64,000 nt of DNA from Candidatus Micrarchaeota archaeon (GTDB lineage Archaea; B1Sed10-29). Positions 1-64,000 of the stretch are shown here, in pieces. The notes under the pieces were generated by a model that saw only the letters and a list, made by a program, of their open reading frames with translations, searched no databases and had not been told where the DNA came from. Each line of letters opens with the position of its first letter. Position 1 is the first letter of the stretch. The DNA is taken from contig CAZOFO010000001.1 of assembly GCA_964579265.1 (NCBI GenBank), positions 46,115 to 110,114 of the forward strand. Reading direction: 5' to 3'. The translations under genes and the position numbers were made by a program.

Positions 1-1
1 G

Positions 2-2044
2 GAAAAGCTCAGAGAAGTTGGTGAAGAAATAAGAGGAATGATAAAAGAAGGTGAAATACCTGAAGAAGTAAAAAAAGAAATAGAAAAACAGCACTCTAAA
101 CTCAAAGATAAACTAGGAAGAGAACCTGAGGTAGCAGTAAGATCAAGTGCCACATCCGAAGATCTAAAAGGAGCGAGTTTTGCAGGTCAACAAGAAACCT
201 ATCTTAATGTAAAAGGAATAAAAAATGTCTTAGAAAAAATTAAAGAATGTTTTGCTTCTCTTTACACTGATAGAGCAATATACTACAGAGAAAGAAAAGG
301 ATTTGACCATCTAGATGCTGCTCTATCCGCAGCAATACAAAAAATGGTTCATTCCGAATCATCAGGAGTAGCCTTTACCCTGGACCTTAGAGACGGGGAC
401 AATGATACAATAACAATAGAAGGGTCCTGGGGACTAGGCGAATACATAGTAGGAGGGAAAGTAACACCCGACACGTACTTCATAGACAAAGAAAAACTTG
501 AGATAAAAGAAAGGAAAATAGCAACGAAGAAGAAAAAATTAGTTAACAAGCCCGAAGGCGGTACAGTAGAAGAAAAAGTACCTGAAGAAGAACAAGAAAA
601 ACAGATATTACCTGATGAAAAGATAAAGAAACTAGCTAGATATACAAAAGAAATAGAAGAACACTATAACTTCCCACAGGATATAGAATGGGGTTTTGAC
701 AAAAAACAGGAAAAAATCTATATATTACAATCCAGACCCGAAACAGCTTGGTCCGAGAAAGATATAAAGACCAAGAAAAGATCAAAGGGAGAAGTAATAC
801 TGGAGGGAATGTCAGCAAGCCCAGGAATAGAACACGGAAAAGCAAAAATAGTACACAATGTTGAAGAACTAGATAAAGTAGAAAAAGGAGATATCTTGGT
901 AACCGAGATGACCAATCCTGATATGGTTCCAGCAATGAGAAGAGCAAGCGCAATAACAACAGATGAAGGAGGACTAACCAGTCACGCTGCAATAATATCA
1001 AGAGAACTAGGAATACCTTGTGTAGTGGGTACAGGAGAAGCTACAGAAAAAATAGAAAATGGAAAAATAATAAGCGTGGACGGAACCCACGGAGAAGTGT
1101 TTAAAGGAGTAGTAGAATCAGAAAAACACGAAGAAGAAAAGAAACCCGTTCCAGAAACAGAAACAAACATCTACGTGAATCTAGGAGTTCCAGAAATAGC
1201 TGAAGAAGTATCTAAAAAACCTGTAGATGGAGTGGGATTGATGAGAGAAGAATTCATACTATCAACACACGTCAAAGAACACCCACTGTCACTCATAGAA
1301 AAAGGAGAAGAGGAAAAATTTATAGAAAAACTATCGGGAGGAATACTGGAAGTAGCGGAAGCATTCGACCCTAGACCAGTCGTACTCAGACTCAGCGACT
1401 TCAAAACCAATGAATACAGAAACCTAAAAGGAGGAGAAAAACACGAACCACACGAAAGCAATCCAATGATAGGATGGAGAGGATGCTCCAGATACATATC
1501 AGACAAATACCAACCAGCATTCGAACTAGAACTAAAAGCCATAAAAAAGGCCCGTGAAAAACAGGATAACATCCATCTAATGATACCGTTCGTAAGAACA
1601 ATAGAAGAAATAAAAGAAACAGAAAAACTAATGGAAAAACACGGATTAAAAAGAGGAGAAAATCTAAAAATATGGATGATGGCAGAAGTACCATCAAACG
1701 TTCTACTAACCGAAGAATTCGCCGAATACTGCAGCGGCTTCTCAATAGGAACAAACGACCTCACCCAACTAGTTCTAGGAGCAGACAGAGACTCCGAGAT
1801 ACTGGCGGAGCTAGGTGCATTCGACCAGAGAAACGAAGCAGTAAAAAAATCAATAAAAAAGATAATAGAAAAAGCACACAAAAAAGGAAACACCGTAAGC
1901 ATATGCGGACAACTTCCAAGCATATACCCGGAATTCTGCGAATTCCTAGTGGAACAAGGAATAGACTCCATCTCAGTAAATCCAGACACCATTGAAAAAG
2001 TCAAAAGAATTGTTGCCAAAGCAGAAGAAAAACACAAAAACTGA
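2..2044 (+). CDS. ppsA: phosphoenolpyruvate synthase (pyruvate, water dikinase), 5'-truncated at window edge
   Basis: Reading frame is open from the first base of the window. PEP-utilising mobile domain with phospho-His motif GGLTSHAAIISRELGIPCVVG, followed by C-terminal PEP/pyruvate-binding TIM-barrel motifs (RLSDFKTNEY, GTNDLTQ). The 668 aa visible is the C-terminal ~85% of a ~780-aa PpsA. Confidence 0.75.
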   Translation, partial: EKLREVGEEIRGMIKEGEIPEEVKKEIEKQHSKLKDKLGREPEVAVRSSATSEDLKGASFAGQQETYLNVKGIKNVLEKIKECFASLYTDRAIYYRERKGFDHLDAALSAAIQKMVHSESSGVAFTLDLRDGDNDTITIEGSWGLGEYIVGGKVTPDTYFIDKEKLEIKERKIATKKKKLVNKPEGGTVEEKVPEEEQEKQILPDEKIKKLARYTKEIEEHYNFPQDIEWGFDKKQEKIYILQSRPETAWSEKDIKTKKRSKGEVILEGMSASPGIEHGKAKIVHNVEELDKVEKGDILVTEMTNPDMVPAMRRASAITTDEGGLTSHAAIISRELGIPCVVGTGEATEKIENGKIISVDGTHGEVFKGVVESEKHEEEKKPVPETETNIYVNLGVPEIAEEVSKKPVDGVGLMREEFILSTHVKEHPLSLIEKGEEEKFIEKLSGGILEVAEAFDPRPVVLRLSDFKTNEYRNLKGGEKHEPHESNPMIGWRGCSRYISDKYQPAFELELKAIKKAREKQDNIHLMIPFVRTIEEIKETEKLMEKHGLKRGENLKIWMMAEVPSNVLLTEEFAEYCSGFSIGTNDLTQLVLGADRDSEILAELGAFDQRNEAVKKSIKKIIEKAHKKGNTVSICGQLPSIYPEFCEFLVEQGIDSISVNPDTIEKVKRIVAKAEEKHKN

Positions 2045-2048
2045 TAAA

Positions 2049-3266
2049 ATGAAAAAATTAACAGGACCAAGAAATCTTTCAAAAAGAACAGAACAAATAG
2101 AAAAATCACCAATAAGAAGAATAACACGTCTACTTGAAGAAGCAGGAAAAAAAGAATCAGTAATAAGCTTTGGAGGAGGAGCACCAAGCCTTGCACCACC
2201 ACAAGACTCAGTAAACCACGTAGCTGAAAAAATGAAAAAAGAACCACAGAAATCAATTTCATACGGTTCTACACCTGGATTACTTGAAACAAGGGAAAAA
2301 ATAACAAAAATGCTGAAAAAAGAAGAAAATATAGACATAGATCCAGAAAAAGAAATAACAATGACCCATGGTGGAACCCAAGGACTATTTGCCACTCTAC
2401 AAACTTTGATAAACCCAGGACAAGAAGTAATGATACCCAACCCCGAATATTTAGGCTACCCACAAGCTATAAAAATAGCAGGAGGAAAGATAAACTGGGT
2501 AAAAACAACCTGGAAAGAAGATTTTCAAATAACTCCGGAAAAAGTCAAAGAAAACCTAACAGAAGATACCGAGCTAATAATGCTCATCTCCCCTGATAAC
2601 CCGACCGGCAGGATGCTCACCGATGAAAATCTAAAAGGGATAGTCGAAATAGTTGAAGACGAAGATCTATGGCTTCTTACGGATGATATCTACAAAAACA
2701 TAATCTACGGAGAAAAGGAATTCACTAACTCCAGGGAATTCGGAGCCAGAGAAAAAACCATAACATGCAACAGTTTCTCAAAAACAGGATCCATACCTGG
2801 AATGAGAATCGGCTACACCTACGGACCAGAAGACTTCATCTCAAATATGACTAAACTACTTCAATATGAATCACTGTGCATGGCAAAACCACCACAAATA
2901 TTCATAAACCATTTCCTAAGAGAAAAAGGAAAATACAAAAGAAAATACATAAATGAAACAGTACTACCAACCTACAAAAAAAGAAAAGACGTAATGAAAG
3001 AATCTCTTGAAAAATACCTGCCCAAAGCAAACTTCACAGAACCAGCAGGAGCATTCTACTTCTTCGTGGATATGAAAAATTACTTAAAAAACTTCAAAGA
3101 CGAGGAAGAATTTTCCAAAAAACTATACGAAGAAAAAGAAGTAGTAGTAATACCTGGCAGGTACTTCGGAAACGAAGGAAAAGAACACGTTAGATTTACT
3201 TTTGTTTCAGAACCTCAAAAAAAGATAAAAGAAGGTATAAAAAGAATATCAGAATTCTTAGAATAA
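2049..3266 (+). CDS. class I pyridoxal-phosphate aminotransferase (aspartate/aromatic aminotransferase-like)
   Basis: NPxNPTG-type motif (ISPDNPTGRM) and PLP-lysine motif SFSKTGSIPGMRIGY. Start placed at ATG 2049 (MKKLTGP) immediately after the ppsA stop; the 1992 start in the ORF track overlaps ppsA by 53 nt. Confidence 0.7.
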   Translation: MKKLTGPRNLSKRTEQIEKSPIRRITRLLEEAGKKESVISFGGGAPSLAPPQDSVNHVAEKMKKEPQKSISYGSTPGLLETREKITKMLKKEENIDIDPEKEITMTHGGTQGLFATLQTLINPGQEVMIPNPEYLGYPQAIKIAGGKINWVKTTWKEDFQITPEKVKENLTEDTELIMLISPDNPTGRMLTDENLKGIVEIVEDEDLWLLTDDIYKNIIYGEKEFTNSREFGAREKTITCNSFSKTGSIPGMRIGYTYGPEDFISNMTKLLQYESLCMAKPPQIFINHFLREKGKYKRKYINETVLPTYKKRKDVMKESLEKYLPKANFTEPAGAFYFFVDMKNYLKNFKDEEEFSKKLYEEKEVVVIPGRYFGNEGKEHVRFTFVSEPQKKIKEGIKRISEFLE

Positions 3267-3287
3267 ATAAAATAATAACTTTAAAAC

Positions 3288-3405
3288 AGCCCCGTGGTGT
3301 AGCGGTCAAGTCCTATACCATAAAAATCAATAAAAAGGTAAGGGCTACGTAAAAGCATAGCAGGCCCTGGACCTGCTGACAGCGGTTCGAATCCGCTCGG
3401 GGCTA
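3288..3405 (+). tRNA. tRNA-Gln (anticodon CUG) with a ~45-nt intron at a non-canonical position (D-arm / position 26 region)
   Basis: Acceptor AGCCCCG/CGGGGCU with A1-U72 as in archaeal tRNA-Gln. T-arm AGCGG-TTCGAAT-CCGCT. Anticodon arm GCAGG-CCCTGGA-CCTGC gives anticodon CTG. The 5' exon (GTGTAGCGGTCAAG, D-arm) is separated from the anticodon arm by an AT-rich insert (TCCTATACCATAAAAATCAATAAAAAGGTAAGGGCTACGTAAAAG). Exact exon/intron junctions are not resolved. Position 33 reads C rather than the near-universal U. Confidence 0.6.
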
Positions 3406-3406
3406 T

Positions 3407-3805
3407 CTAATTTATCTCCAAATCAAACTTTTTTAATCTGCTCAAACTCGGTCTAAGAGGATAAGTATCTCCATCAATCAATAAAACCATCTCTTCCAAA
3501 CTCTTATTAATAACTAAAGTATACTCTGAATCATCTTCTTCTCCCATAAATACCTTCTCATGCAGCTCCCCATCATGCTCTAATCCACCGTACAAAGCAG
3601 CTCTCAATATCTCACTAGCTCTATATTCATCAATAAAGATATTAAACTCTTCATCCGGAGATCTCTTACTTCCGTGTCTATTCCCCAGTCTTTCTTCCAG
3701 TATATTCTTATACCTCTTTACACCTTCTCCCGCAGGATGCGTTGTAGCTATAAATACATCCGAGTTCGAACTTCTTCCCTTTGATCTATTTTCTCCTACT
3801 ATCAT
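3407..3805 (-). CDS. hypothetical protein (132 aa)
   Basis: ORF with plausible coding composition, ending 2 nt from the tRNA-Gln 3' end. No motif recognised with confidence. Confidence 0.4.
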   Translation of the reverse strand: MIVGENRSKGRSSNSDVFIATTHPAGEGVKRYKNILEERLGNRHGSKRSPDEEFNIFIDEYRASEILRAALYGGLEHDGELHEKVFMGEEDDSEYTLVINKSLEEMVLLIDGDTYPLRPSLSRLKKFDLEIN

Positions 3806-4068
3806 CTAATCGCCCTTGGGGTGAGCCTGATTATCAAACTTCTTTAAGCCTTCAAAACTACTTAATTAAGCCGTCCTTTAAATAACTAACGAAACTATTG
3901 TAAAAAATCTACATAAATAAATAGAGTATAGATGGAAAAAATGAACAATATGTAGATAAACACCTTTTTTATAACGAAATCCGTAATTTAATAGTCACTG
4001 TAAATACATCTAACAATATTAAATAACTACAAAAATAAAGAAAAACAAAATTATTCTAGAAAATAGAA

Positions 4069-4141
4069 GGGTCCGTGGTCTAGTGGCTATGACGTCGCCT
4101 TCACGAGGCGAAGTGCAGGAGTTCGAATCTCCTCGGACCCA
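4069..4141 (+). tRNA. tRNA-Val (anticodon CAC)
   Basis: Cloverleaf: acceptor GGGTCCG/CGGACCC; anticodon arm TCGCC-TTCACGA-GGCGA (U33, anticodon CAC); T-arm AGGAG-TTCGAAT-CTCCT; discriminator A. Confidence 0.8.
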
Positions 4142-4331
4142 TCAAAAACCAATTCAATTTTAAAAAATCATGATCCCCGAACGTTTCCGAATTGATAAAA
4201 TCCACATCAAAACACGTAAAAATTACCTATATACTCTATCCTAAATTAAAAAAATCACTAAATGTTCAAAAATCGACTTAAAAACCCAAAGTTTTAAATA
4301 GTTCCCCCCTCTCAAACTAAATAATTAAATC

Positions 4332-4393
4332 CCCAGCATGAACTGCTCCCCAAAGGGCAGGTAAATGCTGGGCTCTCCCTTCCCTTTTTTTTT
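4332..4393 (+). other. extended GC-rich hairpin followed by an oligo-T run (candidate small RNA 3' end or intrinsic terminator)
   Basis: CCCAGCAT...ATGCTGGG is an 8-bp outer stem enclosing an inner 6-bp stem (CTGCTC/GGGCAG) with loop CCCAAA, followed by CTCTCCCTTCCCTTTTTTTTT. It sits in a 370-nt intergenic region with no ORF on either strand. Confidence 0.3.
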
Positions 4394-4514
4394 CCACTAA
4401 TTTTCAAAAACTAGTCCTTCTTCCCCAATCTAAAAAGTAAGTCTGAAAAGTTCTAGAGCATCTATCGCAAGTTTTTTAAAGTTCAAAAGCCAAACATAAA
4501 CAGGGTGAAGAGGA

Positions 4515-5147
4515 GTGACTCGAGCTATAATATATATAGACGGAAACAATTTCTACCATAATACCCAAAAAGAAGGGCTGAACCCCAACAAAATAGATTT
4601 CAGAAAACTAAGCAAACATGTCGCTCAATCATTTGATTGCTCCTGGGAAGAGACCTATTACTACAACTCCATACCCAGCATAGATACGAATAAAGAAAAA
4701 TACCATTCCCATCTAGGATTCCTCAATAGCTTGAGATACCTACCTAAATTTACGGTTAGAACCAAAAAACTTCAAAAACCGTCGGAAGAAGAGATTCAAA
4801 GGAAGAAAAAGGATTTACTGGAAAGGACCGATATCTGCTATGACTGCAGAACCGCGATAAAAGAAAAATACCAGAAACATTTAGAAGATCTCTCCAAAAA
4901 AGAAAAAGGAATAGACGTAGTGATAACCACAGATATGATCAAAGAAGCATTGAAAAACAGGTATGATACCGCGATACTGATCACAGGAGACTCACAATTT
5001 ATACCTGCACTAGAACTTATTGAAGAAGAAAATAAAAAACCAGCAACATCATTCGTTTTCCAAGGATACGCAAATGAACTCAGAGATAAATTCGACTACC
5101 ATGTACTAAAGAAAGAAGAATTAAAAGACTGCTACTACGAAGAATAA
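4515..5147 (+). CDS. NYN-domain (LabA/DUF88-like, PIN-like fold) predicted ribonuclease
   Basis: N-terminal IYIDGNNFY, central KGIDVVITTDM and AILITGDSQFIPAL match the NYN/LabA Asp-containing motifs. An insert carries a CYDC pair. GTG start. Confidence 0.6.
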   Translation: MTRAIIYIDGNNFYHNTQKEGLNPNKIDFRKLSKHVAQSFDCSWEETYYYNSIPSIDTNKEKYHSHLGFLNSLRYLPKFTVRTKKLQKPSEEEIQRKKKDLLERTDICYDCRTAIKEKYQKHLEDLSKKEKGIDVVITTDMIKEALKNRYDTAILITGDSQFIPALELIEEENKKPATSFVFQGYANELRDKFDYHVLKKEELKDCYYEE

Positions 5148-5172
5148 TGATGTTTAAAAAAATAATCCAAAT

Positions 5173-5292
5173 GCTCCGATAGTCTAGTGGCCAAGGATTC
5201 GAGCCTCTCGTAAACTTTTAGAAAAAGTTTAATCAAAAAATTCTAAAGTCTAGGGATAGCTCGAGACCCGGGTTCAAATCCCGGTCGGAGCA
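5173..5292 (+). tRNA. tRNA-Glu (anticodon CUC) with canonical 47-nt intron (5211-5257) after position 37
   Basis: Acceptor GCTCCGA/TCGGAGC. Anticodon stem CGAGC/GCTCG with loop CTCTCG[intron]A gives anticodon CTC. T-arm CCGGG-TTCAAAT-CCCGG. The intron contains its own hairpin (AAACTTTT..AAAAGTTT). Confidence 0.75.
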
Positions 5293-5416
5293 TCTTGATC
5301 TTTTATCTCAATATCCTGAAAAATATTAATTTTAATTACAAAAATTCCCAATTCTGATGCTAATCAAAAACAGATTCAGTAAATTTTAAATACTTCGAGT
5401 ACTTACTTTTACAGGC

Positions 5417-5878
5417 ATGTACCCCAGAAAAGAAATAGATGAAAAAGACATAGAAATAATAAAAGAACTCCGGCAAGAAGGCAGAGCTAGTTACAGGGAA
5501 ATAGCTGAAAAACTAGATGTTTCCCCCGGAACAGTAAGAAACAGAATAAACGAACTCGAAGAAGAAGGAATAATAAAAGGATACCACGCAGTAGTGGACT
5601 GGGATAAACTAGGTTATGAAGTAGCTGCAATAATAGGTATAGAGATAAAATCACGTTCTCTTGACCAATTAACAGAAAAACTAAAATCCATCCCAAACGT
5701 TTACGCGGTTTACACTACCACCGGACAGTACGACTTATTCATAGGATTCAAATGCAAGTCAATGCAGGAACTAGATGAATTCGTAAAGAACGAATTAGCC
5801 CATCCCTCAATAGCTAAAACAACTACATTCATAATACTCGACGAAGAAAAAGAAGCCAGAACATTCCTCGAAGATTGA
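5417..5878 (+). CDS. Lrp/AsnC-family transcriptional regulator
   Basis: N-terminal HTH (DIEIIKELRQEGRASYREIAEKLDVSPGTVRNRINELEEEGII) plus a C-terminal RAM-domain-like region; 153 aa. Confidence 0.75.
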   Translation: MYPRKEIDEKDIEIIKELRQEGRASYREIAEKLDVSPGTVRNRINELEEEGIIKGYHAVVDWDKLGYEVAAIIGIEIKSRSLDQLTEKLKSIPNVYAVYTTTGQYDLFIGFKCKSMQELDEFVKNELAHPSIAKTTTFIILDEEKEARTFLED

Positions 5879-5994
5879 AAAATCTACAAAAAATAATCCT
5901 CTACCTACAAACACTAGTTCTTTTAAAAGATAAGTTCTTTCTATTTCTAAAGGAAAATCTTGTACTCAATAAAAAGCAGTGAGAAAAAGATAAA

Positions 5995-7464
5995 ATGATC
6001 AAAATAAAATTCGAAGACGTCAAAGTAATATTCAGAGACCTCGGAGAAGTAATGATGTACTTCTCCTCAGCCTTTCTCCTTCCAATAATAGTTTCACTTA
6101 TCTACAGAGAAGGATCAAATGAACTAATCTACTATCTAGCCCCTGCTATACTTACTTTCACTTTCGGTCTACTACTAAACAGAGTTTTCCACACAAATAA
6201 AGATACCGAGAAGACCCACGCCTTCAGCATGGTTGTCATAGCCTGGTTCATCCTACCTCTTTCAGGAGCAGTACCCTACATGCTCTACGGAGTACCTTCT
6301 GGAAGCGCTTACTTCGATTCCGTTTCAGCATTCACTACTACAGGGTTAACACCACTTAGAGAACAAGGAGCTTATCCCGCTAGCTTAATGTTCTGGAGAA
6401 GCACACAAGCCTGGATAGGAGGAGCAGGAATAATAGTTCTAGCACTAGTAGGAATATTCGCATATATAAAATCCTACCAGCTATACAAAGCAGAAGGAAG
6501 AGAAGAAAGGCTAAGACCCAGTATTAAAGGAACTGTGAAAAGGATATGGTGGATATATATAGTTCTAACTTCAATAGGAGTATTATTGCTACTAATATCA
6601 GGATTAACTCCTTTCCAGTCAGTAAATTATTCAATGAGCGCTATAAGCACCAATGGAATGGATATGGCGTGGATGCAACTTGAAGAGATGAATAACTTAG
6701 GGGCTGAAATATCAATAGCTATCATAATGCTTCTAGGATCATTCTCATTCTACATACACTACCAGTTCCTGAAGAAAAAATGGAGGTCCTACCTCGGAGA
6801 TATACAGGTTAAACTAACCATAATACTCCTCCTATTAGGAGCAATGGTTACCCTACCTCAATTCATGTCCATGTACGGATCCGCAGACGGAGTAAGGTAC
6901 TCACTATTCCACTCAACTTCAGCGATAACTGCAGGAGGATTCCATTCGGTTTCAGGAGTTGAATGGACGGAAGGCATCAAGATCACTCTTGGCCTACTCA
7001 TGGTGGTAGGAGGATCGGCCGGATCGACCGCAGGAGGACTTAAAATAATAAGGTTCTGGATATTCCTCAAATCCATATACTGGAAGATAAAAGAATACGC
7101 TTTGCCTGAAAGAGCACACTTCTCAAGGAAAATAGAAGGAAGAGAAACCTCAGACAAACAATTAAGAACTACATATCTATTTATATTGCTCTATATATTA
7201 TTCATAGTTCTCGGTGGACTAGTAATAACGCTTTCAGAGCCAGGGGTATCTTCAGGAGATGCTCTAGTAGCCACCTCCTCATCACAAGGTAACGCGGGTC
7301 TCATGATAGGAGTAGTGGAACCGGGAATGAGAAATGTAACCAAGGCGGTACTAGTCTTCAACATGGTGGTGGGCAGAATAGAAATAATACCAGTGCTACA
7401 CGCAATAGGGTTCCTGCTCAGATATAAAAAGACCCCTTCCCTAAAAAAATCAAGAAAGATTTGA
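5995..7464 (+). CDS. trkH: TrkH/KtrB-family K+ uptake transporter membrane subunit
   Basis: Multi-pass membrane protein with repeated selectivity-filter-like motifs (FTTTGLTP, ISTNGMD, ITAGGFHS, SSQGNAGL). Confidence 0.7.
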   Translation: MIKIKFEDVKVIFRDLGEVMMYFSSAFLLPIIVSLIYREGSNELIYYLAPAILTFTFGLLLNRVFHTNKDTEKTHAFSMVVIAWFILPLSGAVPYMLYGVPSGSAYFDSVSAFTTTGLTPLREQGAYPASLMFWRSTQAWIGGAGIIVLALVGIFAYIKSYQLYKAEGREERLRPSIKGTVKRIWWIYIVLTSIGVLLLLISGLTPFQSVNYSMSAISTNGMDMAWMQLEEMNNLGAEISIAIIMLLGSFSFYIHYQFLKKKWRSYLGDIQVKLTIILLLLGAMVTLPQFMSMYGSADGVRYSLFHSTSAITAGGFHSVSGVEWTEGIKITLGLLMVVGGSAGSTAGGLKIIRFWIFLKSIYWKIKEYALPERAHFSRKIEGRETSDKQLRTTYLFILLYILFIVLGGLVITLSEPGVSSGDALVATSSSQGNAGLMIGVVEPGMRNVTKAVLVFNMVVGRIEIIPVLHAIGFLLRYKKTPSLKKSRKI

Positions 7465-7515
7465 ATAAAATCAACTGAATAAAAAACTTTAGAATAACAT
7501 TAAAAAGGTGATTAA

Positions 7516-8166
7516 ATGTACATCGTTGTAATAGGTGCAGGAAAAATAGGAAGACATCTCACAAGAATATTGATAGAAGAAGGACACGACGTAGTAGTAG
7601 TGGACCGAGATGGAGACGTATGTCATGAAGTAGCATCCGAATACGAAGCACTAACAATAAGAGGAAATGCAACAAGACCAAACGTACTAGAAGACGCAGG
7701 TATAGGAGAAGCTGACTCTGTAATATCTTTAACAGGAACTGACGAAACCAATCTAGTAGTCGGAATGATAGCCAAACAAATGGGAGCAAAAGAAGTAGGA
7801 ATAAGACTAGGAGCAACACACTACGACGAAGAAGTTCTCCATAGATTAGGGATAGACAGAGCTATTTATCCAGAAGCTAACGCTGCAGGATACATATCTC
7901 AAATTATTACAAAGCCAGAAGTAGTAAGTTTATCATTCCTAGAAAAAGGAGAAGCAGTAATACTTGAACTAGAACCTACAGAAGGATCAGAGATAGCAAA
8001 TGAAAAGGTAAAAAAAGCAGAAAAGCCAGAAGAAGCTTCAGTAGTAGCTATATATGAAGACGATAAACTAGTGATACCAACACCTGAAACAGAAATAAAA
8101 CCAGGACAAAAAGTACTAATGCTAACAAGAAAAGAAAAAACAAGCGAAGTTGAAAAACTGGCTTGA
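7516..8166 (+). CDS. trkA: TrkA-type K+ transport NAD-binding regulatory subunit (TrkA-N + TrkA-C)
   Basis: Rossmann motif VVIGAGKIGRHLTRIL..DVVVVD. Adjacent to trkH on the same strand. Confidence 0.7.
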   Translation: MYIVVIGAGKIGRHLTRILIEEGHDVVVVDRDGDVCHEVASEYEALTIRGNATRPNVLEDAGIGEADSVISLTGTDETNLVVGMIAKQMGAKEVGIRLGATHYDEEVLHRLGIDRAIYPEANAAGYISQIITKPEVVSLSFLEKGEAVILELEPTEGSEIANEKVKKAEKPEEASVVAIYEDDKLVIPTPETEIKPGQKVLMLTRKEKTSEVEKLA

Positions 8167-8235
8167 AAAAACTTCTGGAAAAGACCAAGCTCTAAAAATA
8201 TCGATAGAAACAATCAAAAGAAGAGGCGATAAAAT

Positions 8236-8718
8236 ATGACCGAAGATACACTAGTTAATGAAGGAGACGAAATCAAGTTTCACGGAAAGATAGGAGACTG
8301 GGTATGCGTTAAAAAAGGAAAATTCAAAGAAGACACCGATCCAATGGAAGTAGCTAAACTTCTTGCCAGTGTATACGACTCTTTCAAAAGAAAAATATGG
8401 GACTATGTTGGAACAGGGATAGATCTAGAAGAACTCGATCAAATCGCCTACGATATCACAGGAGCAGAGTACGATGAAGATGAAGATGAATACAGAATAA
8501 AAGGAAGAATAAGCAATGACCAGATAACTCAAGCACTTCAAGATCTGAAAAATAAAGTTCCAAGAAGAATAGATATAGAAAACAGCGAATTAAGAGAAGT
8601 AGCAAAGACTTACGTCACCAGAAAAACACTGGAATTGCTAAAAATAAGAATAGAGCCCGACCCAGATAACTTCGAAGACTACCTTGAAAAAAAGAGAAAA
8701 GGAATGATTCAAGAGTAA
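8236..8718 (+). CDS. hypothetical acidic protein (160 aa)
   Basis: ORF only; no recognised motif. Confidence 0.35.
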   Translation: MTEDTLVNEGDEIKFHGKIGDWVCVKKGKFKEDTDPMEVAKLLASVYDSFKRKIWDYVGTGIDLEELDQIAYDITGAEYDEDEDEYRIKGRISNDQITQALQDLKNKVPRRIDIENSELREVAKTYVTRKTLELLKIRIEPDPDNFEDYLEKKRKGMIQE

Positions 8719-8792
8719 CCGGTAAATAACTGGAAAAAACAAAGAAGATATAACTCTCTCTGACAAAAATAGTTACACGATTCAAAGGTAAA

Positions 8793-8865
8793 GGGGTCAT
8801 AGGGTAGCCTGGTATCCTACCGGCTTTGGGTGCCGGTGACCTGAGTTCAAATCTCAGTGACCCCA
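8793..8865 (+). tRNA. tRNA-Pro (anticodon UGG)
   Basis: Acceptor GGGGTCA/TGACCCC; anticodon arm CCGGC-TTTGGGT-GCCGG (anticodon TGG); T-arm CTGAG-TTCAAAT-CTCAG; D-arm GGGT/ATCC. One extra nucleotide between the D and anticodon stems, or a 6-bp anticodon stem. Confidence 0.7.
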
Positions 8866-8901
8866 TTTCAATTTGAAAAATTAAGCTTTATTTCAGTATT
8901 T

Positions 8902-8987
8902 GCAGGGGTGGCGGAGCCCGGTCAAACGCGTGGGACTTAAGATCCCATGGCTTAGTGCCTTCAAGGGTTCGAATCCCTTTCCCTGCA
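8902..8987 (+). tRNA. tRNA-Leu (anticodon UAA), class II with long variable arm
   Basis: Acceptor GCAGGGG/TCCCTGC (one G-U pair); anticodon arm TGGGA-CTTAAGA-TCCCA (anticodon TAA); variable arm GGC-TTAG-GCC; T-arm AAGGG-TTCGAAT-CCCTT. Confidence 0.75.
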
Positions 8988-9019
8988 TATAATATACTGC
9001 AGAGGATCTTCTAAGGTAT

Positions 9020-9436
9020 TCATTCCCAACATACTATTAGTTTAGAACTAGTTTCAATTTCCCCTGGATCTCTAACTTCTATATTAAATTCCCATGCTTC
9101 TCCTGAAGAATTCAAAGGAGTCATAGCTTTATCTAAATCCACATCACAGTCTTCAGGTTCTGCTTCATCCCAATCAACATCTAATTCTATCCCCCTGGTT
9201 CTGCTTGATTTCTCCATTCTTTCAAACGATTTTTCAAATCTGGTGGTGTTATAGGGATCTGTCTTCACTAGGCTTATCATCTCTTTTTCAACGTTTTTTC
9301 TTACGGTTGTGGTGGGATTTGTTTCTATGTAATCGGATTTTCTCTCTAGTTCGAGGTGAGGAACAAAGGAAAGTATTCCTGATAGAGCAAATCCTATCAT
9401 TACTACAGTTATTATGAATAGCTGTCCTTTTTTCAT
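9020..9436 (-). CDS. small pilin-like protein with archaeal class III (type IV prepilin-like) signal peptide
   Basis: N-terminus MKKG|QLFIITVVMIGFAL is a short basic leader, Gly at -1 and a hydrophobic stretch. Overlaps the next gene in the pilus operon. Confidence 0.5.
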   Translation of the reverse strand: MKKGQLFIITVVMIGFALSGILSFVPHLELERKSDYIETNPTTTVRKNVEKEMISLVKTDPYNTTRFEKSFERMEKSSRTRGIELDVDWDEAEPEDCDVDLDKAMTPLNSSGEAWEFNIEVRDPGEIETSSKLIVCWE

Positions 9437-10191
9437 TTATTCCACACTCCTACTACTACTTTTTTCGGATCGTAGTTAGGTTTTACTCTGGTAATGTTTA
9501 GTTCGACTTTGTTGTAGGAAGTTTCTACATCGGGACCTAGAGTTACTTTGTATTCGTTTTCAGCGTCTGGCAGGTAGTCAGTTATATTTAATGTTTTCTC
9601 TTCTGATTCCTCTTCTGAAAAACTCAGTGTACCTGCTTCTATTTTTTCAGTTTCATTTTCCACTAGAATCGATGTTTCTCCTTCTCCAGTCTGTGTGGCT
9701 TCTACAATCAGGATATTTTTCTTTCCTCTTTCATTTTTATCTACATCGAATTTTACTTCTTCCTCTTCCCCCTCTGATAGTAATAAGTTCTCTATACCTG
9801 TTTTTACTGTATTTATATCTTCTTGAGTATGTGTATTTACTATGCAGCTGCTGGTGGCCACTGTTTTTTCCTCAGGAAATTCTCCGGATTTTCCAACTAA
9901 ATTTTGAAGATAGCTTCCGTTATATATTTTTACATTTGACCCTAAGCCTTTTGGAGTCAATCCTTCTATCTCCGGGACTTCCCCTTCCTCAACCAGGCTC
10001 TCTCTTATTAGGTTATTGTTACATAGTGATAGTGATATGCTTTCTGATTGTCTTTTTAACCTTGGTGTGTTGTAGGGGTCTGTATAGCTTGGTGTTGATG
10101 TGATTTGCACTGATGCTAGAAAAAGTGTCAATAGGTGTATTGCTAGAAATGCTTCTATTGTTCTTATTAATCCTTTTTTCATTTTTTTCAC
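9433..10191 (-). CDS. pilin-like protein with class III signal peptide (252 aa)
   Basis: N-terminus MKKMKKG|LIRTIEAFLAIHLLTLFL. Multiple N-x-S/T sequons. Lies in the pilus operon. Confidence 0.45.
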   Translation of the reverse strand: MKKMKKGLIRTIEAFLAIHLLTLFLASVQITSTPSYTDPYNTPRLKRQSESISLSLCNNNLIRESLVEEGEVPEIEGLTPKGLGSNVKIYNGSYLQNLVGKSGEFPEEKTVATSSCIVNTHTQEDINTVKTGIENLLLSEGEEEEVKFDVDKNERGKKNILIVEATQTGEGETSILVENETEKIEAGTLSFSEEESEEKTLNITDYLPDAENEYKVTLGPDVETSYNKVELNITRVKPNYDPKKVVVGVWNK

Positions 10192-10194
10192 CTA

Positions 10195-10680
10195 TTACCA
10201 TGTTTGAATTTCTATTTCAGATTCTCTATATTCTTCTCCTGTCCATATATAGCTTCTTGTTCTTTTTGTTCTTGCTCCTGCTGTTTCATTTGCTTGGCAT
10301 TTATATGTTTTATCGCTTTCTATTTCGCTTACTTTGATCTTTAAAGAAGTTTCTACAGGTATTTTTTCCTCTAGTTCACTGCATCTTGTCTGATTTATCT
10401 CTTCTAATTTTTGAAGGTCCAGGATATGTGGATTGTTCCCTTCTTCGTAGTACGTTAGTCCTAGTTCCTGAACTTGGTTTATGCTGCTCCAGTTTCTAGG
10501 TTTTCCAGGGTTTTGGGTAATTGTTTGAGATATTAATATATTTTCAATCTGGTCTGGATCTCTTTGAGTTCTTAAAGTATCTAAAGGATATGCTGAAGCT
10601 CGCATGGCTATTATATATCCTGTTATAAATATCATTACAGCTATTATGAAGTCATAGGTCATTATTCCTTTTTCATTCAT
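10195..10680 (-). CDS. pilin-like protein with class III signal peptide (161 aa)
   Basis: N-terminus MNEKG|IMTYDFIIAVMIFITGYIIA. In operon. Confidence 0.45.
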   Translation of the reverse strand: MNEKGIMTYDFIIAVMIFITGYIIAMRASAYPLDTLRTQRDPDQIENILISQTITQNPGKPRNWSSINQVQELGLTYYEEGNNPHILDLQKLEEINQTRCSELEEKIPVETSLKIKVSEIESDKTYKCQANETAGARTKRTRSYIWTGEEYRESEIEIQTW

Positions 10681-10716
10681 CTCTTGGTTTCCCCTCCTTC
10701 CTTAGATTTATTTTAT

Positions 10717-11958
10717 TTATCCTACAGGAGAACCAGCTGCCTGAGCATCTGGTGATTCTCCGATTATTATCTGATATTGGTTTTCCGGCATTGCTTTTAC
10801 TCTTGCTCCCACTGAAGAACTTTCTCTTACTTCTATTTTTTCTGCAGTAACGTCTAATTTGTTCTCTCTACAGGGTTCACAATTCATTTGCACGAAGATA
10901 ATATCTTCACTTTCTATATTTCTTAAGGGATCTATATCTTCTTCTGCTGCTATCTCTCTAACTTTTTCTGCTATTTCTTCGGTGGTTACGTCTTCTCCTA
11001 TTGTGTATACTGCTTGTCCTGATTCTTCGTCTACTGCTCCTGGAGCTATTACTGTTATTTCTTCTGATATTGATCTGGTGAATGGTGGTGGGGCTAGGAA
11101 GAATTGGAAAAGTATTGTGGTTATTATTACTAGTATGACGGAGTGTTTGACTCCTGAGAGTATTGATCCTTCTCCCATTTGACCTGCTATTAGTCCTGCG
11201 AAGAATCCTTGCACTAGTGATAAGTGGAAGAAGTAGGTTTGGAAGTCTTGTGGTGATAAGTCGGTGGGTGTACCTCCTACTACTTCTGCAGCCTGGTTGA
11301 GGTCTGGTGTTGCTGGTATAAAGGATACTGTAAGGGCTGCTATTATTCCTAGGAATAGGAAGAATATTAGGTATATTGATATGGTGTATACTCTTAATTT
11401 GCTTTCTCTCTGTTTTTTCATTCTTTCTATCGATTTTATGTCTCCTGCGACTGTTTTCAGGGCTTTTGCTATGTCTCCTCCTGATCTGTGGCTTTCTATT
11501 ATAACGGTTATTGCTTTTTTAGCTAGGTAGCTATCGTTTCTTTCTATGAATTTTTCCATGGCTTCTTCAAATGGTACTCCCCAGCTTATTTGGTTTGCTG
11601 TTTTTTCCATCTCTTCGGATAGTGCTCCGTAGCTTCCTTTTGTAGATGTTTCCAGAGCTTTTGGTAGAGTTAAGCCTGAGTTGATTGCTTCTGAAACGTC
11701 TCTTAGGTAGTCGGGGAGGTATTTTTCTATCTGTCTTATTCTTCTGTATTTCCAGTACCTGTAAAAAGTGTAGGGAAGTCCAATTAGCATTATTGAGAGT
11801 ATTGTTATTGTTTGGAAGTATTCTGTACCTGCTAGAGTTACTACTGACAATATTAGGGCTATCATTCCGATTATTGTTATAAGAATAGTTATTTTTTCAG
11901 TCCTCTCAAGGTCTTTTATTTCTCTTTTTAAAGATTTTTTAAATTCCATTTTTGACAC
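10717..11958 (-). CDS. type II secretion system F-domain membrane protein (TadC/FlaJ-like pilus assembly platform)
   Basis: Polytopic membrane protein with a T2SSF-like cytoplasmic domain (SYLAKKAITVIIESHRSGGDIAKAL). Confidence 0.6.
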   Translation of the reverse strand: MSKMEFKKSLKREIKDLERTEKITILITIIGMIALILSVVTLAGTEYFQTITILSIMLIGLPYTFYRYWKYRRIRQIEKYLPDYLRDVSEAINSGLTLPKALETSTKGSYGALSEEMEKTANQISWGVPFEEAMEKFIERNDSYLAKKAITVIIESHRSGGDIAKALKTVAGDIKSIERMKKQRESKLRVYTISIYLIFFLFLGIIAALTVSFIPATPDLNQAAEVVGGTPTDLSPQDFQTYFFHLSLVQGFFAGLIAGQMGEGSILSGVKHSVILVIITTILFQFFLAPPPFTRSISEEITVIAPGAVDEESGQAVYTIGEDVTTEEIAEKVREIAAEEDIDPLRNIESEDIIFVQMNCEPCRENKLDVTAEKIEVRESSSVGARVKAMPENQYQIIIGESPDAQAAGSPVG

Positions 11959-11967
11959 TTATTTTTA

Positions 11968-12864
11968 CTATGCTCCTGTTTCCGGTTTGCTTCCTTTTAA
12001 CATTATTATGAATAGTATTGATAGTATTGGGAGTAGAATATAGATTAATAAAGTAAATAGGTCTCTTAGAGGTATTGGTAGTCCTCCCATGGTTCCCATT
12101 ATAGTAATCATTATTACTGCGAGTACTGGTCCCGCTACGAATACGGTTGTGTATACTTCAGCCATTATTTCCAATGAATCTATGTATTCTCTTTGTTTAT
12201 CTTTGTGTTCTTCCATGTACTGGGTTGATTTTTCAAATAAGTAGTCTCTAGTGTTTCCTCCTGTTCTTTCTATTGATACTAGTCCCCATAACATATCTTT
12301 AAATTTCGGGGAAGGTGTTTGTCTTGCTGCTTCTGCTATTGCTGTGACTGTATCGTATCCGAATACTTCTATATTTCTTGATATTCTTTTGCATTCTTCT
12401 GATAGTTTTCCATATTCTTCGAATTCTCCTACTGTTTTGAAGACTTGGTATAGAGGTATTCCTGCTCCGGCTGTAGTTGCCATGTGTCCGGCAGCGTACG
12501 GGATGTGTTTTTCGATCTCTTCTCTTATCCTATCCAGACGGTACGAGGGGTATATAACGAAAGCTATGAACACTCCGGCTATATAGAGCATGGAAAGAGT
12601 TATTGTAAGTAGGGCTAGGATTATTCCTGTCATCTCCAGTATTTGTGTTAATAGAAAATAGAAGAAGGTTATTGCTAGGGGGGTGGTTATCATTATGGTG
12701 AATATTGCTGTTGATATGTATTCTTCTATTGTTACGTATATCCTGGCTCTTTGTAGTGTTGGTTTTAATGGTTTCATTGTGTCTTTGAGCCATTCTATAT
12801 CTAGTACTCCTATTTTTTTCATTATCTTATAGGCTAGGATCCTGTACTGTTTTGGAAGGAACAT
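11968..12864 (-). CDS. type II secretion system F-domain membrane protein (TadB/FlaJ-like)
   Basis: T2SSF-like region (IPLYQVFKTVGEFEEYGKLSEECKRISRNIEVFGYDTVTAI) flanked by TM helices. Confidence 0.6.
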   Translation of the reverse strand: MFLPKQYRILAYKIMKKIGVLDIEWLKDTMKPLKPTLQRARIYVTIEEYISTAIFTIMITTPLAITFFYFLLTQILEMTGIILALLTITLSMLYIAGVFIAFVIYPSYRLDRIREEIEKHIPYAAGHMATTAGAGIPLYQVFKTVGEFEEYGKLSEECKRISRNIEVFGYDTVTAIAEAARQTPSPKFKDMLWGLVSIERTGGNTRDYLFEKSTQYMEEHKDKQREYIDSLEIMAEVYTTVFVAGPVLAVIMITIMGTMGGLPIPLRDLFTLLIYILLPILSILFIIMLKGSKPETGA

Positions 12865-12865
12865 T

Positions 12866-14842
12866 TTATGTTTTCACTTCCTCTTCTTTTATTTTTTCCA
12901 TTAGTTTTTCAGGATTGCTCTGGTACTGTGCTATTACTTCTCCTACTTCTTCAAATCCTGTTATGTTGTTTTCCTGCATCCATTTTAGTATTGTAGCTCT
13001 TCTCTGCAGTTCTCTCCACATTTCTTCTTTTGATATTCCTTTTTCATCGGATATTTCTTTTAGTATATGGCTTTCTTCTGATACGAATTCGAAGTAATCG
13101 TCCGAGGGTACGTAAGTGAATAGTTCATTGGTTATTGGTTGTCCTGTGTCCATATCTACATCTACTACTTCTACCAGTGATTTTACTCTTCTTGCATCTA
13201 TTTTTTCTACTTTGGAAAATCCCAGTATTATTATCACATCGAGGTGTTGAAGCAGTCCAGGAGAGAGATTTATTGGTTCTGTTTTTAATCTGTTTATTAC
13301 TGCTTGTATGGAGTCTGCGTGCATTGTTGCGAATCCAGGGTGTCCTGTTGCCATTCCCTGGAACAGGTTGTATGCTTCTTCTCCTCTAACTTCTCCCACT
13401 ATTATATGGTCTGGTCTTTCTCTTAATCCTGCTTTTACTAGATCGAACATTGTTACTTCTCCTTGTTCTGTTTTTCCTTTTTTTCCTGTTTTTGTAGCTA
13501 TTTTGTTTATCCAGTGTTCGTGGGGAAGTCTAATTTCAGGTGTGTCTTCTATTGACACTATTTTACGGTCTCTTGGTATGAACATGCTTAGAGAGTTCAG
13601 CATTGATGTTTTTCCTGTTGCTGTTCCTCCGGATACTAGTACTGAGTTTTGATATTCTACTGCTACCCATATGTATGCTCCTATTATTGCTGGGACTGTT
13701 CCAAAGTTCAGTTGATCTATTATTGTGAGTGGTTCTTCTGTGAATTTTCTTATTGTAAATGTTGATCCTTTCATCGCAATTTCTTTTCCTGCTGAGTAGG
13801 TTGCTTGTAATCTGGATCCGTCTGGTAGTGCTCCTTGTAGTAATGGTTCCGATACTGATATGTGTTTCCCTGTTCTTTGAGCTAGTTTTGTAACGAATCT
13901 ATCTAGTTCATTACTGTCTTCATAGGTTACGTTTGTTTTTAGAGATCCATATCTTTTGTGGTATATGTATATTGGTATATTTTCTCCGTCGCATGAGATA
14001 TCTTCGATTGATTTATCGTGCATTAAAGGTTCTATTTTTTCTAGTCCTAAGAAGTCTCTGTATATGTAGTATAGAAGTTTATTGTATTGGTCTTGCGTTA
14101 TCTCTATTTCGTAATTCTTTATTATCCCGCTGAGTTTATCTTTTAGATATTCTCTCATTTCTTGTCTTTCTGTTGCTTCCATTAGGTTTACATCTAGTAG
14201 TTCTTTTAGAAGTCCTTTTATCTTCTCTAGTTTTTCTTTTTCTTCCTCAGTTAGTGGTGGTTCCAGTACGTCGTAGAGCAGTCTTTCTTCATCTTCGTTC
14301 CAGTGCAGTCTTGCGTATGCCCAGGGTTCTATTAATTCGTATCTTTCATCTACTTCTTCTAGTTTTGGTGGTTGCCAGGAAGGATTTATTTTTTCTGCTT
14401 TTACTTTTTCAGGTATGCTGAATAGTTCAGGTCCTCCTCTAACTTCTTGTATTGGTTTTACTCCTTCTTTTAGTCTTATTTTTCTAGTGACTTGTGGGAA
14501 TTCCCATACTTCTGGTTTTTGGAATTTTTTCTGTTCTTTTTCTTCTTCCTTTTTCTCTTTTGCAAAACCTCCTTTTATTTCTTTCTCTTTTAGTTTTTCT
14601 AATCTGGGTGATGTTCTCGTTTCAGGAGGTTCTCTTTTCTTAGTGGCTAGTTCTTCTTCTTTTGTTTCTTCTTTCATTCTTTCTCTTCTTTGGAATATGT
14701 TTTCTCTTTTCGGAGGTATTTCGGTTGGTTTTCTTTCTTTTCTTTCTTTGTTTTTTTCTTGTATTTTTTCAGCTGCTTTCTCGTGTTCTTCTTTTTCTTC
14801 TAATTTTTCTCCTGTTTTCTTTATTATGTCTTTAAGAGCCAC
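12866..14842 (-). CDS. type II/IV secretion-system ATPase (FlaI/TadA/VirB11 family) with ~170-aa K/E-rich N-terminal extension
   Basis: Walker A VSGGTATGKTSMLNSL, Asp box IVSIEDTPEI, Walker B/His box GEVRGEEAYNLFQGMATGHPGFATMHADS. The N-terminal third is low-complexity K/E/R repeats. Confidence 0.8.
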   Translation of the reverse strand: MALKDIIKKTGEKLEEKEEHEKAAEKIQEKNKERKERKPTEIPPKRENIFQRRERMKEETKEEELATKKREPPETRTSPRLEKLKEKEIKGGFAKEKKEEEKEQKKFQKPEVWEFPQVTRKIRLKEGVKPIQEVRGGPELFSIPEKVKAEKINPSWQPPKLEEVDERYELIEPWAYARLHWNEDEERLLYDVLEPPLTEEEKEKLEKIKGLLKELLDVNLMEATERQEMREYLKDKLSGIIKNYEIEITQDQYNKLLYYIYRDFLGLEKIEPLMHDKSIEDISCDGENIPIYIYHKRYGSLKTNVTYEDSNELDRFVTKLAQRTGKHISVSEPLLQGALPDGSRLQATYSAGKEIAMKGSTFTIRKFTEEPLTIIDQLNFGTVPAIIGAYIWVAVEYQNSVLVSGGTATGKTSMLNSLSMFIPRDRKIVSIEDTPEIRLPHEHWINKIATKTGKKGKTEQGEVTMFDLVKAGLRERPDHIIVGEVRGEEAYNLFQGMATGHPGFATMHADSIQAVINRLKTEPINLSPGLLQHLDVIIILGFSKVEKIDARRVKSLVEVVDVDMDTGQPITNELFTYVPSDDYFEFVSEESHILKEISDEKGISKEEMWRELQRRATILKWMQENNITGFEEVGEVIAQYQSNPEKLMEKIKEEEVKT

Positions 14843-15275
14843 AGTGATTCACCATCTCTATCTTTGTTTCTTCTGATCCTTCCTTGAATATTAAACATCT
14901 TTCACCTGGTGATACTTCTCCTGAAATATTTTTTTCACTGCATTTTATGTTTGTAGTTTCTATATTGTTTTCTGCGGGCATGTGAGTTTCCGTGTTTATC
15001 GTTATTTTTCCTTCTTGGCATTCTAATGAGGATGCGTATCCTGTTTCTATTCTTGGGAGGTTTAATTTTATTTCAGTGGTTTGATTAGTGTTTTCCATGG
15101 TTGATACTCCGTAATGTAGTTTTTTATTTATGTATTGATTTATTTCTTCTACTTTCTCTCTTATTCTTTGGTCTCTGGCATTTTGGGTTTGAGAGTGAAC
15201 TGTGAAGTAGGCTGTTATTAGTATTGTTCCCATTATCGCGTATCTTAGTGTTATTGTGGCTCCTAACGGTGGCAT
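14832..15275 (-). CDS. small protein with hydrophobic N-terminus (possible pilus accessory/minor pilin)
   Basis: 147-aa ORF overlapping the ATPase start by 11 nt. N-terminal hydrophobic segment; Cys pairs in the C-terminal half. Confidence 0.35.
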   Translation of the reverse strand: MPPLGATITLRYAIMGTILITAYFTVHSQTQNARDQRIREKVEEINQYINKKLHYGVSTMENTNQTTEIKLNLPRIETGYASSLECQEGKITINTETHMPAENNIETTNIKCSEKNISGEVSPGERCLIFKEGSEETKIEMVNHCGS

Positions 15276-15409
15276 CTTTATCCTTTTTTTGATTTTTTAT
15301 TTTCTTTTTCAAGTGTTTATTAATAATTAAATCAATAAATAAGTTTCCTTTAAATATTTCCTGTGTTTTTTCTTGAGTGTCTTGGAAATTTCTCTAGTTA
15401 TTATTTTCT

Positions 15410-17209
15410 CTAGCAGAAGTCAACGGATATTACTGGTTCGCCTTCTTCAGTTATTTCTTTCTTTTCGAGTACTACGGTCACTCTAGGACCGCTTCTTCCT
15501 TTTATACAGTTTCCTTCCCAGGTTAGGTTTGCATTTGGGTAACATAGTGTTACTTGTGCGGTTCCTGGAGCTCCTGCTGCTCCTGTGTATACTCGGGAAT
15601 GTTTTCCTATCTTTCTGTTTAGTAGTTCTTCTCTTTCGTTTCGTATGTATGTGGTTTCTTCTGTACATGTTTCCAGTATTTGTTCGACTTCATCTGGATT
15701 TTCAACTTCTAGTGTCATTGATTTTAGTACTGGTGTATTCCCTTGTTCTTCTGAGTCTAGCTTTATATCTAGTTGATATTGTTCGTGTTCTCTTTCCCAT
15801 GTCAGGTTGTATTCTTCTTCTCCATCGAGTTCCTGTGTATTGTTTTCTTCTCTTTCAGTTCCTGGTGATCCTGTGATATTTACTATTATATCTTCATCGT
15901 TTAATTCGTAATCTAGATCTACAAGGTTTGGTTGGGAACTTGCCATTGTTCTTGAATCCAGTTCAAGGTGTCCTGGGCTTTGTATCCCTGTATCTACTTC
16001 TAATTTCACTTCATCTATTTCTGGATAGTCTCCATTTACTAGTTTTGTTTCGAATTCCCATTCATATCCTTCGACTCTGTTTCCTTCTTCATCCACGAAT
16101 TCTGATCCGGATATAGTTTCTCCGGGACTCGTGGCGTTCACCCATACTGATTCCCACCACTCGTCATTTTCATCCTCTCTCCCTCTTACTCTATACTGTA
16201 TCTCTGTTTCCTCTGGAAGTTCTCCTTCCCACTCCAGTAACCCTATTCTAGGTTCTATGTCTAGATCAGTTTCGAATACTTCTGAATTGTAAGTTCCGCT
16301 ATCCGAGATATTCATGAATGTGTGGTTCATCCAATCTATTTCTACTCTGGCTTCGTGTCCTTCTTCCCTTTTTTCAGAATAATATTGGAAAATTATTTCT
16401 ACTTCTTCTCTTTCACTTACGTTTATTTGATCGGACCATGTTTCCCAATCCTCTTCTTCATCAGATTCATCTTCATGAATTTGTTTTCCATCTACAATAA
16501 CTCTTACTTCAGCATCTCTATAGAAAGGACCACCACTTCCTATTAATTTATATCTATATCCTAAAGTAATTTCTTCGAGGAATCTCACGCTTCTTGTTTC
16601 ATTGTAAAAAGTTTCCCATTCATCTGGTTCTCCTTCAGAAGGAGGTATTGAATCATTATGATGGACTGCTTCTTCAGAGAGGAGAGTTAATGTTTCGTTC
16701 TCAACTTCTGTGTAGTTGAATGTTCCGTTTTTCCATTCTTCTTCGCTTTCCACTATGAATTCGTCAAATTCTCTTTCCAGGGAGACTTCTCCGTCTCTTA
16801 TTGAGATATTCTGTTTTTCAGTATAGTTTTCCCAGTCTCCTTGGGTTTCCCAGGTTAACCTTGGTTTCCCTATCTCTTCCGGTGGAGAAATATGACCTAC
16901 AGTTGCTACGTCCTGCCGGAAAGAAAGTACTATCTTATTATTTTCTTCATCCAGTCTGATGTTCCCTTCAGGTAGATGCAGGGGAAATGTATTTCTAGCT
17001 CCTACTTCACTATTCAATATCCTTCTAAGTTCATAATCAAAACTTTCCATTTGATTAACGAGATTAATGTTTTTTGGACCGTCACCTAGTCTCTCTACAT
17101 GAGGGTAGGCCCAGAAATATGCTGCGGAAGTAGTTACGACTACGATCGCTATTAACATCACGTAAGATATTACAGGGGTTATTCCCTTTTTCATTTGCAA
17201 TTTAGACAC
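15410..17209 (-). CDS. large pilin-like / adhesin protein with archaeal class III signal peptide (599 aa)
   Basis: N-terminus MKKG|ITPVISYVMLIAIVVVTTSAAYF matches the archaeal pilin/archaellin leader (KG|I.PVI..V.LIAI). It is followed by a large acidic domain with many N-x-S/T sequons (NYT, NGT, NET, NIS, NHT, NAT, NLT). Confidence 0.6.
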   Translation of the reverse strand: MSKLQMKKGITPVISYVMLIAIVVVTTSAAYFWAYPHVERLGDGPKNINLVNQMESFDYELRRILNSEVGARNTFPLHLPEGNIRLDEENNKIVLSFRQDVATVGHISPPEEIGKPRLTWETQGDWENYTEKQNISIRDGEVSLEREFDEFIVESEEEWKNGTFNYTEVENETLTLLSEEAVHHNDSIPPSEGEPDEWETFYNETRSVRFLEEITLGYRYKLIGSGGPFYRDAEVRVIVDGKQIHEDESDEEEDWETWSDQINVSEREEVEIIFQYYSEKREEGHEARVEIDWMNHTFMNISDSGTYNSEVFETDLDIEPRIGLLEWEGELPEETEIQYRVRGREDENDEWWESVWVNATSPGETISGSEFVDEEGNRVEGYEWEFETKLVNGDYPEIDEVKLEVDTGIQSPGHLELDSRTMASSQPNLVDLDYELNDEDIIVNITGSPGTEREENNTQELDGEEEYNLTWEREHEQYQLDIKLDSEEQGNTPVLKSMTLEVENPDEVEQILETCTEETTYIRNEREELLNRKIGKHSRVYTGAAGAPGTAQVTLCYPNANLTWEGNCIKGRSGPRVTVVLEKKEITEEGEPVISVDFC

Positions 17210-17360
17210 CTTATTTAGGTTTGCATCTTCTGAAAATTTATATTTTATAACCTTCAGAATTATAAGTAACTAGATAAATAAAAGGGTTTAGTGGATAAAT
17301 AATTGGAAATTCATTTATACTGGAAGTTTTTTAAGTTTATCCAAGTGAACAGGATCAGAT

Positions 17361-18080
17361 ATGAGTGGACATAAGAATTCGATGATAGATAAAAGAAAAT
17401 CAGAAGGGAAAAAACTAAAGTCGATAGGCATAATACCTGACGGGAATAGAAGGTATGCTGAAAAAAATAATATCTCCTACAAGAAATCTTACCAGAAAGG
17501 GTTTGAAAAAGGTAAAGATGTTCTTAGATGGTGTAGAAAGCATCCTACGATAGAGAATGCAGTTATATATGCTCTTAGCACTGAAAATCTTTCTAGATCA
17601 GATGAAGAGCTAGAAGTCCTTATAGATCTTTATAAAGAAAATTTAGAAGATCTAGCTGAATCGGAAGAGATACATGATCACGAGATTAATGTTAAGATAA
17701 TAGGAAGAGAAGAACTGATTAAACCTATAGAAGAACAAGTTAAAAAAGTTGAAAAGGCAACTGAAGAATACCAGAACCATAAATTAAGAATAGCTATTGG
17801 ATACGGTAGTAGGTCTGAATTGATAGATGCTGTGTCCAGATTGAAACAGAAAGATAAAGAGATAAATGAATCGAATATTGAATCAGAACTCTACTCGGAT
17901 CTTAATCTTGATATGGTTATTAGAACAGGAGGATATCAGAGACTAAGTAACTTTCAACTATGGCAAGCTGCTTACGCTGAGTTATACTTTACTGATAAAT
18001 TATGGCCCGAATTTGATAAAGAAGAGTTTGAAAATTCGGTAAATTTCTACGAGGATACTAAGAGAAAGTTCGGCAGGTAA
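17361..18080 (+). CDS. uppS: cis-prenyltransferase (undecaprenyl/dehydrodolichyl diphosphate synthase family)
   Basis: Hallmark motifs IIPDGNRRYA and GGYQRLSNFQLWQAAYAELYF. Confidence 0.8.
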   Translation: MSGHKNSMIDKRKSEGKKLKSIGIIPDGNRRYAEKNNISYKKSYQKGFEKGKDVLRWCRKHPTIENAVIYALSTENLSRSDEELEVLIDLYKENLEDLAESEEIHDHEINVKIIGREELIKPIEEQVKKVEKATEEYQNHKLRIAIGYGSRSELIDAVSRLKQKDKEINESNIESELYSDLNLDMVIRTGGYQRLSNFQLWQAAYAELYFTDKLWPEFDKEEFENSVNFYEDTKRKFGR

Positions 18081-18092
18081 TATATCTATAAA

Positions 18093-18902
18093 TTATTCCT
18101 TTAGTCTAACTATCTTTTCTCTACCTTTCTTGGATCTGTCTATTTTTTCCTTTTTCTCTAGCTTGGTCAGTAATTCACTTGTTTTTGATGCGGAGAAACC
18201 TATTTTTTCCCTTATTTCAGATTGGTATGCTTCCCCTTCCATCTCTTTTAAGACTTCTAATACTTCTTCTTCATCGCTCTTAATTCTTTTCTCAGACTTA
18301 TCTCCTTCATCTTCTTTTGGACTTGAAGTGTAATCCTCTCCTTTTGCAGCTTCACTTCTTTTCTTTAGGAAATAAGTTAGAGAAATCATAACTGCAAGTA
18401 CCAGTATAGATAGATATATCACCAGGTCGCTGACTTCTTCCTCTCCAATTATTGGATCGTAATCTTCGTCTTCTTCTGGATCCGTAACGTTCTCTTCAGT
18501 CACATTATCCTCGATCAAGTAATCCTCAGGTGGGAGTATCTCCCCGTATTCGTCGTATTCAGGCAGAGGCTCTACAGGAAATATCTGTTCGGGATCAGGT
18601 GTCAATGCAAAGTCTATTGTTCTGGAATCGTTTTCAGCTAGAACCAGGTTTTCTGAAGCAGTTAAGTTATTGTAATGAACTTTAAATGTGTATTCTCCTT
18701 CTTCTAATTCTATAGAGTATCTTCCTGTTTCATTAAGAACCTCCTGGTGAGTTACTTCTTCTCCATTCACTTGTTCAGTCACTTGTATAATTGCAGGAAC
18801 TGTTTCCAGATCACTCCATCTATAAACCGTTCCACTAACTTCGGCTCCTATGCCAGTACCAATCAGGAGAGTTAAGATTAAAACTAAACTTATTTTTTTC
18901 AT
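18093..18902 (-). CDS. membrane-anchored winged-helix (HTH) protein: signal peptide + extracellular beta-rich domain + TM + cytoplasmic wHTH
   Basis: Signal peptide MKKISLVLILTLLIGTGIGA. CarboxypepD-regulatory-like segment (GRYSIELEEGEYTFKV). Acidic linker, then TM VIYLSILVLAVMISLTYFL. C-terminal AYQSEIREKIGFSASKTSELLTKLEKKEKIDRSKKGREKIVRL resembles MarR/TrmB-type wHTH. Confidence 0.5.
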   Translation of the reverse strand: MKKISLVLILTLLIGTGIGAEVSGTVYRWSDLETVPAIIQVTEQVNGEEVTHQEVLNETGRYSIELEEGEYTFKVHYNNLTASENLVLAENDSRTIDFALTPDPEQIFPVEPLPEYDEYGEILPPEDYLIEDNVTEENVTDPEEDEDYDPIIGEEEVSDLVIYLSILVLAVMISLTYFLKKRSEAAKGEDYTSSPKEDEGDKSEKRIKSDEEEVLEVLKEMEGEAYQSEIREKIGFSASKTSELLTKLEKKEKIDRSKKGREKIVRLKE

Positions 18903-19176
18903 CTTCTCAGTACCTCTCTACACCTGTTTTTATTTTGTACTTTATTTTATTTAAAAATATATAAATCCTTTTCCCTTATCTCCGAAAGGTTTTTAAATAC
19001 CTAAACCAACATTTGAAAAATAAAAAACTCTCTAAGAGTTTTATTCAGTTATATGAAGATTTATGAATATTTAAGAACTATTATGAAACTTTAGAAATCT
19101 TCATGAACTTAAATAAACAACGAAAGGAATATAAAGATCAAAAACACTAATATCCATGAATAGGATATCATAGGAG

Positions 19177-20499
19177 GTGTCCAACATGAATTTGAGTTCC
19201 GGAAAAATGTTTGCCATAGCAATCTCTTTAGTGCTGGCAGTATCGATGATCTCAGCTACAGCAGTACTAGCGCAAGGCCCACCATCAAATAGAGAAAATG
19301 ATGAAGAAGTACCAGGCCCGGGTAATGGAGAAGAAAATGAAACCAATGGAGAAGGAATGCCAGAGATAGGTCCTCCAGAAGATATTGAAAACGTAGGGAG
19401 AGGCAAAGGAATAGGAGAAAGAGTAAGAGAAATAGTAGGAGAAAAAGTAGAAGAAATACATGAAGCGATAAAAGGAGAAAACGTATCTGGAGGAGAAATT
19501 GCGGGCATAGCTCAAGAAATAGGAGTAGAAGTAGAAGACGTTGTAAGAGTAGAAGTAAGAAACATAAAAAATGAAACAAGAAACAGAATCGACCAGGAAG
19601 AAGATCAAGGAGAAAGAATGAGAATGCAGGTACAGCAAGCTAGAGCAGGTAGATACGACTACGCATACGATAGATTTGCTACAGAAGCAAGAGAAAAAAT
19701 AAATGAATTAGAACAAAGAGGAAAAGAAACCGAAGAACTAGGAGAAATACTAAATGAAATATCAGTTGCCTACATGGAAGCACACAGAGCTGAAGACCCT
19801 GAAGAAAGAGCTCAAGAAATGAAAGAAAAAGCACAACAATTCAGAAATAAATTTGAAGAATCTGCAGGAGATGAAGCAGAAGAAATAAGAAACAAATCAA
19901 GAGAAAGAGCTCAAGAAGCAGAAGAACATATGGAAGCAGTGAGAAAAGAAGCATGGGGAAACGCTAGAAATGCAGCTCTTAATGTATTCCAAAACAGGAT
20001 AGAAGCAGCAGAAAACAAAATAGAAGCATACCAACAAGCAGGATTTAATACAGAAGAAATGGAAAGCTCTCTAGAAGATCTAAGAAATATGGAGACTGAA
20101 TTAGAACAAGCATACGAAGGAGGAGACAGAGAAGAACTTCGAGAAGTAAAAGAATCCATAAGAGAAGAATGGAAAAGCATAATGAGAGCACAACCGGAAG
20201 AAAGAGCACAAGAATATGAGGAAACAATAGAAAAACTGAACCGAACACTCAGAGATAGCGAAGGAATAATCGAAGCCGCTCAAGAAAGAGGAATAGATGT
20301 AGCTGAAGCAGTAGCATCACAGGAAGGAATAGAAAACGGTATAGAAAGAGCTAAAGAAGCTATGGAAGAAGGAAACTATGAAGAAGCCAAACAAGAAATA
20401 GAAAACCTAAGAGAAGATTTCAAGGAATACAGGGAAAAAGCAGCAGGGATTGCACAAGAACTTAGAGGAGAAATGCAAGAAGGAGTCCCAGGAGGTTGA
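19177..20499 (+). CDS. secreted E/R/K-rich alpha-helical repeat (coiled-coil) protein
   Basis: Signal peptide (MNLSSGKMFAIAISLVLAVSMISATAVLAQG). The rest is highly charged with a recurring PEERAQE / RERAQE motif (x3); ends in GG. Confidence 0.5.
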   Translation: MSNMNLSSGKMFAIAISLVLAVSMISATAVLAQGPPSNRENDEEVPGPGNGEENETNGEGMPEIGPPEDIENVGRGKGIGERVREIVGEKVEEIHEAIKGENVSGGEIAGIAQEIGVEVEDVVRVEVRNIKNETRNRIDQEEDQGERMRMQVQQARAGRYDYAYDRFATEAREKINELEQRGKETEELGEILNEISVAYMEAHRAEDPEERAQEMKEKAQQFRNKFEESAGDEAEEIRNKSRERAQEAEEHMEAVRKEAWGNARNAALNVFQNRIEAAENKIEAYQQAGFNTEEMESSLEDLRNMETELEQAYEGGDREELREVKESIREEWKSIMRAQPEERAQEYEETIEKLNRTLRDSEGIIEAAQERGIDVAEAVASQEGIENGIERAKEAMEEGNYEEAKQEIENLREDFKEYREKAAGIAQELRGEMQEGVPGG

Positions 20500-20504
20500 T
20501 AAGG

Positions 20505-20759
20505 ATGGAAATCAGTAAAATAATCCCAATCCTGTTAATAGGAATACTATTAATAGGAATAGGCTGCATCGGTCCTTTTGCAGAGGAAGAACCTGAAGAA
20601 GAAGTTGAAGATCCGGAAGAAACGGAAGAAACCATTGATGAAGAAAGACTAAGTGAAATGGAAGAAAGTTTGGAATCAATGGAAAGAACTCTGGACTCCG
20701 TGTTGATGGAGCTCGAGGATCTGGATCTAGAAAACTTCACAGTGGAAGATGAACTGTAA
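20505..20759 (+). CDS. small acidic secreted/lipobox-like protein sharing the leader of the 37100 gene
   Basis: MEISKIIPILLIGILLIGIGCIGPFAEEEPEEE is near-identical to the N-terminus of the protein at 37100 (LVIGIGCIGPFAEDEPEDE). Start placed at ATG 20505; the track start at 20496 is TTG. Confidence 0.45.
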   Translation: MEISKIIPILLIGILLIGIGCIGPFAEEEPEEEVEDPEETEETIDEERLSEMEESLESMERTLDSVLMELEDLDLENFTVEDEL

Positions 20760-20786
20760 AATCTCTTCCTCTTAAACCTTTTTTTA

Positions 20787-21878
20787 TTATTTAAAATTCT
20801 TAAAAAAGTATTTTATACCCATTGGCCAGAATCTTGGTCTTTTCAGAATCTCTTTTTTGAGTTTTCCAGGGTGGTCCATGTCTCCATGTTCTTCTATCAA
20901 TCTATCGATGTTATATCTTTTTATTTTCTTTATCAGTTTTTCTTTGTCCGTCCTATTGAGGAATTTCCTGATTTTCAAATGAGTCTTCAAATCTTTGTTT
21001 ATCTCACGCTGTTTCGATGTGTAAAGTCCAGGTTCTCCTTTTTTGATCGCTTTAGCTAGATTTTCTGCGGATTTACATCCCATTACAACTCCTCCTCCTG
21101 TAGTTGCTTTTACTTGACCTGCTGCGTCTCCTACTAAAGCCCATTTATTACCAATTATTTCTTTATCTGGATTAAATATTGGTATTGGTGCTGATCCTGT
21201 TCTTTTTATTTCTGATTCGTTTATTTTTATGTTTTCTTTTTTTATAAATTGTTCTAGAGCTTTTTCTAGGTTTCTATTTCTTGTTCCTATCCCTATCTTT
21301 GCTTTGTTTTCACTTAGAGGTATTCTCCAAGCGAAGAAATCTGGAGTGTATTCTCCCATGTATATTTCCGTGTAATCAGGGTTTATCTCAGTTTCTGTGA
21401 TCACTTGGTAGGTGTAATAGAATTCGTTGAGTTTGCTTTTCTCTCTGGCTACTGAGGAGATGGCTCCGTCTGCTCCTACTAGAAATTCCTCTTTATCTTT
21501 TCTTTTTGCTCTTTCTCTTGACTTCCACTTTCTGCCTTTTTTTATTTTCACGCCTTCTTTTTTTGCTTCTTCTCTGAGTTTCTTTTTGAGTTTCTTCATA
21601 TCTAGGACATGTGCTTGGGTTTCTTCTCTTTCCACTGTGAGTTCTTCATCATCTGCTTTTACTTTGCATCCTTTCACGCTGTTCAGGATCGCTTCTTGGT
21701 ACGGTAGATCCAAGCTGTTTAGACCTGTTTTGGAGATGAGGCCTCCGCAGGTTTTCCTTTGTAGTTCTTCATTCTTTTCCCATGACTCTGTTTCCACTTT
21801 GTCTATTTCACCTAGCTTTTTCCCTAGGTAGCTACCTACTATTCCTCCTCCTATTATTTTCACTTGCATTTTTTCCAA
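20787..21878 (-). CDS. geranylgeranyl reductase-family FAD-dependent oxidoreductase (archaeal lipid saturation) with K-rich insertion
   Basis: N-terminal FAD motif IIGGGIVGSYLG, TCGG, C-terminal GDAAGQVKATTGGG. A ~60-aa K/R/E-rich insertion (KKLKKKLREEAKKEGVKIKKGRKWKSRERAKRKDKEE). Confidence 0.75.
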   Translation of the reverse strand: MEKMQVKIIGGGIVGSYLGKKLGEIDKVETESWEKNEELQRKTCGGLISKTGLNSLDLPYQEAILNSVKGCKVKADDEELTVEREETQAHVLDMKKLKKKLREEAKKEGVKIKKGRKWKSRERAKRKDKEEFLVGADGAISSVAREKSKLNEFYYTYQVITETEINPDYTEIYMGEYTPDFFAWRIPLSENKAKIGIGTRNRNLEKALEQFIKKENIKINESEIKRTGSAPIPIFNPDKEIIGNKWALVGDAAGQVKATTGGGVVMGCKSAENLAKAIKKGEPGLYTSKQREINKDLKTHLKIRKFLNRTDKEKLIKKIKRYNIDRLIEEHGDMDHPGKLKKEILKRPRFWPMGIKYFFKNFK

Positions 21879-21971
21879 CCTGTTTTTTAATTATCTTCTG
21901 TATATATAGGGTTTTGTGAAGAACATGTTAAAGAGTAACTTTTATTAATGAGGGTGTTTAGAAGTATTATT

Positions 21972-22089
21972 GCTTGGCGGCCACAGCGGAGGGGTAATAC
22001 CCGGACTCATTCCGAACCCGGCAGTCAAGTCCTCCAGCGACCTTCTGAGTACTGCTCTTTAGTGGGAAAGGTGGTACGCTGCCAAGCAC
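21972..22089 (+). rRNA. rrf: 5S ribosomal RNA (standalone)
   Basis: TGCTTGGCGGCCACAGCGG...CCCGGACTCATTCCGAACCCGGCAGTCAAG...GCTGCCAAGCA. Terminal helix is complementary (GCTTGGCGG/CTGCCAAGC). Loop C (CCGAACCCGG) and AGU.AAG motifs are conserved with archaeal 5S. GC-rich island; TATA-like TTTTATTAAT about 30 nt upstream. Confidence 0.85.
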
Positions 22090-22165
22090 TCTTTGTACTC
22101 ATTTTTTCTATTTATTAAGGTTCTTTTTTCATAAAGAATTATTAATCTGGAGTATCTTATTTTTC

Positions 22166-22244
22166 GTGGCGCCGTGATGAGGACACCAGGCTGTTTGATT
22201 TCATTAGATGAAATCGACTTTGAGTACCGAGCGGCGTCTCTGTC
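22166..22244 (+). ncRNA. candidate small structured RNA with C/D-box-like elements (possible box C/D sRNA)
   Basis: GC-rich island in an intergenic spacer. Terminal stem GGCGCCG/CGGCGTC (7 bp, one G-U). GTGATGA (C-box consensus RUGAUGA) lies immediately 3' of the 5' stem. Internal CTGT (degenerate D') and AGATGA (C'-like). CCGA (degenerate D) lies immediately 5' of the 3' stem. Followed by TTTTTT; AT-rich TATA-like element ~30 nt upstream. Confidence 0.3.
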
Positions 22245-22248
22245 TTTT

Positions 22249-22464
22249 TTAATTACTTTTATTACTAATAAAATCTTTAATTACTTTTATAAAGAGTCCT
22301 AAGAATAGAATGTATATTGGCCACCACATTTCTTCGCTGCTTGAATATATGTGACCCCATAATATTCCTAATACAAATATCGTTAGAGTATATAGTATTA
22401 TGAAGGATATTGAGTCCTCTATAGATTCAAATATATCGTCAGCTATGGTTTTGGCTAAGCCCAT
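22249..22464 (-). CDS. possible small membrane protein (71 aa)
   Basis: Short ORF with two hydrophobic segments; weak evidence. Confidence 0.2.
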   Translation of the reverse strand: MGLAKTIADDIFESIEDSISFIILYTLTIFVLGILWGHIYSSSEEMWWPIYILFLGLFIKVIKDFISNKSN

Positions 22465-22515
22465 GTTTTTCTTCTGTTCTTTGTGTAATAAAATACTTTA
22501 TCCTAAGTATTTTCT

Positions 22516-22935
22516 TTATATCTCTATTTTTTGTTTTGTAGGTGTTTCTATTTCTTCTATCTCTGTTTCTTCTCTATTCATTTCTTTAGCTTTTTCCAAT
22601 ACGTGGGTTTTATCTTGAAGTCTTTCTAAGGCTTCGTTTGCTTTTTCCAACGACTTACAAAGTTTTTCTATTTCATCTTTTGTTTTTATTACTTCTTCAT
22701 TTGTTCCGTTTTCTCTTATTCTTTCTTTCGAGTCAAAACTTTCTTCAGATTCTCTATTGTTGTCTTGAGTAGCTTGGTTTTCTTCTTTGTTTTTATAAGG
22801 GTCGTGTAGTACCTTTGCTTGGTCTTCACCATCGTATTGTTTTTTTCTCATTTCTTTCTTTTTTTGTTGGGCTTCCATTATCTTTTCTTGGGCTTCTTGT
22901 TCGTATTTTTTCATTATTTTGTTCATCAGCGGCAT
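22516..22935 (-). CDS. hypothetical K/E-rich coiled-coil protein (139 aa)
   Basis: ORF; low-complexity charged sequence. Confidence 0.35.
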   Translation of the reverse strand: MPLMNKIMKKYEQEAQEKIMEAQQKKKEMRKKQYDGEDQAKVLHDPYKNKEENQATQDNNRESEESFDSKERIRENGTNEEVIKTKDEIEKLCKSLEKANEALERLQDKTHVLEKAKEMNREETEIEEIETPTKQKIEI

Positions 22936-23147
22936 TTTTTTCTCACCTGCGTCACCGTTTTTTCTCCTGTGTTGACAGGAGATTTTTAGATATATAGGAT
23001 AAGGGAAAAATCATTTATAAAACTTTTGTTCAATTAGGTTTAACTTTTTCAGGTTGATCGATGGTCATCGTGTTGTTTTTGAATCTCTTTTGTTTATAGG
23101 AGGTGTATTTTAATGTTTTTTCTCTGCAGAGTTTCTTTTTATTTTTT

Positions 23148-23831
23148 TTATTCTTCTAGTTCTCTTTTTATTTCTTTGAAAGTGTTTATAAATGTGTATG
23201 CTTCTTTTTTTTCCATATAGGATTTGTTTAATGTTCTCTTGAATATTTTTTTAGTTTCTTCAGTTTTTTTGATTTCTTCTAGTTCTTCTATTACTTCTTC
23301 TATGTATTTGAACAGTGTTTGTTTTTCTTTGGATATATCTGAAGATTTTGATTCTTTTTCTGCGTTTCTGAGTTCGTATAGAAATATGGTGGCTGCATGG
23401 GTTATGTTCATAACTGGATATTCTTTACTTGTTGGTATGTGGGCTACTACATCGCATTTTTTTAGTTCTTCGTTGTTTAGTCCTTTTCCTTCTCTTCCTA
23501 GTATTAATGCGTTTTCTCCTTCTCCTTTTTCTATATTTTTTCTTAGTTTTTTCGGGGTTAGGTAGGTTCTTTCCCATTTGTAGTTATCTGGTATTTGTCC
23601 AGTAGTGCCTATCAAGTTTTCAACTTCTTCTTTAACTTCTTCTAGGTTTTTTAGTCTTCTAGCGTTTTTGATTGTTTCGTAGGCGTGTTTTGCTCTTGCT
23701 TTTACTTCTCCGTTTTCAACTTCGCATTGGGGATTGATTAGAATTAGTTCTTTTTCTCCAAAATTATTCATTGCTCTTGCAAGTGCTCCGATGTTTCCGG
23801 AGGTCTCTGGCTCCACGAATACTACTTTCAT
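23148..23831 (-). CDS. SPOUT-class RNA 2'-O-methyltransferase, TrmJ-like (tRNA Cm32/Um32-type)
   Basis: N-terminus VVFVEPETSGNIGALARAMNNFG resembles TrmJ VLVE.SH.GN.G..ARAMK..G. Trefoil-knot region ALILGREGKGLNNEELKKCDVVAHIPT..PVMNITHAATIFLYEL. K/E-rich C-terminal tail. Confidence 0.65.
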   Translation of the reverse strand: MKVVFVEPETSGNIGALARAMNNFGEKELILINPQCEVENGEVKARAKHAYETIKNARRLKNLEEVKEEVENLIGTTGQIPDNYKWERTYLTPKKLRKNIEKGEGENALILGREGKGLNNEELKKCDVVAHIPTSKEYPVMNITHAATIFLYELRNAEKESKSSDISKEKQTLFKYIEEVIEELEEIKKTEETKKIFKRTLNKSYMEKKEAYTFINTFKEIKRELEE

Positions 23832-24112
23832 ATCTTTCTCCTGCTTTTCTTTGTTTTCTGTTTTTTGCTCTTTTCTTCTTTTTCCTTTAATCTCTTTTCT
23901 ATTTCTTCAATTTTTTTCTTTTTCTTCTTTGTTCTTTCTTTTCTTTTTAGTTCTCTTATTTTTTCATTTGTTCTTGATATTTTTGAACCTAGTCTGTTTA
24001 CTTTTTTTACATTTCCATTTCTTCTTGCTTTAGCGTGTTTTTTCTCTAATTTTCCAAGTCTTCTTTTATTCCAGGATAATCTGAGTTTTGTTAAAAAGCC
24101 CATTTTGTTCAC
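23828..24112 (-). CDS. small highly basic protein (94 aa, K/R-rich)
   Basis: ORF overlapping the TrmJ-like start by 4 nt; composition suggests a nucleic-acid-binding protein. Confidence 0.35.
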   Translation of the reverse strand: MNKMGFLTKLRLSWNKRRLGKLEKKHAKARRNGNVKKVNRLGSKISRTNEKIRELKRKERTKKKKKKIEEIEKRLKEKEEKSKKQKTKKSRRKI

Positions 24113-24125
24113 CTCTAGTATATTT

Positions 24126-24806
24126 TTATCTTTTACCTTCTATTAAGTGCAGGTAGTCCTTTATTTCTTTGTTTTTTATCCCGCATCCTGCGAATTTTGC
24201 TGCATATAGACTTCCTTCTAGTATTTCTCTGTTTTTTTCCGGGAAGTAGTTTTCTTCATAAGCTATTGCTATTATCTCTGAACTTCTCATCACGTTTATT
24301 TCTTTTGTTTCTTCTCTTATTTTTTTCTTTTTCTGATCATTTATCTCTATGTCTATCTTGGATTCTGATTGTATGTATTCTTTCAGTTGATTTATGTTTT
24401 CTACTAGTAATCTAGTTGTTCTTTCATCTATCAGTAAGTTGTGGGTGTTTAATTCTTTTAAAAGTGCTATGGTTCTTGCTTCTCCTTCGTGGACTATTTC
24501 TATCGGTTTTTTATTCTTTTGGTTTATTAATAATTGATTGCTATCTTTTTTTATTTGTTCAGATTTCTTTTTTGCTTTTTCTGTTTTTTCTACTTCTATT
24601 ATACCTTTATCTATTAGTTCTCGAAACTTTATTGCTTTTAATTTAAATTCTTTAGTTTTCATTGGTTTGTTTACTATTTCCTCTTTAACTGAATGAGGGA
24701 CTATGAATTCGGTATTGTGTTTTTCTTTTAGATAAGGAAGTATTCCTAGGGCACATATGTTTCCAAGTGATATTAGGCTACTTGAATCGCAGATTAATTT
24801 ACTCAT
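24126..24806 (-). CDS. PIN-like domain protein (predicted nuclease) with K-rich insertion
   Basis: N-terminus LICDSSSLISLGNICALGILPYL resembles the first acidic motif of PIN domains; later GEARTIALLKELNTHNLLIDER. Assignment tentative. Confidence 0.35.
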   Translation of the reverse strand: MSKLICDSSSLISLGNICALGILPYLKEKHNTEFIVPHSVKEEIVNKPMKTKEFKLKAIKFRELIDKGIIEVEKTEKAKKKSEQIKKDSNQLLINQKNKKPIEIVHEGEARTIALLKELNTHNLLIDERTTRLLVENINQLKEYIQSESKIDIEINDQKKKKIREETKEINVMRSSEIIAIAYEENYFPEKNREILEGSLYAAKFAGCGIKNKEIKDYLHLIEGKR

Positions 24807-25459
24807 TTTTCTCTCCTTTTTTCTTTTATTATGTTTTTTGACTTTTGATACCTTTTTTCTATTGGTATGGTTAATGTGTGTTCTTTTTCAGGTATTCTGG
24901 TTGCTCCTAGATAGGGTAAGAGTTTTTCTTGACTGGTCCCTGTTATTTCTACTGAGGATTTTAGAGATAATCCTAGTGAGTATAGTCTACTAGCTTGTTT
25001 TTTCCTACCGTGGTCTATTACTCCTTCGATGTAGTTTCCGGCTTCTTCGTTGAATTCTTTAATTATTTTCTTTATATTTTCTAGCATTTCTCTTTTCTTT
25101 TTTGTATTCTCTTCTAATTCTTTCTGTATCTTTTCTTTGAATTCGTTCCATCCTGGTTCTTCTCTGTAGTGTGGTTTTCTCAGGATCTTTGATAGGGCGT
25201 AAGCGATTATTGACATTTCTATTAATTCTTTTTCTCTTGTTATCATTGCTTTTTCTGTTATTTGATTGCTAATTTTTCTTAATTTTCTTGGATTGTCTTT
25301 TTTGAATGCTTTTTCTATGGATTTTAATTTTTTTTCTTTTTTCATTATGTCTTCGCTTTTTATTTCTTTCAGTATTTCTTTTTTTTCTTTCTTTTTTCCA
25401 AAGTTCTTTATTTTTTTCATTATTTTCTTCATGTTTTTCTCTCCTTTAGAATTTTTCAA
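24803..25459 (-). CDS. hypothetical protein (218 aa), K-rich N-terminus
   Basis: ORF overlapping neighbours on both sides (operon member); no confident motif. Confidence 0.35.
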   Translation of the reverse strand: MKNSKGEKNMKKIMKKIKNFGKKKEKKEILKEIKSEDIMKKEKKLKSIEKAFKKDNPRKLRKISNQITEKAMITREKELIEMSIIAYALSKILRKPHYREEPGWNEFKEKIQKELEENTKKKREMLENIKKIIKEFNEEAGNYIEGVIDHGRKKQASRLYSLGLSLKSSVEITGTSQEKLLPYLGATRIPEKEHTLTIPIEKRYQKSKNIIKEKRREK

Positions 25460-26468
25460 GATGGGTTTGTTGAGTCTCTTCTTTCATTTTTTTATTTATT
25501 TTCTCCACTACTTTTTCTACTCTTTCTTTGCTGAAGTCGTGTTTTTCCACTAGTAGTTCTTCTATTTCTTTTTTGTTTGGTTCTCCCCATTCTAGTTTGT
25601 ATTTGTCAGTTATTTTGGGTTCTTTGAATATTTTCCTTATTTTATCCAAATCTATCTCTGGTTCTTGGTTTTTTTCTTCATAGGCTTGTTCTGCTTTTTT
25701 TCCTTTTTTAACTTTTTTCAATGCTTTTTTTGGTCCTATCCCTTTTATTCCTTTGTTGTAGTCTGTTCCTGTCATTATTGCTATTTCTATTAGTTTTTCC
25801 TGGTCTATACCTAGTTCTTGAAGTGTTTCTTTTAGTTTTATCTGTTCTGGTTTTATCTCTTTGTATTTGTCCTTGTTCGGTATTTTCCTTTTTCCTGTTA
25901 TTGTAAGATTTCTCACTAGTATTGGCGTGCCGTAGATAAGTGAATCGTAGTCTTGACTGCTAGATGCCCATACGTCTCCTTTTTTACATATGTAAGATGC
26001 TTGGGCTTCTCCTTCTCCAGGGGCTTGTACTATAGGTATATTCATTGCTTCTAGAAGTTTTTTTGCTGAATCCACCATTTCTTTTTTCAGTTTCACTGAT
26101 CCTTGAGCGTGTTTCCTTGCTTCTTTTTTCTTTCCTTTTTTTAGAGCTTCTTCGTATTTTTTTCTAGCTTCTTCTCTCTTTTTTTCTCTTTCATTTATCT
26201 CTTTTTCTTTTGGTTTTGGTGGTTCGCCGTCGAATACGTATACTGGTTTAATATCTTTTTCTATTAGTTTTCCTGTCCTGTACAGAAGTCCTGACAAGTG
26301 ACTGGTTATTCTGCCCTGGGAGTCTTTTAGAGGTTTACCGTTTCTTTGCCTTATTATTGATAGAAATTGATAGAGGGTGTTGTATGCGTCTATAGAGATT
26401 TTTCTACCTTTGAAGCTCTTTATCTCTTTTTCTTCCTTGGGTACTATGTCGCCGATTCCTACTCCCAT
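25446..26468 (-). CDS. fen: flap endonuclease 1
   Basis: N-terminus MGVGIGDIVPKEEKEIKSFKGRKISIDAYNTLYQFLS and VYVFDGEPP match the FEN-1/XPG-N domain; H3TH region GIGPKKALKKVKK. K/E-rich insertion after the N domain. Confidence 0.85.
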   Translation of the reverse strand: MGVGIGDIVPKEEKEIKSFKGRKISIDAYNTLYQFLSIIRQRNGKPLKDSQGRITSHLSGLLYRTGKLIEKDIKPVYVFDGEPPKPKEKEINEREKKREEARKKYEEALKKGKKKEARKHAQGSVKLKKEMVDSAKKLLEAMNIPIVQAPGEGEAQASYICKKGDVWASSSQDYDSLIYGTPILVRNLTITGKRKIPNKDKYKEIKPEQIKLKETLQELGIDQEKLIEIAIMTGTDYNKGIKGIGPKKALKKVKKGKKAEQAYEEKNQEPEIDLDKIRKIFKEPKITDKYKLEWGEPNKKEIEELLVEKHDFSKERVEKVVEKINKKMKEETQQTHLEKF

Positions 26469-26609
26469 AAGGATCCCTATTATACTTCAGTGGTTTAATA
26501 GTAATAAGTCTTTTTCCAAATTTATTATTTGAATATCTCTACATTATTATGAGGTTTATGGAATGTAGGTTTAAATAAGTCTGAATCATTATTTTAATAA
26601 GGAGGAGTT

Positions 26610-26873
26610 ATGATGGGTAAATCGTCTAAGAGAAAGAAAAATAAGAAAAAAACAGATAGTAAGAAAAAAGGACTTGAGATGGTTTTTGATTATGTTAGAA
26701 GAGTTGATTATAATCTGAAGGAGCAGGTAAAGTATATAATGGCTTCTGATGAGTCAAAGGTTCAGAAAATTAATAAAGTGGATCGTTTATTGAATGAAGC
26801 TACTATCCCGGATAAGAAAAGAGAAAAGATTCTTGAAGATGTTAAGGAAAAACTTGAAAAAGAGAAGTATTGA
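26610..26873 (+). CDS. hypothetical small basic protein (87 aa)
   Basis: ORF only. Confidence 0.3.
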   Translation: MMGKSSKRKKNKKKTDSKKKGLEMVFDYVRRVDYNLKEQVKYIMASDESKVQKINKVDRLLNEATIPDKKREKILEDVKEKLEKEKY

Positions 26874-26899
26874 TTTATTTTCATTCTTGTGGTGGTGAC

Positions 26900-26980
26900 G
26901 CGGGGACCGGGATTCGAACCCGGGAGACCGTAAGGTCACTGGTTTAGCAAACCAGCGCACTACCACTATGCGACCCCCGC
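26900..26980 (-). tRNA. tRNA-Ser (anticodon GCU), class II
   Basis: Reverse complement reads GCGGGGG-T-CGCA-TAGTGGTAG-TGCG-CTGGT-TTGCTAA-ACCAG-[GACC-TTAC-GGTC]-CCGGG-TTCGAAT-CCCGG-TCCCCGC. Anticodon GCT; long variable arm. Confidence 0.75.
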
Positions 26981-27036
26981 TTATTAGATTTCTTTTACTT
27001 CGTTTTTATCTTTATATGTCTTATTTGTTTTTATAC

Positions 27037-27744
27037 TTATTCTTTCATTACTTCGAATGCTTCTTCCAGGTTGTTAACACATGTGACTTCTATTCCTGGG
27101 GTTTCCTGGTATTCTTCACACTGGCTTGCTGGAATTAATACTTCTTCTATGTTTTTTTCTTTAGCTACTTCTATCTTTTCGTCTAGTAGTGAAACTTTTC
27201 TTACGGATCCTCTAGATGTAAGTACTCCTGTTGCTGCTTTGTTATCCTCTAGTTCTTCTCTTGTTATTATCTGTTTTAGAGCTATCCCGAGGGACAGAGA
27301 TCCGCTTGATCCTTTTATTGATCCTTCTGAAGACACGTGTATTAGTAGGTTTGTTCTGTTCAGTATTTTACCTGTTTCTTCTTCCACTGCGTCTTTCACA
27401 TCTCTTGTTGATAACTGGAATGATGAATCGTAATGGTTATTGTTTGTTTTTATGAATATATCTCCTCTTCCAGGGGTTGTAGATACTGTGAAGTTTATCA
27501 TTTTCCCAGTCTCGTTGTCTGGGTGTATCCCTATTCCTTTTACACTTGTTTGTTCTTCTCGTAGCAATAAGTCTTCTGTATCTGTTCCCCATGGTTCCCT
27601 GATTACTCTTTCTTTTGTTATGTATTCTATTTCTTTTTCAGGGGTTTGTCTGATCTGCTGGAACATTATTCCTCCTAAAAAAGTTATCTCTGCAAGCACT
27701 ATTATCGCTATTATCTTCCATACTTCGCTCCATGTTAGTTTCAT
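27037..27744 (-). CDS. membrane-anchored Lon-like (S16) serine protease domain protein, no AAA+ module
   Basis: N-terminal TM (IIAIIVLAEITFLGGIMF). Lon proteolytic-domain motifs SIKGSSGSLSLGIALKQ (catalytic Ser region) and GSVRKVSLLDEKIEVAKEKNIEEVLIP (catalytic Lys region; compare Lon GGLKEK...VLIP). Confidence 0.6.
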   Translation of the reverse strand: MKLTWSEVWKIIAIIVLAEITFLGGIMFQQIRQTPEKEIEYITKERVIREPWGTDTEDLLLREEQTSVKGIGIHPDNETGKMINFTVSTTPGRGDIFIKTNNNHYDSSFQLSTRDVKDAVEEETGKILNRTNLLIHVSSEGSIKGSSGSLSLGIALKQIITREELEDNKAATGVLTSRGSVRKVSLLDEKIEVAKEKNIEEVLIPASQCEEYQETPGIEVTCVNNLEEAFEVMKE

Positions 27745-27775
27745 TTTTTCCCTTTTTTTTCCTTATTAGTTTTAA

Positions 27776-28058
27776 GTGGTGGACGTGCCCAGAGGTTGCT
27801 GGATCCTCATCGTAGTCGGCTACCCAACATACACCTCATCTCTGCGACCTTCTAGACACCCTGGATGTATGTTAGGGCTGCTCCCGCCAGGGCCTGACCC
27901 GGTTCCATACACCTAGAGTCCTAGAAGACAGAGAGTCGACGGTGTATGATGGACCGCTACGTTTATTAGATCCAGCTTCCGCTGGAACTCGCCTCTCCGT
28001 ATCGGGGTTTTGAGATTAATAGGAGACCCCTAACCTCCCGGCTCCAGTCCACCGTATT
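27776..28058 (-). ncRNA. ffs: signal recognition particle RNA (7S/SRP RNA)
   Basis: GC-rich ~283-nt non-coding island. On the minus strand it reads ...GGAACCGGGUCAGGCCCUGGCGGGAGCAGCC..., matching the conserved helix-8 motif (GGUCAGGUCC-GGAA-GGAAGCAGCC). Complementary termini (ACGGTGGAC.../...GTCCACC). 5' region has GGGG / CCCC loop pairs typical of the Alu domain. Ends are approximate. Confidence 0.75.
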
Positions 28059-28279
28059 AATTTTTTCGCTCCGGGTAGTTAAATCCTTTTTCTTTTTTAT
28101 GTTTTTCCAAAAAGTACTGCAATTATTTTACAAGCTGTTTTGGGTTAGTTAGGGGTCCTTTTCTCAGTCTGTAATTTGGAATTCTCTTTTTTAGACTGGC
28201 TTTTACCGAATCTTTTCCATGTTTAAACATAAGTAATAAAAAGTAGTTTAACCCAAATTTAATATGAGGTGACGCCATA

Positions 28280-29365
28280 GTGGAATCAATGGTAGAAAGA
28301 GCAGATGATGCTCATGAAGAAAAGAAAGAACAACAGGCCGAATTGATTGAAGGGCCCAACATACAAGTGATCGGAGCAGGAGGAGCAGGAAACAATACAG
28401 TTAACCGATTAGCTAGAATTGGTATTGAAGGAGCAGAAATGATTGCAGTAAATACTGACAAACAGCATTTAGGATTAGTACATGACTCGGTTAAGAAAAT
28501 ACTTGTTGGACAAAGTGTTACTCAAGGACTAGGAGCTGGTGGAGAACCTACAGTAGGAGCAAAAGCCGCTGAAGTTTCTCGAGGCACTCTAGCAGATGCT
28601 ATGGAAGGAGTAGACATGTTGTTCCTTACCGCCGGAATGGGTGGTGGAACAGGTACAGGAGCCGCTCCAATAATAGCTGACGTTGCAAAGGAACAAGGAG
28701 CAATAGTAATATCAATGGTAACATACCCATTCAAACTAGAAAAAGCTAGACTAGATAAAGCGGACGAAGGAATAAAGAAACTGAGAAATGCAGCTGACAC
28801 TGTAATTGTAATAGATAATAACCGACTAGTAGAGTTAGTACCAAACCTTCCAATGGAACAAGCTTTCTCAGTAGCTGATGAGGTAATTGCAAGAGCAGTA
28901 AAAGGAATAACTGAAACAATAACAACACCTTCTCTAATCAACTTAGACTACGCTGACGTTAGAGCAATAATGCAAGAAGCAGGAGTGTCAGTAATATCAG
29001 TAGGGGAAGCTAAAGGACACAGTAGAACTGAAGAAGCGGTTGAAGATACTCTAAAGAACAGCTTGCTCGATGTTGACTACGCTGGAGCACAGGGATGCTT
29101 GATACATATAACAGGCGGACCGGACATGACTCTAGGTGAAGCTAACGAGATAGGTGAAGAAGTAACAGAAGCAGTTGACCCAAGTGCAACAGTTATCTGG
29201 GGAGCTAGAGTAACACCTGAATACGAAGGAAAAGTGGAAGTAATATCCATAATGACAGGTGTACAATCACCCAATATTAGAGGACCGATGGGTGAAGGAA
29301 TGGAGTCTTCTTCAGAGAAACAAGTAGTTAAAGAAGGAGAACTAGGAATAGATTACCTGAAGTAG
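28280..29365 (+). CDS. ftsZ: cell division GTPase FtsZ
   Basis: [12 protein letters not shown], tubulin signature [11 protein letters not shown]7-loop region NNRL..VPNL..FSVADEV. Start is either GTG 28280 or ATG 28289. Confidence 0.9.
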
Positions 29366-29410
29366 GTTTTATTAGAAGAAAACCGGAAAAAGTAGTAGAA
29401 GGATTCAGGG

Positions 29411-29456
29411 ACCTGCTGAAACAGGTTTTCCTGGTATCTTTATTTTTATCTTTTTT
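29411..29456 (+). terminator. hairpin + T-rich tract downstream of ftsZ
   Basis: ACCTG-CTGAAA-CAGGT stem-loop followed by TTTTCCTGGTATCTTTATTTTTATCTTTTTT. Confidence 0.3.
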
Positions 29457-29483
29457 ATCCAATTCTTAGTTTTTGCATTAGTT

Positions 29484-30770
29484 CTAGAAGAAGTAAGGAA
29501 GTACATTTATTATTAGCATGATAGTGACTATTACCGTTAATATTAACGATACAATTTTACCTGTTTTCTCTGAATCTATCCCTGCTTTTTCACCGTAGAA
29601 ACCAGCTATGTCTTCTGTTATCCTTGCTCCATCAAATATAGCGAAGGGAAGGTAGTTTATAACTCCTATTAAAAAGTTAAGAAGAACTATCCAGGTAAAT
29701 ATCTCTATTATATGGTTTTTTATGAAGTACCCTGGTCCTAATATTCCTTTTTCCTCTTGTCTAACTGATATGCCTAGACTGCCGTACATATCCGTTTTTC
29801 CATCTATCTCTCCTTTATCTGTTTCTAGAGTTATCTCTTGTCCTGGTTCTTCTAATTCGTATATCTCTTCAATATTGTATATCTTTGTACCTGTTTCTAG
29901 TTCTCCATGGAAAGGAGACTCTTCAGGAACTTCAGTTACTTCCCAGTACTCTATATTTTCTATTGCTTGTTGTTGTAGTCCTGGGGCTATGAAAAGTTGT
30001 AGTGGAAGTAAGAAGACTAATCCTATTGCAAATGCGGTGATGAAATTATTCATGGATCCTATTGAATAGACTCTTGTTCTTTTCTTTTTAGATGTTTCCT
30101 CTAATTCTTCTTCATCTGGTTCGGTAAATGCTCCTATTGGAATTATACCTAGTGTTAACAGTCCCACTGATTTTACTGCTATTCCTTCTACCCTTGCTAC
30201 TATGCCGTGTCCCCATTCGTGGACTATTAGTAGTATTACCAATCCTATTAGAGCTGATATTGGCACTTGTAGGGGCACACCTGGAACTTCTACTCCTGGT
30301 ATGACAGGAGCTACTCCTGGCATAGCTGCTTCTCCTGCTAAGAGGTCACTTATTATCATTCCAGATTGGTGTAAGAGAGCTAGAAATGCAAATCCTCCTA
30401 TACCTGTGATTACAGTTACTATCCCTGAGACACTTGTACCTATTGCTCCTGATGGGATTATTATGAATGCTATGGATGATATCAAAAATACTATGTAGTA
30501 TAGAATTATTTTTCCTGCTTTTTTCTTTTGTTGGTAGAGGAGAAATATGGCTGAGATTAATCCAAATGAAAAAACTATCCCTAGATCAGCTATTGTTCTC
30601 CATAGTTTTTCTTTTTCTGATAGTTTTTCAATGATCCCTAGGCTTTTTTTAGTCTTCCATAGGCACAGAGGTCCGTGTATCTCTGCATTTGTTTTCTTTT
30701 TAAATATTAGAGCTGGTACTGTGGCTAATATAGCTATTACTATTAGTATTATCGCTGTTGATGAAATCAT
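29484..30770 (-). CDS. site-2 protease (M50 family intramembrane zinc metalloprotease) with PDZ-like insert
   Basis: HExxH in TM (LLIVHEWGHGIVARVEGI) and the second zinc-ligand motif (NYLPFAIFDGARI); multi-TM. Confidence 0.75.
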   Translation of the reverse strand: MISSTAIILIVIAILATVPALIFKKKTNAEIHGPLCLWKTKKSLGIIEKLSEKEKLWRTIADLGIVFSFGLISAIFLLYQQKKKAGKIILYYIVFLISSIAFIIIPSGAIGTSVSGIVTVITGIGGFAFLALLHQSGMIISDLLAGEAAMPGVAPVIPGVEVPGVPLQVPISALIGLVILLIVHEWGHGIVARVEGIAVKSVGLLTLGIIPIGAFTEPDEEELEETSKKKRTRVYSIGSMNNFITAFAIGLVFLLPLQLFIAPGLQQQAIENIEYWEVTEVPEESPFHGELETGTKIYNIEEIYELEEPGQEITLETDKGEIDGKTDMYGSLGISVRQEEKGILGPGYFIKNHIIEIFTWIVLLNFLIGVINYLPFAIFDGARITEDIAGFYGEKAGIDSEKTGKIVSLILTVIVTIMLIINVLPYFF

Positions 30771-30794
30771 TGTTTTTCTCTTTTTTTATATTTT

Positions 30795-31262
30795 TTAACT
30801 TTCTTTTATCTCTATTACGTCTCCTATTGTAGCTTTCTTCTTTTTTTTCTTCTTTTTCTTGTAATCTTTTGAGCTGGAGATCTTTCTGTATAATTCTATA
30901 TCCAATTCTTTTTTTATTTTCTTTATTGTTTTTTCCAATGGCTTTATTTTTTGGCTTTCTATTTTCTTGATGGTCGATTCTTTTTCGTTTATCCTGTTGG
31001 AGAGTTCTTCTTGAGTTATTCCTATTTTTTCTCTTTCTTTTTTTATTTTTTTTCCGTATTTTGGGATTAGTTCTTTCTCTGGCTTTTCTTTTCTACTTTT
31101 GTTTTTCTCTTTTTTCTTCTTTTTCTTCTTTTTTTCCTTTTTCTCTTTTCTTATTTCTTTTCCATGGTCTCTACAGTTTTTACATACTTTTAATTTTGAA
31201 TTACCTACTTTAGTTATCCATCTTTGTTTTGTTTCTTTTCCACAGATTTCGCAGTCTTTCAT
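30795..31262 (-). CDS. archaeal multiprotein-bridging factor 1 (aMBF1): N-terminal zinc ribbon + XRE-type HTH
   Basis: CEICG...CKNC zinc ribbon, poly-K linker, then HTH (REKIGITQEELSNRINEKESTIKKIE). Confidence 0.7.
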   Translation of the reverse strand: MKDCEICGKETKQRWITKVGNSKLKVCKNCRDHGKEIRKEKKEKKKKKKKKEKNKSRKEKPEKELIPKYGKKIKKEREKIGITQEELSNRINEKESTIKKIESQKIKPLEKTIKKIKKELDIELYRKISSSKDYKKKKKKKKKATIGDVIEIKES

Positions 31263-31275
31263 CTGGGATCATTTT

Positions 31276-31779
31276 TTATTTTTCAATTGTTTCTTTATTT
31301 TCAGAATCTTGTTTTTCTTTTTCTATTTTTACTTCTAGGATATTGTTCTTGTAGTTTTTTTCCTTTATCTCCTTTATTATCCCTGCTATTGGACATTCTT
31401 TATACCTTTCAGGTGTTTTTATTACTAATTTGTTATTCTCTATTTTTGTTTCTATTTCATCTTTTTCTAGTTCTTCTTTTATCTCCATGAGTACGCTTAC
31501 TTTGTCTCCTTTGTCTATCACGTCCAGCATTTCTGAGGTTTCTTTTGGTTTTCTTTGTTGTGTTAGGCTGGATCTTATTTCAACGGGTTTTTCTCCAGTT
31601 TTTTCCATAGAGAAGTTCACTTCTATGTTTTTAGGGTTTCTTATTTCCCCTTTTTCTTTCCTGAGGTTTTCTTCGAAGGTTGAGTCCATCATTTCGTCCA
31701 TTTTCCTCTGCATTTCCTCAAAGATTTCTTCTATTGGGGTTCTTTCTTTTCTTTCATTTCCTTCGTTTTCCGATTCCAT
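31276..31779 (-). CDS. small heat-shock protein (Hsp20/alpha-crystallin)-like
   Basis: Alpha-crystallin-domain-like segment (LDVIDKGDKVSVLMEIKEELEKDEIETKIENNKLVIKT...KNYKNNILEVKIEKE). More diverged than the Hsp20 at 34934. Confidence 0.45.
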   Translation of the reverse strand: MESENEGNERKERTPIEEIFEEMQRKMDEMMDSTFEENLRKEKGEIRNPKNIEVNFSMEKTGEKPVEIRSSLTQQRKPKETSEMLDVIDKGDKVSVLMEIKEELEKDEIETKIENNKLVIKTPERYKECPIAGIIKEIKEKNYKNNILEVKIEKEKQDSENKETIEK

Positions 31780-31884
31780 CTTAATCTCCTCTTGATGTGT
31801 AGATATTTAAAGATTTTGTGGTTTAAAACTCTTTCTCTGCCTTACTTTTTCATTTTTTTGCATTTTTTTCCTTTTTATAGTTTT

Positions 31885-33000
31885 TTATTGTTTCAGGTTT
31901 TTAGATAGTTTTTTAAGAGCTTTTCTCTTCTCTTTTTTGTTTATTTCGGATTGTTCTATGGTTTTTTCCAGTGTCTTTGTTGTTTCGTTGTATCTTTTTT
32001 TGTTTACTGGGTACGGGTATCCGTCTTTTCCTCCGTGTGCAAATGAGTATGTTGCTGGATCTTCGAAACTTGGTTTTTCATTGTATATCAGATCTGATAT
32101 TAGTGCCAGTGCTCTTAGTGTTTTTTTACCTATCCCTTCTATTTGCACTAGTTCTTTATAGTCTTTTGGTTGTATTTCTTCTGCTTTATTAAGTGCTTTT
32201 TTTATTTGAGGACTCATTTTTACTTCGTGTCTTGGTGATAGGGTTTTTTCTTTTTTTGTTTGTTCTATTAGGTTCGGAGGTTGTTCTTTATTTAGTGTTT
32301 TTTGTCCTTTTGGTCTGAAGTATTTTTCTATTTGTTCTCCGTCTTTTACTAAATCTACACTGATTTTTCTTGTTTTTTTACTTTTTTTAGATGTCAGGTC
32401 CAGTGTTTTTGTTTTTTCTTGAGTTGATATTCCTTCGTGCGGTTCTTCTATTGTATTTTCTGGGGAGTACCAGTGGTATCTTCTTGCGTATCCTTTTTTA
32501 TCTTGTTCTTTCATTCCTTGTTGTATCACTGTCCATTCTCCTTTTTCTGTGAAGAAGAAGGTATGGTGATAAAGAGTATGTTGGTCTTGTAGACAGTTTG
32601 AATCTATTTTAGCGCTTAATCTACTTTTCAATTTTAGTTCTTCTGCTTTGCTTGGTTTTACTTCTAGTTTTTTGGCTTTTTCTATTATTTGTTGTGGTGT
32701 TTTTCTGGAGGTTTTTCCTTTTCCTCCGCATACGGCTATTCCTTTGTTTTGTTCGTTTAGAGATTCTCTTAGGGCTGCTGTTGTTACTGTAGTTACTCCT
32801 GAACTATGCCAGTCATAACCTAATGCGCAGGAGAGAGATTGGAACCATGTTGGATCGCTTAATTTTCTTAAAAATTCTTCTTGTCCTTTTTCTTCTATTA
32901 TTGTAGCTGTTATTGGTTTGGCTAGTTTTTTCATTTTGCCGTATAGCCACTTTGGACATTTTCCTCCGTGTAGAGGTAGATTAATCGTTTTTCTTTCCAA
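31885..33000 (-). CDS. conserved hypothetical protein (371 aa), possibly DUF763-like
   Basis: ORF with globular N-terminal half (WHSSGVTTVTTAALRESL..., RYHWYSPEN) and K-rich C-terminal half. Domain assignment uncertain. Confidence 0.35.
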   Translation of the reverse strand: MERKTINLPLHGGKCPKWLYGKMKKLAKPITATIIEEKGQEEFLRKLSDPTWFQSLSCALGYDWHSSGVTTVTTAALRESLNEQNKGIAVCGGKGKTSRKTPQQIIEKAKKLEVKPSKAEELKLKSRLSAKIDSNCLQDQHTLYHHTFFFTEKGEWTVIQQGMKEQDKKGYARRYHWYSPENTIEEPHEGISTQEKTKTLDLTSKKSKKTRKISVDLVKDGEQIEKYFRPKGQKTLNKEQPPNLIEQTKKEKTLSPRHEVKMSPQIKKALNKAEEIQPKDYKELVQIEGIGKKTLRALALISDLIYNEKPSFEDPATYSFAHGGKDGYPYPVNKKRYNETTKTLEKTIEQSEINKKEKRKALKKLSKNLKQ

Positions 33001-33045
33001 TTTTTATTCCTTTTTAATGTTTTTTTAATGGTTTTAAATTTTTAT

Positions 33046-33942
33046 CTATGAATAGTAGTCTTTTATTCTTTCTTTAAGCATTATTAAGTCATCTTTTTCT
33101 TTTATTTCTTCTTTGTGTTTTTTAATATTCGGTTTGACGTCTATTTTAAATAATTTGTTTTCTTCTCCTCCTATCTCTGTTTCATGTTCCATTTCTCCGG
33201 TTGGTAGGCTAAATTTCATTTTGGTTTCTCCACTGGTTTCTTTTACTTTTTTCACGTGGTATAGTAGTTCTTTGTCTTCCGATTCTATGCAGAAGCTTGA
33301 TCCTTCTCTTGCATATTCTATTTCCGGCATTATCTCTTTCTCTATCTCTTTACCCATTTCTTCTAGGTTCATTGGTCTTTGTGATAGATATTTCTTTTTA
33401 AATCCTTTATTCTTGATTTTTACTATTATCTCTTCTTCTCCTTCCAGTATCTTTTGTTTTTCTAGTTCTAGTTTTTGATCTTCCAATATTTCTTTTAGTG
33501 TTTTCTTTTTTTCTTTTTCTTTTAAGAATCCTTTATAAGTTGCTTTGAGAGGATATATATAGTCTATAGGTAGGATAAGTATTATTTTACCGTTCTTTTT
33601 TACTTTTTTAGTTGTTTCTTCCAGTTTTTGTATTTGGTTTGGTCTTTCGTCTACTATTGTTTTGTATTTTTTATCTTCTTTTTTTATTTTTCCTATTCTG
33701 TATGTTGTGTAGGGTATTCCTTCTTTTTTATCTTCTTTTTTACCTTGTCTCATTGCTTCTTCTTCAGTTTTTATAGAGGAGTCTTGAGGTATTATTGCTC
33801 TTGATTTTATTTCCTTTCCTTTTTTCTTCAGTTTACCTGCAGTATAGAGAGCTCTAGATAGAGATTTTTCTCCTAGGAAGAGTGCTTTTTCGTTTTCCTC
33901 TATGTGTTTTTTTATTTCTTTGTAGATTATTTTTTCTTTCAT
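33046..33942 (-). CDS. hypothetical K/E-rich protein (298 aa)
   Basis: ORF only. Confidence 0.35.
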   Translation of the reverse strand: MKEKIIYKEIKKHIEENEKALFLGEKSLSRALYTAGKLKKKGKEIKSRAIIPQDSSIKTEEEAMRQGKKEDKKEGIPYTTYRIGKIKKEDKKYKTIVDERPNQIQKLEETTKKVKKNGKIILILPIDYIYPLKATYKGFLKEKEKKKTLKEILEDQKLELEKQKILEGEEEIIVKIKNKGFKKKYLSQRPMNLEEMGKEIEKEIMPEIEYAREGSSFCIESEDKELLYHVKKVKETSGETKMKFSLPTGEMEHETEIGGEENKLFKIDVKPNIKKHKEEIKEKDDLIMLKERIKDYYS

Positions 33943-34025
33943 TTTTATCGTTTGTTTCCTGGTTAGATTTTTTGTTCAGTAATGTTTTTAAACCTGGAGT
34001 TATTTAGATTTAGTGGTGAAGAAAA

Positions 34026-34262
34026 ATGGCTATAGAGATATCTAAGGTTTACGGTAAAAAAATTTATGATACAGAAGGAAAACAAATTGGAGAAGCTAAT
34101 GACCTTATCTTGGATGCTGAAGAAGGTAAGGCAGTAAGAATAACTACTAAGGAACTTAGTAATCTTTCAAATAAAAGAGAACTTTCTCAAACACTTAAAG
34201 AAAACAGTGTTCTTTACGAGAGAGTTGAATCTGTTTCTGATATAATCTTAGTTAACAAATAG
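34026..34262 (+). CDS. PRC-barrel domain protein (78 aa)
   Basis: VYGKKIYDTEGKQIGEANDLILDAEEGKAV matches the PRC-barrel pattern (V.G..V.d..G..iG.v.D..id...g.i). Confidence 0.5.
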   Translation: MAIEISKVYGKKIYDTEGKQIGEANDLILDAEEGKAVRITTKELSNLSNKRELSQTLKENSVLYERVESVSDIILVNK

Positions 34263-34283
34263 GTCTTATAACCGGATCTATTT

Positions 34284-34856
34284 CTATTTATTCTCTTTTT
34301 TCTGATTTGTTTTATTTCTTTGTTTTTTATTTTCTTCCGGTACTTTTTCTATTATTCCTTTTTCTTTTAATCTCTGTATTATTTCTTCGCTGGTTATTAA
34401 TCCTTCTTCTATTGCTTGTTGAAATGCTTTTTTCCCTGTTTCTGGTGTCATTTTGAATTCTTTACCTTCTTTTGAGGAAATCATTTCAGCTTTTCTTTCT
34501 ATTTCTTTTCCTAGTGGTCCTAGTTCTTTTTCAATTTCTTCTTTTATTTTTTCGATCTCTTCTTGATTTCTTTTTGCTGCTTCTACGCTTATTCCTTTTT
34601 CTTTTGCTTGTTCAAGTATTTTTCCAGTTTTTTCTTTTCCTTTTTTCTTTATTATTTCTTCGATTTTTTTGGGGTTTACTTTTCCTTCTAGTTCTTTGTT
34701 TTTAATGAGTTTTAGTGCCTCTTCTTTTCTTTTTTTATTGAGTTGTTCTTTGAACTTTTCTATGGCTTCTTTTGATTTGTCTACTTGTTCCTTTGGCACT
34801 ATCTTTCCTTTTTTCCTTTTTTTGAGTTTTTTACTTTTTTCTTGTTTATTTATCAT
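34284..34856 (-). CDS. hypothetical K/E-rich protein (190 aa)
   Basis: ORF; low-complexity charged sequence. Confidence 0.3.
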   Translation of the reverse strand: MINKQEKSKKLKKRKKGKIVPKEQVDKSKEAIEKFKEQLNKKRKEEALKLIKNKELEGKVNPKKIEEIIKKKGKEKTGKILEQAKEKGISVEAAKRNQEEIEKIKEEIEKELGPLGKEIERKAEMISSKEGKEFKMTPETGKKAFQQAIEEGLITSEEIIQRLKEKGIIEKVPEENKKQRNKTNQKKENK

Positions 34857-34933
34857 TGTATATTCTATTTTCTCTATCCATTTATTTTTTTGTATATTGG
34901 GTTTATAAGAAAGAGAAATAGAGAAATAGGGTT

Positions 34934-35353
34934 TTAGTTTATTGGTACGTTTGTTCCTTCTTCTTCTACGTGTTTTTTAGGTAATTCTATTTCTAGTATT
35001 CCGTTTTTGTAGTTTGCTTCTGCTTTTTCTGGTTTTACTTCTGCTGGTAGGTCCACGTATCTTTTGTAAGATTTGTTGCTTCTTTCTCTGTAGTAGTATC
35101 CTCTTTCTCCCTCTTCTTCCGTTTTTCCTTTTTTTATTTCTGCCTTTATTTCTACTGAGGTTGGTTCTGCGTTTATTTCTATGTCTTCTTTGTTTACTCC
35201 TGGTAGTTCTGTTATTACTGTGATTTTTTCTGCTTTGTCTACTACGTCTACTTCTGGTCTTTGGAATTCTGATACTGAGAAGTCTTCAAATCCACCTAAT
35301 AGCCTGTTCATTCTTTTTCTCATTTCTTCGAAGTCTTTGATTGGGTCTTTCAT
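34934..35353 (-). CDS. small heat-shock protein, Hsp20/alpha-crystallin family
   Basis: VDVVDKAEKITVITELPGVNKEDIEINAEPTSVEIKAE...YKRYVDLPAEVKPEKAEANYKNGILEIELPKK is a canonical alpha-crystallin domain. Confidence 0.8.
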   Translation of the reverse strand: MKDPIKDFEEMRKRMNRLLGGFEDFSVSEFQRPEVDVVDKAEKITVITELPGVNKEDIEINAEPTSVEIKAEIKKGKTEEEGERGYYYRERSNKSYKRYVDLPAEVKPEKAEANYKNGILEIELPKKHVEEEGTNVPIN

Positions 35354-35355
35354 TT

Positions 35356-35631
35356 TCAGTCACCTCCTTCTTTTTTTCTTTTCTGCATCTGTTTTTTCTT
35401 TTGTAGGGCTCGTTTCTTTTCTTTCTTTTGGATATTTTTAAATTTTTTCATGTATTCTTTCCATTCTGGTTCTTCCACTTCTTCCTCTTCTTCAAGTTCT
35501 TTTAGTTCTTCTATTAGTTTTTTGGTGTCTTCGTGCCACTCTTTTATGTGTACTCTTTTCACTTGCATATCGTATAGTGCTGCTTCTATTATATTTTTCT
35601 TTCTCTCTATTTCTTCTTCCATTACATCCAT
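35356..35631 (-). CDS. hypothetical charged protein (91 aa)
   Basis: ORF only; 3-nt gap to hsp20. Confidence 0.3.
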   Translation of the reverse strand: MDVMEEEIERKKNIIEAALYDMQVKRVHIKEWHEDTKKLIEELKELEEEEEVEEPEWKEYMKKFKNIQKKEKKRALQKKKQMQKRKKEGGD

Positions 35632-35639
35632 TTTAATCT

Positions 35640-36959
35640 CTATTTTATCTTTTTTACCAGTTCATTTATTTCTTTCTCTATACCTGGTTTTGTTTTTTCT
35701 TCTAGTTCGTAGGTCACTCTAACTGCTGGTTTATCTATATCTAGTATTCTTTTCAAGTTTATTGGAGTCCCTATTACAGCTGCCTCTGCTGGTGAATCGT
35801 TTATTGTTTTTTCCAGTTCTTTTATCTGTTTTTCCGAGTACCCCATTGCCGGTAGGACTTTCCCAACATCGTGTTTTCTATAAGTTTGTTTTATTGATCC
35901 CATTGCATATTTTCCAGGATCTATTAATTCTGCATTGTTTCTTTTTGCTGCTATTGCTCCTGCTCCTTCTTTCAGTTCTCCGTGGGTTAGTGTTGGTCCG
36001 TCTTCCACTACAATTACTTTCTTATTTTTTATTAGGTCTGGTTTATCTACATCTATCTTTGATGCTGCTTTTATTATTCTTGCTTCAGGGTTATTTTTCT
36101 TTATATTTTGTTCTACTTGTTTCACGTTTTCTTTTTCAGCTGTTTCTACTTTGTTTATTACTGCGGTATCGCACATGTGCATGTTTATCTCTCCAGGGTA
36201 ATAATTGATCTCGTGTCCTGGCCTGTGAGGGTCAAATATAGTTATCCATTGGTCTGGTTTGTAGAATGGAGGGTCATTGTTTCCTCCGTCCCATATTATC
36301 ACTTCATTATCTTTCTCAGCTTTTTCAAGTATTTCATGGTAGTCCACTCCTGCGTATACTGTTGCTCCTTTTTCTATATGAGGTTCGTATTCTTCTCTTT
36401 CTTCTATAGTGCATTCTTCTTTATCCAGGTCTTCGTAATCTTCGAAGATCTGTGTTCTCTGCTTTTTTAGATCTCCATAAGGCATAGGGTGTCTAACTAC
36501 TGCAGCATCAATTTCTTCTTCTCTAAGTTTTTCTAATACTTTTCTAGATGTCTGGCTCTTTCCAGCTCCTGTTCTCACTGCAGTAACTGCTACAACAGGT
36601 ATATTTGATTCTAACATGGTGTTATGAGGAGCTACTAATCTAAAATCTGCTCCTGCAGAGTTTACTCTAGCTGATTTCCTCATCACATCTACATAGTTCA
36701 AGTCAGAATAGGATAGAATAACTTCGTCTATTTTCTCTTCTTTTATTATCTTCTCTAGGTTAGCTTCTTTTCTTATCGGTATTCCTTCAGGGTAGTTTTC
36801 TCCTGCTAGCTCTGCAGGGTATTCTCTGTTGGTTATGTCCGGTATCTGAGCGGCAGTGAAACACACTACCTCTACATCTTTTCTCTCTCTGTAGAGACAG
36901 TTGAAGTTGTGGAAGTCTCTTCCTGCTGCACCCATTATAAGTACTCTTTTTTTATTCAT
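35640..36959 (-). CDS. P-loop NTPase-domain protein (cyclic 2,3-diphosphoglycerate synthetase-like / DUF1611-like; tentative)
   Basis: N-terminal Rossmann-like start (VLIMGAAGRDFHNF) and P-loop-like VVAVTAVRTGAGKSQTSRKV; 439 aa. Family name is from memory and unverified. Confidence 0.35.
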   Translation of the reverse strand: MNKKRVLIMGAAGRDFHNFNCLYRERKDVEVVCFTAAQIPDITNREYPAELAGENYPEGIPIRKEANLEKIIKEEKIDEVILSYSDLNYVDVMRKSARVNSAGADFRLVAPHNTMLESNIPVVAVTAVRTGAGKSQTSRKVLEKLREEEIDAAVVRHPMPYGDLKKQRTQIFEDYEDLDKEECTIEEREEYEPHIEKGATVYAGVDYHEILEKAEKDNEVIIWDGGNNDPPFYKPDQWITIFDPHRPGHEINYYPGEINMHMCDTAVINKVETAEKENVKQVEQNIKKNNPEARIIKAASKIDVDKPDLIKNKKVIVVEDGPTLTHGELKEGAGAIAAKRNNAELIDPGKYAMGSIKQTYRKHDVGKVLPAMGYSEKQIKELEKTINDSPAEAAVIGTPINLKRILDIDKPAVRVTYELEEKTKPGIEKEINELVKKIK

Positions 36960-37010
36960 TTTCCACCTCTTTTTCTTAAGATTTTTTAAGTTTTATCGAG
37001 CTTTTCGTAT

Positions 37011-37090
37011 AATGTAAATGTTCCTACATTTATATTATTTATCCTCATTCCATAGACATTTATATACTTCAAATGTTTATCTGTAAATGT
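37011..37090 (+). promoter_or_regulatory. cluster of AAATGT / ACATTT hexamers (inverted and direct repeats) upstream of the 37100 gene
   Basis: AAATGT at 37016, 37071 and 37085; ACATTT at 37026 and 37056. They form AAATGT-tcct-ACATTT and ACATTT-n9-AAATGT palindromic pairs within 80 nt of the ATG. Confidence 0.3.
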
Positions 37091-37099
37091 GATCAAAAG

Positions 37100-37942
37100 A
37101 TGAATCGGAAGATAATACCGCTGATATTAGTAGGATTACTCGTAATTGGGATCGGCTGCATCGGTCCTTTTGCTGAAGACGAACCTGAAGACGAAGAAAG
37201 AGAAAACGGAGTACCGGAAAACGAAACGGACGAAGAAGAAATTGATATAGATGTTCTCGGAGAAACAATAACGGAAAGTATGGAGAAAGAGGAAGAAATA
37301 GGCACCTATAAATCTGAAGGTGAAGTTTATTTAGAAGTTGCTGATGAGAACATTGGAGAAGAAGATATATCAGGGGAATTTACTAGAAAAAGATCTGGAG
37401 AAAAACAAAGACTAGATATGTTATTAAAAGCTCCTGAACCAGAATCAGAAGACTTAGAATTATCTATCTTAAGCTTACCCGAAGAAACCATCCTATGTAC
37501 AAGAGAAAGACTTGGTTGGGATTGCATGGATGCAGAGATGAATCCAGATACAATGTTTATAGACTTTATGATCCCTGAAAAAGAAATGTTAAATACCCTT
37601 GTAGAACAAAGAGCAGTTAATCCCACAAGAAAAGAACAAAAAACAATCATGGAAAGAAATTGTGACTTAGTAGGGATCGAAACTGAATTAAGAGATTTAA
37701 TAGGTATAATAGGAGAAATAGAAGAAGAACCAATAGAAGACGTGGATCTACAATTAGAAGTAGAACAATGCTACGATGAAGGAACAGGGGTAGCTCTAGA
37801 AACAATGATGGATTTATATATAGAAGAAGAACTTGGAAGTGTCTCGGTTTACCTTGAAAAAGAAACTGAAGAACTGGAAACAGGTCTAGAGATACCTGAA
37901 GAAGAATTCGAACCACCAGCGGAACCTGAAAATTCTTATTAA
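37100..37942 (+). CDS. secreted acidic Cys-containing protein, lipobox-like leader; paralogue of the 45237-46118 protein
   Basis: Leader MNRKIIPLILVGLLVIGIGCIGPFAEDEPEDE. C-terminal half aligns with the 45237 protein (GEKQRLD/GEKQRTD; EQCYDEGTGVALE / NQCYDKETGVPLL; IPEEEFEPPAEPE / IPEEIFELPADP). Confidence 0.5.
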   Translation: MNRKIIPLILVGLLVIGIGCIGPFAEDEPEDEERENGVPENETDEEEIDIDVLGETITESMEKEEEIGTYKSEGEVYLEVADENIGEEDISGEFTRKRSGEKQRLDMLLKAPEPESEDLELSILSLPEETILCTRERLGWDCMDAEMNPDTMFIDFMIPEKEMLNTLVEQRAVNPTRKEQKTIMERNCDLVGIETELRDLIGIIGEIEEEPIEDVDLQLEVEQCYDEGTGVALETMMDLYIEEELGSVSVYLEKETEELETGLEIPEEEFEPPAEPENSY

Positions 37943-38036
37943 CTTATTTATTTTTTTATAATTGTTTTCAAGGTAAAATGAACATCAAATTAAGAGTAAT
38001 TAGAGAGGATAGAGATTATTGTTTTTTAATATATCC

Positions 38037-39011
38037 TCATCTTCCTCCTAGAAGTTCATCGTATTTTCTTCTTGCTTCTTCCACAGATTCAACACCTTTA
38101 ACTATTGCTTTGCCGCTGCTATAGACACTTATCCTTACATTATCTTTATTTAGAATAGCTATTTTATCTCCGTATGTTTCTACTTCTGGATTTATTTCCT
38201 TTACTTTTTCAGGTTCCGTTATCCTAGGGTATATTTGAACGGAATCTTCACTACAAAGAGTTCTTGCTTCTTTTATCCTACTTAGTTCCTTGTATTTCCC
38301 GTTACAGGTGCTGCAGTCTTTTTTATTTTTAGTTTTTAGCTTATCAAAGCTCATTTTTTCTAAATTAATATTTAGTAGATTCTTCATTGGTCTTCCTTTA
38401 ACTATTTTCTCAATCTGCTTTACCTGTAGTGCTGAAATTATCTCAGCTATCCCTGGAGAAACTCCTAGTTGATCACATGTGTCTTCACTTGCTGGTTCTT
38501 CCCCTAGAACACATCTTAGACAAGGACCACCTTTTTCTACTGTCATTGTCATTCCTTTAGCTCCTCCTATCATTCCGATTATTAGAGGAACATTTTCTTT
38601 TACAGAGTAGTCATTTAGGAGAAGTCGAGTTCTAAGATTATCTGTGGAATCTATGATTACATCAGTATTCTTTACCTCTCTTTCAATATTATTTGAATTT
38701 AGATCTATTGGAGAACAGCTTATATCTTGGTTTTTATCTTTTGATATTTTCTCTATTTTTTCTTTCATTATTTCAGCTTTCAGGTTTCCTACTTCGTCTT
38801 TTGAATAGTTCTGATTATCTAAATTTCGAGACTCTAAGAAGTCTCTATCTATCAAGTTTAAATCACAACCTATCTTACCCAGTGTTTCAGAAGTTTTGGA
38901 TCCTAAGGTACCTAAACCTATTACTGTGCAATGTAGATCTCTTAGTTTATCGTAATCAGAATCTAGATAATTCTCTATCCTCGTTTTTTCACGGTTTTTT
39001 TCTCTCCGCAT
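38037..39011 (-). CDS. E1-like ThiF/MoeB/UbaA-family adenylyltransferase with ~80-aa C-terminal extension
   Basis: Nucleotide-binding motif VIGLGTLGSKTSETL and DRDFLESRNLDNQ; CxxC pairs (CLRC, CSTC). The C-terminal extension (beta-rich, ISVYSSGKAIVKG) ends in ...LLGGR. Confidence 0.65.
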   Translation of the reverse strand: MRREKNREKTRIENYLDSDYDKLRDLHCTVIGLGTLGSKTSETLGKIGCDLNLIDRDFLESRNLDNQNYSKDEVGNLKAEIMKEKIEKISKDKNQDISCSPIDLNSNNIEREVKNTDVIIDSTDNLRTRLLLNDYSVKENVPLIIGMIGGAKGMTMTVEKGGPCLRCVLGEEPASEDTCDQLGVSPGIAEIISALQVKQIEKIVKGRPMKNLLNINLEKMSFDKLKTKNKKDCSTCNGKYKELSRIKEARTLCSEDSVQIYPRITEPEKVKEINPEVETYGDKIAILNKDNVRISVYSSGKAIVKGVESVEEARRKYDELLGGR

Positions 39012-39125
39012 TTAAATCATTTCTTAGTTTTTTTCCAGAAAATTCATTAAATACTTCTTGTATACCAACCTTAAATAAGGAAAGATTCTTTATATATTAA
39101 GGGATGAAATAAGTTTTTTGATAAG

Positions 39126-39338
39126 GTGTTTGAAATGAAGATTAAGTTCAAGGGTAAAGAGGAAAAAGAATTAAAGGAAATCGAAACAGAGGCTCGAAAT
39201 ATTAAGGAATTATTAGAAAGGAAGGATATTAATCCTGTTACTCACGTAGTTTCCTTGAACGGGGAGATAGTTACTGAAGATGAAGAATTAAGCGAGGGAG
39301 ATGAAGTAAAGATCCAAAAAGTGGTTAGTGGAGGATAA
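39126..39338 (+). CDS. ThiS/MoaD/SAMP-like small ubiquitin-fold protein ending in Gly-Gly
   Basis: 70-aa ORF with C-terminal ...VKIQKVVSGG-stop, the beta-grasp sulfur-carrier/SAMP hallmark. Divergently adjacent to the E1-like gene. Confidence 0.55.
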   Translation: MFEMKIKFKGKEEKELKEIETEARNIKELLERKDINPVTHVVSLNGEIVTEDEELSEGDEVKIQKVVSGG

Positions 39339-39353
39339 TAAAAGGAGATAAAG

Positions 39354-41546
39354 ATGTCAGAGCAGGAAAGAGGATCAAGGAAGTTCGGAGCATTTACAGG
39401 AGTATTCATCCCTACCTTTCTGAGTATAGTGGGAGTTATACTGTTTTTAAGATTGGGTTTTGTAGTGGGTGGCGCAGGTTTCTGGGGAGCTATAGCTATA
39501 ATAATATTAGCGGTTTCAGTAACAATCGCAACAGGTCTTTCTCTAAGTTCAATAGCCAGTAATATAAGGATAGGTGCTGGTGGAGCTTACTCTATAATAA
39601 ATAAGACTCTCGGACTGGAGATAGGTGGGAGTATAGGCATACCTCTTTATTTGGCTCAGGCATTCTCAGTGATTCTATATATATTCGGATTCGCCGAAGC
39701 ATGGGGATACATTTTTCCCCAGCACAGTGTATTGTTAGTTTCTCTAGCTGCATTCTTGATTTTGTTTTTACTAACTTATTTGAGCACTAGCGCAGCTGTA
39801 AAAGTTCAAGTAGGAGTATTCATACTTATTTGTCTCGCTCTTATAGTTGTTTTTGCAGGAGGATTTCAAGCAGAACTAACACCTTCAGTAGGAACAGTTG
39901 AAGGTGCTCCTGGTTTCTGGATTCTCTTTGCTATATTCTTCCCTGCAGTAACAGGGTTGATGTCTGGTATAGGTATGTCAGGAGAACTTACAGATCCAAA
40001 ATCCCAAATACCTAAAGGAGTTATGTATGGTCTAGGAGTGACTGCAGTTATATATATAGCCACTGCTCTTTTACTATCTTTATCAGCTACTAGAGCTGAA
40101 TTACTCACTGAAACATTGATCCTGGCTGAAATAGCTCTAATATCTGAATTTGTTATTATAGGTATACTCGCTGCAACCTTTTCAAGCGCTCTTACAATGA
40201 TGATAGCTGCTCCAAGAGTACTTGAAGCTCTTGGAGAAAATTCTATAATCCCAAAGAGCAACTACTTCAAACAGATGTCTCCTGAAGGAGAACCTAGAAA
40301 CGCAGTAGTATTCACAGGTCTAATACTAATACCTATTATCTTAATAGGAAGTTTAGATTCGATTGCACAGGTCCTAACGATGCTTTTCTTAATAACATAT
40401 GCTATGATAAATATATCTGTATTCTTAGAACAACAACTAGGATTAAGAAGCTTTAGACCAACCTTCAAGGTTTCAAAATACATCCCATTATACGGTGCAC
40501 TTGTATCACTCATATTGATGTTCCTTGTAAATCCATACGCCAGCATAATAGCAATAATAATTATAATTTCAGTTTACATCTGGTTAGCGAAAAAAACTTT
40601 AGATCAAGAAAGCGGAGATGTAAGATCAGGATTATTCAGAGCAATATCCCAATGGTCAGCAGAAAAAACACGTTCACTACCTGAATCATCAGCACATATA
40701 TGGAAACCTAACATGATAGTACCCGTACAAAGCACTAAAACACTACGAGGGAACTTCCCACTAATAAAATCAATAGCCTACCCAAACGGAAGCATGACCG
40801 TACTAGGATTCAAACCCAAAGAAATCTCCAAGGAAAAAGACACACCAGAAGAAAACCTAACCGAAGAAGAAAGAAAGAAAGAACTCGAAATGCTACCTGA
40901 ACTAGTGGATAAATTTTCCGACGAAGAAATATTCACCTCCTACTCAACAGTAAACTTCGAAAACTACATAAATTCCCTTACAGTATCAATAGAAGCAATA
41001 GACAGCCAGGTATTCTCACCCAATATGCTATTCCTACCCTATAACCCAAACGAACTTCCTCCAAAAGACCTAAGACAAATAATAAAATCATCCAAAGAAC
41101 AAAGATGCGGTGTAGTACTATTCGACAAAGACGATGAAATAGGCCTGGGAACCGAAGAAGATATCCACGTATGGATAGATCCAAGATCACTTGAAGAAGA
41201 TTTATTCGAACAGAGATACTACGATTTATCCCTCCTAATAGCTTACAGTATAAAAAAGAACTGGGATGGAAAAATAAACATATGGATGTGCGTAGAAGAA
41301 GAAAAAGAAAAGAAAGCAAAGAGATACCTCTCAAAATTAATATACGAAGCTAGATTACCCTATTCAACTGAAATAAATGTAGTTACAGATGAATTCCAAA
41401 AAACCTTTGAAGAAGCACCCGAAGGAGACATACACATACTTCCATTCGAAGAAAAAGATATAGAAGGAGTATCAGAGACAGCAGAAACCGAAAGAAGATC
41501 CATACTATTCGTGCTGGATTCAACAAGAGAAAGCATACTAGCATAA
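39354..41546 (+). CDS. cation-chloride cotransporter (SLC12/CCC-family, APC superfamily) homologue with cytoplasmic C-terminal domain
   Basis: N-terminus KFGAFTGVFIPTFLSIVGVILFLRLGFVVGGAG matches the SLC12 TM1 signature (KFGW..GV..P..LNI.GV.LFLRL.W.VG.AG). 12 TM helices; ~280-aa hydrophilic C-terminal domain. Confidence 0.6.
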   Translation: MSEQERGSRKFGAFTGVFIPTFLSIVGVILFLRLGFVVGGAGFWGAIAIIILAVSVTIATGLSLSSIASNIRIGAGGAYSIINKTLGLEIGGSIGIPLYLAQAFSVILYIFGFAEAWGYIFPQHSVLLVSLAAFLILFLLTYLSTSAAVKVQVGVFILICLALIVVFAGGFQAELTPSVGTVEGAPGFWILFAIFFPAVTGLMSGIGMSGELTDPKSQIPKGVMYGLGVTAVIYIATALLLSLSATRAELLTETLILAEIALISEFVIIGILAATFSSALTMMIAAPRVLEALGENSIIPKSNYFKQMSPEGEPRNAVVFTGLILIPIILIGSLDSIAQVLTMLFLITYAMINISVFLEQQLGLRSFRPTFKVSKYIPLYGALVSLILMFLVNPYASIIAIIIIISVYIWLAKKTLDQESGDVRSGLFRAISQWSAEKTRSLPESSAHIWKPNMIVPVQSTKTLRGNFPLIKSIAYPNGSMTVLGFKPKEISKEKDTPEENLTEEERKKELEMLPELVDKFSDEEIFTSYSTVNFENYINSLTVSIEAIDSQVFSPNMLFLPYNPNELPPKDLRQIIKSSKEQRCGVVLFDKDDEIGLGTEEDIHVWIDPRSLEEDLFEQRYYDLSLLIAYSIKKNWDGKINIWMCVEEEKEKKAKRYLSKLIYEARLPYSTEINVVTDEFQKTFEEAPEGDIHILPFEEKDIEGVSETAETERRSILFVLDSTRESILA

Positions 41547-41605
41547 AGTAACAATCAAATAAATAAAAAAGAAAATAAATAAATTAAATACCCACAGACT
41601 CAGAG

Positions 41606-42916
41606 ATGAAAAAAATGTTTGAAAAAATAAAGAAGGCTCTCTCACCCTCTAGCCAAGAAGAAAGAATAGAAAAAATAGAAACAAGTATAGAAGATTTACG
41701 TTCAAGATTGAAAGAAGAAAAAAAAGAATACATAAATAGAAAGGAAAAAGAAGCAGAAAAAAAGCTTCAAGAACTTGAAAGACTAAGAAGAAATACTTCA
41801 GAAAAAATAGATAAACTAAAAAAAGAAAAATTCACAAAAAAAGACGATGACGAAGATAAAAAAAGAAAGAAAAAGAAATCAGCAAAAACACTAGAAGACC
41901 TTAAAAGAAACTACTGTGAAAAGGCAGAAAAAGCCTTAGAAGATATAAAAAGATCAAAATTCAATTCTACATACAGAAAAACAAAAAAAGCTTTTAAAGA
42001 ACACACTCAGTTACTAAAAGAACTGAAATCAATTTCTTACAAACAAGCAGCAGCACTTTCAAAATTCCAAACTCAAAGAAAAGCAAAAAAATCTATCAAA
42101 AAACTGGAAAGAAAAACAAAAGAGCTTGAAAAATTCCTGAAAAAAGACTACAAGATAAAGAAAATACTTATAGAAATAAAAGAAACTGAGAAAAAACTCG
42201 ATCAAAAACAAAGAAAAATCACTGAATTCAATGAAAAAATAGATAAAAAGAGAAAGGAACTGAAAGAGAACAAAAAACAGCTAAAAGAAGCAGAAGAACA
42301 ACTTGAAGAATACAAAGATGATGAAAAACATGAAAAAATCAAAAAACTAAAAGAAAAAAAGAAAAAAGAACAAAAAGAAAAAGAAAAATCCGAGAAAAAA
42401 ATCAAGAAAAAAATAAAAAGACTCAGAAGAGTGCTCAAAAAATTCAAACACCAAGAAGCAGGTAAACCCGCTGAACTATCCAGTAGATTACTAGAAAAAC
42501 CTCTAAAAACATACTTGGAGTTAGATAAAGAAGAAATAGAAAAACTGCTCGAGCAAATTCAAAAAGCAATAAATGAAAAAAGAGTAAAAGTTGATAACAA
42601 AATAGAGAAAAGAGTAGAAAAAACAAAAAAGAAACTCCAAGAACTTGAAAAACACAGAAAAAACATAGAAGAAAAGAAAGAGAAGATAAAAGAGATAAAA
42701 GAAGAAATCAAAGGGTACTCGAACTTCAAAGAAAAAGGAAAACACCTGAGAAAAGAACTAGAACAAGCAAAACAAAGGAAAGAAAGAACTGAAAGAGAGA
42801 TAAAGAAATTTACAAAAAACAGAGAAAAAGCCAAGAAAAAGATCAATAACCTAAAAGAGAAAATAGTGAACAAGATAAACAGCCAAATAGAAGGAATAGA
42901 AGTTGAATTGGAATAA
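41606..42916 (+). CDS. hypothetical K/E-rich coiled-coil protein (436 aa)
   Basis: ORF; extremely lysine/glutamate-rich heptad-like sequence. Confidence 0.4.
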   Translation: MKKMFEKIKKALSPSSQEERIEKIETSIEDLRSRLKEEKKEYINRKEKEAEKKLQELERLRRNTSEKIDKLKKEKFTKKDDDEDKKRKKKKSAKTLEDLKRNYCEKAEKALEDIKRSKFNSTYRKTKKAFKEHTQLLKELKSISYKQAAALSKFQTQRKAKKSIKKLERKTKELEKFLKKDYKIKKILIEIKETEKKLDQKQRKITEFNEKIDKKRKELKENKKQLKEAEEQLEEYKDDEKHEKIKKLKEKKKKEQKEKEKSEKKIKKKIKRLRRVLKKFKHQEAGKPAELSSRLLEKPLKTYLELDKEEIEKLLEQIQKAINEKRVKVDNKIEKRVEKTKKKLQELEKHRKNIEEKKEKIKEIKEEIKGYSNFKEKGKHLRKELEQAKQRKERTEREIKKFTKNREKAKKKINNLKEKIVNKINSQIEGIEVELE

Positions 42917-42937
42917 ATACTTCAAAAAAAGATAAAT

Positions 42938-43372
42938 ATGACTGATATAAACTTAAAAATACTAGATGCTAAAGAGATAAAAGAAGAAAGAATGGAAGGA
43001 CTAAGTAAAATAGGTAGAAAAAGGAAAGAACCTATAAAAGGAGAAAAAATAGTTGTTGCTGAGAAAAAAGGAGAAGTAGTAGGATACGCATCACTTATAA
43101 ATAGCCCTAGATCAAATGAAGCATATATAGATAATATAAAAGTTAAAGAAAAGGAAAGAAAGAAAGGAATAGGTAAAAAACTTGAGAAAAAAATAGAAGA
43201 AACAGCTGAAAAAAATAACCTGAAAAAAATACGCTCCGATCTAATCAACCCCGAATCAAAAAAATTCTGGAAATCACAAGGATACAAAACAAAAGAAAAA
43301 GGCATGACCAACAGCATAAATAAAAGAATAAAACAGGAAAAGAAAAAAAGAAATCAAAGAAAAAGAAAATAA
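42938..43372 (+). CDS. GNAT-family N-acetyltransferase
   Basis: Acetyl-CoA-binding motif region (GEVVGYASL..., KERKKGIGKKLEKKIEETAEKNNLKKI). Confidence 0.55.
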   Translation: MTDINLKILDAKEIKEERMEGLSKIGRKRKEPIKGEKIVVAEKKGEVVGYASLINSPRSNEAYIDNIKVKEKERKKGIGKKLEKKIEETAEKNNLKKIRSDLINPESKKFWKSQGYKTKEKGMTNSINKRIKQEKKKRNQRKRK

Positions 43373-43385
43373 AAAAGGTTTCAGG

Positions 43386-44393
43386 ATGAAAAAAGCCAAA
43401 TACTACTTAAAAAAAGATAATAAAGTAATATGTTATCTTTGCCCACACACATGTAGCTTAAAAGAAGAGGAAAGAGGCAAATGCAAAGTTAGAAAAAATG
43501 TAAAAGGAGAACTATTCTCTACTGTATATGGAAAACCAACATCCGAAGGTATAGACCCAATAGAAAAGAAACCATTATACCACTTTCTTCCCGGAGAAAA
43601 AGCATTTTCAATCGGAACTGCTGGATGTAACCAAAGCTGTCTATTCTGTTGTAACTGGCAGATAAGCCAATCAACCGAAAAAGAAATAAGGACAATGGAC
43701 TTGTCCCCGGAAGAAGCTGTCAAAAAAGCCGAATCACGGAACTCAAAGATAATAGCATACACCTACAATGAACCAACAGTCTTTATAGAATATATGCAGG
43801 AAACAGCTGAGATAGCAAGGGAAAAAAATCTTAAAAATATAGCAGTAACCTGTGGTTTAGTAAATGAAAAACCATTAAGAGACATTTCCAAATTCCTTGA
43901 TGCCGCCAATATAGATCTAAAATACTTCTCCGATCAGAAATATAAAGAAGTATCCGGAGGAAGATTAGAACCGGTCCTAAATACAATAAAAACTCTAAAA
44001 GAGGAAGGAGTATGGATAGAGATCACTAACCTAATCATACCAGGACTAAACGATGACGAAGAAACTATAAGAAAAATGTGTAAATGGATAATCGACAATA
44101 TTGGAGATGAAACACCGCTACACTTCTCAAGATTCTACCCTACCTACAAAATGAATAAAAAACCACCTACCCCTATAGAAACTGTTAAAAAAGCCGAAAA
44201 AATAGCCAAAGAAGAAGGAATAAAATATGTATACATAGGTAACATCCCAGAAGAAACTCCAAATACCAACTGCAGCAACTGTGACGCAACTATAATAGAA
44301 AGAAAAGGATTCAAATCAAAAATAAAAAAACTTGACCAGGAAAAAGGAGAATGCATAGAATGCGGAGAAAAAATCCCTGGAATATGGAAATGA
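43386..44393 (+). CDS. amrS: AmmeMemoRadiSam-system radical SAM enzyme (AmrS-like)
   Basis: N-terminal Cys-rich segment CYLCPHTCSLKEEERGKCKVRKN characteristic of AmrS, then radical-SAM CxxxCxxC (GCNQSCLFCCNW). Followed by a Memo-like gene. Confidence 0.65.
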   Translation: MKKAKYYLKKDNKVICYLCPHTCSLKEEERGKCKVRKNVKGELFSTVYGKPTSEGIDPIEKKPLYHFLPGEKAFSIGTAGCNQSCLFCCNWQISQSTEKEIRTMDLSPEEAVKKAESRNSKIIAYTYNEPTVFIEYMQETAEIAREKNLKNIAVTCGLVNEKPLRDISKFLDAANIDLKYFSDQKYKEVSGGRLEPVLNTIKTLKEEGVWIEITNLIIPGLNDDEETIRKMCKWIIDNIGDETPLHFSRFYPTYKMNKKPPTPIETVKKAEKIAKEEGIKYVYIGNIPEETPNTNCSNCDATIIERKGFKSKIKKLDQEKGECIECGEKIPGIWK

Positions 44394-44408
44394 AAAAATA
44401 AAGATAAC

Positions 44409-45245
44409 ATGGATAAGAATCAACAAAAAACCAGAAAACCAGTTGCAAGAGGATTCTACCCCTTAAATAAAGAAGAACTAGAGAAAAAAATAGATAAATT
44501 ACTCAAATCTGTACCTGAAAGAAATATAAATCCAAAAGGAATAATAGTGCCTCATGCAGGATACGAATACTCAGGTAAAACCGCTGCACACGCGTATAAA
44601 TCTCTTAAAGATAGAAAAATAGAAAATGCAGTCATCCTAGGATTTAACCACTCAGGAATAGGTGAAAAAGCAGCACTATCAACTCTACCCTGGGAAACTC
44701 CACTAGGGAAAACAGAAGTGAATAGAGAAATAAAGGAAAAAATCCTAGAAAATGAAGTTATAAAAGCGGACGAATCCGCTCATTCCCAGGAACACAGCAT
44801 AGAAGTACAACTACCATTCCTACAGTTCTTAAATCCTGAAATAGAGATAACTCCAATCTCTCTCTCGAACAAAATAAGTATAGAAGAAATTAAAAAAATA
44901 TCGGAAACTCTAAAAAAGATAGATTATAAGAAAAACATATTGATAGCTTCTTCGGATTTACTACACGTAGGTTACAGATTCAACTTAGTACCTGAAGAAG
45001 ACAATCTAGAATACCTCAATAAAAAAGATGAAGAATTTATAAACAGTATAAAAGATCTCAAAATCCAGGAGATAATTGAAAAAGGAAGAAAATCCACAGT
45101 ATGCGGATTCATACCTATAGCTGTAGTATTAGATACATTAAAAGATCAAATTAAAGAGATAAAAGTTCTAGAAAGATCTAATTCTTACGAGGTAACTGGG
45201 GATAAGTCTTCAGTCGTAGGTTACGCTAGCATAGCATTAACCTAA
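44409..45245 (+). CDS. amrB: MEMO1-family protein (AmmeMemoRadiSam system protein B, AmrB)
   Basis: GIIVPHAGYEYSG motif of Memo/AmrB; several His (HSQEHSIE) consistent with the extradiol-dioxygenase-like fold. Confidence 0.7.
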   Translation: MDKNQQKTRKPVARGFYPLNKEELEKKIDKLLKSVPERNINPKGIIVPHAGYEYSGKTAAHAYKSLKDRKIENAVILGFNHSGIGEKAALSTLPWETPLGKTEVNREIKEKILENEVIKADESAHSQEHSIEVQLPFLQFLNPEIEITPISLSNKISIEEIKKISETLKKIDYKKNILIASSDLLHVGYRFNLVPEEDNLEYLNKKDEEFINSIKDLKIQEIIEKGRKSTVCGFIPIAVVLDTLKDQIKEIKVLERSNSYEVTGDKSSVVGYASIALT

Positions 45246-46118
45246 GTCATTATAATGACCAATAGGATCTGCAGGTAGTTCAAAAATCTCTTCAGGTATA
45301 TCCGCTTCCATTTCCAATGATTCAATCTCCATCTCCATTAGGAATGAGTCTTCAGGAGATTCCATCTTCATTTCTTCCAGTAGAGGCACTCCTGTTTCCT
45401 TATCGTAACATTGATTCATCTCCATGGTTACTCCTCCCGTGCCCGGTATTTCACCCATATGTTCTTCTATCACTTCAGTATCAAGTTCCATCTCTACGTA
45501 GTTACATTCTCTTCCAGATACTCTCATTTTTTCAGCATGACGTTGCGTGAAATTGATTTCTTCTTCCTCTATCATTTCTTCCAGTTCTTCTTTATCTAGA
45601 GTCATACCTGTTTCTATATCTTCTCCTTCTTCACATATCCATCCATCTATCTCATCGTAGAAATCTTCCAGTCCTTTCATACAAGAAAATGTACCTTCTG
45701 GGAGAATGAAAGTAGATGTTGTTATTTCTCCTGCTGTACCGTGCTGTATTCCTTGATTAACTCCTCCGTAATCATCTAATTGGAAAGATATATCGGTTCT
45801 CTGTTTTTCCCCGTCACTTGATCTATAGGTCACAAATACTCCGTTCATCTCTTCTTCTTGACCCATCTCCTCCATAGTGATATCTATTTCTCCTTCTGCT
45901 ATGTATGAGGGAGCTTCCTCTCTTTTCTCTATGCTTTCTAGAACTGCGTCTTCAGGGCTTGTGCCTGTGGTTCTGTAAAAAATTATTAATGAAGTTATTA
46001 ATCCTATTACGAATACTGCTCCCACGAGAGCAATAAAGAATGTTTTGTTTTTCTCCATTATTTTCACCGTTAGATTTACCAGAGCTTTAAAGCATCTCTG
46101 TTGTTTTTTTAATCTCAA
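45237..46118 (-). CDS. membrane-anchored acidic Cys-containing protein, paralogue of the 37100-37942 protein
   Basis: N-terminal TM (FFIALVGAVFVIGLITSLIIF). Conserved blocks shared with the 37100 protein, including four aligned Cys. Confidence 0.5.
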   Translation of the reverse strand: MRLKKQQRCFKALVNLTVKIMEKNKTFFIALVGAVFVIGLITSLIIFYRTTGTSPEDAVLESIEKREEAPSYIAEGEIDITMEEMGQEEEMNGVFVTYRSSDGEKQRTDISFQLDDYGGVNQGIQHGTAGEITTSTFILPEGTFSCMKGLEDFYDEIDGWICEEGEDIETGMTLDKEELEEMIEEEEINFTQRHAEKMRVSGRECNYVEMELDTEVIEEHMGEIPGTGGVTMEMNQCYDKETGVPLLEEMKMESPEDSFLMEMEIESLEMEADIPEEIFELPADPIGHYNDLG

Positions 46119-46127
46119 GAGTTTATA

Positions 46128-46925
46128 TTACTTTTCATTTTCTAATCTTGATAACGATCTCAATATTACCCATGAAGCCAGGTAACTGGTTCTGTTATTG
46201 ATCTCCTTTGAAGAAACTTCGCATATATCCATTCCAATTACTTTGTTTTGAAATACTTCATCGAGAATTTCATCTACTTGGCGAGGGTTCTTTCCAAGAG
46301 GTTCCGGGTAGGCAACGTCTGGGGCGTAGGAGGGATCGAAGATATCTATGTCCACTGTGAGGTAAACTGGTTCTTCAATTTTTTCAGTTTCTTCAGGTTT
46401 TTCTCTTTCTGTGCACTGTCGAGTTCCAATTTGAACCAGGTTTATATCTGGTTTACTTTCTTTTATTCTCTTTGCCCAGGTGTTGTGAGTGTATTTATTA
46501 CTGTTTAGTTCTTCATCTAAATCTTTATGAGCGTCTAGTTGTACTATCGTTTTTGGTTTTATTGATTCTGCTATAGGTAGGGTTATTGTATGTTCTCCTC
46601 CCAGTAGAACTAAAAATGCTTCTTTATTTACTTCTTTTATCTCTTTTATTGTTTCTTTTATCCTTTTTCCTGTTTCTTTGAATTTACCAGGAACTATATC
46701 TATTTCTCCAGCATCATGTATCTTCATTTCTTTTAAAGGATTTTTATCCAGGTCTGGTTGATAGCTTGATCTGTATTTAAGTGCTTTTTTTATTGTTGTT
46801 GGCCCGTATCTTTGGTTTCCTTCTGAATAAGCTGTTGAGTCGAACGGTATGCCTAGAAAAACCACGTCGGCTTTTTCTAAAGGATAATCACTGGTGAATG
46901 ATTTCGAGGTGTAGAGCATTTTCAT
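46128..46925 (-). CDS. speB: ureohydrolase (agmatinase/arginase family)
   Basis: Mn-binding motifs GGEHTIT, LDAHKD, DIDIFDPSYAPDV..PEPLG, GMDICEV. Confidence 0.7.
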   Translation of the reverse strand: MKMLYTSKSFTSDYPLEKADVVFLGIPFDSTAYSEGNQRYGPTTIKKALKYRSSYQPDLDKNPLKEMKIHDAGEIDIVPGKFKETGKRIKETIKEIKEVNKEAFLVLLGGEHTITLPIAESIKPKTIVQLDAHKDLDEELNSNKYTHNTWAKRIKESKPDINLVQIGTRQCTEREKPEETEKIEEPVYLTVDIDIFDPSYAPDVAYPEPLGKNPRQVDEILDEVFQNKVIGMDICEVSSKEINNRTSYLASWVILRSLSRLENEK

Positions 46926-46931
46926 CGTTTT

Positions 46932-48020
46932 TTATTCTGTTTCACTCTTTTTTATCTTTTTACTTTGCACGGTTTTTTGAGCTAGTTTTTTTGTTTCGTA
47001 ATCTACTGCAAATAGACTGCCTATAAATATTGGTATCCAGTACTGTATTATCCTGTATATACTTACAGCTAGTACTGTTAATCCTAACGGAGCAATTGTA
47101 GATACTAACACTACTGAGGATATTTCAAAAGCTCCGATCTCCCCTGGCATGAATGAAAATAAACCTATTAATCTTGCGATAATAAAGAACAGTAATATTG
47201 AGGGTATGGGTGCGTCTATACCTACTCCTAGTACCGAAAATAGGAATATACCTGCTGTTAGTAGATGATGTAAAAACATGTATAGGCTTGATACTGTTAA
47301 TCTTTTCTTCTCTTTTAGGTAGGGGGTTACTAGTTTATCGAATGAATCAAATTCTTTCATTGCTCTATCTATTAGTTCTTCTTTGGACCATTCCTTGAAA
47401 AAACGGAGCTTTTTACCTATTTTTACTCCTAGCAAGGCGAAGTACTTGAATATTCCTCTTGCTTTTTCTGTATGGAGTATGAAATAAAATAGTAGTCCTA
47501 CTAGTGACAGGAAAAATGTTAGGAGGATAATTAGGAGAATGAAGATATAAGTATCTATCTGGATAGCTAGTATAGACCATATAAATGCTATTACGGTTAG
47601 GAAAAGGAATCCTATGGACCAGGTGAACATTTGTGCAGTGACTGAAGCCATGGATGAATCTAGATCTGTAACTCCTTTCTTATTTGCCATGTACCCCATT
47701 GTCAGTTCTCCTGTCGGTAACAGATGAGGTAAGATTCTTTCAGCAAGAAAACCTATCATGATGGAGCTGAATAAAGGCTTTATCGATATATCTTCATTGA
47801 AAAATCTTAGCAGGATTACCCAGCTTAGCAGGTGAGCTATTATGGATCCAAGGAGACAGATTAAAGCTATCGAGATAAGTAAGATATTTGATTCAAACAG
47901 TTTCGATATGTTCAATCCAACAAAATTCAGCACTATTACCAGAATTGATATCCATATGATAAAGGTGAGTATTACTTGTTTCAAATGGCTTTCCTGCTTT
48001 GAGAACATACTGATCAACAT
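46932..48020 (-). CDS. polytopic membrane protein, UPF0104 / MprF-flippase-like family (tentative)
   Basis: ~8 TM helices; 362 aa; family assignment by overall pattern only. Confidence 0.35.
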   Translation of the reverse strand: MLISMFSKQESHLKQVILTFIIWISILVIVLNFVGLNISKLFESNILLISIALICLLGSIIAHLLSWVILLRFFNEDISIKPLFSSIMIGFLAERILPHLLPTGELTMGYMANKKGVTDLDSSMASVTAQMFTWSIGFLFLTVIAFIWSILAIQIDTYIFILLIILLTFFLSLVGLLFYFILHTEKARGIFKYFALLGVKIGKKLRFFKEWSKEELIDRAMKEFDSFDKLVTPYLKEKKRLTVSSLYMFLHHLLTAGIFLFSVLGVGIDAPIPSILLFFIIARLIGLFSFMPGEIGAFEISSVVLVSTIAPLGLTVLAVSIYRIIQYWIPIFIGSLFAVDYETKKLAQKTVQSKKIKKSETE

Positions 48021-48104
48021 CCTTGTTTTATGAAAGATTCCTCTTTATAAAAAGGAAACACATTTAATTTAGGAGGAATAATACTTAGATAAAGGTGTTT
48101 TGCT

Positions 48105-49007
48105 ATGAAACTTAAATTATTTTGGGCTATGATGATCACTTTCCTCATAATGGGAGGTTTTTTAGCAGCTGTATTTTGGATAGCTTTACAGATATTCGGT
48201 ATAACAGGATTACCAATGATTATTGGAATTGTAGGGTTTGTAGGAGTAATGATATTGCTACAGTGGGCAATATCCCCGGCTATGATAAAAAGAATGGCTA
48301 AATTAAAAGAATGTGAAGATCCTAAAATAAAGAAGATGGTTCACGATCTAGCAGAAGAAGCTGGAATACCAAAACCAAAAGTCTATATCGCGCCTAAGAA
48401 AACCCCAAATGCCTTTGCATTCGGAAGAACCAGAAAATCAAGTGCGGTGGCTCTTCATAAAGGTTTGATAGAAAAACTGGATAAAGAAGAATTGAAGGGA
48501 GTAATCGCGCATGAAGTTGGACACATAAAACATAGAGACACTTCAGTTATGACTCTGGCTAGCGCATTACCTATGATACTTTTCTACGTGGTTTTCTTTG
48601 GTTCTATGATGGCTGGAGGCAAAAGAGGTAGAGGCACCGGATTCTTAGGAGCCTGGATAGGAGGGATGATAGCTCAGTTTGTAGGTTCTCTTGTGGTTAT
48701 GTATCTATCTAGAGTAAGAGAATACTACGCGGACACTCGTTCGGCTTATCTTACAGGTAATCCAGAAGGTCTTGCCAGCGCTTTGGATAAGATAACTTCT
48801 TATGAGCCTGATAAAAAACCTGTTCCAGCTAAAGCAAGATCCGGAGGAAATAAACAAAATGAAAAGATGATGAAAAGTTTCTATATAGCGGAGAATGGTA
48901 GGAGAAAGGCTTCTGGTAAAAAAGCAAAAAGCTCTATTGCGGAGGTTTTCATGAGTCATCCTCTGCCCGAGAAGAGGATAAGAAGATTGAAGGAATTTAA
49001 AAATTAG
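48105..49007 (+). CDS. htpX: HtpX-like M48-family zinc metalloprotease
   Basis: Two N-terminal TM helices, HExxH (IAHEVGHIKHRD), additional TM pair. Confidence 0.75.
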   Translation: MKLKLFWAMMITFLIMGGFLAAVFWIALQIFGITGLPMIIGIVGFVGVMILLQWAISPAMIKRMAKLKECEDPKIKKMVHDLAEEAGIPKPKVYIAPKKTPNAFAFGRTRKSSAVALHKGLIEKLDKEELKGVIAHEVGHIKHRDTSVMTLASALPMILFYVVFFGSMMAGGKRGRGTGFLGAWIGGMIAQFVGSLVVMYLSRVREYYADTRSAYLTGNPEGLASALDKITSYEPDKKPVPAKARSGGNKQNEKMMKSFYIAENGRRKASGKKAKSSIAEVFMSHPLPEKRIRRLKEFKN

Positions 49008-49017
49008 TTTTGATCTG

Positions 49018-50325
49018 TTAAATATTTTTCTCTAATCCTTTTTTCAATGACTCTAGTGCTTCTTTTTGTGCTACTGGGTTCTTTTTTTCCTTGTTTTCTT
49101 TATAAATCTCTTCTTTGAATAAGTTCTTTATCTCGATCCCTAGTTCTTCTCCAGCTTTTTTCACTGCTTTCCAGGACTCCGAGTCCGGTTTGAAGTACGC
49201 TAGAATTTTTTCGTACTTCTGGTTTTTGATATATCTTCTTACTCTTTCTTTATTCACTTCGATATATTCTTTTTTTATTTCCTGTGTTTCTTCCCATTCC
49301 GGCCAGTCGTAGTCTGTGAAAGGGTAGTTATCGCATTTATCTACAGGTATTACTCCTGGACTTGACACTACCACTCTATGTATCTCTTCTTCATCTACCT
49401 TAGATTCTTTTATAGTTTTTTGTATGTTTTTATGTGTTTTTGATTCGTAGTAAGGTTTTCTATAGCTACATGGGAGCAATAAAAGAATTTTCTTTCCTTC
49501 TGGTCTTTGGTAGAGTCTTTGGAAGTAATCCTGCCATACCTGGTAGTGTGGGTGATTTATCAGTTCTCTGGAGCATCCTTTGAGTTCTTTCCTGTTTTTT
49601 TCTTCTTCTGGGAATTTTGGGATGAAGTAGTAGTTCTCGAACTCTGTCTCTACTTGAGGGTGGTCTTTCCATTCTTCAACTTCTTTTAGGAATTCTTCTT
49701 TGTTCAGTGGTTTCCATTCTCCTTTTATCCAGTCCTTGAATAGCTCTGACTGGTTGTGGGGGAAGGTGTTGATTAGAATTACTTTGTCTCCTTCTTTGGA
49801 TTTTTTCAGTACGTGTTCCACTGATTTTTCTAGCGTATCTTCCTTTTCAAACGGCATGTTGACCATTAGATATGTCTTTACTTTTCCTCCTTTTTCATGT
49901 GTTTTTTCCACTGCTTCATCGTAGTTCTCCACTTTGAATGGCTTCCCGTATTTTTCCAGGACTTCGTTGTCCGCTGTTTCCAGTCCTATCGCTATTGTGA
50001 AGTCTAGTTCCGATTTTTCGAATGGTTCAAGTTTTTCTTCAGTTATGAAATTAGCTACAGATTCAAAAACTATTTCTCTAACTTTTTTCTCTTCTAAGTA
50101 GTCTAGGATCCATTTTCTGAATTTTTTAGGAAATTGTTCGTTATCTAGGAATGATCCTGATTCGTATACTTTTAATTTATCTATATTTTCAAGGTTCAAT
50201 TGCTTTACCTGTTTTTTTAGTCTCTCTGTATCTACTGGGTATTTTTTCTGGCCCCATCCGCATGCGTAGCATGAGTTGAAGCGGCATTGTCCGGAGTTGA
50301 GGATAACTGTTTCTGTCTTATTCAT
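49018..50325 (-). CDS. radical-SAM-like protein with CX4CX2C cluster motif fused to a C-terminal Cys-containing domain (possibly archaeosine-pathway RaSEA/TIGR01210-like; tentative)
   Basis: N-terminus NSGQCRFNSCYACGW (C-x4-C-x2-C); central TIM-barrel-like region. The C-terminal ~180 aa (LLLLPCSYRKPYY..VVVSSPGVIPVDKCDNY) is a separate conserved module. The family assignment is from memory and unverified. Confidence 0.4.
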   Translation of the reverse strand: MNKTETVILNSGQCRFNSCYACGWGQKKYPVDTERLKKQVKQLNLENIDKLKVYESGSFLDNEQFPKKFRKWILDYLEEKKVREIVFESVANFITEEKLEPFEKSELDFTIAIGLETADNEVLEKYGKPFKVENYDEAVEKTHEKGGKVKTYLMVNMPFEKEDTLEKSVEHVLKKSKEGDKVILINTFPHNQSELFKDWIKGEWKPLNKEEFLKEVEEWKDHPQVETEFENYYFIPKFPEEEKNRKELKGCSRELINHPHYQVWQDYFQRLYQRPEGKKILLLLPCSYRKPYYESKTHKNIQKTIKESKVDEEEIHRVVVSSPGVIPVDKCDNYPFTDYDWPEWEETQEIKKEYIEVNKERVRRYIKNQKYEKILAYFKPDSESWKAVKKAGEELGIEIKNLFKEEIYKENKEKKNPVAQKEALESLKKGLEKNI

Positions 50326-50474
50326 TTTTTATCACTGGCATTGCCTTTTGGTTCTTCCTTAATTAAATCTTTTTGAGAATTTTAGGCACTACATAATGAT
50401 ATATTTAAATCCTGGTTTCATATAAGCTTGATCTAGAATATCTAAAAATTTGCAAGCCTCAGATACTTTAAATC

Positions 50475-51242
50475 CTACATCTTGCTTTTGATTTCTCCGT
50501 AAACCTCTTCCAGTTCTTCCAGGGAGAGATCCTTTACTTTTCTATCGTCCTGCATATCTATGTCGAATCCGTGTTCTACTGCGTTGTGGAGATTTTTGTT
50601 TCTGTATCTGAAGATTTCTCGTATGAATTCGTCGTACTTTTCGTCTCTTTCTTTTTCTTTTGGTTCCAGTATCATTACTGCGGCGTCGACTTCTGGTTTT
50701 GGATAGAACCTGGTTTTAGGTATGACTTCCCTTAGTTTGACGTCAAAATAGGTTTGTGCCATTACACTTAGTCTTCCGTAGTTGCTGTCTCCTGGTTCCG
50801 CAGTCATCTTTTCTCCCACTTCCTTCTGGTATACCAGTACTGCTTTTTCAAAATCGTAGTCCAGTAGTTTGAATGTGAAAGGGGTGGATATGCTAAAGGG
50901 TAGGCTGGATACTGTTTTGTCGAATTCAGGGTAATCTACTTCTAGACAGTCTTCCCATATGTATTCAATGTTTTCATGGTTCTCCAATGTTTCTTTTAGA
51001 ATTGGTTTTAGTTCTTCGTCTTTTTCTATTGCTATAACCTTTTCTGCTTTTTTAGCTATTTCTCTGGTTAGGAATCCTGGTCCTGGTCCTATCTCTAGAA
51101 CTGTTTCATCTGGTTTTATCCTGCCGTGTCTTACTATTCTCTGTATTGTACTTTGGTCTTTCAAGAAGTATTGGTCCATTACTGGATTTGCTCTGAATCC
51201 GTGTTTCCTTTCTAGTTTCTTTATTTCTTTTTTCGTGTTCAT
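50475..51242 (-). CDS. ksgA: 16S rRNA (adenine1518/1519-N6)-dimethyltransferase KsgA/Dim1
   Basis: SAM-binding VLEIGPGPGFLTREI and the conserved Dim1 C-terminal domain. Sits in the conserved L21e-RpoF-DUF655-KsgA archaeal cluster. Confidence 0.8.
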   Translation of the reverse strand: MNTKKEIKKLERKHGFRANPVMDQYFLKDQSTIQRIVRHGRIKPDETVLEIGPGPGFLTREIAKKAEKVIAIEKDEELKPILKETLENHENIEYIWEDCLEVDYPEFDKTVSSLPFSISTPFTFKLLDYDFEKAVLVYQKEVGEKMTAEPGDSNYGRLSVMAQTYFDVKLREVIPKTRFYPKPEVDAAVMILEPKEKERDEKYDEFIREIFRYRNKNLHNAVEHGFDIDMQDDRKVKDLSLEELEEVYGEIKSKM

Positions 51243-51254
51243 GGGCTATTCCTT

Positions 51255-51827
51255 TTACCTTCTTTTCTTTTTTCTGCTGCTTTTGCTTTTTTTCTTTGTA
51301 AATAGGTTGTATTTTGTATTTCCTTTTATCTCTTCGAGTAGTCTTTCTGCTAGAGGTTCTTTTGGATCTGGCATTAGGTCTATTCTTTCCTCTATGTCTT
51401 TGTAGGATTTGAATTCTTCTTTTTCTCTTTCATCCAGGATTTTCTTCATATGTTTTTTTCCTATTCCTGGGATGAGTTCTAGGCTGTGTTCTTTTATTGT
51501 TATGGCGCCTGTTTTGTTGAAGAATTTGACAAATTTATCTTCTTTTTCTTTTACTAGTGTCTTTGCTACTTCTTCTAATTCATTTTTAGCAGCGTTAGAT
51601 AGGTCTTTGTACTCTAAGGTTGATTTTATGTAGTCTATTTTTTCTCTTTCGTCTTTCCCTACGTATATTTTTTCTCCTAGTGATATTTTTACGTCTTTTT
51701 TTGGAACTAGTTCTAGGAGTGTGAAGTGATCCGTGCCTATAGCTTGGACTATCGGCTTGTTTTTGTAGTCCTTTTTGTAACCTTTTTTCAGGTATTCTAA
51801 CACTATTGCATGTTCTTCTTTCTTCAT
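51255..51827 (-). CDS. DUF655-family protein (predicted RNA-binding, S1-like + HhH)
   Basis: EHAIVLEYLKKGY...PIVQAIG and LIPGIGKKHMKKILDER (HhH). Its position between rpoF and ksgA is the canonical archaeal context. Confidence 0.65.
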   Translation of the reverse strand: MKKEEHAIVLEYLKKGYKKDYKNKPIVQAIGTDHFTLLELVPKKDVKISLGEKIYVGKDEREKIDYIKSTLEYKDLSNAAKNELEEVAKTLVKEKEDKFVKFFNKTGAITIKEHSLELIPGIGKKHMKKILDEREKEEFKSYKDIEERIDLMPDPKEPLAERLLEEIKGNTKYNLFTKKKSKSSRKKKRR

Positions 51828-51856
51828 TTTGGATCTTCCTCTCGGGATTTATTTTT

Positions 51857-52216
51857 TTATTCTGATTTTTCTTCACGTAGATCATCTATTATTTTTAGTA
51901 CTTTTTCTGTTTCTTCTTCATCTATATCGAATCTTTCTTTTTCGAACACTAGGTTGACTTGGTCTTTGTTGAAGGGCATTAGGTTAACTAGTCTTACTGC
52001 TAGCTTTTCATCTACCCCTAGGTCTTTTATTTCTTCTACTGCTTTTTCTTCTCTTTCTGAATCTGCTTTCCCAAACTTTTGAGCGTATTGTAGGGTTGTT
52101 TTTTGCTCGTAGGATAGTTCTTCTTCGTCTTCTAGTTGTTCTTTTCTTTCTTCTAATTTTTCTCGTACTTTTGCGATTGTTATTGGTTTTTTCTCTTTGA
52201 CTTCTTTTCCTATCAT
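51857..52216 (-). CDS. rpoF: DNA-directed RNA polymerase subunit Rpo4 (RpoF)
   Basis: MIGKE...ITIAKVREKLEER...LSYEQKTTLQYAQKFGK...LAVRLVNLMPFNKDQVNLVFEKERF matches the Rpo4/F pattern; conserved gene context. Confidence 0.7.
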   Translation of the reverse strand: MIGKEVKEKKPITIAKVREKLEERKEQLEDEEELSYEQKTTLQYAQKFGKADSEREEKAVEEIKDLGVDEKLAVRLVNLMPFNKDQVNLVFEKERFDIDEEETEKVLKIIDDLREEKSE

Positions 52217-52359
52217 GTTTATACACCTGGCTAGATGTTTTTTATTTTCCTTTTTCTAACTGTTGTTTGTTTTTGTTTTTCTTGGTTTATATTTATAAGT
52301 CGCTTTTTCGCTTATTTGCCAATTTCTTTTAGATTTTCTCAAAATCTTTTACAATTATT

Positions 52360-52662
52360 CTATTCTTTTTCTTGCTTTTTTAGATGGGCTGGGTGTATTA
52401 TTTGTTCTTTGTAGCTATCTTGATCTTTTAGTTTTACTTTGTAGCATTTTCCTTGCTTTCCGGTTATTTCTCCGGTTTTTCCAAAGAATCTTCTGTAGGG
52501 TAGTCCTGAGGTTATTGACGGATCAGGCTTCACGTGTACTTTTTCTCCTTCTTCGAATTCTTTTAGTAGGTCATTGACATTGGGCATTCCTTTCTCTCTT
52601 GTTGATTTTGTTAATTGGTCTCTAGTTTTGGCTCTTGTTCCTTTTTTCTTGAATTTAACCAT
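52360..52662 (-). CDS. rpl21e: 50S ribosomal protein L21e
   Basis: MVKFKKKGTRAKTRDQLTK...GEKVHVKPDPS...GLPYRRFFGKTGEITGKQGKCYKVKL...HPAHL matches L21e consensus. Confidence 0.85.
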   Translation of the reverse strand: MVKFKKKGTRAKTRDQLTKSTREKGMPNVNDLLKEFEEGEKVHVKPDPSITSGLPYRRFFGKTGEITGKQGKCYKVKLKDQDSYKEQIIHPAHLKKQEKE

Positions 52663-52835
52663 TTTTGCTCACCTTTTTTGTTCTACTGTTTTTTCGATTG
52701 CCTTAAGTTGCTTTTTTGGCGTGTATTTATTTTTACAGCGGACTTATTTATAAATTGTTTTTTTTAACCTGTTTTTATGCAAAATTTATAAACCTCGGAA
52801 TGCATAAATATTTCAAAGATTAATGAAATGGTTAA

Positions 52836-53183
52836 TTGGAGGTGTTTGAGATGGGTGATGATGATGACGGATACACATTAGAAGAATGGGGAACTGGCTT
52901 CGTAGTGATGTTCTTTGTCATATTCATAGTTTTTGAACACTCCTTTCCTAATTCAGAAGTTTATATAATTTCTTTTTCCTTAGTTTCTCTTTTAGCTGTT
53001 TTTCTAATAATTAAGGGTGTCTGGGATATAGTTATGAAGAAAGATGGAACAACTTTCTTATTTGGAGTGGCTGTTTCAATGGTTCTGATACTTTTCTTCG
53101 ATGGTATGGGGTCTATAGTAGCTGCATTTAATTTAGTATTCTTAGTGGTAGAGGAACTGTTAGGGATAGTTGCAGGGCTGTAG
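52836..53183 (+). CDS. small membrane protein (115 aa)
   Basis: Three predicted TM helices; no motif. Confidence 0.35.
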   Translation: MEVFEMGDDDDGYTLEEWGTGFVVMFFVIFIVFEHSFPNSEVYIISFSLVSLLAVFLIIKGVWDIVMKKDGTTFLFGVAVSMVLILFFDGMGSIVAAFNLVFLVVEELLGIVAGL

Positions 53184-53185
53184 CT

Positions 53186-53857
53186 TTACTTTATTTCATC
53201 AACATCTATTCCTTCTTTCTTTATTTCTCCTAGTTCTTCCTCTTCTTCAGGTTCTTCTTCCTGTTTTTCTTCTTTTTCTTCTTCTTTTATTGCTTTTAAA
53301 ACTTCATTTACATTTTCTAGGATAAAAGAAACTTCTAAGATCGTTGAAAGTTTAGTGGGGTTGTTCGTTTTTTCCGTTGATGATTTTAATTCTTTCTTGA
53401 ATTTTTTTGTCACTCCTTTTCCCTCGTAGGTTGATAGTTTTTCTTCTATCATCTCTTTGATTTGTTCCGGGTCTCTGAGGTTTGGAAGATCCGGCAGATT
53501 CTGTACGCAGAACTGTGCTAATTGGTTTATCTCTGCTTTTTCTGTCTCTGTGGTCCATCCTTTTGGAACTTTAAATCCTTGTGAGTAAAGATCCTTGTCG
53601 GGGGATTGTCCGAATATCCTTCTTGAGATTCCTTTTATCTGCATTGCTTTTCTGTTGAAATAGTTTTTTTCAAGGGATTTTCCTTCTTTCATCATCTCTT
53701 CGGCGTGATCCATATACATCTCTGCTAGGTAACCCAAGGAGAAGTATAGAAGGAGCTTTTTGTCTGGACTTTTATCTAGAAGTAGTTTTTTAAGGTCTTT
53801 TGGCTTTGTTTTTAGTTCTTTCATTATTTCTCTAGGATCGGTTTCTATTTCAACCAT
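53186..53857 (-). CDS. hypothetical protein (223 aa) with acidic C-terminal tail
   Basis: ORF only. Confidence 0.35.
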   Translation of the reverse strand: MVEIETDPREIMKELKTKPKDLKKLLLDKSPDKKLLLYFSLGYLAEMYMDHAEEMMKEGKSLEKNYFNRKAMQIKGISRRIFGQSPDKDLYSQGFKVPKGWTTETEKAEINQLAQFCVQNLPDLPNLRDPEQIKEMIEEKLSTYEGKGVTKKFKKELKSSTEKTNNPTKLSTILEVSFILENVNEVLKAIKEEEKEEKQEEEPEEEEELGEIKKEGIDVDEIK

Positions 53858-53889
53858 TTTTACACTCTTTATATTTTTTATTTTTCTTC

Positions 53890-54093
53890 TTATCTTTGGT
53901 CTTCTATGAATTTTTCAAATGATCTGTCGTATGTTTTTTCTGCTTCCTTTGAAAATGCGCATGCAGGTAATTCGTTCTTCTCCACGTGATGTTCTACACA
54001 CTCACAGCATTTGCCTTTTCTCGGGCACCCTGGGTAGGTGCATGGGCATTTTTCCAGGTTTTTTTCTATATTAGGACATTCTGATCTTTCCAT
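53890..54093 (-). CDS. small Cys-rich (putative metal-binding) protein, 67 aa
   Basis: Nine Cys plus HH in 45 residues: ECPNIEKNLEKCPCTYPGCPRKGKCCECVEHH...CAF. Confidence 0.4.
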   Translation of the reverse strand: MERSECPNIEKNLEKCPCTYPGCPRKGKCCECVEHHVEKNELPACAFSKEAEKTYDRSFEKFIEDQR

Positions 54094-54323
54094 TTTATTT
54101 TCTCCTATTATTTTTTCATTGTTTTTCTCTTGTATATAGAAGGTTTTTTTCTTTTATAAGAGTTATACTATTATTTTCTCTTGAATTTTTTTATTGGAAG
54201 AAAATCAAAAAAGATTAAAAAACAGGGTAACTAATATTAGCCGCAGAATTGATTTCAAGATTGATTTCCTATTGCTATAAGAATATCTGAAAAAGGAAAA
54301 GAGACGGATAGAAGGTTCTTTAA

Positions 54324-54947
54324 ATGGGAAAGAGTATAATTCAGGCTTGGGAAAAGAGATTTAGAGAAGAGCCGGAGCATCAAGAATTTCCAGAGATGCT
54401 TGAAGAGAGATTGGATAAATTCTTGAAAGAGCTTCCTGAAGGAGCTAAAGTACTCGATCTAGGTTGTGGTAATGGAGATAAATCTAAATATATCCATGAT
54501 AAGGGGTTTAGAGTACTTGGTGTTGATTCTTCAGAATCTGCTATACAGTATGCAAGGCAGAACTATAGTGAGGATGGGTTGGAGTTTCGGAATGAGGATG
54601 TTTTGAATTTAGATATAAAACAAGATTTTAATGGTATAGTTTCGATAGCTTTTCATCACTGTCTACCTAAGAAATCAAGGAAAAGGGTTAATGAAAAGAT
54701 TGAAAGTTTATTGAGGGAAGGAGGATGTTTTTTTATTCTGGATCTCTCTTCAAAAGATAAAACTTTAAAGAAAAATAATGATTCAGGTAAAAGGAGCTTT
54801 GAAAAATCAGGTATGTACTTTCATCTCTTTACAAGAGAGGAACTGATCCGGGAATTTGATTTTCTTGATCCTTTAATTCTTCAAGAGCATGTAAGAGATC
54901 TTAAAGAGAAAAAGAACTCGGTTTTTACAGGGATTTTCCGAAAATAG
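54324..54947 (+). CDS. class I SAM-dependent methyltransferase
   Basis: Motif I VLDLGCGNGDKS, motif II/III region (FRVLGVDSSE..., FDF..). Confidence 0.65.
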   Translation: MGKSIIQAWEKRFREEPEHQEFPEMLEERLDKFLKELPEGAKVLDLGCGNGDKSKYIHDKGFRVLGVDSSESAIQYARQNYSEDGLEFRNEDVLNLDIKQDFNGIVSIAFHHCLPKKSRKRVNEKIESLLREGGCFFILDLSSKDKTLKKNNDSGKRSFEKSGMYFHLFTREELIREFDFLDPLILQEHVRDLKEKKNSVFTGIFRK

Positions 54948-54971
54948 ATATATGGGTCTAGAATTATATCT

Positions 54972-55433
54972 TTACATATCCATGTCTAATGGAGAATCTT
55001 CGGTTCTTCCGTACCAGAATAGTATCTCTTTGTCCTCTTCGATTTTTATGTCTTCAGCTCCTTTTTCAGAACTTCTCCATTCTTCTTCTCCTTCTTCTCT
55101 TATTCCTATTAACCAGAATTCGTTCGTTTCTTCGTTGTTCTCCACTCCGTTTATAGATATGATCATTTCACCCATTCCTGGAAATGTTTCAGTTCTTACT
55201 GTGGCTTCTCTTCTCAATGCTTCTAGAGCTGTTGCTCCTTGAGTAAGTTTAACTGTAGAATTAACCTGTTCTGTCCCGTTATTGATTACTATTTCCGTTT
55301 CAACTACTCTTCCTTCTATCTCTTCGAATCTTCCCTGCATTTGAAGTATTTCTGCTCCTAGATAGAGTGTTCCCACTCCTAATAGGATTATCAATAAAAG
55401 ATTTAGTTTGTTATACTTGTCCATTGTTTTCAT
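54972..55433 (-). CDS. DUF4430-domain secreted protein (often cobalamin/ECF-transporter associated)
   Basis: Signal/TM N-terminus, then VVETEIVINNGTEQVNSTVKLTQGATALEALRREATVRTETFPGMGEMIISINGVEN fits DUF4430. 4-nt overlap with the upstream membrane protein. Confidence 0.45.
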   Translation of the reverse strand: MKTMDKYNKLNLLLIILLGVGTLYLGAEILQMQGRFEEIEGRVVETEIVINNGTEQVNSTVKLTQGATALEALRREATVRTETFPGMGEMIISINGVENNEETNEFWLIGIREEGEEEWRSSEKGAEDIKIEEDKEILFWYGRTEDSPLDMDM

Positions 55434-56098
55434 CTCCTGTTTCCTATTTTTGCTTTAAGATTATTGGCTAATATGTTCTTGATTGGTTCGGAGGTCTCTG
55501 CTTTCACTGTTGTCAATGCTTTTCCAAGAACTATTAGTGCCGGTACGAATATTAGTGAGCTGAGGTGGTATAGAGTGAAAGGTATCTGCGCTATGTATAC
55601 GTTTACTAGTGAATTTGTTGTTATTGATCCCCAGAGTAACCAGGTTCCAAATGCGGTTATTACATCGTATAGAAGTATTAGAATCGCAGTTGTAAAAGTA
55701 GCTTCTATAGTGGTTTTGGAGAATTTATCCGTGAATGATAGTTTTTTTCTGCTGGCCAGGAACCATATTAGAGTGAATGAAGGCCAGGTAAACAGATATA
55801 TTGCTTGAAATCCCCATATTAATAGATCGAAGATGAATAAGGTTGATAATGCTGCTATTCCTATGTATTTAGTTGTCTTAGCTTCGTTTTCATCTGCTCT
55901 GAAAGGCATTTTGAAAGCTCCTATAACTACTAAAGCAGGTATTACAATTGAAAAGTTAGGTATAGTTATCCCGATGATATATAGGATCTTTCCAGTTATT
56001 ACAAGTGCTGCACATATGCTTAAAAATATTTTGAAGTTCTTTGAGGATTTTTTTATTTCTTCTTTGGTTTTCATTGTTCTTTCTCTCAGCCGAAACAT
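55430..56098 (-). CDS. small polytopic membrane protein, ECF-transporter S-component-like (tentative)
   Basis: ~6 TM helices in 222 aa, co-operonic with the DUF4430 gene. Confidence 0.35.
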   Translation of the reverse strand: MFRLRERTMKTKEEIKKSSKNFKIFLSICAALVITGKILYIIGITIPNFSIVIPALVVIGAFKMPFRADENEAKTTKYIGIAALSTLFIFDLLIWGFQAIYLFTWPSFTLIWFLASRKKLSFTDKFSKTTIEATFTTAILILLYDVITAFGTWLLWGSITTNSLVNVYIAQIPFTLYHLSSLIFVPALIVLGKALTTVKAETSEPIKNILANNLKAKIGNRR

Positions 56099-56192
56099 GT
56101 GAATCCTGTTTCTTATTTAATCTTTCTTTACTTTATAATTTTATGGTTTTCGCTAAATCAAGCTTTAAATAAAATAACATATTTTTAATTAA

Positions 56193-56573
56193 ATGGTGTT
56201 AGATATGGCTGGAAAACTTGATTTTTGGAAGAAGGAAGATTCTTATGATTTATTTAGAGTCTTTGTGACTTTTATCTTGTTTTTTTTAGCAATTGGTTTT
56301 CTAATAGGTTTAATTTTTCCTTATCAAAGAACTATGTGCACTGAAATGGGTTGTAGCTGTGTTGAACAAGGAACAGGAGAGCCCGATGAAGATGGTGTTT
56401 GGAACTGTAATAGCTGTACAGAAAAAGACACGGTGTTTAGAACCTGGGTATTCAATGTGGTTAGAGAGAGGGAAGGCACTGAGATTATCGAATGTGGAGA
56501 TGGAGAAATACGGATGGATACTAGATATGTAGAATGGGATGATGACTGGAGCTATAGAATTGGTTTCGGTTAG
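56193..56573 (+). CDS. hypothetical membrane-anchored Cys-containing protein (126 aa)
   Basis: One TM helix, then CTEMGCSC...CNSC Cys cluster. Confidence 0.35.
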   Translation: MVLDMAGKLDFWKKEDSYDLFRVFVTFILFFLAIGFLIGLIFPYQRTMCTEMGCSCVEQGTGEPDEDGVWNCNSCTEKDTVFRTWVFNVVREREGTEIIECGDGEIRMDTRYVEWDDDWSYRIGFG

Positions 56574-56588
56574 TTCTCAACTTTATAA

Positions 56589-57401
56589 TTAATCAAACAC
56601 TTTTTTCTTTATTTTATCAATTTTCTCTTCATTCAGACCTATTAGAGGAGTGTAAATTGGCTTCACATGTTTTTCATGATCTTCTATGGCATTTTCTATA
56701 TTTTTTGTTCCTGTTACTGTTCCTTGTGGCTCGGTTGGTTTTTTCTCAGTTAGATTCCATTTTTCAAGAGTTTTATCCAGTTTTTTATTCTTTTTTTCTT
56801 TGACTGGTTCTATCATGCATCCTCTTTTCATCATCATCCAGGCGGCTAAGAGGTCTTCTTCGGTTTCTAACTTTGATTTTAATGTTCCGGCTACCCCTAG
56901 CGGTATGCCTCCTGGTCCTTTTATTTTTTCGGTGAAAAGATGTGATTTCTCTCCGTATACTTCTATATAGAGGATATGATCGGGGTTATCCAGGTCTACT
57001 TTTAGTCCTGTTTCTTTCTCCACGGTTCTTCCTATTTCTTCTTCTAGATCTTTGCTTGTGAAATCATGGTCCTTTGTTATTCTCTGCGCTCTGATAGCGA
57101 AAGTTCCTTTTTTCCAGTTTTTTACTTTTTCTTTTGCTTTTTCTCTTATTTTCTCCTTATTTGTCTCGGTTTCAACTGCTTTTGAGATAGATACTACTCC
57201 GAATATCTTTTTCAGAGTATTTAGAGCTTTTTCTCCCTGTTTTTCAGGGTAAATGTATAGTCTCAGTCTTTTTTCTTTTACTTCAGCGTTGATTCCATTT
57301 TTCTTTAGAGCTGTCCTCATGTTGTTTCCTAACTGGGATAGGAATCTTTTTTTCACTGGTTTTGACTTGAGGAATATTTCCCCGAATCTAGCTATTATCA
57401 T
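56589..57401 (-). CDS. ThiI-like THUMP-domain protein lacking the PP-loop ATP pyrophosphatase motif
   Basis: N-terminus MIIARFGEIFLKSKPVKKRF and THUMP region (NPDHILYIEVYGEKSHLFTEKIKGPGGIPLG) match ThiI. Where ThiI has SGGxDSPVAAxLMMKRG this protein has KLETEEDLLAAWMMMKRG. The protein ends after ~70 more residues (IYTPLIGLNEEKI). Confidence 0.55.
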   Translation of the reverse strand: MIIARFGEIFLKSKPVKKRFLSQLGNNMRTALKKNGINAEVKEKRLRLYIYPEKQGEKALNTLKKIFGVVSISKAVETETNKEKIREKAKEKVKNWKKGTFAIRAQRITKDHDFTSKDLEEEIGRTVEKETGLKVDLDNPDHILYIEVYGEKSHLFTEKIKGPGGIPLGVAGTLKSKLETEEDLLAAWMMMKRGCMIEPVKEKKNKKLDKTLEKWNLTEKKPTEPQGTVTGTKNIENAIEDHEKHVKPIYTPLIGLNEEKIDKIKKKVFD

Positions 57402-57467
57402 TTTTTATTACCTGTCTCTAGTAGTTTTTTGTTGCTTTGATTACTTAGAAGTTTGGGGAATAAAAGA

Positions 57468-57537
57468 GAAAACTTCGGAGGGGTTTTACCCCCTCTTTCT
57501 TTTTATCTTGAAGTGGAAACATAGCCGTTTGAAACGG
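57468..57537 (-). terminator. two tandem hairpins + T-rich tract downstream of the histone gene
   Basis: GAGGGG-TTTTA-CCCCTC, and a 13-bp-stem hairpin GGAAACATAGCCGTTT-GAA-ACGGCTTATGTTCC. On the minus strand these are followed by a T-rich run. Confidence 0.3.
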
Positions 57538-57588
57538 CTTATGTTCCATTTTGGGTTTTTATACAGACCTCTTAGAATTTAAAAAATC

Positions 57589-57795
57589 TTAAAGTTGTCT
57601 GGATGCTAGTCTGACGTCTTCTGCGGTTACTGTTTTTCTTCCTGCATGTCTTGCTAGTCTCATTGCTTGTGTGGATACTTCTGTTCCGACGTCTTCCAGT
57701 AGGTCTGCTAGTGCTTCTGCAGCATCTTCGGAAACTCTTTCTGCTCCAGCTTTTCTAATTATTCTGTCAACCGGTGCAACTGGTAGTTCAGCCAT
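57589..57795 (-). CDS. archaeal histone (HMf/HTa-like histone fold)
   Basis: MAELPVAPVDRIIRKAGAERVSEDAAEALADLLEDVGTEVSTQAMRLARHAGRKTVTAEDVRLASRQL closely matches archaeal histone consensus (ELPIAP..RIIK.AGAERVS.DA...L...LEE.G.EI...A..LA.HAGRKT..AEDI.LA). Confidence 0.85.
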   Translation of the reverse strand: MAELPVAPVDRIIRKAGAERVSEDAAEALADLLEDVGTEVSTQAMRLARHAGRKTVTAEDVRLASRQL

Positions 57796-57866
57796 TTGTA
57801 TTCACCCCTACCATTAATAGAGAGGAAGTTATATAAATACTTAAGGGTTTAAACCAGCTGAAAACC

Positions 57867-59480
57867 GTGTCAAATGATATGAAAGGATATATAGATAAAG
57901 AATTCATCAAAGAAGGAGAGATCGAGGATAGAGAGTACCAAAAAAACCTCGCTGAATCAGTAGTGGAAAATGGATCTTCTCTAATAGTAGCTCCAACTGC
58001 TTTAGGTAAGACGATAGTAGCTGCCCTTGTAATAGCTGAAAGACTTAAAGAGAACCCCAATGAGAAAATAGTATTTTTAGCACCCACTAAGCCTCTAGCG
58101 GAACAACATAAAGAAACCTTAGAAAGAGTAATGGATTTAGATAAAGATAAATTCATCACTCTTACAGGGAAAATCAAACCAAACCAGAGATACAAAGAGT
58201 GGAAAGAAAAACAGATTATAACAGCCACTCCTCAGACTACTAGAAACGATATACTTGAAGAAAAAGTTCCTTTAGAAGATATATCTCTAATGATATTCGA
58301 TGAATCCCATAGAGCGGTTAAAGACTACGCCTACGTGTTAGTCTCAGACGAATACCAAAATAATAGAGAAAATCCTTTTATCCTAGCTCTTACAGCCTCA
58401 CCAGGATCCAAGAAAAGTAAGATAGAAAGAGTATGTAGAAACCTAGGAATAGAAAATATAGAGATAAGGACTAAAGACGACGAAGATGTAAAACCCTATG
58501 TCCAAGACAAGGAATTCAACTGGATAAAAGTAGAATTTCCTGATGAACTCAAAGAAATTAAAAAAATACTTCAAAACTACATGGGAAAACTCTACTCCGA
58601 GATGAAAGAATACGGATTCATAAACAGCTACAATGTGAACAAAACCAGAAAGAAAAAGCTTTTAAACCTTAGAAAAAAACTCATGAACATGGATAACAAA
58701 GGACACAAAACCTATAAAGCACTCAGCAATGTCGCTGGCTTAATGAAAGTTCACCACGCGATAGAACTACTGGAAACCCAGGGAGTAGATTCAACCTTCA
58801 ACTACTTGAAAAAAATAAAGAACAAGAGCAAAAAAGAAAAAACAAAAGCAGGAGAAAGACTCATAAAAGATCCAAAAATACAAAGAGCAATAGTAAAACT
58901 ACAGGAACTAAGAGAAAAAGGAAAAGAACACCCAAAACTACCTAAAACAATAGAAAAAACCAAAGAAAAGATAAAAGAAGACAAAAAAGTATTAATATTT
59001 ACTCAGTATAGAGGAACAGTGGAAAAATTAGTCAAAGAATTGAGAAAAGAAAACATAGAAGCACAGAAATTCATAGGACAGACCAACAAAAAGAACGATG
59101 AAGGAATGAGTCAAAAACAACAGAAAAAAACTTTGGAAGAATTCAGAAAAAAAGAAAAAGCAGTATTAGTAGCAACGCAAATAGCGGAAGAAGGTCTTGA
59201 TATCCCGTCAATGGACACCGTGATATTCTACGAACCAATACCTTCCGAGATAAGGCACATACAGAGAAAAGGAAGAGCAGGAAGAAGAAAAAAAGGAGAA
59301 GTAATCATAATGATAACCAAGAATACTAGAGACGAAGCTTATTACTGGTCCAGCAAAAATAAAGAAAAGAAAATGAAGAAAATGCTTAAAAACTGGAGAG
59401 ATAATAATAAAGACCCTAAATCAAAACACGATCCGGATATAAATGAAAAGCAGAAAAAACTATCACAGTACGATAACTAA
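57867..59480 (+). CDS. hef: Hef/FANCM-type SF2 helicase (helicase moiety only)
   Basis: Motif I APTALGKT, motif II MIFDESHRAV, TASPG, and C-terminal RecA2 motifs (VLIFTQYRGTV, VATQIAEEGLDIP, QRKGRAGRR). Terminates at TAA 59478-59480. Confidence 0.75.
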   Translation: MSNDMKGYIDKEFIKEGEIEDREYQKNLAESVVENGSSLIVAPTALGKTIVAALVIAERLKENPNEKIVFLAPTKPLAEQHKETLERVMDLDKDKFITLTGKIKPNQRYKEWKEKQIITATPQTTRNDILEEKVPLEDISLMIFDESHRAVKDYAYVLVSDEYQNNRENPFILALTASPGSKKSKIERVCRNLGIENIEIRTKDDEDVKPYVQDKEFNWIKVEFPDELKEIKKILQNYMGKLYSEMKEYGFINSYNVNKTRKKKLLNLRKKLMNMDNKGHKTYKALSNVAGLMKVHHAIELLETQGVDSTFNYLKKIKNKSKKEKTKAGERLIKDPKIQRAIVKLQELREKGKEHPKLPKTIEKTKEKIKEDKKVLIFTQYRGTVEKLVKELRKENIEAQKFIGQTNKKNDEGMSQKQQKKTLEEFRKKEKAVLVATQIAEEGLDIPSMDTVIFYEPIPSEIRHIQRKGRAGRRKKGEVIIMITKNTRDEAYYWSSKNKEKKMKKMLKNWRDNNKDPKSKHDPDINEKQKKLSQYDN

Positions 59481-59498
59481 AAAAGTAGGAAAGATAAA

Positions 59499-60188
59499 AT
59501 GCAGGAAAAACTACAAACAGAAAATTTAAAAGATAGAGAAAATCCCTTAATCTATGTAGATCAAAGAGAATTCAGCTCAGGCATAGATAAAAAACTGGAA
59601 GAACTCAACGCAGAGGTAAGAAAAAAACAACTAGAAGTAGGGGACTACGTAGCTTCAAATAGAACTGCAATTGAAAGAAAAACCAAAAAAGACTTCATAA
59701 ATTCAATAATAGACAAAAGATTATTCGAACAAGCAGAAAACCTTAAGAAAAGCTTTACTCATCCTATAATCATAATAGAAGGAAATAATAATCATCTTAA
59801 GAACAGAAGAATACATCCCAACGCACTTAGAGGAGCACTAGCCTCTATCGCACTAGAATACGAAATACCTATACTTCACACTGATAACAAAAACGAAACT
59901 GCTTCTTTAATATACAGAATAGCTTACAGAGAACAGATAAAGGAAAAAAGAAACGTCAGAGTAAAAGGGAAAAAGACACCAAAAATGATTCCGGAGCAAC
60001 AACTCAACCTCGTACAGTCAATCCCAGGTATAGGTCCGGAACTAGCTGAATCTCTACTAGAAGAATTCAAGACAATAGAAGAAATTGTAAAAGCTAGCAA
60101 AACACAACTGAAAAAAGTAGAGGGAGTAGGGGAAAAGAAAGCAAAAGAGATAAGAAAATTATTGACTGAAGAGTGGAAAGATCAGTAA
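59499..60188 (+). CDS. ERCC4/XPF-type nuclease domain + tandem HhH (Hef nuclease moiety)
   Basis: ERCC4 signature region LIYVDQREFSSG...GDYVASNRTAIERKTKKDF and HhH2 (IPGIGPELAESLLEEF...VEGVGEKKAKEI). In the same reading frame as the helicase ORF, 18 nt after its stop. Confidence 0.7.
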   Translation: MQEKLQTENLKDRENPLIYVDQREFSSGIDKKLEELNAEVRKKQLEVGDYVASNRTAIERKTKKDFINSIIDKRLFEQAENLKKSFTHPIIIIEGNNNHLKNRRIHPNALRGALASIALEYEIPILHTDNKNETASLIYRIAYREQIKEKRNVRVKGKKTPKMIPEQQLNLVQSIPGIGPELAESLLEEFKTIEEIVKASKTQLKKVEGVGEKKAKEIRKLLTEEWKDQ

Positions 60189-60202
60189 AAGAAAGTTTTG
60201 CA

Positions 60203-60284
60203 CGCCGGGGAAGGGATTCGAACCCTTGAGGCCGTGAGGCCACCGGTCCTCGAAACCGGCGCATTTCCGCTCTGCCACCCCGGC
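60203..60284 (-). tRNA. tRNA-Ser (anticodon CGA), class II
   Basis: Reverse complement: GCCGGGG-TG-GCA-GAGCGGAAA-TGC-G-CCGGT-TTCGAGG-ACCGG-[GGCC-TCAC-GGCC]-TC-AAGGG-TTCGAAT-CCCTT-CCCCGGC-G. Anticodon CGA. Confidence 0.75.
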
Positions 60285-60305
60285 CTATATCTATTTTAAT
60301 TATCT

Positions 60306-60800
60306 TCATATAAATTTTAGATAATTAGCAATCATAAAAGCAAATACGAGGGGGATTCCATATTTTTCTACTATTCCGCCTGTTTTAATAGGTCCTTTGA
60401 GGTGTATTCCTCCTTCTTTTCCCAGCCATCTAATACCTTGAGGGTTCATGGAGTCTATTAAGAGATGGCTGAAGTAACCTATTATTGCTCCCATCAGGAT
60501 AGGAGAGAATACTGCTCTGCCAAGATAATTCAAAAATGTAGCTATTATTACTACCCAGGCTACCAAACCGTATACAGTATGAGTTATCCCTCTATGGCTG
60601 GTTGCTGAGGATATACCTGTAGATATCATCTTGTTGAAGGCATTCCAATCACTTATAAAGCTTTTTGGATGATCTATATCTGGTATAAGGCTAGATATAG
60701 CTGTTACTATTATCCCTGCAGCTGTTATTGGAGTGCCTATAATAGGGCTTAGTATTAGGAATAGTCCTGTTCCTATCATGAGATGCGATGCATGTAACAT
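60306..60800 (-). CDS. membrane-bound metal-dependent hydrolase (DUF457/YdjM-like)
   Basis: His-rich TM protein (HLMIGTGL..., IPDIDHP, GITHTV, FSHLLIDSMNPQGI). Confidence 0.55.
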   Translation of the reverse strand: MLHASHLMIGTGLFLILSPIIGTPITAAGIIVTAISSLIPDIDHPKSFISDWNAFNKMISTGISSATSHRGITHTVYGLVAWVVIIATFLNYLGRAVFSPILMGAIIGYFSHLLIDSMNPQGIRWLGKEGGIHLKGPIKTGGIVEKYGIPLVFAFMIANYLKFI

Positions 60801-60843
60801 GCTTAGATAAAACTATCTCTAGATTTATAAATGGTTTGTTTTT

Positions 60844-61512
60844 TCAGCTTCTCTTTATAGACTGTATCATGTGTCCTAGTCCGCTCAGTATAAAGGCTCC
60901 TCCGACCCAGTACTGTATCAAGGCCGGGTACATTATGACCAATATCCCTGTGGACACGAGTATTAGGCCTATGAAGGCTGCGGTGATTTTCTTGGTCTTC
61001 GACATTTTATTTTCCACCTCATTTAACACATTTATCATCCCTAGTAGATTCCAGGGACCGTGATCAAGATTGTGTTTCTTCGCGAATTTCTTGATCTCTG
61101 AACTGACTTCTTTCCAGAAATCTGCGAAGAATATGAAGTTGAGCATTAACAGAGCTATTATCATAACTATTGTGTAAGTTATCCCTGCCCAGTAATCTGC
61201 GAAGTGAGTCAATAGTAGTCCTATTTCATCGAAGAATATTCCAAGACCTGCACCGTATAGTATTGCGGATATTCTTTCTAGTTTTCTGTTTTTGTGAACT
61301 ATTGAGATCCATCCTGCGATTATTATTAGTGCGAGGCCGTAGTAGAAGTGGTGTATCATGTATGTTTCGAATGGGAATAAGTCTCTACCCGTCCATCCTG
61401 GCACTAAAAAGAATACGTATAGTCTGGCGATTAGAAAGGAGATTAGAAAAGATATGAATATTAGAAAAGGCATCTCCTTATTTTTTTTCTTTAGAAAGTT
61501 TTTTATAGGCAT
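60844..61512 (-). CDS. polytopic membrane protein (222 aa), unknown function
   Basis: Six hydrophobic segments; no motif. Confidence 0.35.
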   Translation of the reverse strand: MPIKNFLKKKNKEMPFLIFISFLISFLIARLYVFFLVPGWTGRDLFPFETYMIHHFYYGLALIIIAGWISIVHKNRKLERISAILYGAGLGIFFDEIGLLLTHFADYWAGITYTIVMIIALLMLNFIFFADFWKEVSSEIKKFAKKHNLDHGPWNLLGMINVLNEVENKMSKTKKITAAFIGLILVSTGILVIMYPALIQYWVGGAFILSGLGHMIQSIKRS

Positions 61513-61569
61513 TTTTTATCCTTTTTTATTGTTTTTTCTGAGTTTCTTTCAAGGTATTAAATCTATTTT

Positions 61570-62496
61570 TTATATTAAAATAGTTGATATTAAGAATCCA
61601 AGTACGGCTCCTGCTGTTACTGGTGGTAGTGCTGGTATTGCTATTCCTGGTCTCTTTAATAGATAGCTGAATAGCAGCACTAGTGCTATTAGTGATCCTA
61701 TTGCTGCTGCTAGAGCTTGTATTGGACCTATTCTAAGTAGTGATACTGTGAATACTAGAGGTATTGCTAGATCTCCTCCTCCTAACTGAAATGTTTTGCT
61801 GTATTTCCTTAATCCTTTTTTATTTTCATTTTTTGTTTTAGATTTTTCTTTATTGGTTCTTGTTCTTTTTTTAGTTAGTTTCTCCACGTGTTTCTCTTTT
61901 CCTCTTGTTTGTGTTGGTAATGCTGCTGTGAAGGCTCTTGGTTTTTCTGTGATTGCTTTTGCCATGTACACCATGTGTTTTGTGTAGAATACTGAGATGA
62001 AGTCATATATTCCTAGTGCCAGCATGAATATTAGTACGGGTACTACTCCTAAGGATGCTCCTAAAACTGCTCCTGCTCCTGCCACTGCTATTGTGAGCGC
62101 TAGATTTTGAGTTAGGTGGGATCTTTTATGTAGGTGTATTGCTGTGAGTCCTATTGCTAGTATTAGGCTGATTGGTATTATGATTCCCTGTATTCTTATT
62201 GCTGGTATTAAAAGATCAAATACTATTAATGATGCGAAGAATATTGCTAGTGCTTCAAATCCTGTTAGTATTTCTTTTTTGAATTTTATTACTAGTATCA
62301 TGATTGCTGTTATGACCATTAAATATGCAAAAAGAAGTATTGAGGACATTGGGCTTGCTGGGTCTCCTAATGCTGGTTCTACTTCTCCTATTGACATTAA
62401 ATGTAGGTATCTGTAACCTGTTGCTATTCCTAAGATTTGTACGGTGACGAACATTATTATAAGAAGGACTATGACTTGTATTTTGTTTAGTTCCAT
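61570..62496 (-). CDS. presenilin/signal-peptide-peptidase-family intramembrane aspartyl protease homologue (PSH)
   Basis: YD motif in TM (LALGIYDFISVFYTKHMV), GxGD motif (FQLGGGDLAIPLVF) and PAL motif (PALPPVTAG), in the expected order with ~9 TM helices. Confidence 0.55.
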   Translation of the reverse strand: MELNKIQVIVLLIIMFVTVQILGIATGYRYLHLMSIGEVEPALGDPASPMSSILLFAYLMVITAIMILVIKFKKEILTGFEALAIFFASLIVFDLLIPAIRIQGIIIPISLILAIGLTAIHLHKRSHLTQNLALTIAVAGAGAVLGASLGVVPVLIFMLALGIYDFISVFYTKHMVYMAKAITEKPRAFTAALPTQTRGKEKHVEKLTKKRTRTNKEKSKTKNENKKGLRKYSKTFQLGGGDLAIPLVFTVSLLRIGPIQALAAAIGSLIALVLLFSYLLKRPGIAIPALPPVTAGAVLGFLISTILI

Positions 62497-62523
62497 TTTT
62501 TACCTCTTATTCAGGAGATTTGG

Positions 62524-64000
62524 TTATGCAGGTTTGTATACGTTGTGTGCTGGGGTGTAGACATCTCCGTTTTTCTTGAGTTTTTTAAGAACGTCTGTTA
62601 ATTCTTCTTCATCTATTCCTTCTTCTTTTGCTCTGTCTTTTATCGCGTCGTAGGGTGCTTCATCGTATTCTTTGTTTATTTTTTTTACTATCTTCAGGAT
62701 TTTCTTCATTTTGTCCATTTGGCTTTTGCTTGATCCTGTTGCTATTATGTCTATGTCGAATTGTCCGGTTTCCGGATCCATTCCTATTTTTCTTAACCAT
62801 GTTTTTTGTAGTCTTATTGCTCTTTCAGCGTCTTCTAGTTGTACTTTTTCCGATAGTCTTCCTTTTGCGCTTGCTTCTGCTAATCTTATTACTGCTTCAA
62901 GTTGTCTTGCTGTTATTGGTACTGCTTCTTGTTGTTCTCCTATTTTTCTCATTTCTATGTAGAATTCTTGTATTCTTTCTTTTGCTTCGTCTGTTAGTAT
63001 TGGGTGTATATTTTTTCTGGCGTATGCTATGTATTTTCTAAGGAGTTCCGGATCTACGTCGGGTGTTACTTCTTTTGTTTCTTCTTCTATGTTTAATTCT
63101 CTTTCTTTTATTCTTTCTCCCGCTGCTCTATGGGTTTTTAGTATGTGGTCCGCCATTTTTTTGTCATCGTCTTCTTTTGGTTCGTCTCTTATTGGGAACA
63201 TTATGTCGAATCGGCTCATTAGTGTTGATGAAAGAGCGAATTGTTCTGCTGGTAGTTCGTGTGGGTCGAATCTTCCGTATTTTGGGTTTGCTGCTGCTAG
63301 TATTGATGCATTTGCTTTGAATGTGCTGACCATACCTGCTTTTGCTACTCTTATTTTTTGAGATTCCATTGCTTGGTGTAGGCTTGCTCTGTCTTCTTTT
63401 CCTATTTTGTCAAGTTCGTCTACTAGTGCCATTCCTCCTGCTGCTAGAACTAGGGCTCCTGCTTTGAGTGTCCATCCTTCGTCTCCAAATTCGTCTTTTT
63501 CGGCTGATGCTGATAGTCCTGCTGATGTTGATGATTCTCCTCCTACGTATATTCCTTTTGGAGTTAGTTTCTCCACGTATTGTAATAATTGTGATTTAGC
63601 TGTTCCTGGGTCTCCTATTAGAAGTATGTGTATGTCTGATCTCATGGTCATTCCGTCTGGTTTTCTCTTTCCTTTTGTCCCTCCGAATAGTTGTAGTGTT
63701 ATAGCTTCTTTTATGTCTTCATATCCCCATATACTTGGTGCTATGGAGTTCACTATTTTTTCGTAGACTAATGGGTCGTTTGATAGTTCTTTTATTCTTT
63801 CTTCGTCTTCTTGTGTTAGTTTTAGTTCCTCAAACTCTGTTTCTTTTTTATCTATGTAGTTTACATCTACGTATTTGTTGTATATGCTTCTTTTTTTCTT
63901 TGGTTTGTTCAGTCTTAGTATTCCTGTTGCTTCTATGTTGTCTCCTGGCTGTATTTTATTTGTGAGGTCTTCTTGTATCCATCCGGATATTGGGCTTGGT
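62524..64000 (-). CDS. mcm: MCM replicative helicase (N-terminal part beyond window end)
   Basis: IAPSIWGYEDIK, Walker A DIHILLIGDPGTAKSQLL, Walker B/arginine finger region (ALVLAAGGMALVDELDKI, SRFD), C-terminal winged helix. Upstream frame stays open through GTG 63753 to the window edge (..PGDNIEATGILRL.. OB-fold hairpin), so the gene is 5'-truncated by the window. Confidence 0.85.
   Translation of the reverse strand, partial: PSPISGWIQEDLTNKIQPGDNIEATGILRLNKPKKKRSIYNKYVDVNYIDKKETEFEELKLTQEDEERIKELSNDPLVYEKIVNSIAPSIWGYEDIKEAITLQLFGGTKGKRKPDGMTMRSDIHILLIGDPGTAKSQLLQYVEKLTPKGIYVGGESSTSAGLSASAEKDEFGDEGWTLKAGALVLAAGGMALVDELDKIGKEDRASLHQAMESQKIRVAKAGMVSTFKANASILAAANPKYGRFDPHELPAEQFALSSTLMSRFDIMFPIRDEPKEDDDKKMADHILKTHRAAGERIKERELNIEEETKEVTPDVDPELLRKYIAYARKNIHPILTDEAKERIQEFYIEMRKIGEQQEAVPITARQLEAVIRLAEASAKGRLSEKVQLEDAERAIRLQKTWLRKIGMDPETGQFDIDIIATGSSKSQMDKMKKILKIVKKINKEYDEAPYDAIKDRAKEEGIDEEELTDVLKKLKKNGDVYTPAHNVYKPA

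Follow-up and report, generated by a model that had tools for sequence, protein, structure and literature searches.

Among the described systems closest to the gene pair reported here are UbaA-SAMP2 of Haloferax volcanii and TK2117-Ubl of Thermococcus kodakarensis, which like it combine a MoeB/ThiF-type E1 with a ThiS-family ubiquitin-fold protein (Ubl) that has about 66 aa and a Gly-Gly end. Both sulfur carriage and protein conjugation have been documented for systems of this kind (PMC11323500, PMC2948915). For archaeal ThiS-family Ubls, tRNA modification was predicted to be the chief role (PMC2948915); in T. kodakarensis tRNA s2U depends mainly on the ThiS-family Ubl TK1093 as its carrier, and each of the three Ubls of this species also forms conjugates (PMC11323500). 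A further comparison is offered by TtuC-TtuB of Thermus thermophilus, a sulfur relay for tRNA s2T54, in which the E1 activates a ThiS-like carrier.

Some E1s of this type extend beyond the adenylation domain. Fusion of a TBP-like domain to an E1 has already been described (PMC2948915, PMC3597702), and Brindefalk et al. 2013 placed a 'ThiF-MoeZ-MoeB group' within the TBP-domain superfamily, stating that there was no experimental information on the role of the domain (PMC3597702). E1s of the PRK12475 type (NCBIfam NF009123) are known from thiazole and Moco operons of Bacillaceae, and from many Planctomycetota, Acidobacteriota and archaea. Here we analyse an E1-Ubl pair carried by a stretch of archaeal DNA of 64,000 nt, called the window below.

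The gene pair and its host

The window is archaeal: it encodes an archaeal SRP RNA along with a histone, MCM and FtsZ. The closest genomes that carry the E1 belong to 'Candidatus Iainarchaeum archaeon T1Sed10_39R1', at 67% identity, and to an unclassified archaeon MAG, at 62%. From these sequences the host is judged to be a DPANN archaeon, Iainarchaeota-like. One related contig, labelled SL_8KL_010_SED, comes from a JGI sediment metagenome. The locus comprises the following features.

38037..39011, reverse strand: E1-like adenylyltransferase gene, 324 aa, adenylation domain plus C-terminal TBP-like domain (ORF and Pfam)
38046..38267, reverse strand: single TBP-like domain of the E1, residues 249-322, with near-invariant Cys253, Gln259, Gly300, Ala313, Tyr317 and Gly322
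38304..38975, reverse strand: adenylation (Rossmann) domain of the E1 with zinc site, residues 13-236 (alignments to E. coli MoeB and ThiF)
39012..39134, no strand: AT-rich divergent spacer with TATA-like boxes in both directions, putative promoters (sequence)
39135..39338, forward strand: ThiS-family, SAMP2-like ubiquitin-fold (Ubl) gene, 67 aa, VVSGG end (Pfam ThiS)

The original prediction had described an E1-like ORF divergent to an ORF ending in -GG. Both lie at the coordinates it gave, and neither is a chance ORF. For the Ubl gene, the predicted position and the VVSGG-stop stand, but the length of 70 aa does not: it belongs to an alternative GTG start at 39126 (ORF 39126-39338, forward strand), whereas the ATG at 39135, which yields 67 aa, is the start chosen by gene callers in three independent assemblies and the one shared with four orthologues.

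The divergent pair recurs in four related loci (L007, L008, L010 and L011), whose E1s are 60-71% identical to that of the window, and over these five units the spacer measures 108-144 bp. On the far side of the E1, the neighbouring gene varies among the five loci. Aligned with the four orthologous spacers, the spacer of the window shows a column identity of 54%, and no promoter or operator motif stands out as strongly conserved. A cation-chloride cotransporter gene begins 16-100 nt after the Ubl gene in the window and in L007, L008 and L011; since these genomes are closely related, the adjacency shows synteny and not a functional link.

The adenylation domain and its ubiquitin-fold partner

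The E1 matches Pfam ThiF (PF00899) over residues 13-234 with an E-value of 1.2e-39, above the gathering threshold. All motifs cited when it was first assigned to the ThiF/MoeB/UbaA type are present, namely GLGTLGS (residues 32-38), RNLDNQ (62-67), CLRC (164-167) and CSTC (233-236), and the chain ends in LLGGR. Nucleotide-binding and catalytic residues are found at G32xG34xxG37, D55-R56-D57, K78 and D124, the zinc cysteines are C164/C167/C233/C236, and C179, the active-site-loop cysteine, aligns with C187 of MoeB and C184 of ThiF. Column counts place all five cysteines, K78 and D124 in 83/83 subfamily members. With its intact nucleotide-binding loop, Mg-binding Asp, zinc site and C179, the 324-aa protein is identified as a MoeB/ThiF-type adenylyltransferase.

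The arginine of the NLxRQ motif, found in 74/83 subfamily members and otherwise conserved, has been lost in several archaeal lineages. In the window E1 this position is Asn66; it is Asn or Ser throughout the Iainarchaeota clade, His in Thermoplasmata members and Cys in an Aenigmatarchaeota member. We take the arginine to be the counterpart of Arg73 of MoeB, a phosphate ligand in the MoeB-MoaD-ATP structure. Among the 83 members compared, position 62 is Arg or Lys in the Iainarchaeota clade only, and Arg62 lies one helical turn before position 66, on a predicted helix spanning residues 61-67. It is thus possible that the arginine has been relocated to Arg62 in this clade. The replacement by Asn66 could mean an altered or reduced adenylation, unless Arg62 compensates.

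Scored against the curated NCBIfam models, the E1 reaches 155.4 bits with NF009123 (cutoff 510) and 93.2 bits with the UbaA equivalog NF047750 (cutoff 450); with the MoeB/ThiF equivalogs it reaches 110 bits for NF006444 (cutoff 449), 63 bits for TIGR02355 (cutoff 376.55) and 124.4 bits for TIGR02356 (cutoff 275.25). As each of these values falls under the cutoff, no function can be transferred at the equivalog level. Ten other representatives of the NF009123 architecture also remain under 510, at 250-403 bits, compared with 155 bits for the window E1.

Weak matches of the E1 were also obtained with the PADLOC E1-E2 (Cap2) models and with NCBIfam 6A-MBL cap2_3, as would befit an anti-phage Ubl-conjugation system, Cap2-like as in CBASS or Bil-like. 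These matches are nevertheless limited to the shared Rossmann part (residues 13-150) and do not exceed 56 bits, and the neighbours of the pair are housekeeping and transport genes conserved in synteny. No cyclase is encoded nearby, and because the E2 domain, JAB protease and effector genes are missing there too, a role in defence is effectively refuted.

The Ubl matches Pfam ThiS (PF02597) with an E-value of 5.9e-10 and 40 bits, above the cutoff of 22.5, and narrowly misses Pfam SAMP2 (PF21965; 26.5 bits, cutoff 27). It stays below the cutoffs of NCBIfam SAMP2 (NF041919; 21.7 bits, cutoff 70) and of the NCBIfam ThiS equivalog, and scores only 17.9-22.6 bits with MoaD models, far under their cutoffs of 49.5-66. 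Its nearest solved structure is SAMP2 of P. furiosus (5lda_B, E 1.5e-6), which aligns over the full length and likewise ends in VVSGG; further solved relatives are PF1061 (E 2.2e-6), MTH1743 (1ryj) and Thermus TtuB (5ztb, E 3.3e-4), compared with an E-value of only 0.062 for a MoaD structure. These comparisons class the Ubl as a ThiS-family beta-grasp protein of the SAMP2/PF1061/TtuB type, rather than of the MoaD type, with a free C-terminal Gly-Gly, and bear out the beta-grasp -GG partner originally proposed. The VVSGG end is present in all five orthologues. A homologue search with the Ubl returned only three proteins, too few for a phylogeny.

The TBP-like domain of the E1

About 85 residues of the E1 follow the second CxxC. 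In an AlphaFold2 model they are predicted to form six short strands and two helices, in agreement with the beta-rich extension of ~80 aa noted beforehand. The single E1 sequence gives a weak Pfam TBP match (residues 286-318, E 0.007), and a profile built from 14 extensions matches the M. jannaschii TBP (E 8e-5) together with dozens of other TBPs in the PDB. The extension has a TBP-like fold as well as the sequence signal of the TBP-domain superfamily. Two 'Tako8' matches ranked above the TBPs; they were discounted, being designed repeat proteins in which sub-threshold stretches add up to the score.

Structure prediction of the extension had been proposed as a way to decide between a beta-grasp and a rhodanese fold, and the prediction returned neither, the domain being TBP-like. 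Compared with the Ubl by hhalign, the extension shows no similarity to it (probability 0.04%). No rhodanese match was found either, and the MoeZ model aligns with residues 22-234 only. The window E1 thus differs from Uba4, MOCS3 and MoeZ, whose extra C-terminal domain is a rhodanese. It also differs from UbaA, the UbaA equivalog model ending at about residue 239 of the window E1 and so excluding the TBP-like domain. NF009123 (PRK12475, 'MoeB/ThiF family adenylyltransferase'), on the other hand, covers residues 12-322 of the E1 with positions 11-338 of its 338, and because it aligns end to end, this curated model already includes the extension. The E1 shows the architecture of the model, an adenylation domain followed by a C-terminal TBP-like domain with a conserved Cys. 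We conclude that the extension is a single TBP-like domain, the mark of the PRK12475-type subfamily. The PDB holds no structure covering the TBP-like domain of an E1.

The fused domain had been considered unusual, and this view is not supported. Among 1.84 billion representative proteins searched, it occurs in at least 1,535 representative clusters (50% identity) at E<=1e-3, 643 of them at E<=1e-10; it is present in all 80 related genome loci, is part of NF009123 and appears in the earlier literature. The 80 loci span Bacillaceae, Planctomycetota, Acidobacteriota, Methanobacteriaceae, Thermoplasmata and Aenigmatarchaeota. Only four of the 150 best matches listed have the domain more than ~20 residues away from the C-terminus. 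Complete proteins measure 333-364 aa, and each of ten full-length representatives aligns with NF009123 from one end to the other. The group of Brindefalk et al., which has the same E1 plus TBP-like architecture as the window E1, comprised three members and no function (PMC3597702), to which the present data add clusters in the number given above and operon contexts.

Over 152 representatives, conserved positions of the domain are Cys253 (147/148), Gln259 (144/152), Ala313 (148/148) and Gly322 (142/146). The window E1 carries the TBP signature of PRK12475-type E1s, Cys253...Gln259...Gly300-x-Ala302...Ala313...Tyr317...Gly322, and shares with them the end-to-end architecture, GxGxxG, DRD, Lys78, Asp124, the zinc cysteines and Cys179. 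It departs from them in the Asn of NLxRQ, in Arg62, in a C-S-E in place of the near-invariant C-G-R, in a deletion of five residues between residues 279 and 280, and in its GGR tail. The C-S-E and the deletion characterise the divergent Iainarchaeota domain, in which the core signature is kept.

Proteins of the subfamily typically end one residue after the conserved Gly (IGA, IGS, VGS), following the pattern (I/V)-G-x-stop with a variable last residue, and GG forms the final residues in only 9/152 representatives. A reading of LLGGR as a ubiquitin-like diglycine tail was rejected for the family: only its first Gly is conserved, and most relatives end in (I/V)-G-x. With so few relatives ending in GG, the LLGGR ending is interpreted as a clade-specific variant.

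Makarova and Koonin speculated on a ubiquitin-like role for TBP-fold proteins ending in GG, and noted both such ends and E1 fusions (PMC2948915). Carried over to the window, the TBP-like domain would be a cis-acting ubiquitin-like analogue, its Gly-rich tail being processed and adenylated by the fused E1. The high conservation of Gly322, with a stop almost always one residue on, would suit this idea. The scarcity of GG ends and the Arg that follows GG here do not, and genuine ThiS/MoaD carriers are encoded beside the subfamily in Bacillaceae, Isosphaeraceae and the window clade. Moreover, judging by the TBP sequence pattern, the conserved Gly may do no more than cap the final helix of the fold. 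We hold a cis-acting tail to be highly improbable.

The gene contexts of the TBP-domain E1s are diverse. According to Pfam, the gene order is DAO(ThiO)-ThiS-ThiG-E1 in a Bacillus locus (L012), and MoaE-MoaD-E1 (L060) and MobA-MoaE-MoaD-E1 (L069) in Peribacillus; the carriers next to the E1 in Bacillaceae are a 67-aa ThiS ending in HFVGGG and a 77-aa MoaD ending in IPPVSGG. An Isosphaeraceae locus (L019) has the order Ubl-E1-cysteine desulfurase, and in three Thermoplasmata genomes the E1 directly adjoins a ThiI PP-loop protein of 207-223 aa without a THUMP domain. The neighbours are heterogeneous in 52 non-Bacillaceae bacterial loci, and a class-V aminotransferase (cysteine-desulfurase family) occurs in only 4/52 of them, so that there is no strong general linkage. 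Thiazole, Moco, Ubl, ThiI and heterogeneous contexts together mean that the domain is no marker of one pathway; it is a general property of a lineage of E1s that activate sulfur carriers. Unlike the operons in which PRK12475-type E1s accompany ThiS or MoaD, the window pairs its E1 with a SAMP2-like Ubl that is divergently encoded.

Candidate pathways and significance

Pfam annotation of the window with ~8 kb upstream and 3.4 kb downstream of it (~75 kb) revealed no MoaE, ThiG, MoaA/C or MoeA, no ATP_bind_3/NcsA, TtuA-type or ThiI PP-loop gene, and no JAMM/MPN, rhodanese or clear cysteine desulfurase gene. The earlier remark that no MoaE, ThiG, NcsA or JAMM gene is adjacent hence holds for this whole region, and the original prediction was right to commit the pair to no one pathway. 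The pair differs from archaeal UbaA-SAMP2 in that neither an NcsA nor a JAMM partner was found near it in these ~75 kb. Its Ubl resembles TtuB, but unlike Thermus TtuC-TtuB it has no TtuA-type PP-loop gene in the region, and its host is not known as a thermophile.

The pair could be a standard cofactor carrier with its enzyme, either a MoaD/MoeB pair serving in molybdopterin or tungstopterin synthesis, or a ThiS/ThiF pair serving in that of the thiazole of thiamine. MoeB/ThiF models are the best NCBIfam matches of the E1, and the Bacillaceae members of the subfamily occupy the ThiF/MoeB positions of thiS-thiG and moaE-moaD operons. In addition, a gene for a TPP-dependent 2-oxoacid:ferredoxin oxidoreductase lies ~8 kb upstream of the window, and the organism therefore uses TPP. 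Against such a role stand the absence of MoaE, MoaA/C, MoeA and ThiG from the ~75 kb and a Ubl that is far under the MoaD cutoffs and closer to SAMP2/TtuB. DPANN genomes usually lack cofactor biosynthesis, which weighs in the same direction. Thiamine in archaea, moreover, is apparently made by a pathway without ThiS/ThiG (PMC2948915), and we consider cofactor synthesis an improbable function of the pair.

A function mainly in protein modification, of the sampylation type, would involve a thioester on C179 and isopeptide bonds to lysines; sulfur transfer would then be a secondary activity or not occur at all. None of the five orthologues departs from the free GG terminus, the active-site-loop Cys179 is invariant as well, and the structure of the nearest solved relative of the Ubl, P. 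furiosus SAMP2, comes from a crystal that also contained a JAMM protease (5lda). Conjugates are also known for archaeal Ubls of both families (PMC11323500, PMC2948915). This function is weakened by the lack of a JAMM/MPN gene in the ~75 kb, and by the presence of E1s of like architecture in plain thiS-thiG and moaE-moaD operons of Bacillaceae. Furthermore, sulfur carriage accompanies conjugation in every characterised archaeal case, the two roles not being mutually exclusive. A predominantly modifying role is accordingly rather unlikely in our view.

We favour, with some confidence, a cognate pair made of a ubiquitin-fold sulfur carrier and its activating E1, serving probably in tRNA thiolation and possibly in protein conjugation. 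The identity of the parts, E1 and Ubl, is near certain, and the assignment to a pathway is moderately supported. Against tRNA thiolation speaks the downstream acceptor, an NcsA/TtuA-type PP-loop gene, which was not found in the ~75 kb.

The steps by which a sulfur carrier and its E1 would work can be drawn from the established chemistry of E1, ThiS, MoaD and Urm1. By analogy, an E1 dimer would bind the Ubl and adenylate its Gly67 with ATP, and the acyl-adenylate would then be converted to a C-terminal Ubl thiocarboxylate with sulfur from a persulfide or sulfide. The thiocarboxylate would give its sulfur to a downstream enzyme, most likely an NcsA/TtuA-type tRNA 2-thiouridine synthetase encoded elsewhere. 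The activated Ubl may also be joined to protein lysines, as in Haloferax and Thermococcus. In this scheme the TBP-like domain would act in docking or in sulfur relay.

The relay idea starts from the near-invariant Cys253 and from the fixed hydrophobic-Gly-x-COOH tail. A bolder proposal, which we advance tentatively and with a low expectation, is that the TBP-like domain is a sulfur-relay or docking module, the counterpart of the rhodanese of MoeZ, Uba4 and MOCS3, acting together with a relocated Arg62. If true, the pair would be a minimal machine, complete in itself, with which an archaeon of reduced DPANN genome could both thiocarboxylate and conjugate its Ubl, and the recurrent adjacency to THUMP-less ThiI in Thermoplasmata would suggest that the E1 system feeds tRNA thiolation directly.

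The pair is a divergent DPANN member of a known E1 subfamily, together with a known kind of Ubl. By itself this finding is of little weight: it adds a DPANN member and sets right the view of the fused domain as something unusual. Two side points may interest those who study sulfur trafficking, namely the TBP-like E1 domain, described in 2010-2013, with its near-invariant Cys and fixed C-terminal Gly, and the loss of the NLxRQ arginine from several archaeal lineages. The minimal E1-Ubl pair of a reduced-genome archaeon would be a convenient system in which the role of this domain could be studied.

Variation of the E1 motif and longer fusions

The position of the conserved NLxRQ arginine of the ThiF/MoeB-type E1, an enzyme with a C-terminal TBP-like domain, lies in the following region of the window:

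38814-38828, NLxRQ-motif region of the E1 (residues 62-66)

By column count, arginine occupies this position in 74 of the 83 subfamily members, and variation is listed for loci L007, L008, L010, L011, L018, L048 and L061. In the E1s of the Iainarchaeota clade it is replaced by Asn or Ser, and an Arg or Lys is found four residues upstream. The position is a histidine in the Thermoplasmata E1s and a cysteine in one Aenigmatarchaeota E1.

Longer fusions containing the E1 and the TBP-like domain are rare: the 834-aa protein P0082 joins them to 3-dehydroquinate dehydratase and shikimate dehydrogenase, while in P0093 (520 aa) a region of about 180 residues without assignment precedes the E1.

Genes surrounding the E1/Ubl pair

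The genes close to the pair formed by the E1 and the divergent ThiS-family ubiquitin-fold protein (Ubl) are:

34284-34856, minus strand, Lys/Glu-rich protein
35356-35631, minus strand, Lys/Glu-rich protein
35640-36959, minus strand, conserved 439-aa protein
37073-37942, plus strand, very acidic (Glu/Asp-rich) 289-aa protein
39354-41546, plus strand, prokaryotic cation-chloride cotransporter (CCC), 730 aa
41606-42916, plus strand, Lys/Glu-rich protein, 436 aa

The cotransporter possesses both CCC C-terminal domains, and the Ubl gene ends 16 nt before the cotransporter gene begins, an order of genes common to the related loci L007, L008 and L011. The three Lys/Glu-rich proteins have no Pfam family and are probably coiled-coil; PADLOC matches of the 436-aa protein are weak and SMC/JetC-like only, and the position of its gene is retained in L007 and L008. 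The acidic protein, also without Pfam family, has a hydrophobic N-terminal segment with a cysteine (LLVIGIGCIG) and may be secreted or lipid-anchored. For the 439-aa protein, the sole Pfam match is a marginal one of CobW/HypB nucleotide-binding type (21.3 bits, cutoff 20.7), with no NCBIfam assignment.

tRNA genes and ThiI-like proteins

Three further features of the window are:

3288-3405, plus strand, tRNA match (Rfam)
5173-5292, plus strand, tRNA match (Rfam)
56589-57401, minus strand, 270-aa protein with ThiI ferredoxin-like and THUMP domains

Both tRNA matches, 118-120 nt long and without an ARAGORN call, are probably archaeal tRNA genes with introns. The 270-aa protein lacks the PP-loop domain; it resembles a ThiI-like enzyme reduced to its RNA-binding half, or a THUMP protein of another kind.

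Three genomes of Thermoplasmata have, directly adjoining the TBP-domain E1, a ThiI PP-loop protein (PF02568) of 207-223 aa, devoid of THUMP and ferredoxin-like domains:

L018 3662-5302, E1 and ThiI PP-loop protein
L048 4950-6571, E1 and ThiI PP-loop protein
L084 4932-6612, E1 and ThiI PP-loop protein
L084 6531-6896, plus strand, 121-aa ORF, weak TBP-domain profile match (E 9e-4)

The ORF directly follows the L084 ThiI-like gene, overlapping its end; its predicted product includes the internal stretch LTLYESGKILVKTDDETEARRAIDEVYGALG and may be a stand-alone single TBP-domain protein beside the E1. The E1/ThiI adjacency in these three genomes suggests that a linkage between E1 and thiolase is conserved.

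Follow-up and report, generated by a model that had tools for sequence, protein, structure and literature searches.

The gene at 49018..50325 on the minus strand of the window (the whole 64-kb stretch of DNA that was analysed) joins a radical-SAM core of the RaSEA type (archaeosine synthase beta subunit) to the C1 catalytic core of ArcS (alpha subunit) and probably encodes a single-chain minimal archaeosine synthase. In archaea the last steps to the tRNA base archaeosine are normally carried out by these enzymes as a complex of two proteins. The fused protein is a variant of the known archaeosine system. A fusion of two archaeosine-pathway modules had been proposed in the original prediction, and is borne out by matches to TIGR01210, the ArcS models and DUF5591, by an exact ArcS signature and by tgtA neighbours in related genomes.

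Domain architecture of the fused protein

The product of 435 amino acids is encoded in a single uninterrupted ORF with an ATG start (ORF list). The features assigned to it are as follows.

49018..50325, minus strand: fused radical-SAM (RaSEA-type) and ArcS C1 (DUF5591) protein, assigned from the ORF list and Pfam and NCBIfam matches
49636..50325, minus strand: putative RaSEA-type radical-SAM core, residues 1–230 (TIGR01210, PF04055, alignment to RaSEAs)
50260..50286, minus strand: CRFNSCYAC, C-x4-C-x2-C, residues 14–22, predicted [4Fe-4S]/SAM cluster motif (sequence, conservation)
49591..49635, minus strand: inter-domain connector, residues 231–245 (alignment, AlphaFold model)
49096..49590, minus strand: putative ArcS C1 catalytic core (DUF5591), Rossmann-like beta-alpha-beta, residues 246–410 (PF17884, NF040592, NF053620, PDB 2q07)
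49432..49473, minus strand: PCSYRKPYYESKTH, ArcS signature PC-X3-KPY-X2-S-X2-H, residues 285–298 (exact motif match)
49018..49095, minus strand: C-terminal helix, residues 411–435 and stop codon, with a KNP...L motif (model, consensus)

The N-terminal 230 or so residues are assigned to a radical-SAM core with RaSEA as the best family. PF04055 (Radical_SAM) matched residues 23–171 with 50.8 bits (E = 2.9e-13), above the gathering cut-off of 29.5 and so within the superfamily. In NCBIfam, residues 2–187 were aligned to profile positions 13–209 of 313 of TIGR01210 (RaSEA) at 110.9 bits, compared with 39.3 bits for the second-best family, TIGR01212. Coverage of the TIGR01210 profile is partial and the score does not reach the equivalog cut-off of 212.15 bits, whereas genuine stand-alone RaSEAs reach 271–358 bits. 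Alignment with bona fide RaSEAs gave C14, C19, C22, K52, S56-G57-S58, E88, G114-L115-E116 and N186 as invariant positions; a three-Cys motif ending C-x2-C-G-[YW] and the SGSFLD, ESRPE-like, GLE and N-P/F motifs are common to both.

The cysteines C14-x4-C19-x2-C22 lie in the N-terminal stretch GQCRFNSCYACGW. The CX4CX2C motif recognized there originally is confirmed, and its spacing is not fortuitous, being shared by 55 of the 57 homologues in the alignment and by 76 of 78 relatives encoded in genomes; the exceptions are one N-terminally truncated gene call and one CX3CX2C. Its interpretation as the spacing of the RaSEA family needs qualifying. The first Cys gap in 63 stand-alone RaSEA-like cluster representatives is X7 in 29, X9 in ten, X4 in nine, X8 in seven and X3 in three, so that CX7CX2C predominates; CX4 is a minority state among RaSEAs and is near-universal only within the fused subfamily. 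The fused protein differs from RaSEA in its CX4 cluster loop (usually CX7–9), and also in the absence of the 25–50-residue N-terminal extension and of the conserved Cys-rich C-terminal module (P.GAG..RG.HNC..C ... C.C). The radical step could differ if this module is needed for catalysis.

Searches of the PDB by sequence and with Foldseek gave Elp3, viperin and queuine lyase as the nearest solved folds to the radical-SAM domain. Elp3 and MnmL(YtqA) (TIGR01211/TIGR01212; 6iad, 8asw), among the nearest, share with the fused protein a helix '...W..G.[WF]KP' after strand 6, but they score far more weakly (25–39 bits), carry different appended domains (GNAT) and perform different chemistry.

The AlphaFold model of the fused protein is compact (pLDDT 94.9, pTM 0.88). 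Its least confident region is the connector, with block pLDDT values of 77–81 around residues 231–250. Fused proteins have a conserved FxNFxFxPKFP...IKGA sequence here, whereas stand-alone RaSEAs align with P.GAG..RG.HNC..C...C.C; in this alignment the connector occupies the place of the RaSEA Cys-rich module. At the other end of the chain, residues 421–434 form the C-terminal helix in the model, with the consensus KNPL and with L427 conserved in at least 90% of the sequences.

A separate C-terminal domain had been foreseen, and DUF5591 (PF17884) indeed matched residues 264–403, distinct from Radical_SAM, with 75.7 bits (E = 4.7e-21) against a cut-off of 26. The ArcS model NF040592 matched residues 246–406 at profile positions 263–416 of 575 with 73.4 bits, and NF053620 matched residues 248–422; the ArcS equivalog cut-offs (440 and 600) were not reached, 73.4 bits standing against 440. 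All of the profiles originally put forward for an HMM check (TIGR01210, PF04055 and DUF5591/ArcS) thus match the protein. The suggested relation to ArcS is upheld, but not to its C-terminal region: by profile position, this part is assigned to the central C1 catalytic domain rather than to the C2/PUA region, and no Pfam match to TGT, TGT_C2 or PUA was found in the fused protein at E<=1. With each family profile covered only in part and neither equivalog cut-off reached, the protein is a full member of neither RaSEA nor ArcS.

The signature PCX3KPYX2SX2H of ArcS C1 (PMC5699537; bioRxiv 10.1101/2023.04.13.536721) is found exactly in the window protein and in 46 of the 57 homologues, with H replaced by W in nine and P by Q in two. 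C286, K290, P291, Y292 and S295 are invariant among these 57. There are just six cysteines in the whole chain (14, 19, 22, 251, 286 and 331), none of them in the arrangement of the RaSEA Cys-rich module. For the conserved cysteine predicted in the second domain, C286, inside LLLLPCSYRKPYY, proved to be the residue in question; C331, in 'DKCDNY', was rejected as a functional cysteine because it is not among the conserved columns.

The C1 fold is common to the fused protein and ArcS (NF040592/NF053620), with a radical-SAM domain replacing the TGT-like N-terminal domain of ArcS and with the tRNA-binding domains C2 and PUA missing. None of the domains to which tRNA binding is ascribed (C2, PUA, TGT-like) is thus present. 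The only solved relative of the C-terminal domain found in the PDB sequence and Foldseek searches was AF0587 (PDB 2Q07; sequence match E = 1.4e-8 over residues 274–409, fold match 8e-7), the 'split' ArcS from Archaeoglobus fulgidus, which is truncated at its N-terminus. AF0587 shows that ArcS can occur without the TGT-like domain, as in the fused protein; unlike the latter, it retains both C2 and PUA, and a radical-SAM domain is absent. By tblastn, the C-terminal domain also matched viral ArcS2 homologues (STSV1/2, Vibrio phage nt-1 and PhiF1; 30–37% identity). Viral ArcS2 is likewise reduced to the C1 core (DUF5591), but is a stand-alone protein paired with DpdA DNA transglycosylases, with DNA as its substrate and no radical-SAM partner.

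Reality and spread of the fusion

The same architecture is present in at least 174 GTDB species genomes, mostly of DPANN, with some Thermoproteota and an Asgard genome, and in more than 120 protein clusters of about 415–460 residues. Homologues in these genomes are 39–75% identical across residues 1–435, and small-genome (DPANN) archaea commonly carry this compact form of the protein. The identical 435-residue protein was found on nine independent public contigs. Two neighbouring genes merged by frameshifting, misassembly or faulty gene calling could in principle give the same picture, and a fusion of reverse order (P0160), on one short metagenome contig, could be such an artefact. For the gene studied here this explanation was rejected as practically negligible because the single-ORF architecture is conserved; the nine contigs, the conserved connector and the confident two-domain model also speak against it. 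A short CX4CX2C radical-SAM protein (P0143) was considered as a 'split' form and rejected, as its neighbour has no PC...KPY motif.

Proposed reaction and genomic context

By homology to T. kodakarensis ArcS/RaSEA, we infer the following chemistry for the fused protein. ArcTGT would first insert preQ0 at position 15 of tRNA. The C-terminal ArcS-C1 domain (Cys286, PC...KPY) would join lysine, through its epsilon-amino group, to the preQ0 nitrile, giving preQ0-Lys. In the N-terminal domain C14, C19 and C22 would bind a [4Fe-4S] cluster, SAM would be cleaved reductively and the resulting 5'-deoxyadenosyl radical would break the lysine C–N bond, so that the formamidine group of archaeosine (G+) remains. 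The catalytic cores, which in Euryarchaeota carry out these two steps within a tight ArcS–RaSEA heterocomplex, are covalently joined here, with loss of the TGT-like N-domain, C2 and PUA of ArcS and of the N-terminal extension and Cys-rich tail of RaSEA.

According to the summary of Yokogawa 2019 given in PMC11298593, ArcS and RaSEA form a complex that converts preQ0-tRNA via preQ0-Lys to G+-tRNA; given such a partnership, one would predict that the two cores might become fused. The fused protein presumably acts on tRNA, recognizing it without a PUA domain. The preQ0 nucleoside 5'-monophosphate is accepted by T. kodakarensis ArcS, albeit with a very high Km of 433 µM (PMC11298593), and an L-shaped tRNA is therefore unnecessary for lysine transfer by full-length ArcS. 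A PUA-less core is plausible given this mononucleotide activity, though it was measured with the full-length enzyme.

The C1 chemistry is not uniformly lysine-dependent, as follows from two sets of results: NH4+, Gln or Asn can serve M. jannaschii ArcS as donors in vitro (PMC11298593), and the viral C1-only ArcS2, that of phage nt-1 included, needs no radical-SAM partner to make dG+ in E. coli (bioRxiv 10.1101/2023.04.13.536721). It might be supposed that C1 itself, by an amidotransfer with ammonia or glutamine as donor, yields G+ directly and that the radical-SAM domain adds a different modification, the product being not, or not only, archaeosine; the missing Cys-rich tail and the shorter cluster loop would fit. 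We regard this as highly improbable, as the similarity of the radical-SAM domain is specifically to RaSEA (111 bits, compared with 39 for the next family), arcS and RaSEA are carried together by 196 Euryarchaea, M. jannaschii included (PMC11298593), and the simplest account of a permanent fusion of just these modules is that they catalyse successive steps of a single reaction.

The genes within 10 kb on either side of the fused gene were surveyed at 79 loci in related genomes. The commonest neighbour was tgtA (ArcTGT), which lies at most 10 kb away in 24 of the 79 loci, in several phyla; for a 1-Mb genome, chance alone would account for about two of the 79. It is directly adjacent in seven loci: in L018, L045, L067, L078 and L081 the two genes diverge, and in L049 and L051 they share a strand and overlap at their ends. 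The neighbouring TgtA proteins score 422–492 bits with TIGR00432 (cut-off 350) and are bona fide tRNA-G15 TgtA with their own PUA domain, not DNA transglycosylases of the DpdA type.

In the window, which is a piece of a genome, the proposed check for pathway genes was negative: neither arcS, tgtA, queC, queD nor queE was found in scans of 40 of its ORFs with NCBIfam/Pfam, and tblastn with 24 TgtA sequences gave no tgtA match, an outcome that is uninformative for a stretch of 64 kb. The pathway context given by the tgtA linkage is thus drawn from related genomes and not from the window itself. There the fused gene adjoins translation and RNA genes (L21e, Rpo4, DUF655 and KsgA), and A14-G15, the ArcTGT target, is present in all five tRNA genes.

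The same domains might also serve another substrate or partner, the protein, unable to recognize tRNA by itself for want of PUA, C2 and TGT-like domains, working only when docked on ArcTGT or having as its substrate some other nucleic acid or nucleotide that contains preQ0, such as DNA in the case of viral ArcS2. The absence of any Pfam match to a tRNA-binding domain, a tgtA gene that often adjoins or is translationally coupled, the match of the C-terminal domain to DNA-acting ArcS2 and the acceptance of a mononucleotide by ArcS are consistent with this. Set against it are the neighbour's identity as a tRNA-G15 enzyme, the translation and RNA surroundings of the gene and the very high Km of ArcS for the mononucleotide, and we consider it unlikely. 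In a further reading, of low probability, the fused family can be pictured as a self-sufficient minimal synthase that has given up all dedicated tRNA-binding domains and the Cys-rich tail of RaSEA and owes its specificity to docking on ArcTGT with direct handover of preQ0-tRNA, or alternatively that uses preQ0 substrates other than tRNA.

Meaning for archaeosine synthesis

No description of the fusion was found in the literature searched; the primary papers (Yokogawa 2019; Phillips 2010, 2012) lay outside this search and might mention it. No structure of an ArcS–RaSEA complex was found in the PDB (entries to April 2026, Foldseek), and such a structure was still called for in 2024 (PMC11298593). 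As a confidently modelled single chain of 435 residues, the fused protein is an attractive target for studies of the structure and mechanism of the radical C–N lyase step.

The fusion provides independent evidence of the Rosetta-stone type for joint action of the ArcS C1 core and RaSEA. It also defines the minimal set of required parts, since a large natural family dispenses with three ArcS domains (TGT-like, C2 and PUA) and with the RaSEA Cys-rich tail. This argues that these parts serve to dock tRNA or assemble the subunits and have no role in the chemistry.

The fused genes of DPANN and other genomes are at present annotated as 'DUF5591 domain-containing protein' or 'radical SAM protein', so that anyone reconstructing the pathway in these genomes would mistakenly count archaeosine synthesis as incomplete; identification of the fused gene fills this annotation gap. 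Should the reading in which the protein docks on ArcTGT be true, the fused family would represent the dominant route by which DPANN archaea, some Thermoproteota and an Asgard lineage make G+, one that has not been described before.

The fusion gene and its surroundings

The fused protein is encoded by a single ORF with an ATG start that fills exactly the interval singled out by the original prediction. It is listed here with the other features of the window, which is AT-rich (GC ~35%).

Features of the window (coordinates, strand, description)
49018-50325, minus: fused radical-SAM and DUF5591 ORF, 435 aa
42938-43372, plus: GNAT acetyltransferase, first of a three-gene row (42938-45245)
43386-44393, plus: second radical-SAM protein, 335 aa, middle of the row
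44409-45245, plus: Memo-family protein, last of the row
10717-14842, minus: type IV pilus or archaellum-like assembly locus with two T2SSF/FlaJ-like membrane proteins (298 and 413 aa) and a FlaI-like ATPase of 658 aa that scores under its equivalog cut-off
15410-17209, minus: large ORF, 599 aa, no NCBIfam match at E ≤ 1e-5, none in Pfam
19177-20499, plus: large ORF, 440 aa, no NCBIfam match at E ≤ 1e-5, none in Pfam
35640-36959, minus: large ORF, 439 aa, no NCBIfam match at E ≤ 1e-5, 0 families listed by the Pfam scan
41606-42916, plus: large ORF, 436 aa, no precomputed Pfam match
within 38037-41546, minus: ThiF-family E1-like gene, adjoining the ThiS-like and permease/cotransporter-like genes
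within 38037-41546: ThiS-like gene, 70 aa
within 38037-41546, plus: amino-acid permease/cation-chloride cotransporter-like gene, 730 aa
31885-33000, minus: DUF763 protein, very strong match (416 bits) to a conserved family without assigned function
4069-4141, 8793-8988, 26899-26980 and 60203-60284: five tRNA genes (Val-CAC; Pro-TGG and Leu-TAA in tandem; Ser-GCT; Ser-CGA)

A same-strand row of conserved information-processing genes (L21e, Rpo4/RpoF, DUF655 and KsgA) lies upstream of the fusion gene, and an M48/HtpX-type protease gene is convergent with it. Between ksgA and the fusion gene is a 149-nt spacer; within it, 34-42 nt before the ATG, lies TTTAATTAA, an A/T-rich element that on inspection of the sequence is a possible archaeal promoter.

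The GNAT/radical-SAM/Memo row looks like an AmmeMemoRadiSam-type grouping and has no connection with the fusion. Several small ORFs without family matches flank the pilus-like locus, and the ThiF-family and ThiS-like genes could form a small ubiquitin-like or sulfur-carrier pair. The ARAGORN call of the Leu tRNA apparently carries one surplus 5' base.

Occurrence of the architecture

The nearest relatives of the fused protein (66-75% identity) were found in Candidatus Iainarchaeum metagenome-assembled genomes, which makes an Iainarchaeota-like DPANN archaeon the most probable source of the window. The Radical_SAM-DUF5591 architecture occurs in more than 120 protein clusters (90% identity) with lengths of ~415-460 aa, and when each GTDB species was represented by one genome, at least 174 of the genomes scanned encoded a relative. 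The DPANN carriers include Iainarchaeota, Micrarchaeota, Aenigmatarchaeota, Nanoarchaeota/Nanobdellati, Nanohaloarchaea, Woesearchaeota, Parvarchaeota and Altiarchaeota; several carriers belong to Thermoproteota (a 'Kor1' genome, Desulfurococcales, Thermoproteales and Culexmicrobium) and, among the species genomes scanned, one to Asgard archaea. That the fusion is an artefact has a negligible probability: a gene-call or frameshift error was excluded by the identical protein on nine public contigs, by the spread over these genomes and by the compact structural model. The many copies already in databases go by names such as 'DUF5591 domain-containing protein' and 'radical SAM protein', or were automatically called 'archaeosine synthase'. 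No description of a RaSEA-ArcS C1 fusion was found in the literature searched, key primary papers lying outside that search.

Longer radical-SAM-DUF5591 fusions were also observed, namely P0134 (488 aa) and P0135 (635 aa), the latter with a ~280-aa insertion between the radical-SAM (aa 2-154) and C1 (aa 431-608) domains. The order is reversed in P0160 (L086:60-1553, 497 aa), in which DUF5591(C1), TGT_C2 and PUA domains precede a RaSEA-type radical-SAM domain. This protein comes from a single 2.2-kb JGI metagenome contig, and both terminal domains are apparently truncated relative to the profiles; the contig may show a true fusion of alpha to beta, or a frameshift may have joined neighbouring arcS and RaSEA genes.

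Domains of the fused protein and comparison with RaSEA

Pfam thresholds were passed for Radical_SAM (aa 23-171) and DUF5591 (aa 264-403), so that the predicted second C-terminal domain is indeed distinct; TGT, TGT_C2 and PUA domains were not detected in the Pfam scan. The top NCBIfam match by a wide margin was TIGR01210 (RaSEA; 110.9 bits, aa 2-187, profile 13-209 of 313), followed by MnmL/YtqA (39.3 bits). The C-terminal half matched two ArcS models, NF040592 (archaeosine synthase subunit alpha; aa 246-406) and NF053620 (aa 248-422). It is thus ArcS-derived as proposed, but the matched part (NF040592 profile 263-416 of 575) is the C1 catalytic domain and not the C-terminal region of ArcS. The proposed fusion of two archaeosine-pathway modules was confirmed as a RaSEA-type radical-SAM domain and ArcS C1 in one ORF. 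Further matches of the C1 domain are viral, to C1-only ArcS2 from STSV1/2 (Sulfolobus viruses), nt-1 (a Vibrio phage) and PhiF1 (a Methanobacterium virus); the sole solved homologue of the domain is AF0587 (PDB 2Q07), an N-terminally truncated ArcS. AlphaFold2 with the family alignment gave a compact two-domain model (mean pLDDT 94.9, pTM 0.88), in which the radical-SAM fold, a partial (beta/alpha)6 barrel, is followed by a Rossmann-like beta-alpha-beta domain.

The N-terminus, GQCRFNSCYACGW, contains the predicted CX4CX2C motif as C14-x4-C19-x2-C22. In a 57-homologue alignment C22 never varies, and C14 and C19 reach at least 90% conservation. The motif is kept in 55 of the 57 and in 76 of 78 genome-encoded relatives, the two exceptions among the latter being gene-call problems (a cut contig and a wrong start). 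Those among the 57 are one truncated gene call and P0069, a fused-family member with canonical CX3CX2C (CPFNCIFC), and the cluster loop length in the family is therefore not strictly fixed. The C1 signature PC-X3-KPY-X2-S-X2-H (PMC5699537; bioRxiv 10.1101/2023.04.13.536721) is present as PCSYRKPYYESKTH (aa 285-298), with C286, K290, P291, Y292 and S295 invariant across the fused family. A conserved cysteine was correctly anticipated in this domain, but it is C286 of the PC motif and not C331.

The N-domain was used in an exhaustive phmmer search of 1.84 billion cluster representatives and gave 468 matches at E ≤ 1e-3; the top ~20 were fused proteins or fragments, and stand-alone proteins of 290-400 aa appeared from about rank 23. 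Four tested stand-alone proteins scored 271-358 bits on TIGR01210, above the cut-off, and are therefore bona fide RaSEAs. In the alignment of fused proteins with stand-alone RaSEAs (A2), C14, C19, C22, G23, K52, S56-G57-S58, E88, G114-L115-E116, K128, Y152 and N186 are invariant, and the radical-SAM core is, on this alignment, common to both. Stand-alone RaSEAs differ in having 25-50 extra N-terminal aa and usually a longer cluster loop: the first gap in 63 representatives is X7 in 29, X9 in ten, X4 in nine, X8 in seven and X3 in three. The attribution of the CX4 spacing to the RaSEA family thus held only in part: it is apparently a mark of the fused subfamily plus a minority of RaSEAs.

RaSEAs also carry a C-terminal Cys-rich module, P.GAG..RG.HNC..C ... 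C.C (four Cys and one His), where the fused proteins instead have a conserved connector, F.NF.F.PKFP...IKGA...L.HP.YEVWQDYF, leading into C1. Since the whole fused protein contains six Cys, a second Cys-ligated metal site is ruled out. Possible roles of the module, on which no comment was found in the literature examined, are the binding of zinc or of a second Fe-S cluster, or docking on ArcS. Because the fused family lacks it, we predict that this tail serves assembly or stability (e.g. ArcS docking) and not radical chemistry. The equivalog thresholds of both RaSEA and ArcS were missed and the defining domains of each are absent; the fused protein should therefore be filed as neither, and represents the ArcS-RaSEA system in a fused and reduced form.

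Linkage to tgtA and proposed reaction

For 80 retrieved loci, every ORF lying up to 10 kb either side of the fusion was clustered, with counts given per 79. The commonest neighbour (24/79) is a ~565-aa protein scoring 422-492 bits on TIGR00432, tRNA-guanine(15) transglycosylase TgtA/ArcTGT (cut-off 350); chance would place tgtA within range in ~2/79, assuming a ~1-Mb genome. The two genes directly adjoin divergently in five loci (L018, L045, L067, L078 and L081) and overlap at their ends on the same strand in L049 and L051; in most other tgtA-bearing loci they are 0.7-4 kb apart. The association extends over several phyla and is strong guilt-by-association evidence, since ArcTGT makes the preQ0-tRNA substrate. 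The companion genes named in the original prediction (tgtA, arcS and queC/D/E) were not found within the 64-kb window by profile scans of ORFs and tblastn; in this lineage the fusion gene stands beside the L21e-Rpo4-DUF655-KsgA row instead of tgtA, the DUF655, KsgA and Rpo4 neighbours each recurring in 9-13 of the 79 loci. All five window tRNA genes have A14-G15, which is compatible with the archaeosine proposal but not discriminating.

In T. kodakarensis, ArcS adds lysine to preQ0-15 of tRNA and ArcS-bound RaSEA turns preQ0-Lys into G+ (PMC11298593, summarising Yokogawa et al. 2019). By homology, the C1 domain (Cys286/Lys290/Tyr292/Ser295/His298 motif) would form preQ0-Lys, and the radical-SAM domain, with its cluster on C14/C19/C22, would break the lysine C-N bond to give the formamidine. 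It is improbable that C1 makes G+ directly while the radical-SAM domain does something else, as direct formation by M. jannaschii ArcS in vitro and by phage nt-1 ArcS2 in E. coli would allow. T. kodakarensis ArcS also accepts preQ0 nucleoside 5'-monophosphate, L-shaped tRNA being dispensable (PMC11298593), which suggests that a PUA-less C1 core could be catalytically competent, the mononucleotide result having come from full-length ArcS. The frequent tgtA coupling suggests that the fused enzyme may receive its substrate from ArcTGT. Activity confined to substrate bound by ArcTGT, or directed at substrates other than tRNA, for which viral ArcS2 is a precedent, is somewhat less remote than direct G+ formation but still unlikely.

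As no ArcS-RaSEA structure was found in the PDB copy searched, the fused protein is a useful structural target, and its further value lies in annotation and in the definition of the minimal catalytic unit.

Follow-up and report, generated by a model that had tools for sequence, protein, structure and literature searches.

Hef of P. furiosus and T. kodakarensis (PDB 1WP9, 1J22-1J25 and 1X2I) combines, in this order, an SF2 helicase with a thumb insert, a short linker, an ERCC4 nuclease domain and an HhH2 domain. Other architectures are already on record. Separate genes for a Hef helicase and an XPF nuclease, lying apart on the genome, are known from Thaumarchaeota, Caldiarchaeum and some euryarchaeotes (2011, PMC3082918). 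The Hef of T. acidophilum, described as lacking a nuclease domain, carries a C-terminal PIP-box that binds PCNA, and loss of the last 7 residues abolishes this binding (Rohleder et al. 2016, PMC4838364). Short-form crenarchaeal XPF, as in A. pernix (2BGW/2BHN) and Sulfolobus, is made as a stand-alone protein with ERCC4 and HhH2 domains and a length of about 220 aa.

The window, by which we mean the whole 64,000-nucleotide stretch of DNA analyzed here, encodes the same domains in the same order as the P. furiosus and T. kodakarensis proteins, but on two polypeptides from two adjacent genes. Because the covalent link of fused Hef is lost, its forced 1:1 stoichiometry and the helicase dimerization driven by the nuclease dimer are lost with it. 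As in the lineages with separate genes, a helicase gene and an XPF-type nuclease gene occur in one genome; in the window, however, they are still adjacent, co-oriented and only 18 nt apart. The window helicase resembles T. acidophilum Hef in being helicase-only and in ending with a single-aromatic PIP-like motif at its extreme C-terminus, where PCNA binding is putative in the window protein, whereas the nuclease is kept here as the next gene downstream. Hefs of both kinds, split and helicase-only, have been described before, and the window pair overturns nothing.

A GTDB genome scan with alignment A2 placed the host in DPANN, within Iainarchaeota/Diapherotrites, and not among euryarchaeotes; the scan used the low-complexity pattern EKKMK[KR]M, yielded 3 true relatives, and serves taxonomy rather than a census. 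The preliminary description had measured the locus against the expectation that euryarchaeal Hef is normally one polypeptide. That expectation named a taxon to which the host does not belong, and split Hef is also less of a rarity than it implied. Our analysis makes it highly probable that the locus is an authentic and recent gene fission, in which Hef was cut in its short inter-domain linker to give two adjacent genes in one Iainarchaeum-like DPANN clade.

Layout and domain content of the locus

Both genes lie on the forward strand. The mechanical call for the helicase ORF spans 57867-59480 (537 aa from GTG 57867) and ends with the stop codon TAA at 59478-59480. Judged by its homologues, the real start is almost certainly ATG 57879, giving a gene at 57879-59480 and a product of 533 aa: the protein begins MKGYIDKEF..., as do the database copy P0121, to which it is 100% identical over 533 aa, and all sister proteins. 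The ORF matches positions 2-524 of the 781 in the NCBIfam Hef model NF010337 with 651.8 bits, passing the cut-off of 610 alone. Pfam places DEAD/ResIII, a helical-bundle insert and Helicase_C in it, without an ERCC4 match. The SF2 motifs GKT (Walker A, motif I), DESH (motif II) and QRKGRAGR (motif VI) occur at residues 47, 145 and 466, numbered from GTG 57867, and the helical thumb insert between the RecA-like domains is recognized as PF21210 at residues 246-343 (65.3 bits). The P. furiosus Hef helicase structure 1WP9 is colinear with residues 15-500 (E = 6e-133). The 533-aa product stops after the helicase core and is a helicase-only protein.

After the stop codon, an A-rich intergenic spacer of 18 nt (59481-59498; AAA AGT AGG AAA GAT AAA, which would read K-S-R-K-D-K) precedes the Hef/XPF nuclease gene at 59499-60188, which encodes 229 aa from ATG 59499. 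The nuclease ORF matches positions 560-780 of NF010337 with 275.8 bits, which alone is below the 610-bit cut-off. Its ERCC4 domain (PF02732, 128 bits) covers residues 20-140 (nt 59556-59918) and contains the catalytic motif GDXn-ERKX3D as GDY48 and ERKTKKD59-65. The HhH2 domain follows at residues 171-227 (nt 60009-60179; Pfam HHH_5 and HHH_2), with the hairpins GIG and GVG. The positions of the stop, the spacer and the same-frame ATG, and the order of a helicase ORF followed by an ERCC4 and HhH2 ORF, are therefore as first described, the latter now supported by NCBIfam and Pfam.

Among PDB entries, the nuclease matches A. pernix XPF best (2BGW/2BHN, E = 3e-38), followed by the P. furiosus Hef nuclease (1J22, E = 2e-31), and it also matches the HhH2 structure 1X2I. 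It shares with short-form crenarchaeal XPF its size and its stand-alone ERCC4 and HhH2 architecture. However, with 169.7 bits it falls under the 300-bit cut-off of the NCBIfam model Arch_Xpf (NF040956), the Hef model scores better, and no canonical C-terminal PIP-box (Qxxhxxaa) is present in the window nuclease, which ends in ...KLLTEEWKDQ. The window nuclease is a product of Hef fission and not a member of the crenarchaeal XPF lineage.

The split in sister genomes and its age

A sequencing or assembly error at 59478-59480 would mean that helicase and nuclease are in truth one fused Hef gene. Two circumstances speak for it, the A-rich, low-complexity sequence of this region and the metagenome-type assembly from which the window was taken. 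Nevertheless, the separately assembled ENA locus L007 is 99.975% identical to the window (1 mismatch in 3,973 nt) and has the identical junction with the same TAA, and the stop is a substitution-type difference rather than a homopolymer-length error. In addition, two sister lineages of Candidatus Iainarchaeum MAGs, with helicases 76-82% identical, have this gene pair in the same syntenic surroundings, where ThiI, histone, helicase, nuclease and LPG synthase genes follow one another as in the window. In these sisters (L001-L005 and L011), a 539-aa helicase and a nuclease of 223-227 aa are split at the same place, so that the split recurs in at least six other assemblies or samples. We regard an error as extremely improbable.

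The same sisters bear on the frame of the two genes. In the window, the ORFs share one frame (59499 - 57867 = 1632 = 3 x 544), and the single in-frame TAA between them had been presented as the main feature of the locus. It is incidental: co-oriented neighbors share a frame one third of the time, and the sister genomes, whose junctions read GAT TAA A ATG and GAA TAA A ATG, hold the nuclease in the +1 frame, starting 2 nt past the last base of the stop codon. From the conserved QY codons of the helicase to the nuclease ATG there are 27 nt in the window and 28 and 25 nt in the sisters. At the level of sequence, these junctions show that the ancestral arrangement of the split clade was TAA-A-ATG with the nuclease in the +1 frame, and that the shared frame seen in the window is a secondary state, the result of an earlier TAA combined with a spacer whose length differs by 1 nt. 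We claim only a length difference because two placements of a 1-nt indel in the A-rich spacer cost approximately equal numbers of mismatches.

Programmed recoding, either readthrough of TAA in the window or a +1 frameshift at TAA-A in the sisters, would produce a fused Hef beside the separate helicase. Readthrough in the window would indeed bring back the fused-type architecture, with KSRKDK as linker, and in the sisters a ribosome that skipped the T of GAT-TAA-A-ATG would read ...D-K-M..., as in the window. Against this, the frame relationship of the two genes is not conserved across the clade, and with the nuclease in the +1 frame in the sisters, neither is a fused product. At the junction, neither a slippery or re-pairing-competent P-site codon nor any downstream structure was noticed. 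TAA is an ordinary stop, the commonest in the genome, and ends 36 of the 61 crude genes in the window. Elsewhere, the two genes are parted by an inserted gene (L006) or fully dispersed, so separate helicase and nuclease proteins suffice in those lineages. Recoding thus has very little probability, while low-level readthrough of the TAA at 59478-59480 may occur. An alternative genetic code was ruled out by the use of TAA in these 36 genes and by the full-length, intact ORFs obtained with table 11.

The age of the fission can be bracketed by more distant homologues. All helicase homologues at least 75% identical are helicase-only proteins of 533-539 aa, whereas the next four, 57-70% identical and encoded at the syntenic locus, are fused proteins of 741-751 aa. 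In the tree, the split clade is monophyletic and nested among these fused forms. The fused orthologues have a short linker; the split clade carries an additional insert here, rich in Lys and Glu, in which the stop and the ATG lie. As the next-closest syntenic orthologues are fused, the fission is recent and clade-specific and can be dated to within one family-level clade.

A recent nonsense mutation would instead leave Hef as a decaying pseudogene, or as a truncated helicase with a dead nuclease remnant. Several features fit such decay: the ORFs are in frame with one stop between them, the closest outgroup orthologues are fused, and the nuclease evolves faster relative to the helicase in the split clade, with a nuclease/helicase distance ratio of 1.5-2.0 compared with 1.2-1.4 among fused orthologues. 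However, the split is common to three lineages whose helicases are only 75-82% identical. Across these lineages, the helicase has a dN/dS of 0.07-0.10 and the nuclease one of 0.17-0.19, values that are approximate because dS between the lineages is saturated (about 1.2-1.6); in a close pair, the corresponding values are 0.087 and 0.042. All catalytic motifs are kept in both genes, including GDY...ERKxxxD and both HhH hairpins of the nuclease, and in every split lineage the nuclease starts from an ATG of its own with an SD-like element. By these estimates, both genes are shown to be intact and under purifying selection, and inactivation by a recent nonsense mutation is very unlikely. The comparison with sister genomes that the preliminary description had proposed therefore favors an authentic two-gene split over all of the error, inactivation and readthrough that it had also considered.

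The fission point and predicted expression of the gene pair

The helicase terminates in QKKLSQYDN*, in which a PIP-box-like motif, QKKLSQY (59451-59471), stands 2 residues before the stop. It has the form Qxx[L]xx[Y] with a single aromatic residue, and its Q and K are invariant in alignment A2. Of 120 Hef homologues, 96 carry a motif of this kind in the stretch from motif VI to ERCC4, compared with 2.6% of shuffled tails, and helicase-only relatives stop 0-7 residues past it. By analogy with T. acidophilum Hef, we consider QKKLSQY a putative PCNA-binding peptide. The position of the cut supports the view that the PIP-like peptide is the functional end of the helicase module.

The fission very probably cut a fused ancestral Hef into a 533-aa helicase ending just past this motif and a 229-aa nuclease that starts from a separate ATG, preceded by a weak SD element. 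The latter is AGGA at 59487-59490, -12 to -9 from the nuclease ATG, and it is a 4-mer only. SD-like 4-mers are found at 67% of gene starts in the window, compared with 24% in the background, and AGGA is the commonest of them. No oligo-T terminator was found between the two genes, where T runs of at least five were sought, and spacers of 12-18 nt are typical of same-strand neighbors in the window. We infer a shared transcript for the two genes, initiated at a promoter that precedes the helicase gene. The A/T-rich TATA-like element TTATATAAATA (57829-57839, forward strand) lies in the 83 nt that separate the divergent histone and helicase genes. It is a putative archaeal promoter of the two-gene unit, and it could equally serve the histone gene. 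A second candidate, ATATAAAT, about 55-60 nt upstream of ATG 59499, was rejected as an internal nuclease promoter, as L001 and L004 lack it at the corresponding position of the alignment; it is regarded as a chance occurrence in AT-rich DNA.

In the sisters, translation of the nuclease would depend on coupling or re-initiation, and in the window on initiation assisted by the SD element. The helicase may be brought to stalled forks via PCNA by its C-terminal PIP-like peptide, as in T. acidophilum Hef. The nuclease may form a homodimer of its own, of the XPF/Hef-nuclease type, which would work on the same fork structures or associate loosely with the helicase. With the two activities on separate polypeptides, the 1:1 covalent stoichiometry of fused Hef would no longer be enforced.

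Possible recurrent separation of Hef and its meaning

Nanoarchaeum equitans reportedly contains split genes, such as those for reverse gyrase and alanyl-tRNA synthetase, which Waters et al. are said to have described in 2003 and whose halves are mostly dispersed. The window pair is similar in that a multidomain protein was cut at a domain boundary to give two functional genes in a small-genome DPANN archaeon. In the literature searched, we did not find Hef among the reported split genes of this type in reduced DPANN genomes.

By a tblastn classification of Hef loci as fused or split, corrected for L039, we counted at least five separate fissions (the window clade, L021, L022, L006 and L039), each with its break at the end of the PIP-like motif. 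A possible reading, to which we lend rather less than even weight, is that Hef has been split repeatedly and independently, directly after the PIP-like peptide, and that the Iainarchaeum clade represents the earliest, still-adjacent stage of a series. As part of this same tentative reading, the series would lead from fused Hef through an adjacent split, a split with an inserted gene (L006) and dispersed genes to helicase-only genomes.

In the window family and at the distant loci L021 and L022, Hef has a histone-fold gene beside it, an arrangement that recalls eukaryotic FANCM-MHF1/2. Within about 5 kb of Hef, histone matches were found at 0 of 80 further metagenome Hef loci (tblastn, E <= 1e-4), and a general histone-Hef linkage as a mechanism was dropped on this basis.

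For annotation, the locus should be entered as two genuine genes, one for a Hef helicase subunit and one for a Hef/XPF nuclease subunit, without merging, a flag as a frameshifted pseudogene or "correction." The presence of fused (57-70% identical) and split (75-82% identical) orthologues at one syntenic locus offers a clean natural comparison for the role of the covalent link in Hef, whether in stoichiometry, in dimer-driven pairing of the helicase or in PCNA tethering. If selection favors the uncoupling of a PCNA-tethered translocase from the nuclease, these loci would provide a natural model for the separation of FANCM from XPF/MUS81 in eukaryotes.

The two-gene locus and its sister lineages

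The Hef helicase ORF runs on the forward strand from GTG 57867 to TAA 59478-59480, and 18 nt (AAA AGT AGG AAA GAT AAA) separate this stop from ATG 59499 of the nuclease ORF, which encodes 229 aa and ends at 60188. The two frames coincide (59499 - 57867 = 1632 = 3 x 544), and the sequence coordinates bear out the preliminary description of a helicase stop followed by an in-frame nuclease start. The real helicase start is probably ATG 57879 (MKGYIDKEF...), which is also where P0121, the 533-aa database copy, and every sister protein begin.

The helicase ORF comprises DEAD/ResIII, the helical-bundle insert PF21210 and Helicase_C, and matches positions 2-524 of the 781 in the NCBIfam Hef profile NF010337 (651.8 bits, cut-off 610); the nuclease ORF, with ERCC4 and HhH motifs, matches positions 560-780 (275.8 bits). 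Because the matches end at 524 and resume at 560, the break lies within the inter-domain linker. The helicase retains GKT, DESH and QRKGRAGR, and the nuclease GDY...ERKTKKD and two HhH hairpins. The best solved relative of the helicase is the P. furiosus Hef helicase (1WP9, E = 6e-133); those of the nuclease are A. pernix XPF (2BGW/2BHN, E = 3e-38), the P. furiosus Hef nuclease (1J22) and HhH2 (1X2I).

The closest relatives (nuclease 63-69% and helicase 75-82% identical) are named 'Candidatus Iainarchaeum archaeon' MAGs among GTDB representatives and come from soda-lake sediment samples; these are DPANN archaea, not Euryarchaeota. Six sister loci (L001-L005 and L011), whose contigs stem from six or more other samples or assemblies, each have a helicase gene of 539 aa and, after it, a nuclease gene of 223-227 aa; all share with the window the order THUMP/ThiI-like, histone, helicase, nuclease, LPG synthase. 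Their nuclease ATG lies 2 nt beyond the final nucleotide of the helicase TAA, in the +1 frame (GAT TAA A ATG and GAA TAA A ATG).

The preliminary description had left a choice between an authentic two-gene split, a sequencing or assembly error, a recent nonsense mutation and stop-codon readthrough. An error is contradicted by L007, a separate assembly of the same locus (ENA megahit contig, ERZ27266009), which differs from the window at 1 base in 3,973 and has an identical junction, TAA included. Readthrough is at odds with the +1 frame of the sister nucleases and with the ordinary use of TAA, which is found as a stop in the window more often than any other codon; because TAA ends 36 of 61 crude genes and table 11 yields intact full-length ORFs throughout, the codon is not recoded. 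For three diverged split lineages, dN/dS was 0.07-0.10 in the helicase and 0.17-0.19 in the nuclease (approximate values, with dS saturated at ~1.2-1.6), and for the close pair L004/L011 it was 0.087 and 0.042, respectively. These low ratios and the retained catalytic motifs argue against a pseudogene or nonsense mutation and indicate that both products are functional. With the two-gene arrangement present in sister genomes and both products constrained, the authentic split is the correct reading: the two-gene feature is real, and the in-frame TAA is incidental. Measured against the helicase, the nuclease evolves somewhat faster in the split clade (protein distance ratio 1.5-2.0) than among fused orthologues (1.2-1.4), a hint, from a small sample, of altered constraint after fission.

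Age of the fission and expression of the genes

Every helicase match of at least 75% identity was helicase-only (533-539 aa). The next four (P0126-P0129, 57-70% identical) were fused Hefs of 741-751 aa, and more distant matches were almost all fused (Diapherotrites, Micrarchaeota, Woesearchaeota, Thermococcales). Three located fused relatives (L008, L009, L010) lie in the same gene neighbourhood as the window and are therefore orthologous loci; one of them, PWMI01000027, is also a Ca. Iainarchaeum MAG. In the neighbour-joining tree, the split clade was monophyletic and nested within P0126-P0129. In the protein alignment, the linker of the fused forms is short (...QKTLGKYSE-EKERPKIYVD...), and at this place the split clade has an extra Lys/Glu-rich insert holding the stop and the new Met. 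These sequence comparisons indicate that the fission in the window clade is recent.

Helicase identities (window/L001 82%, window/L004 76%, L001/L004 75%) place L004 outside the other two, ((window, L001), L004). Parsimony then makes the out-of-frame TAA-A-ATG the ancestral junction of the split clade, and the in-frame layout of the window a secondary change. In the window, the helicase stop lies six codons earlier and the spacer is A-rich and of low complexity; 27 nt lie between the conserved Gln-Tyr codons and the nuclease start, vs 28 and 25 nt in the two sister lineages.

An SD-like 4-mer of AGGAGGTGATC occurred at -18 to -3 in 67% of 61 crude gene starts in the window, vs 24% background, with a G peak at -10 to -7. 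AGGA, more frequent in the window than any other such 4-mer, stands at -12 to -9 of the nuclease start, and sister nuclease genes have AAGGA or GTGA upstream. The window stretch between the two genes contains no run of five or more T, and spacers of 12-18 nt are typical for same-strand neighbours there. Helicase and nuclease would thus be co-transcribed, and nuclease translation may rely on SD-assisted initiation in the window and, in the sisters, on coupling of termination to reinitiation at TAA-A-ATG.

Neighbouring genes

An archaeal histone-fold gene of 66-68 aa adjoins Hef in the window (57589-57795, - strand) and in two further split loci, L021 (2613-2813) and L022 (2443-2643). In the window family and L021 it lies upstream of Hef in divergent orientation; in L022 it comes shortly after the nuclease gene. 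The association recalls eukaryotic FANCM-MHF1/2. By tblastn, none of 80 further metagenome Hef loci had a histone within ~5 kb, so the linkage is lineage-restricted, and it may be simply retained synteny. All close relatives also keep beside these genes a ThiI_fer + THUMP gene (56589-57401, - strand, 270 aa; Pfam tags on orthologous sister-locus genes), whose product is apparently without the PP-loop ATPase portion that full-length ThiI has. A tRNA-Ser(cga) gene (60203-60284, - strand) lies 15 nt past the nuclease stop and is convergent with it; the mechanical ORF overlapping this tRNA (60094-60309, - strand) is spurious. Rfam placed two tRNAs of 118-120 nt at 3288-3405 and 5173-5292 (+ strand), where ARAGORN reported none; they are probably intron-containing archaeal tRNAs.

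A recurrent break point past a PIP-like motif

Hef helicase and XPF-type nuclease as separate genes in one genome are described by Nunoura et al. (2011, PMC3082918). Split Hef as such is already known, from Thaumarchaeota, Caldiarchaeum and some euryarchaeotes; the window split is recent, with genes still adjacent and clear fused orthologues for comparison. Within an incomplete coverage of the literature, we found no published report of split Hef in Iainarchaeota or DPANN.

The 80 further loci, an arbitrary sample classified by tblastn with L039 corrected by hand, comprised 51 fused Hefs, one adjacent split (L039), three helicase ORFs running off the contig and 25 helicases without ERCC4 in the ORF or a detectable nuclease in the available flank, although some downstream flanks are too short to exclude one. 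The adjacent two-gene state is rare, and it looks like a transitional stage from fused to dispersed genes. Stand-alone nucleases in an Aenigmarchaeota MAG and one other lineage had no adjoining helicase. In L006 (GCA_964584335.1, 1830-4669), a rhomboid protease gene is inserted between genes for a 518-aa Hef helicase and a 222-aa nuclease, an intermediate stage between adjacent and dispersed.

Short tails were found in 14 of the 25 nuclease-less helicases; adding L039, 14 of 15 short-tailed ORFs had [LIVMF]xx[FYW] at most 3 residues from the C-terminus. The remaining 11 had different C-terminal extensions. Two groups of ERCC4-less Hef-type helicases each have a conserved extension: ~150-160 aa past motif VI, ending ...AAVETAIWRL.QQGQ.YQPEPGK...L (L041, L044, L050, L062, L063, L077), and ~226-259 aa, ending ...LC.RVR.V... 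(L078, L081, L095, L106).

The window helicase ends in ...QKKLSQYDN, in which QKKLSQY matches the PIP-box consensus Qxxhxxa with a single aromatic residue; Hef and FANCM PIP-boxes have only one conserved aromatic residue (PMC4838364). According to Rohleder et al. (2016, PMC4838364), the biochemically studied T. acidophilum Hef is helicase-only by nature and contacts PCNA (Kd ~1 uM) through a PIP-box at the very end of the protein; the deltaC7 and I505R/F508S mutants no longer bind, and in fused Hefs the same motif is found where the linker begins. In 96 of 120 Hef homologues, the stretch from motif VI to ERCC4 contained Qxx[LIVM]xx[FYW], vs 2.6% of shuffled tails, and across the close family the Q and K never vary.

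All helicase-only relatives end 0-7 residues past this motif. In the window clade, with the nuclease gene adjacent, the distance is 2 (window) or 6-8 residues. P0164 (locus L022) ends in QKVLGEF, with the nuclease next after TGA TTT ATG, in frame; P0177 (L021) ends in QKKLGEFNEKKEN, with the nuclease overlapping in the +1 frame; L006 ends in QRKIGDYK before the rhomboid gene; and L039 ends in QKSIEEYGDD, with the nuclease reading on from TTG directly behind an in-frame TAG. The L021 overlap (SRR10589506 contig, 4540-4600) spans ~20-50 nt across eight A (GAAAAAAAAGAAAA); a genuine frameshift-type fission, a sequencing error in the homopolymer or a slippery site might account for it. In L039 (Ga0207714_1000658, 3700-3860), a single in-frame stop with zero spacer (TAG TTG-AAA-ATT-TTT-GCA-GAT-CAT-AGG-GAA, LKIFADHRE...) might be a nonsense mutation of very recent date, mark a nuclease gene with a TTG start, or reflect TAG recoding.

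In the neighbour-joining tree, the nearest neighbours of P0164, P0177 and the L006 helicase were fused proteins in each case. The sisters of the window clade are likewise fused; with L039 included, these lineages suggest that Hef has split at this one point on at least five independent occasions. This recurrent break point directly past the PIP-like motif is the most useful by-product of the analysis.
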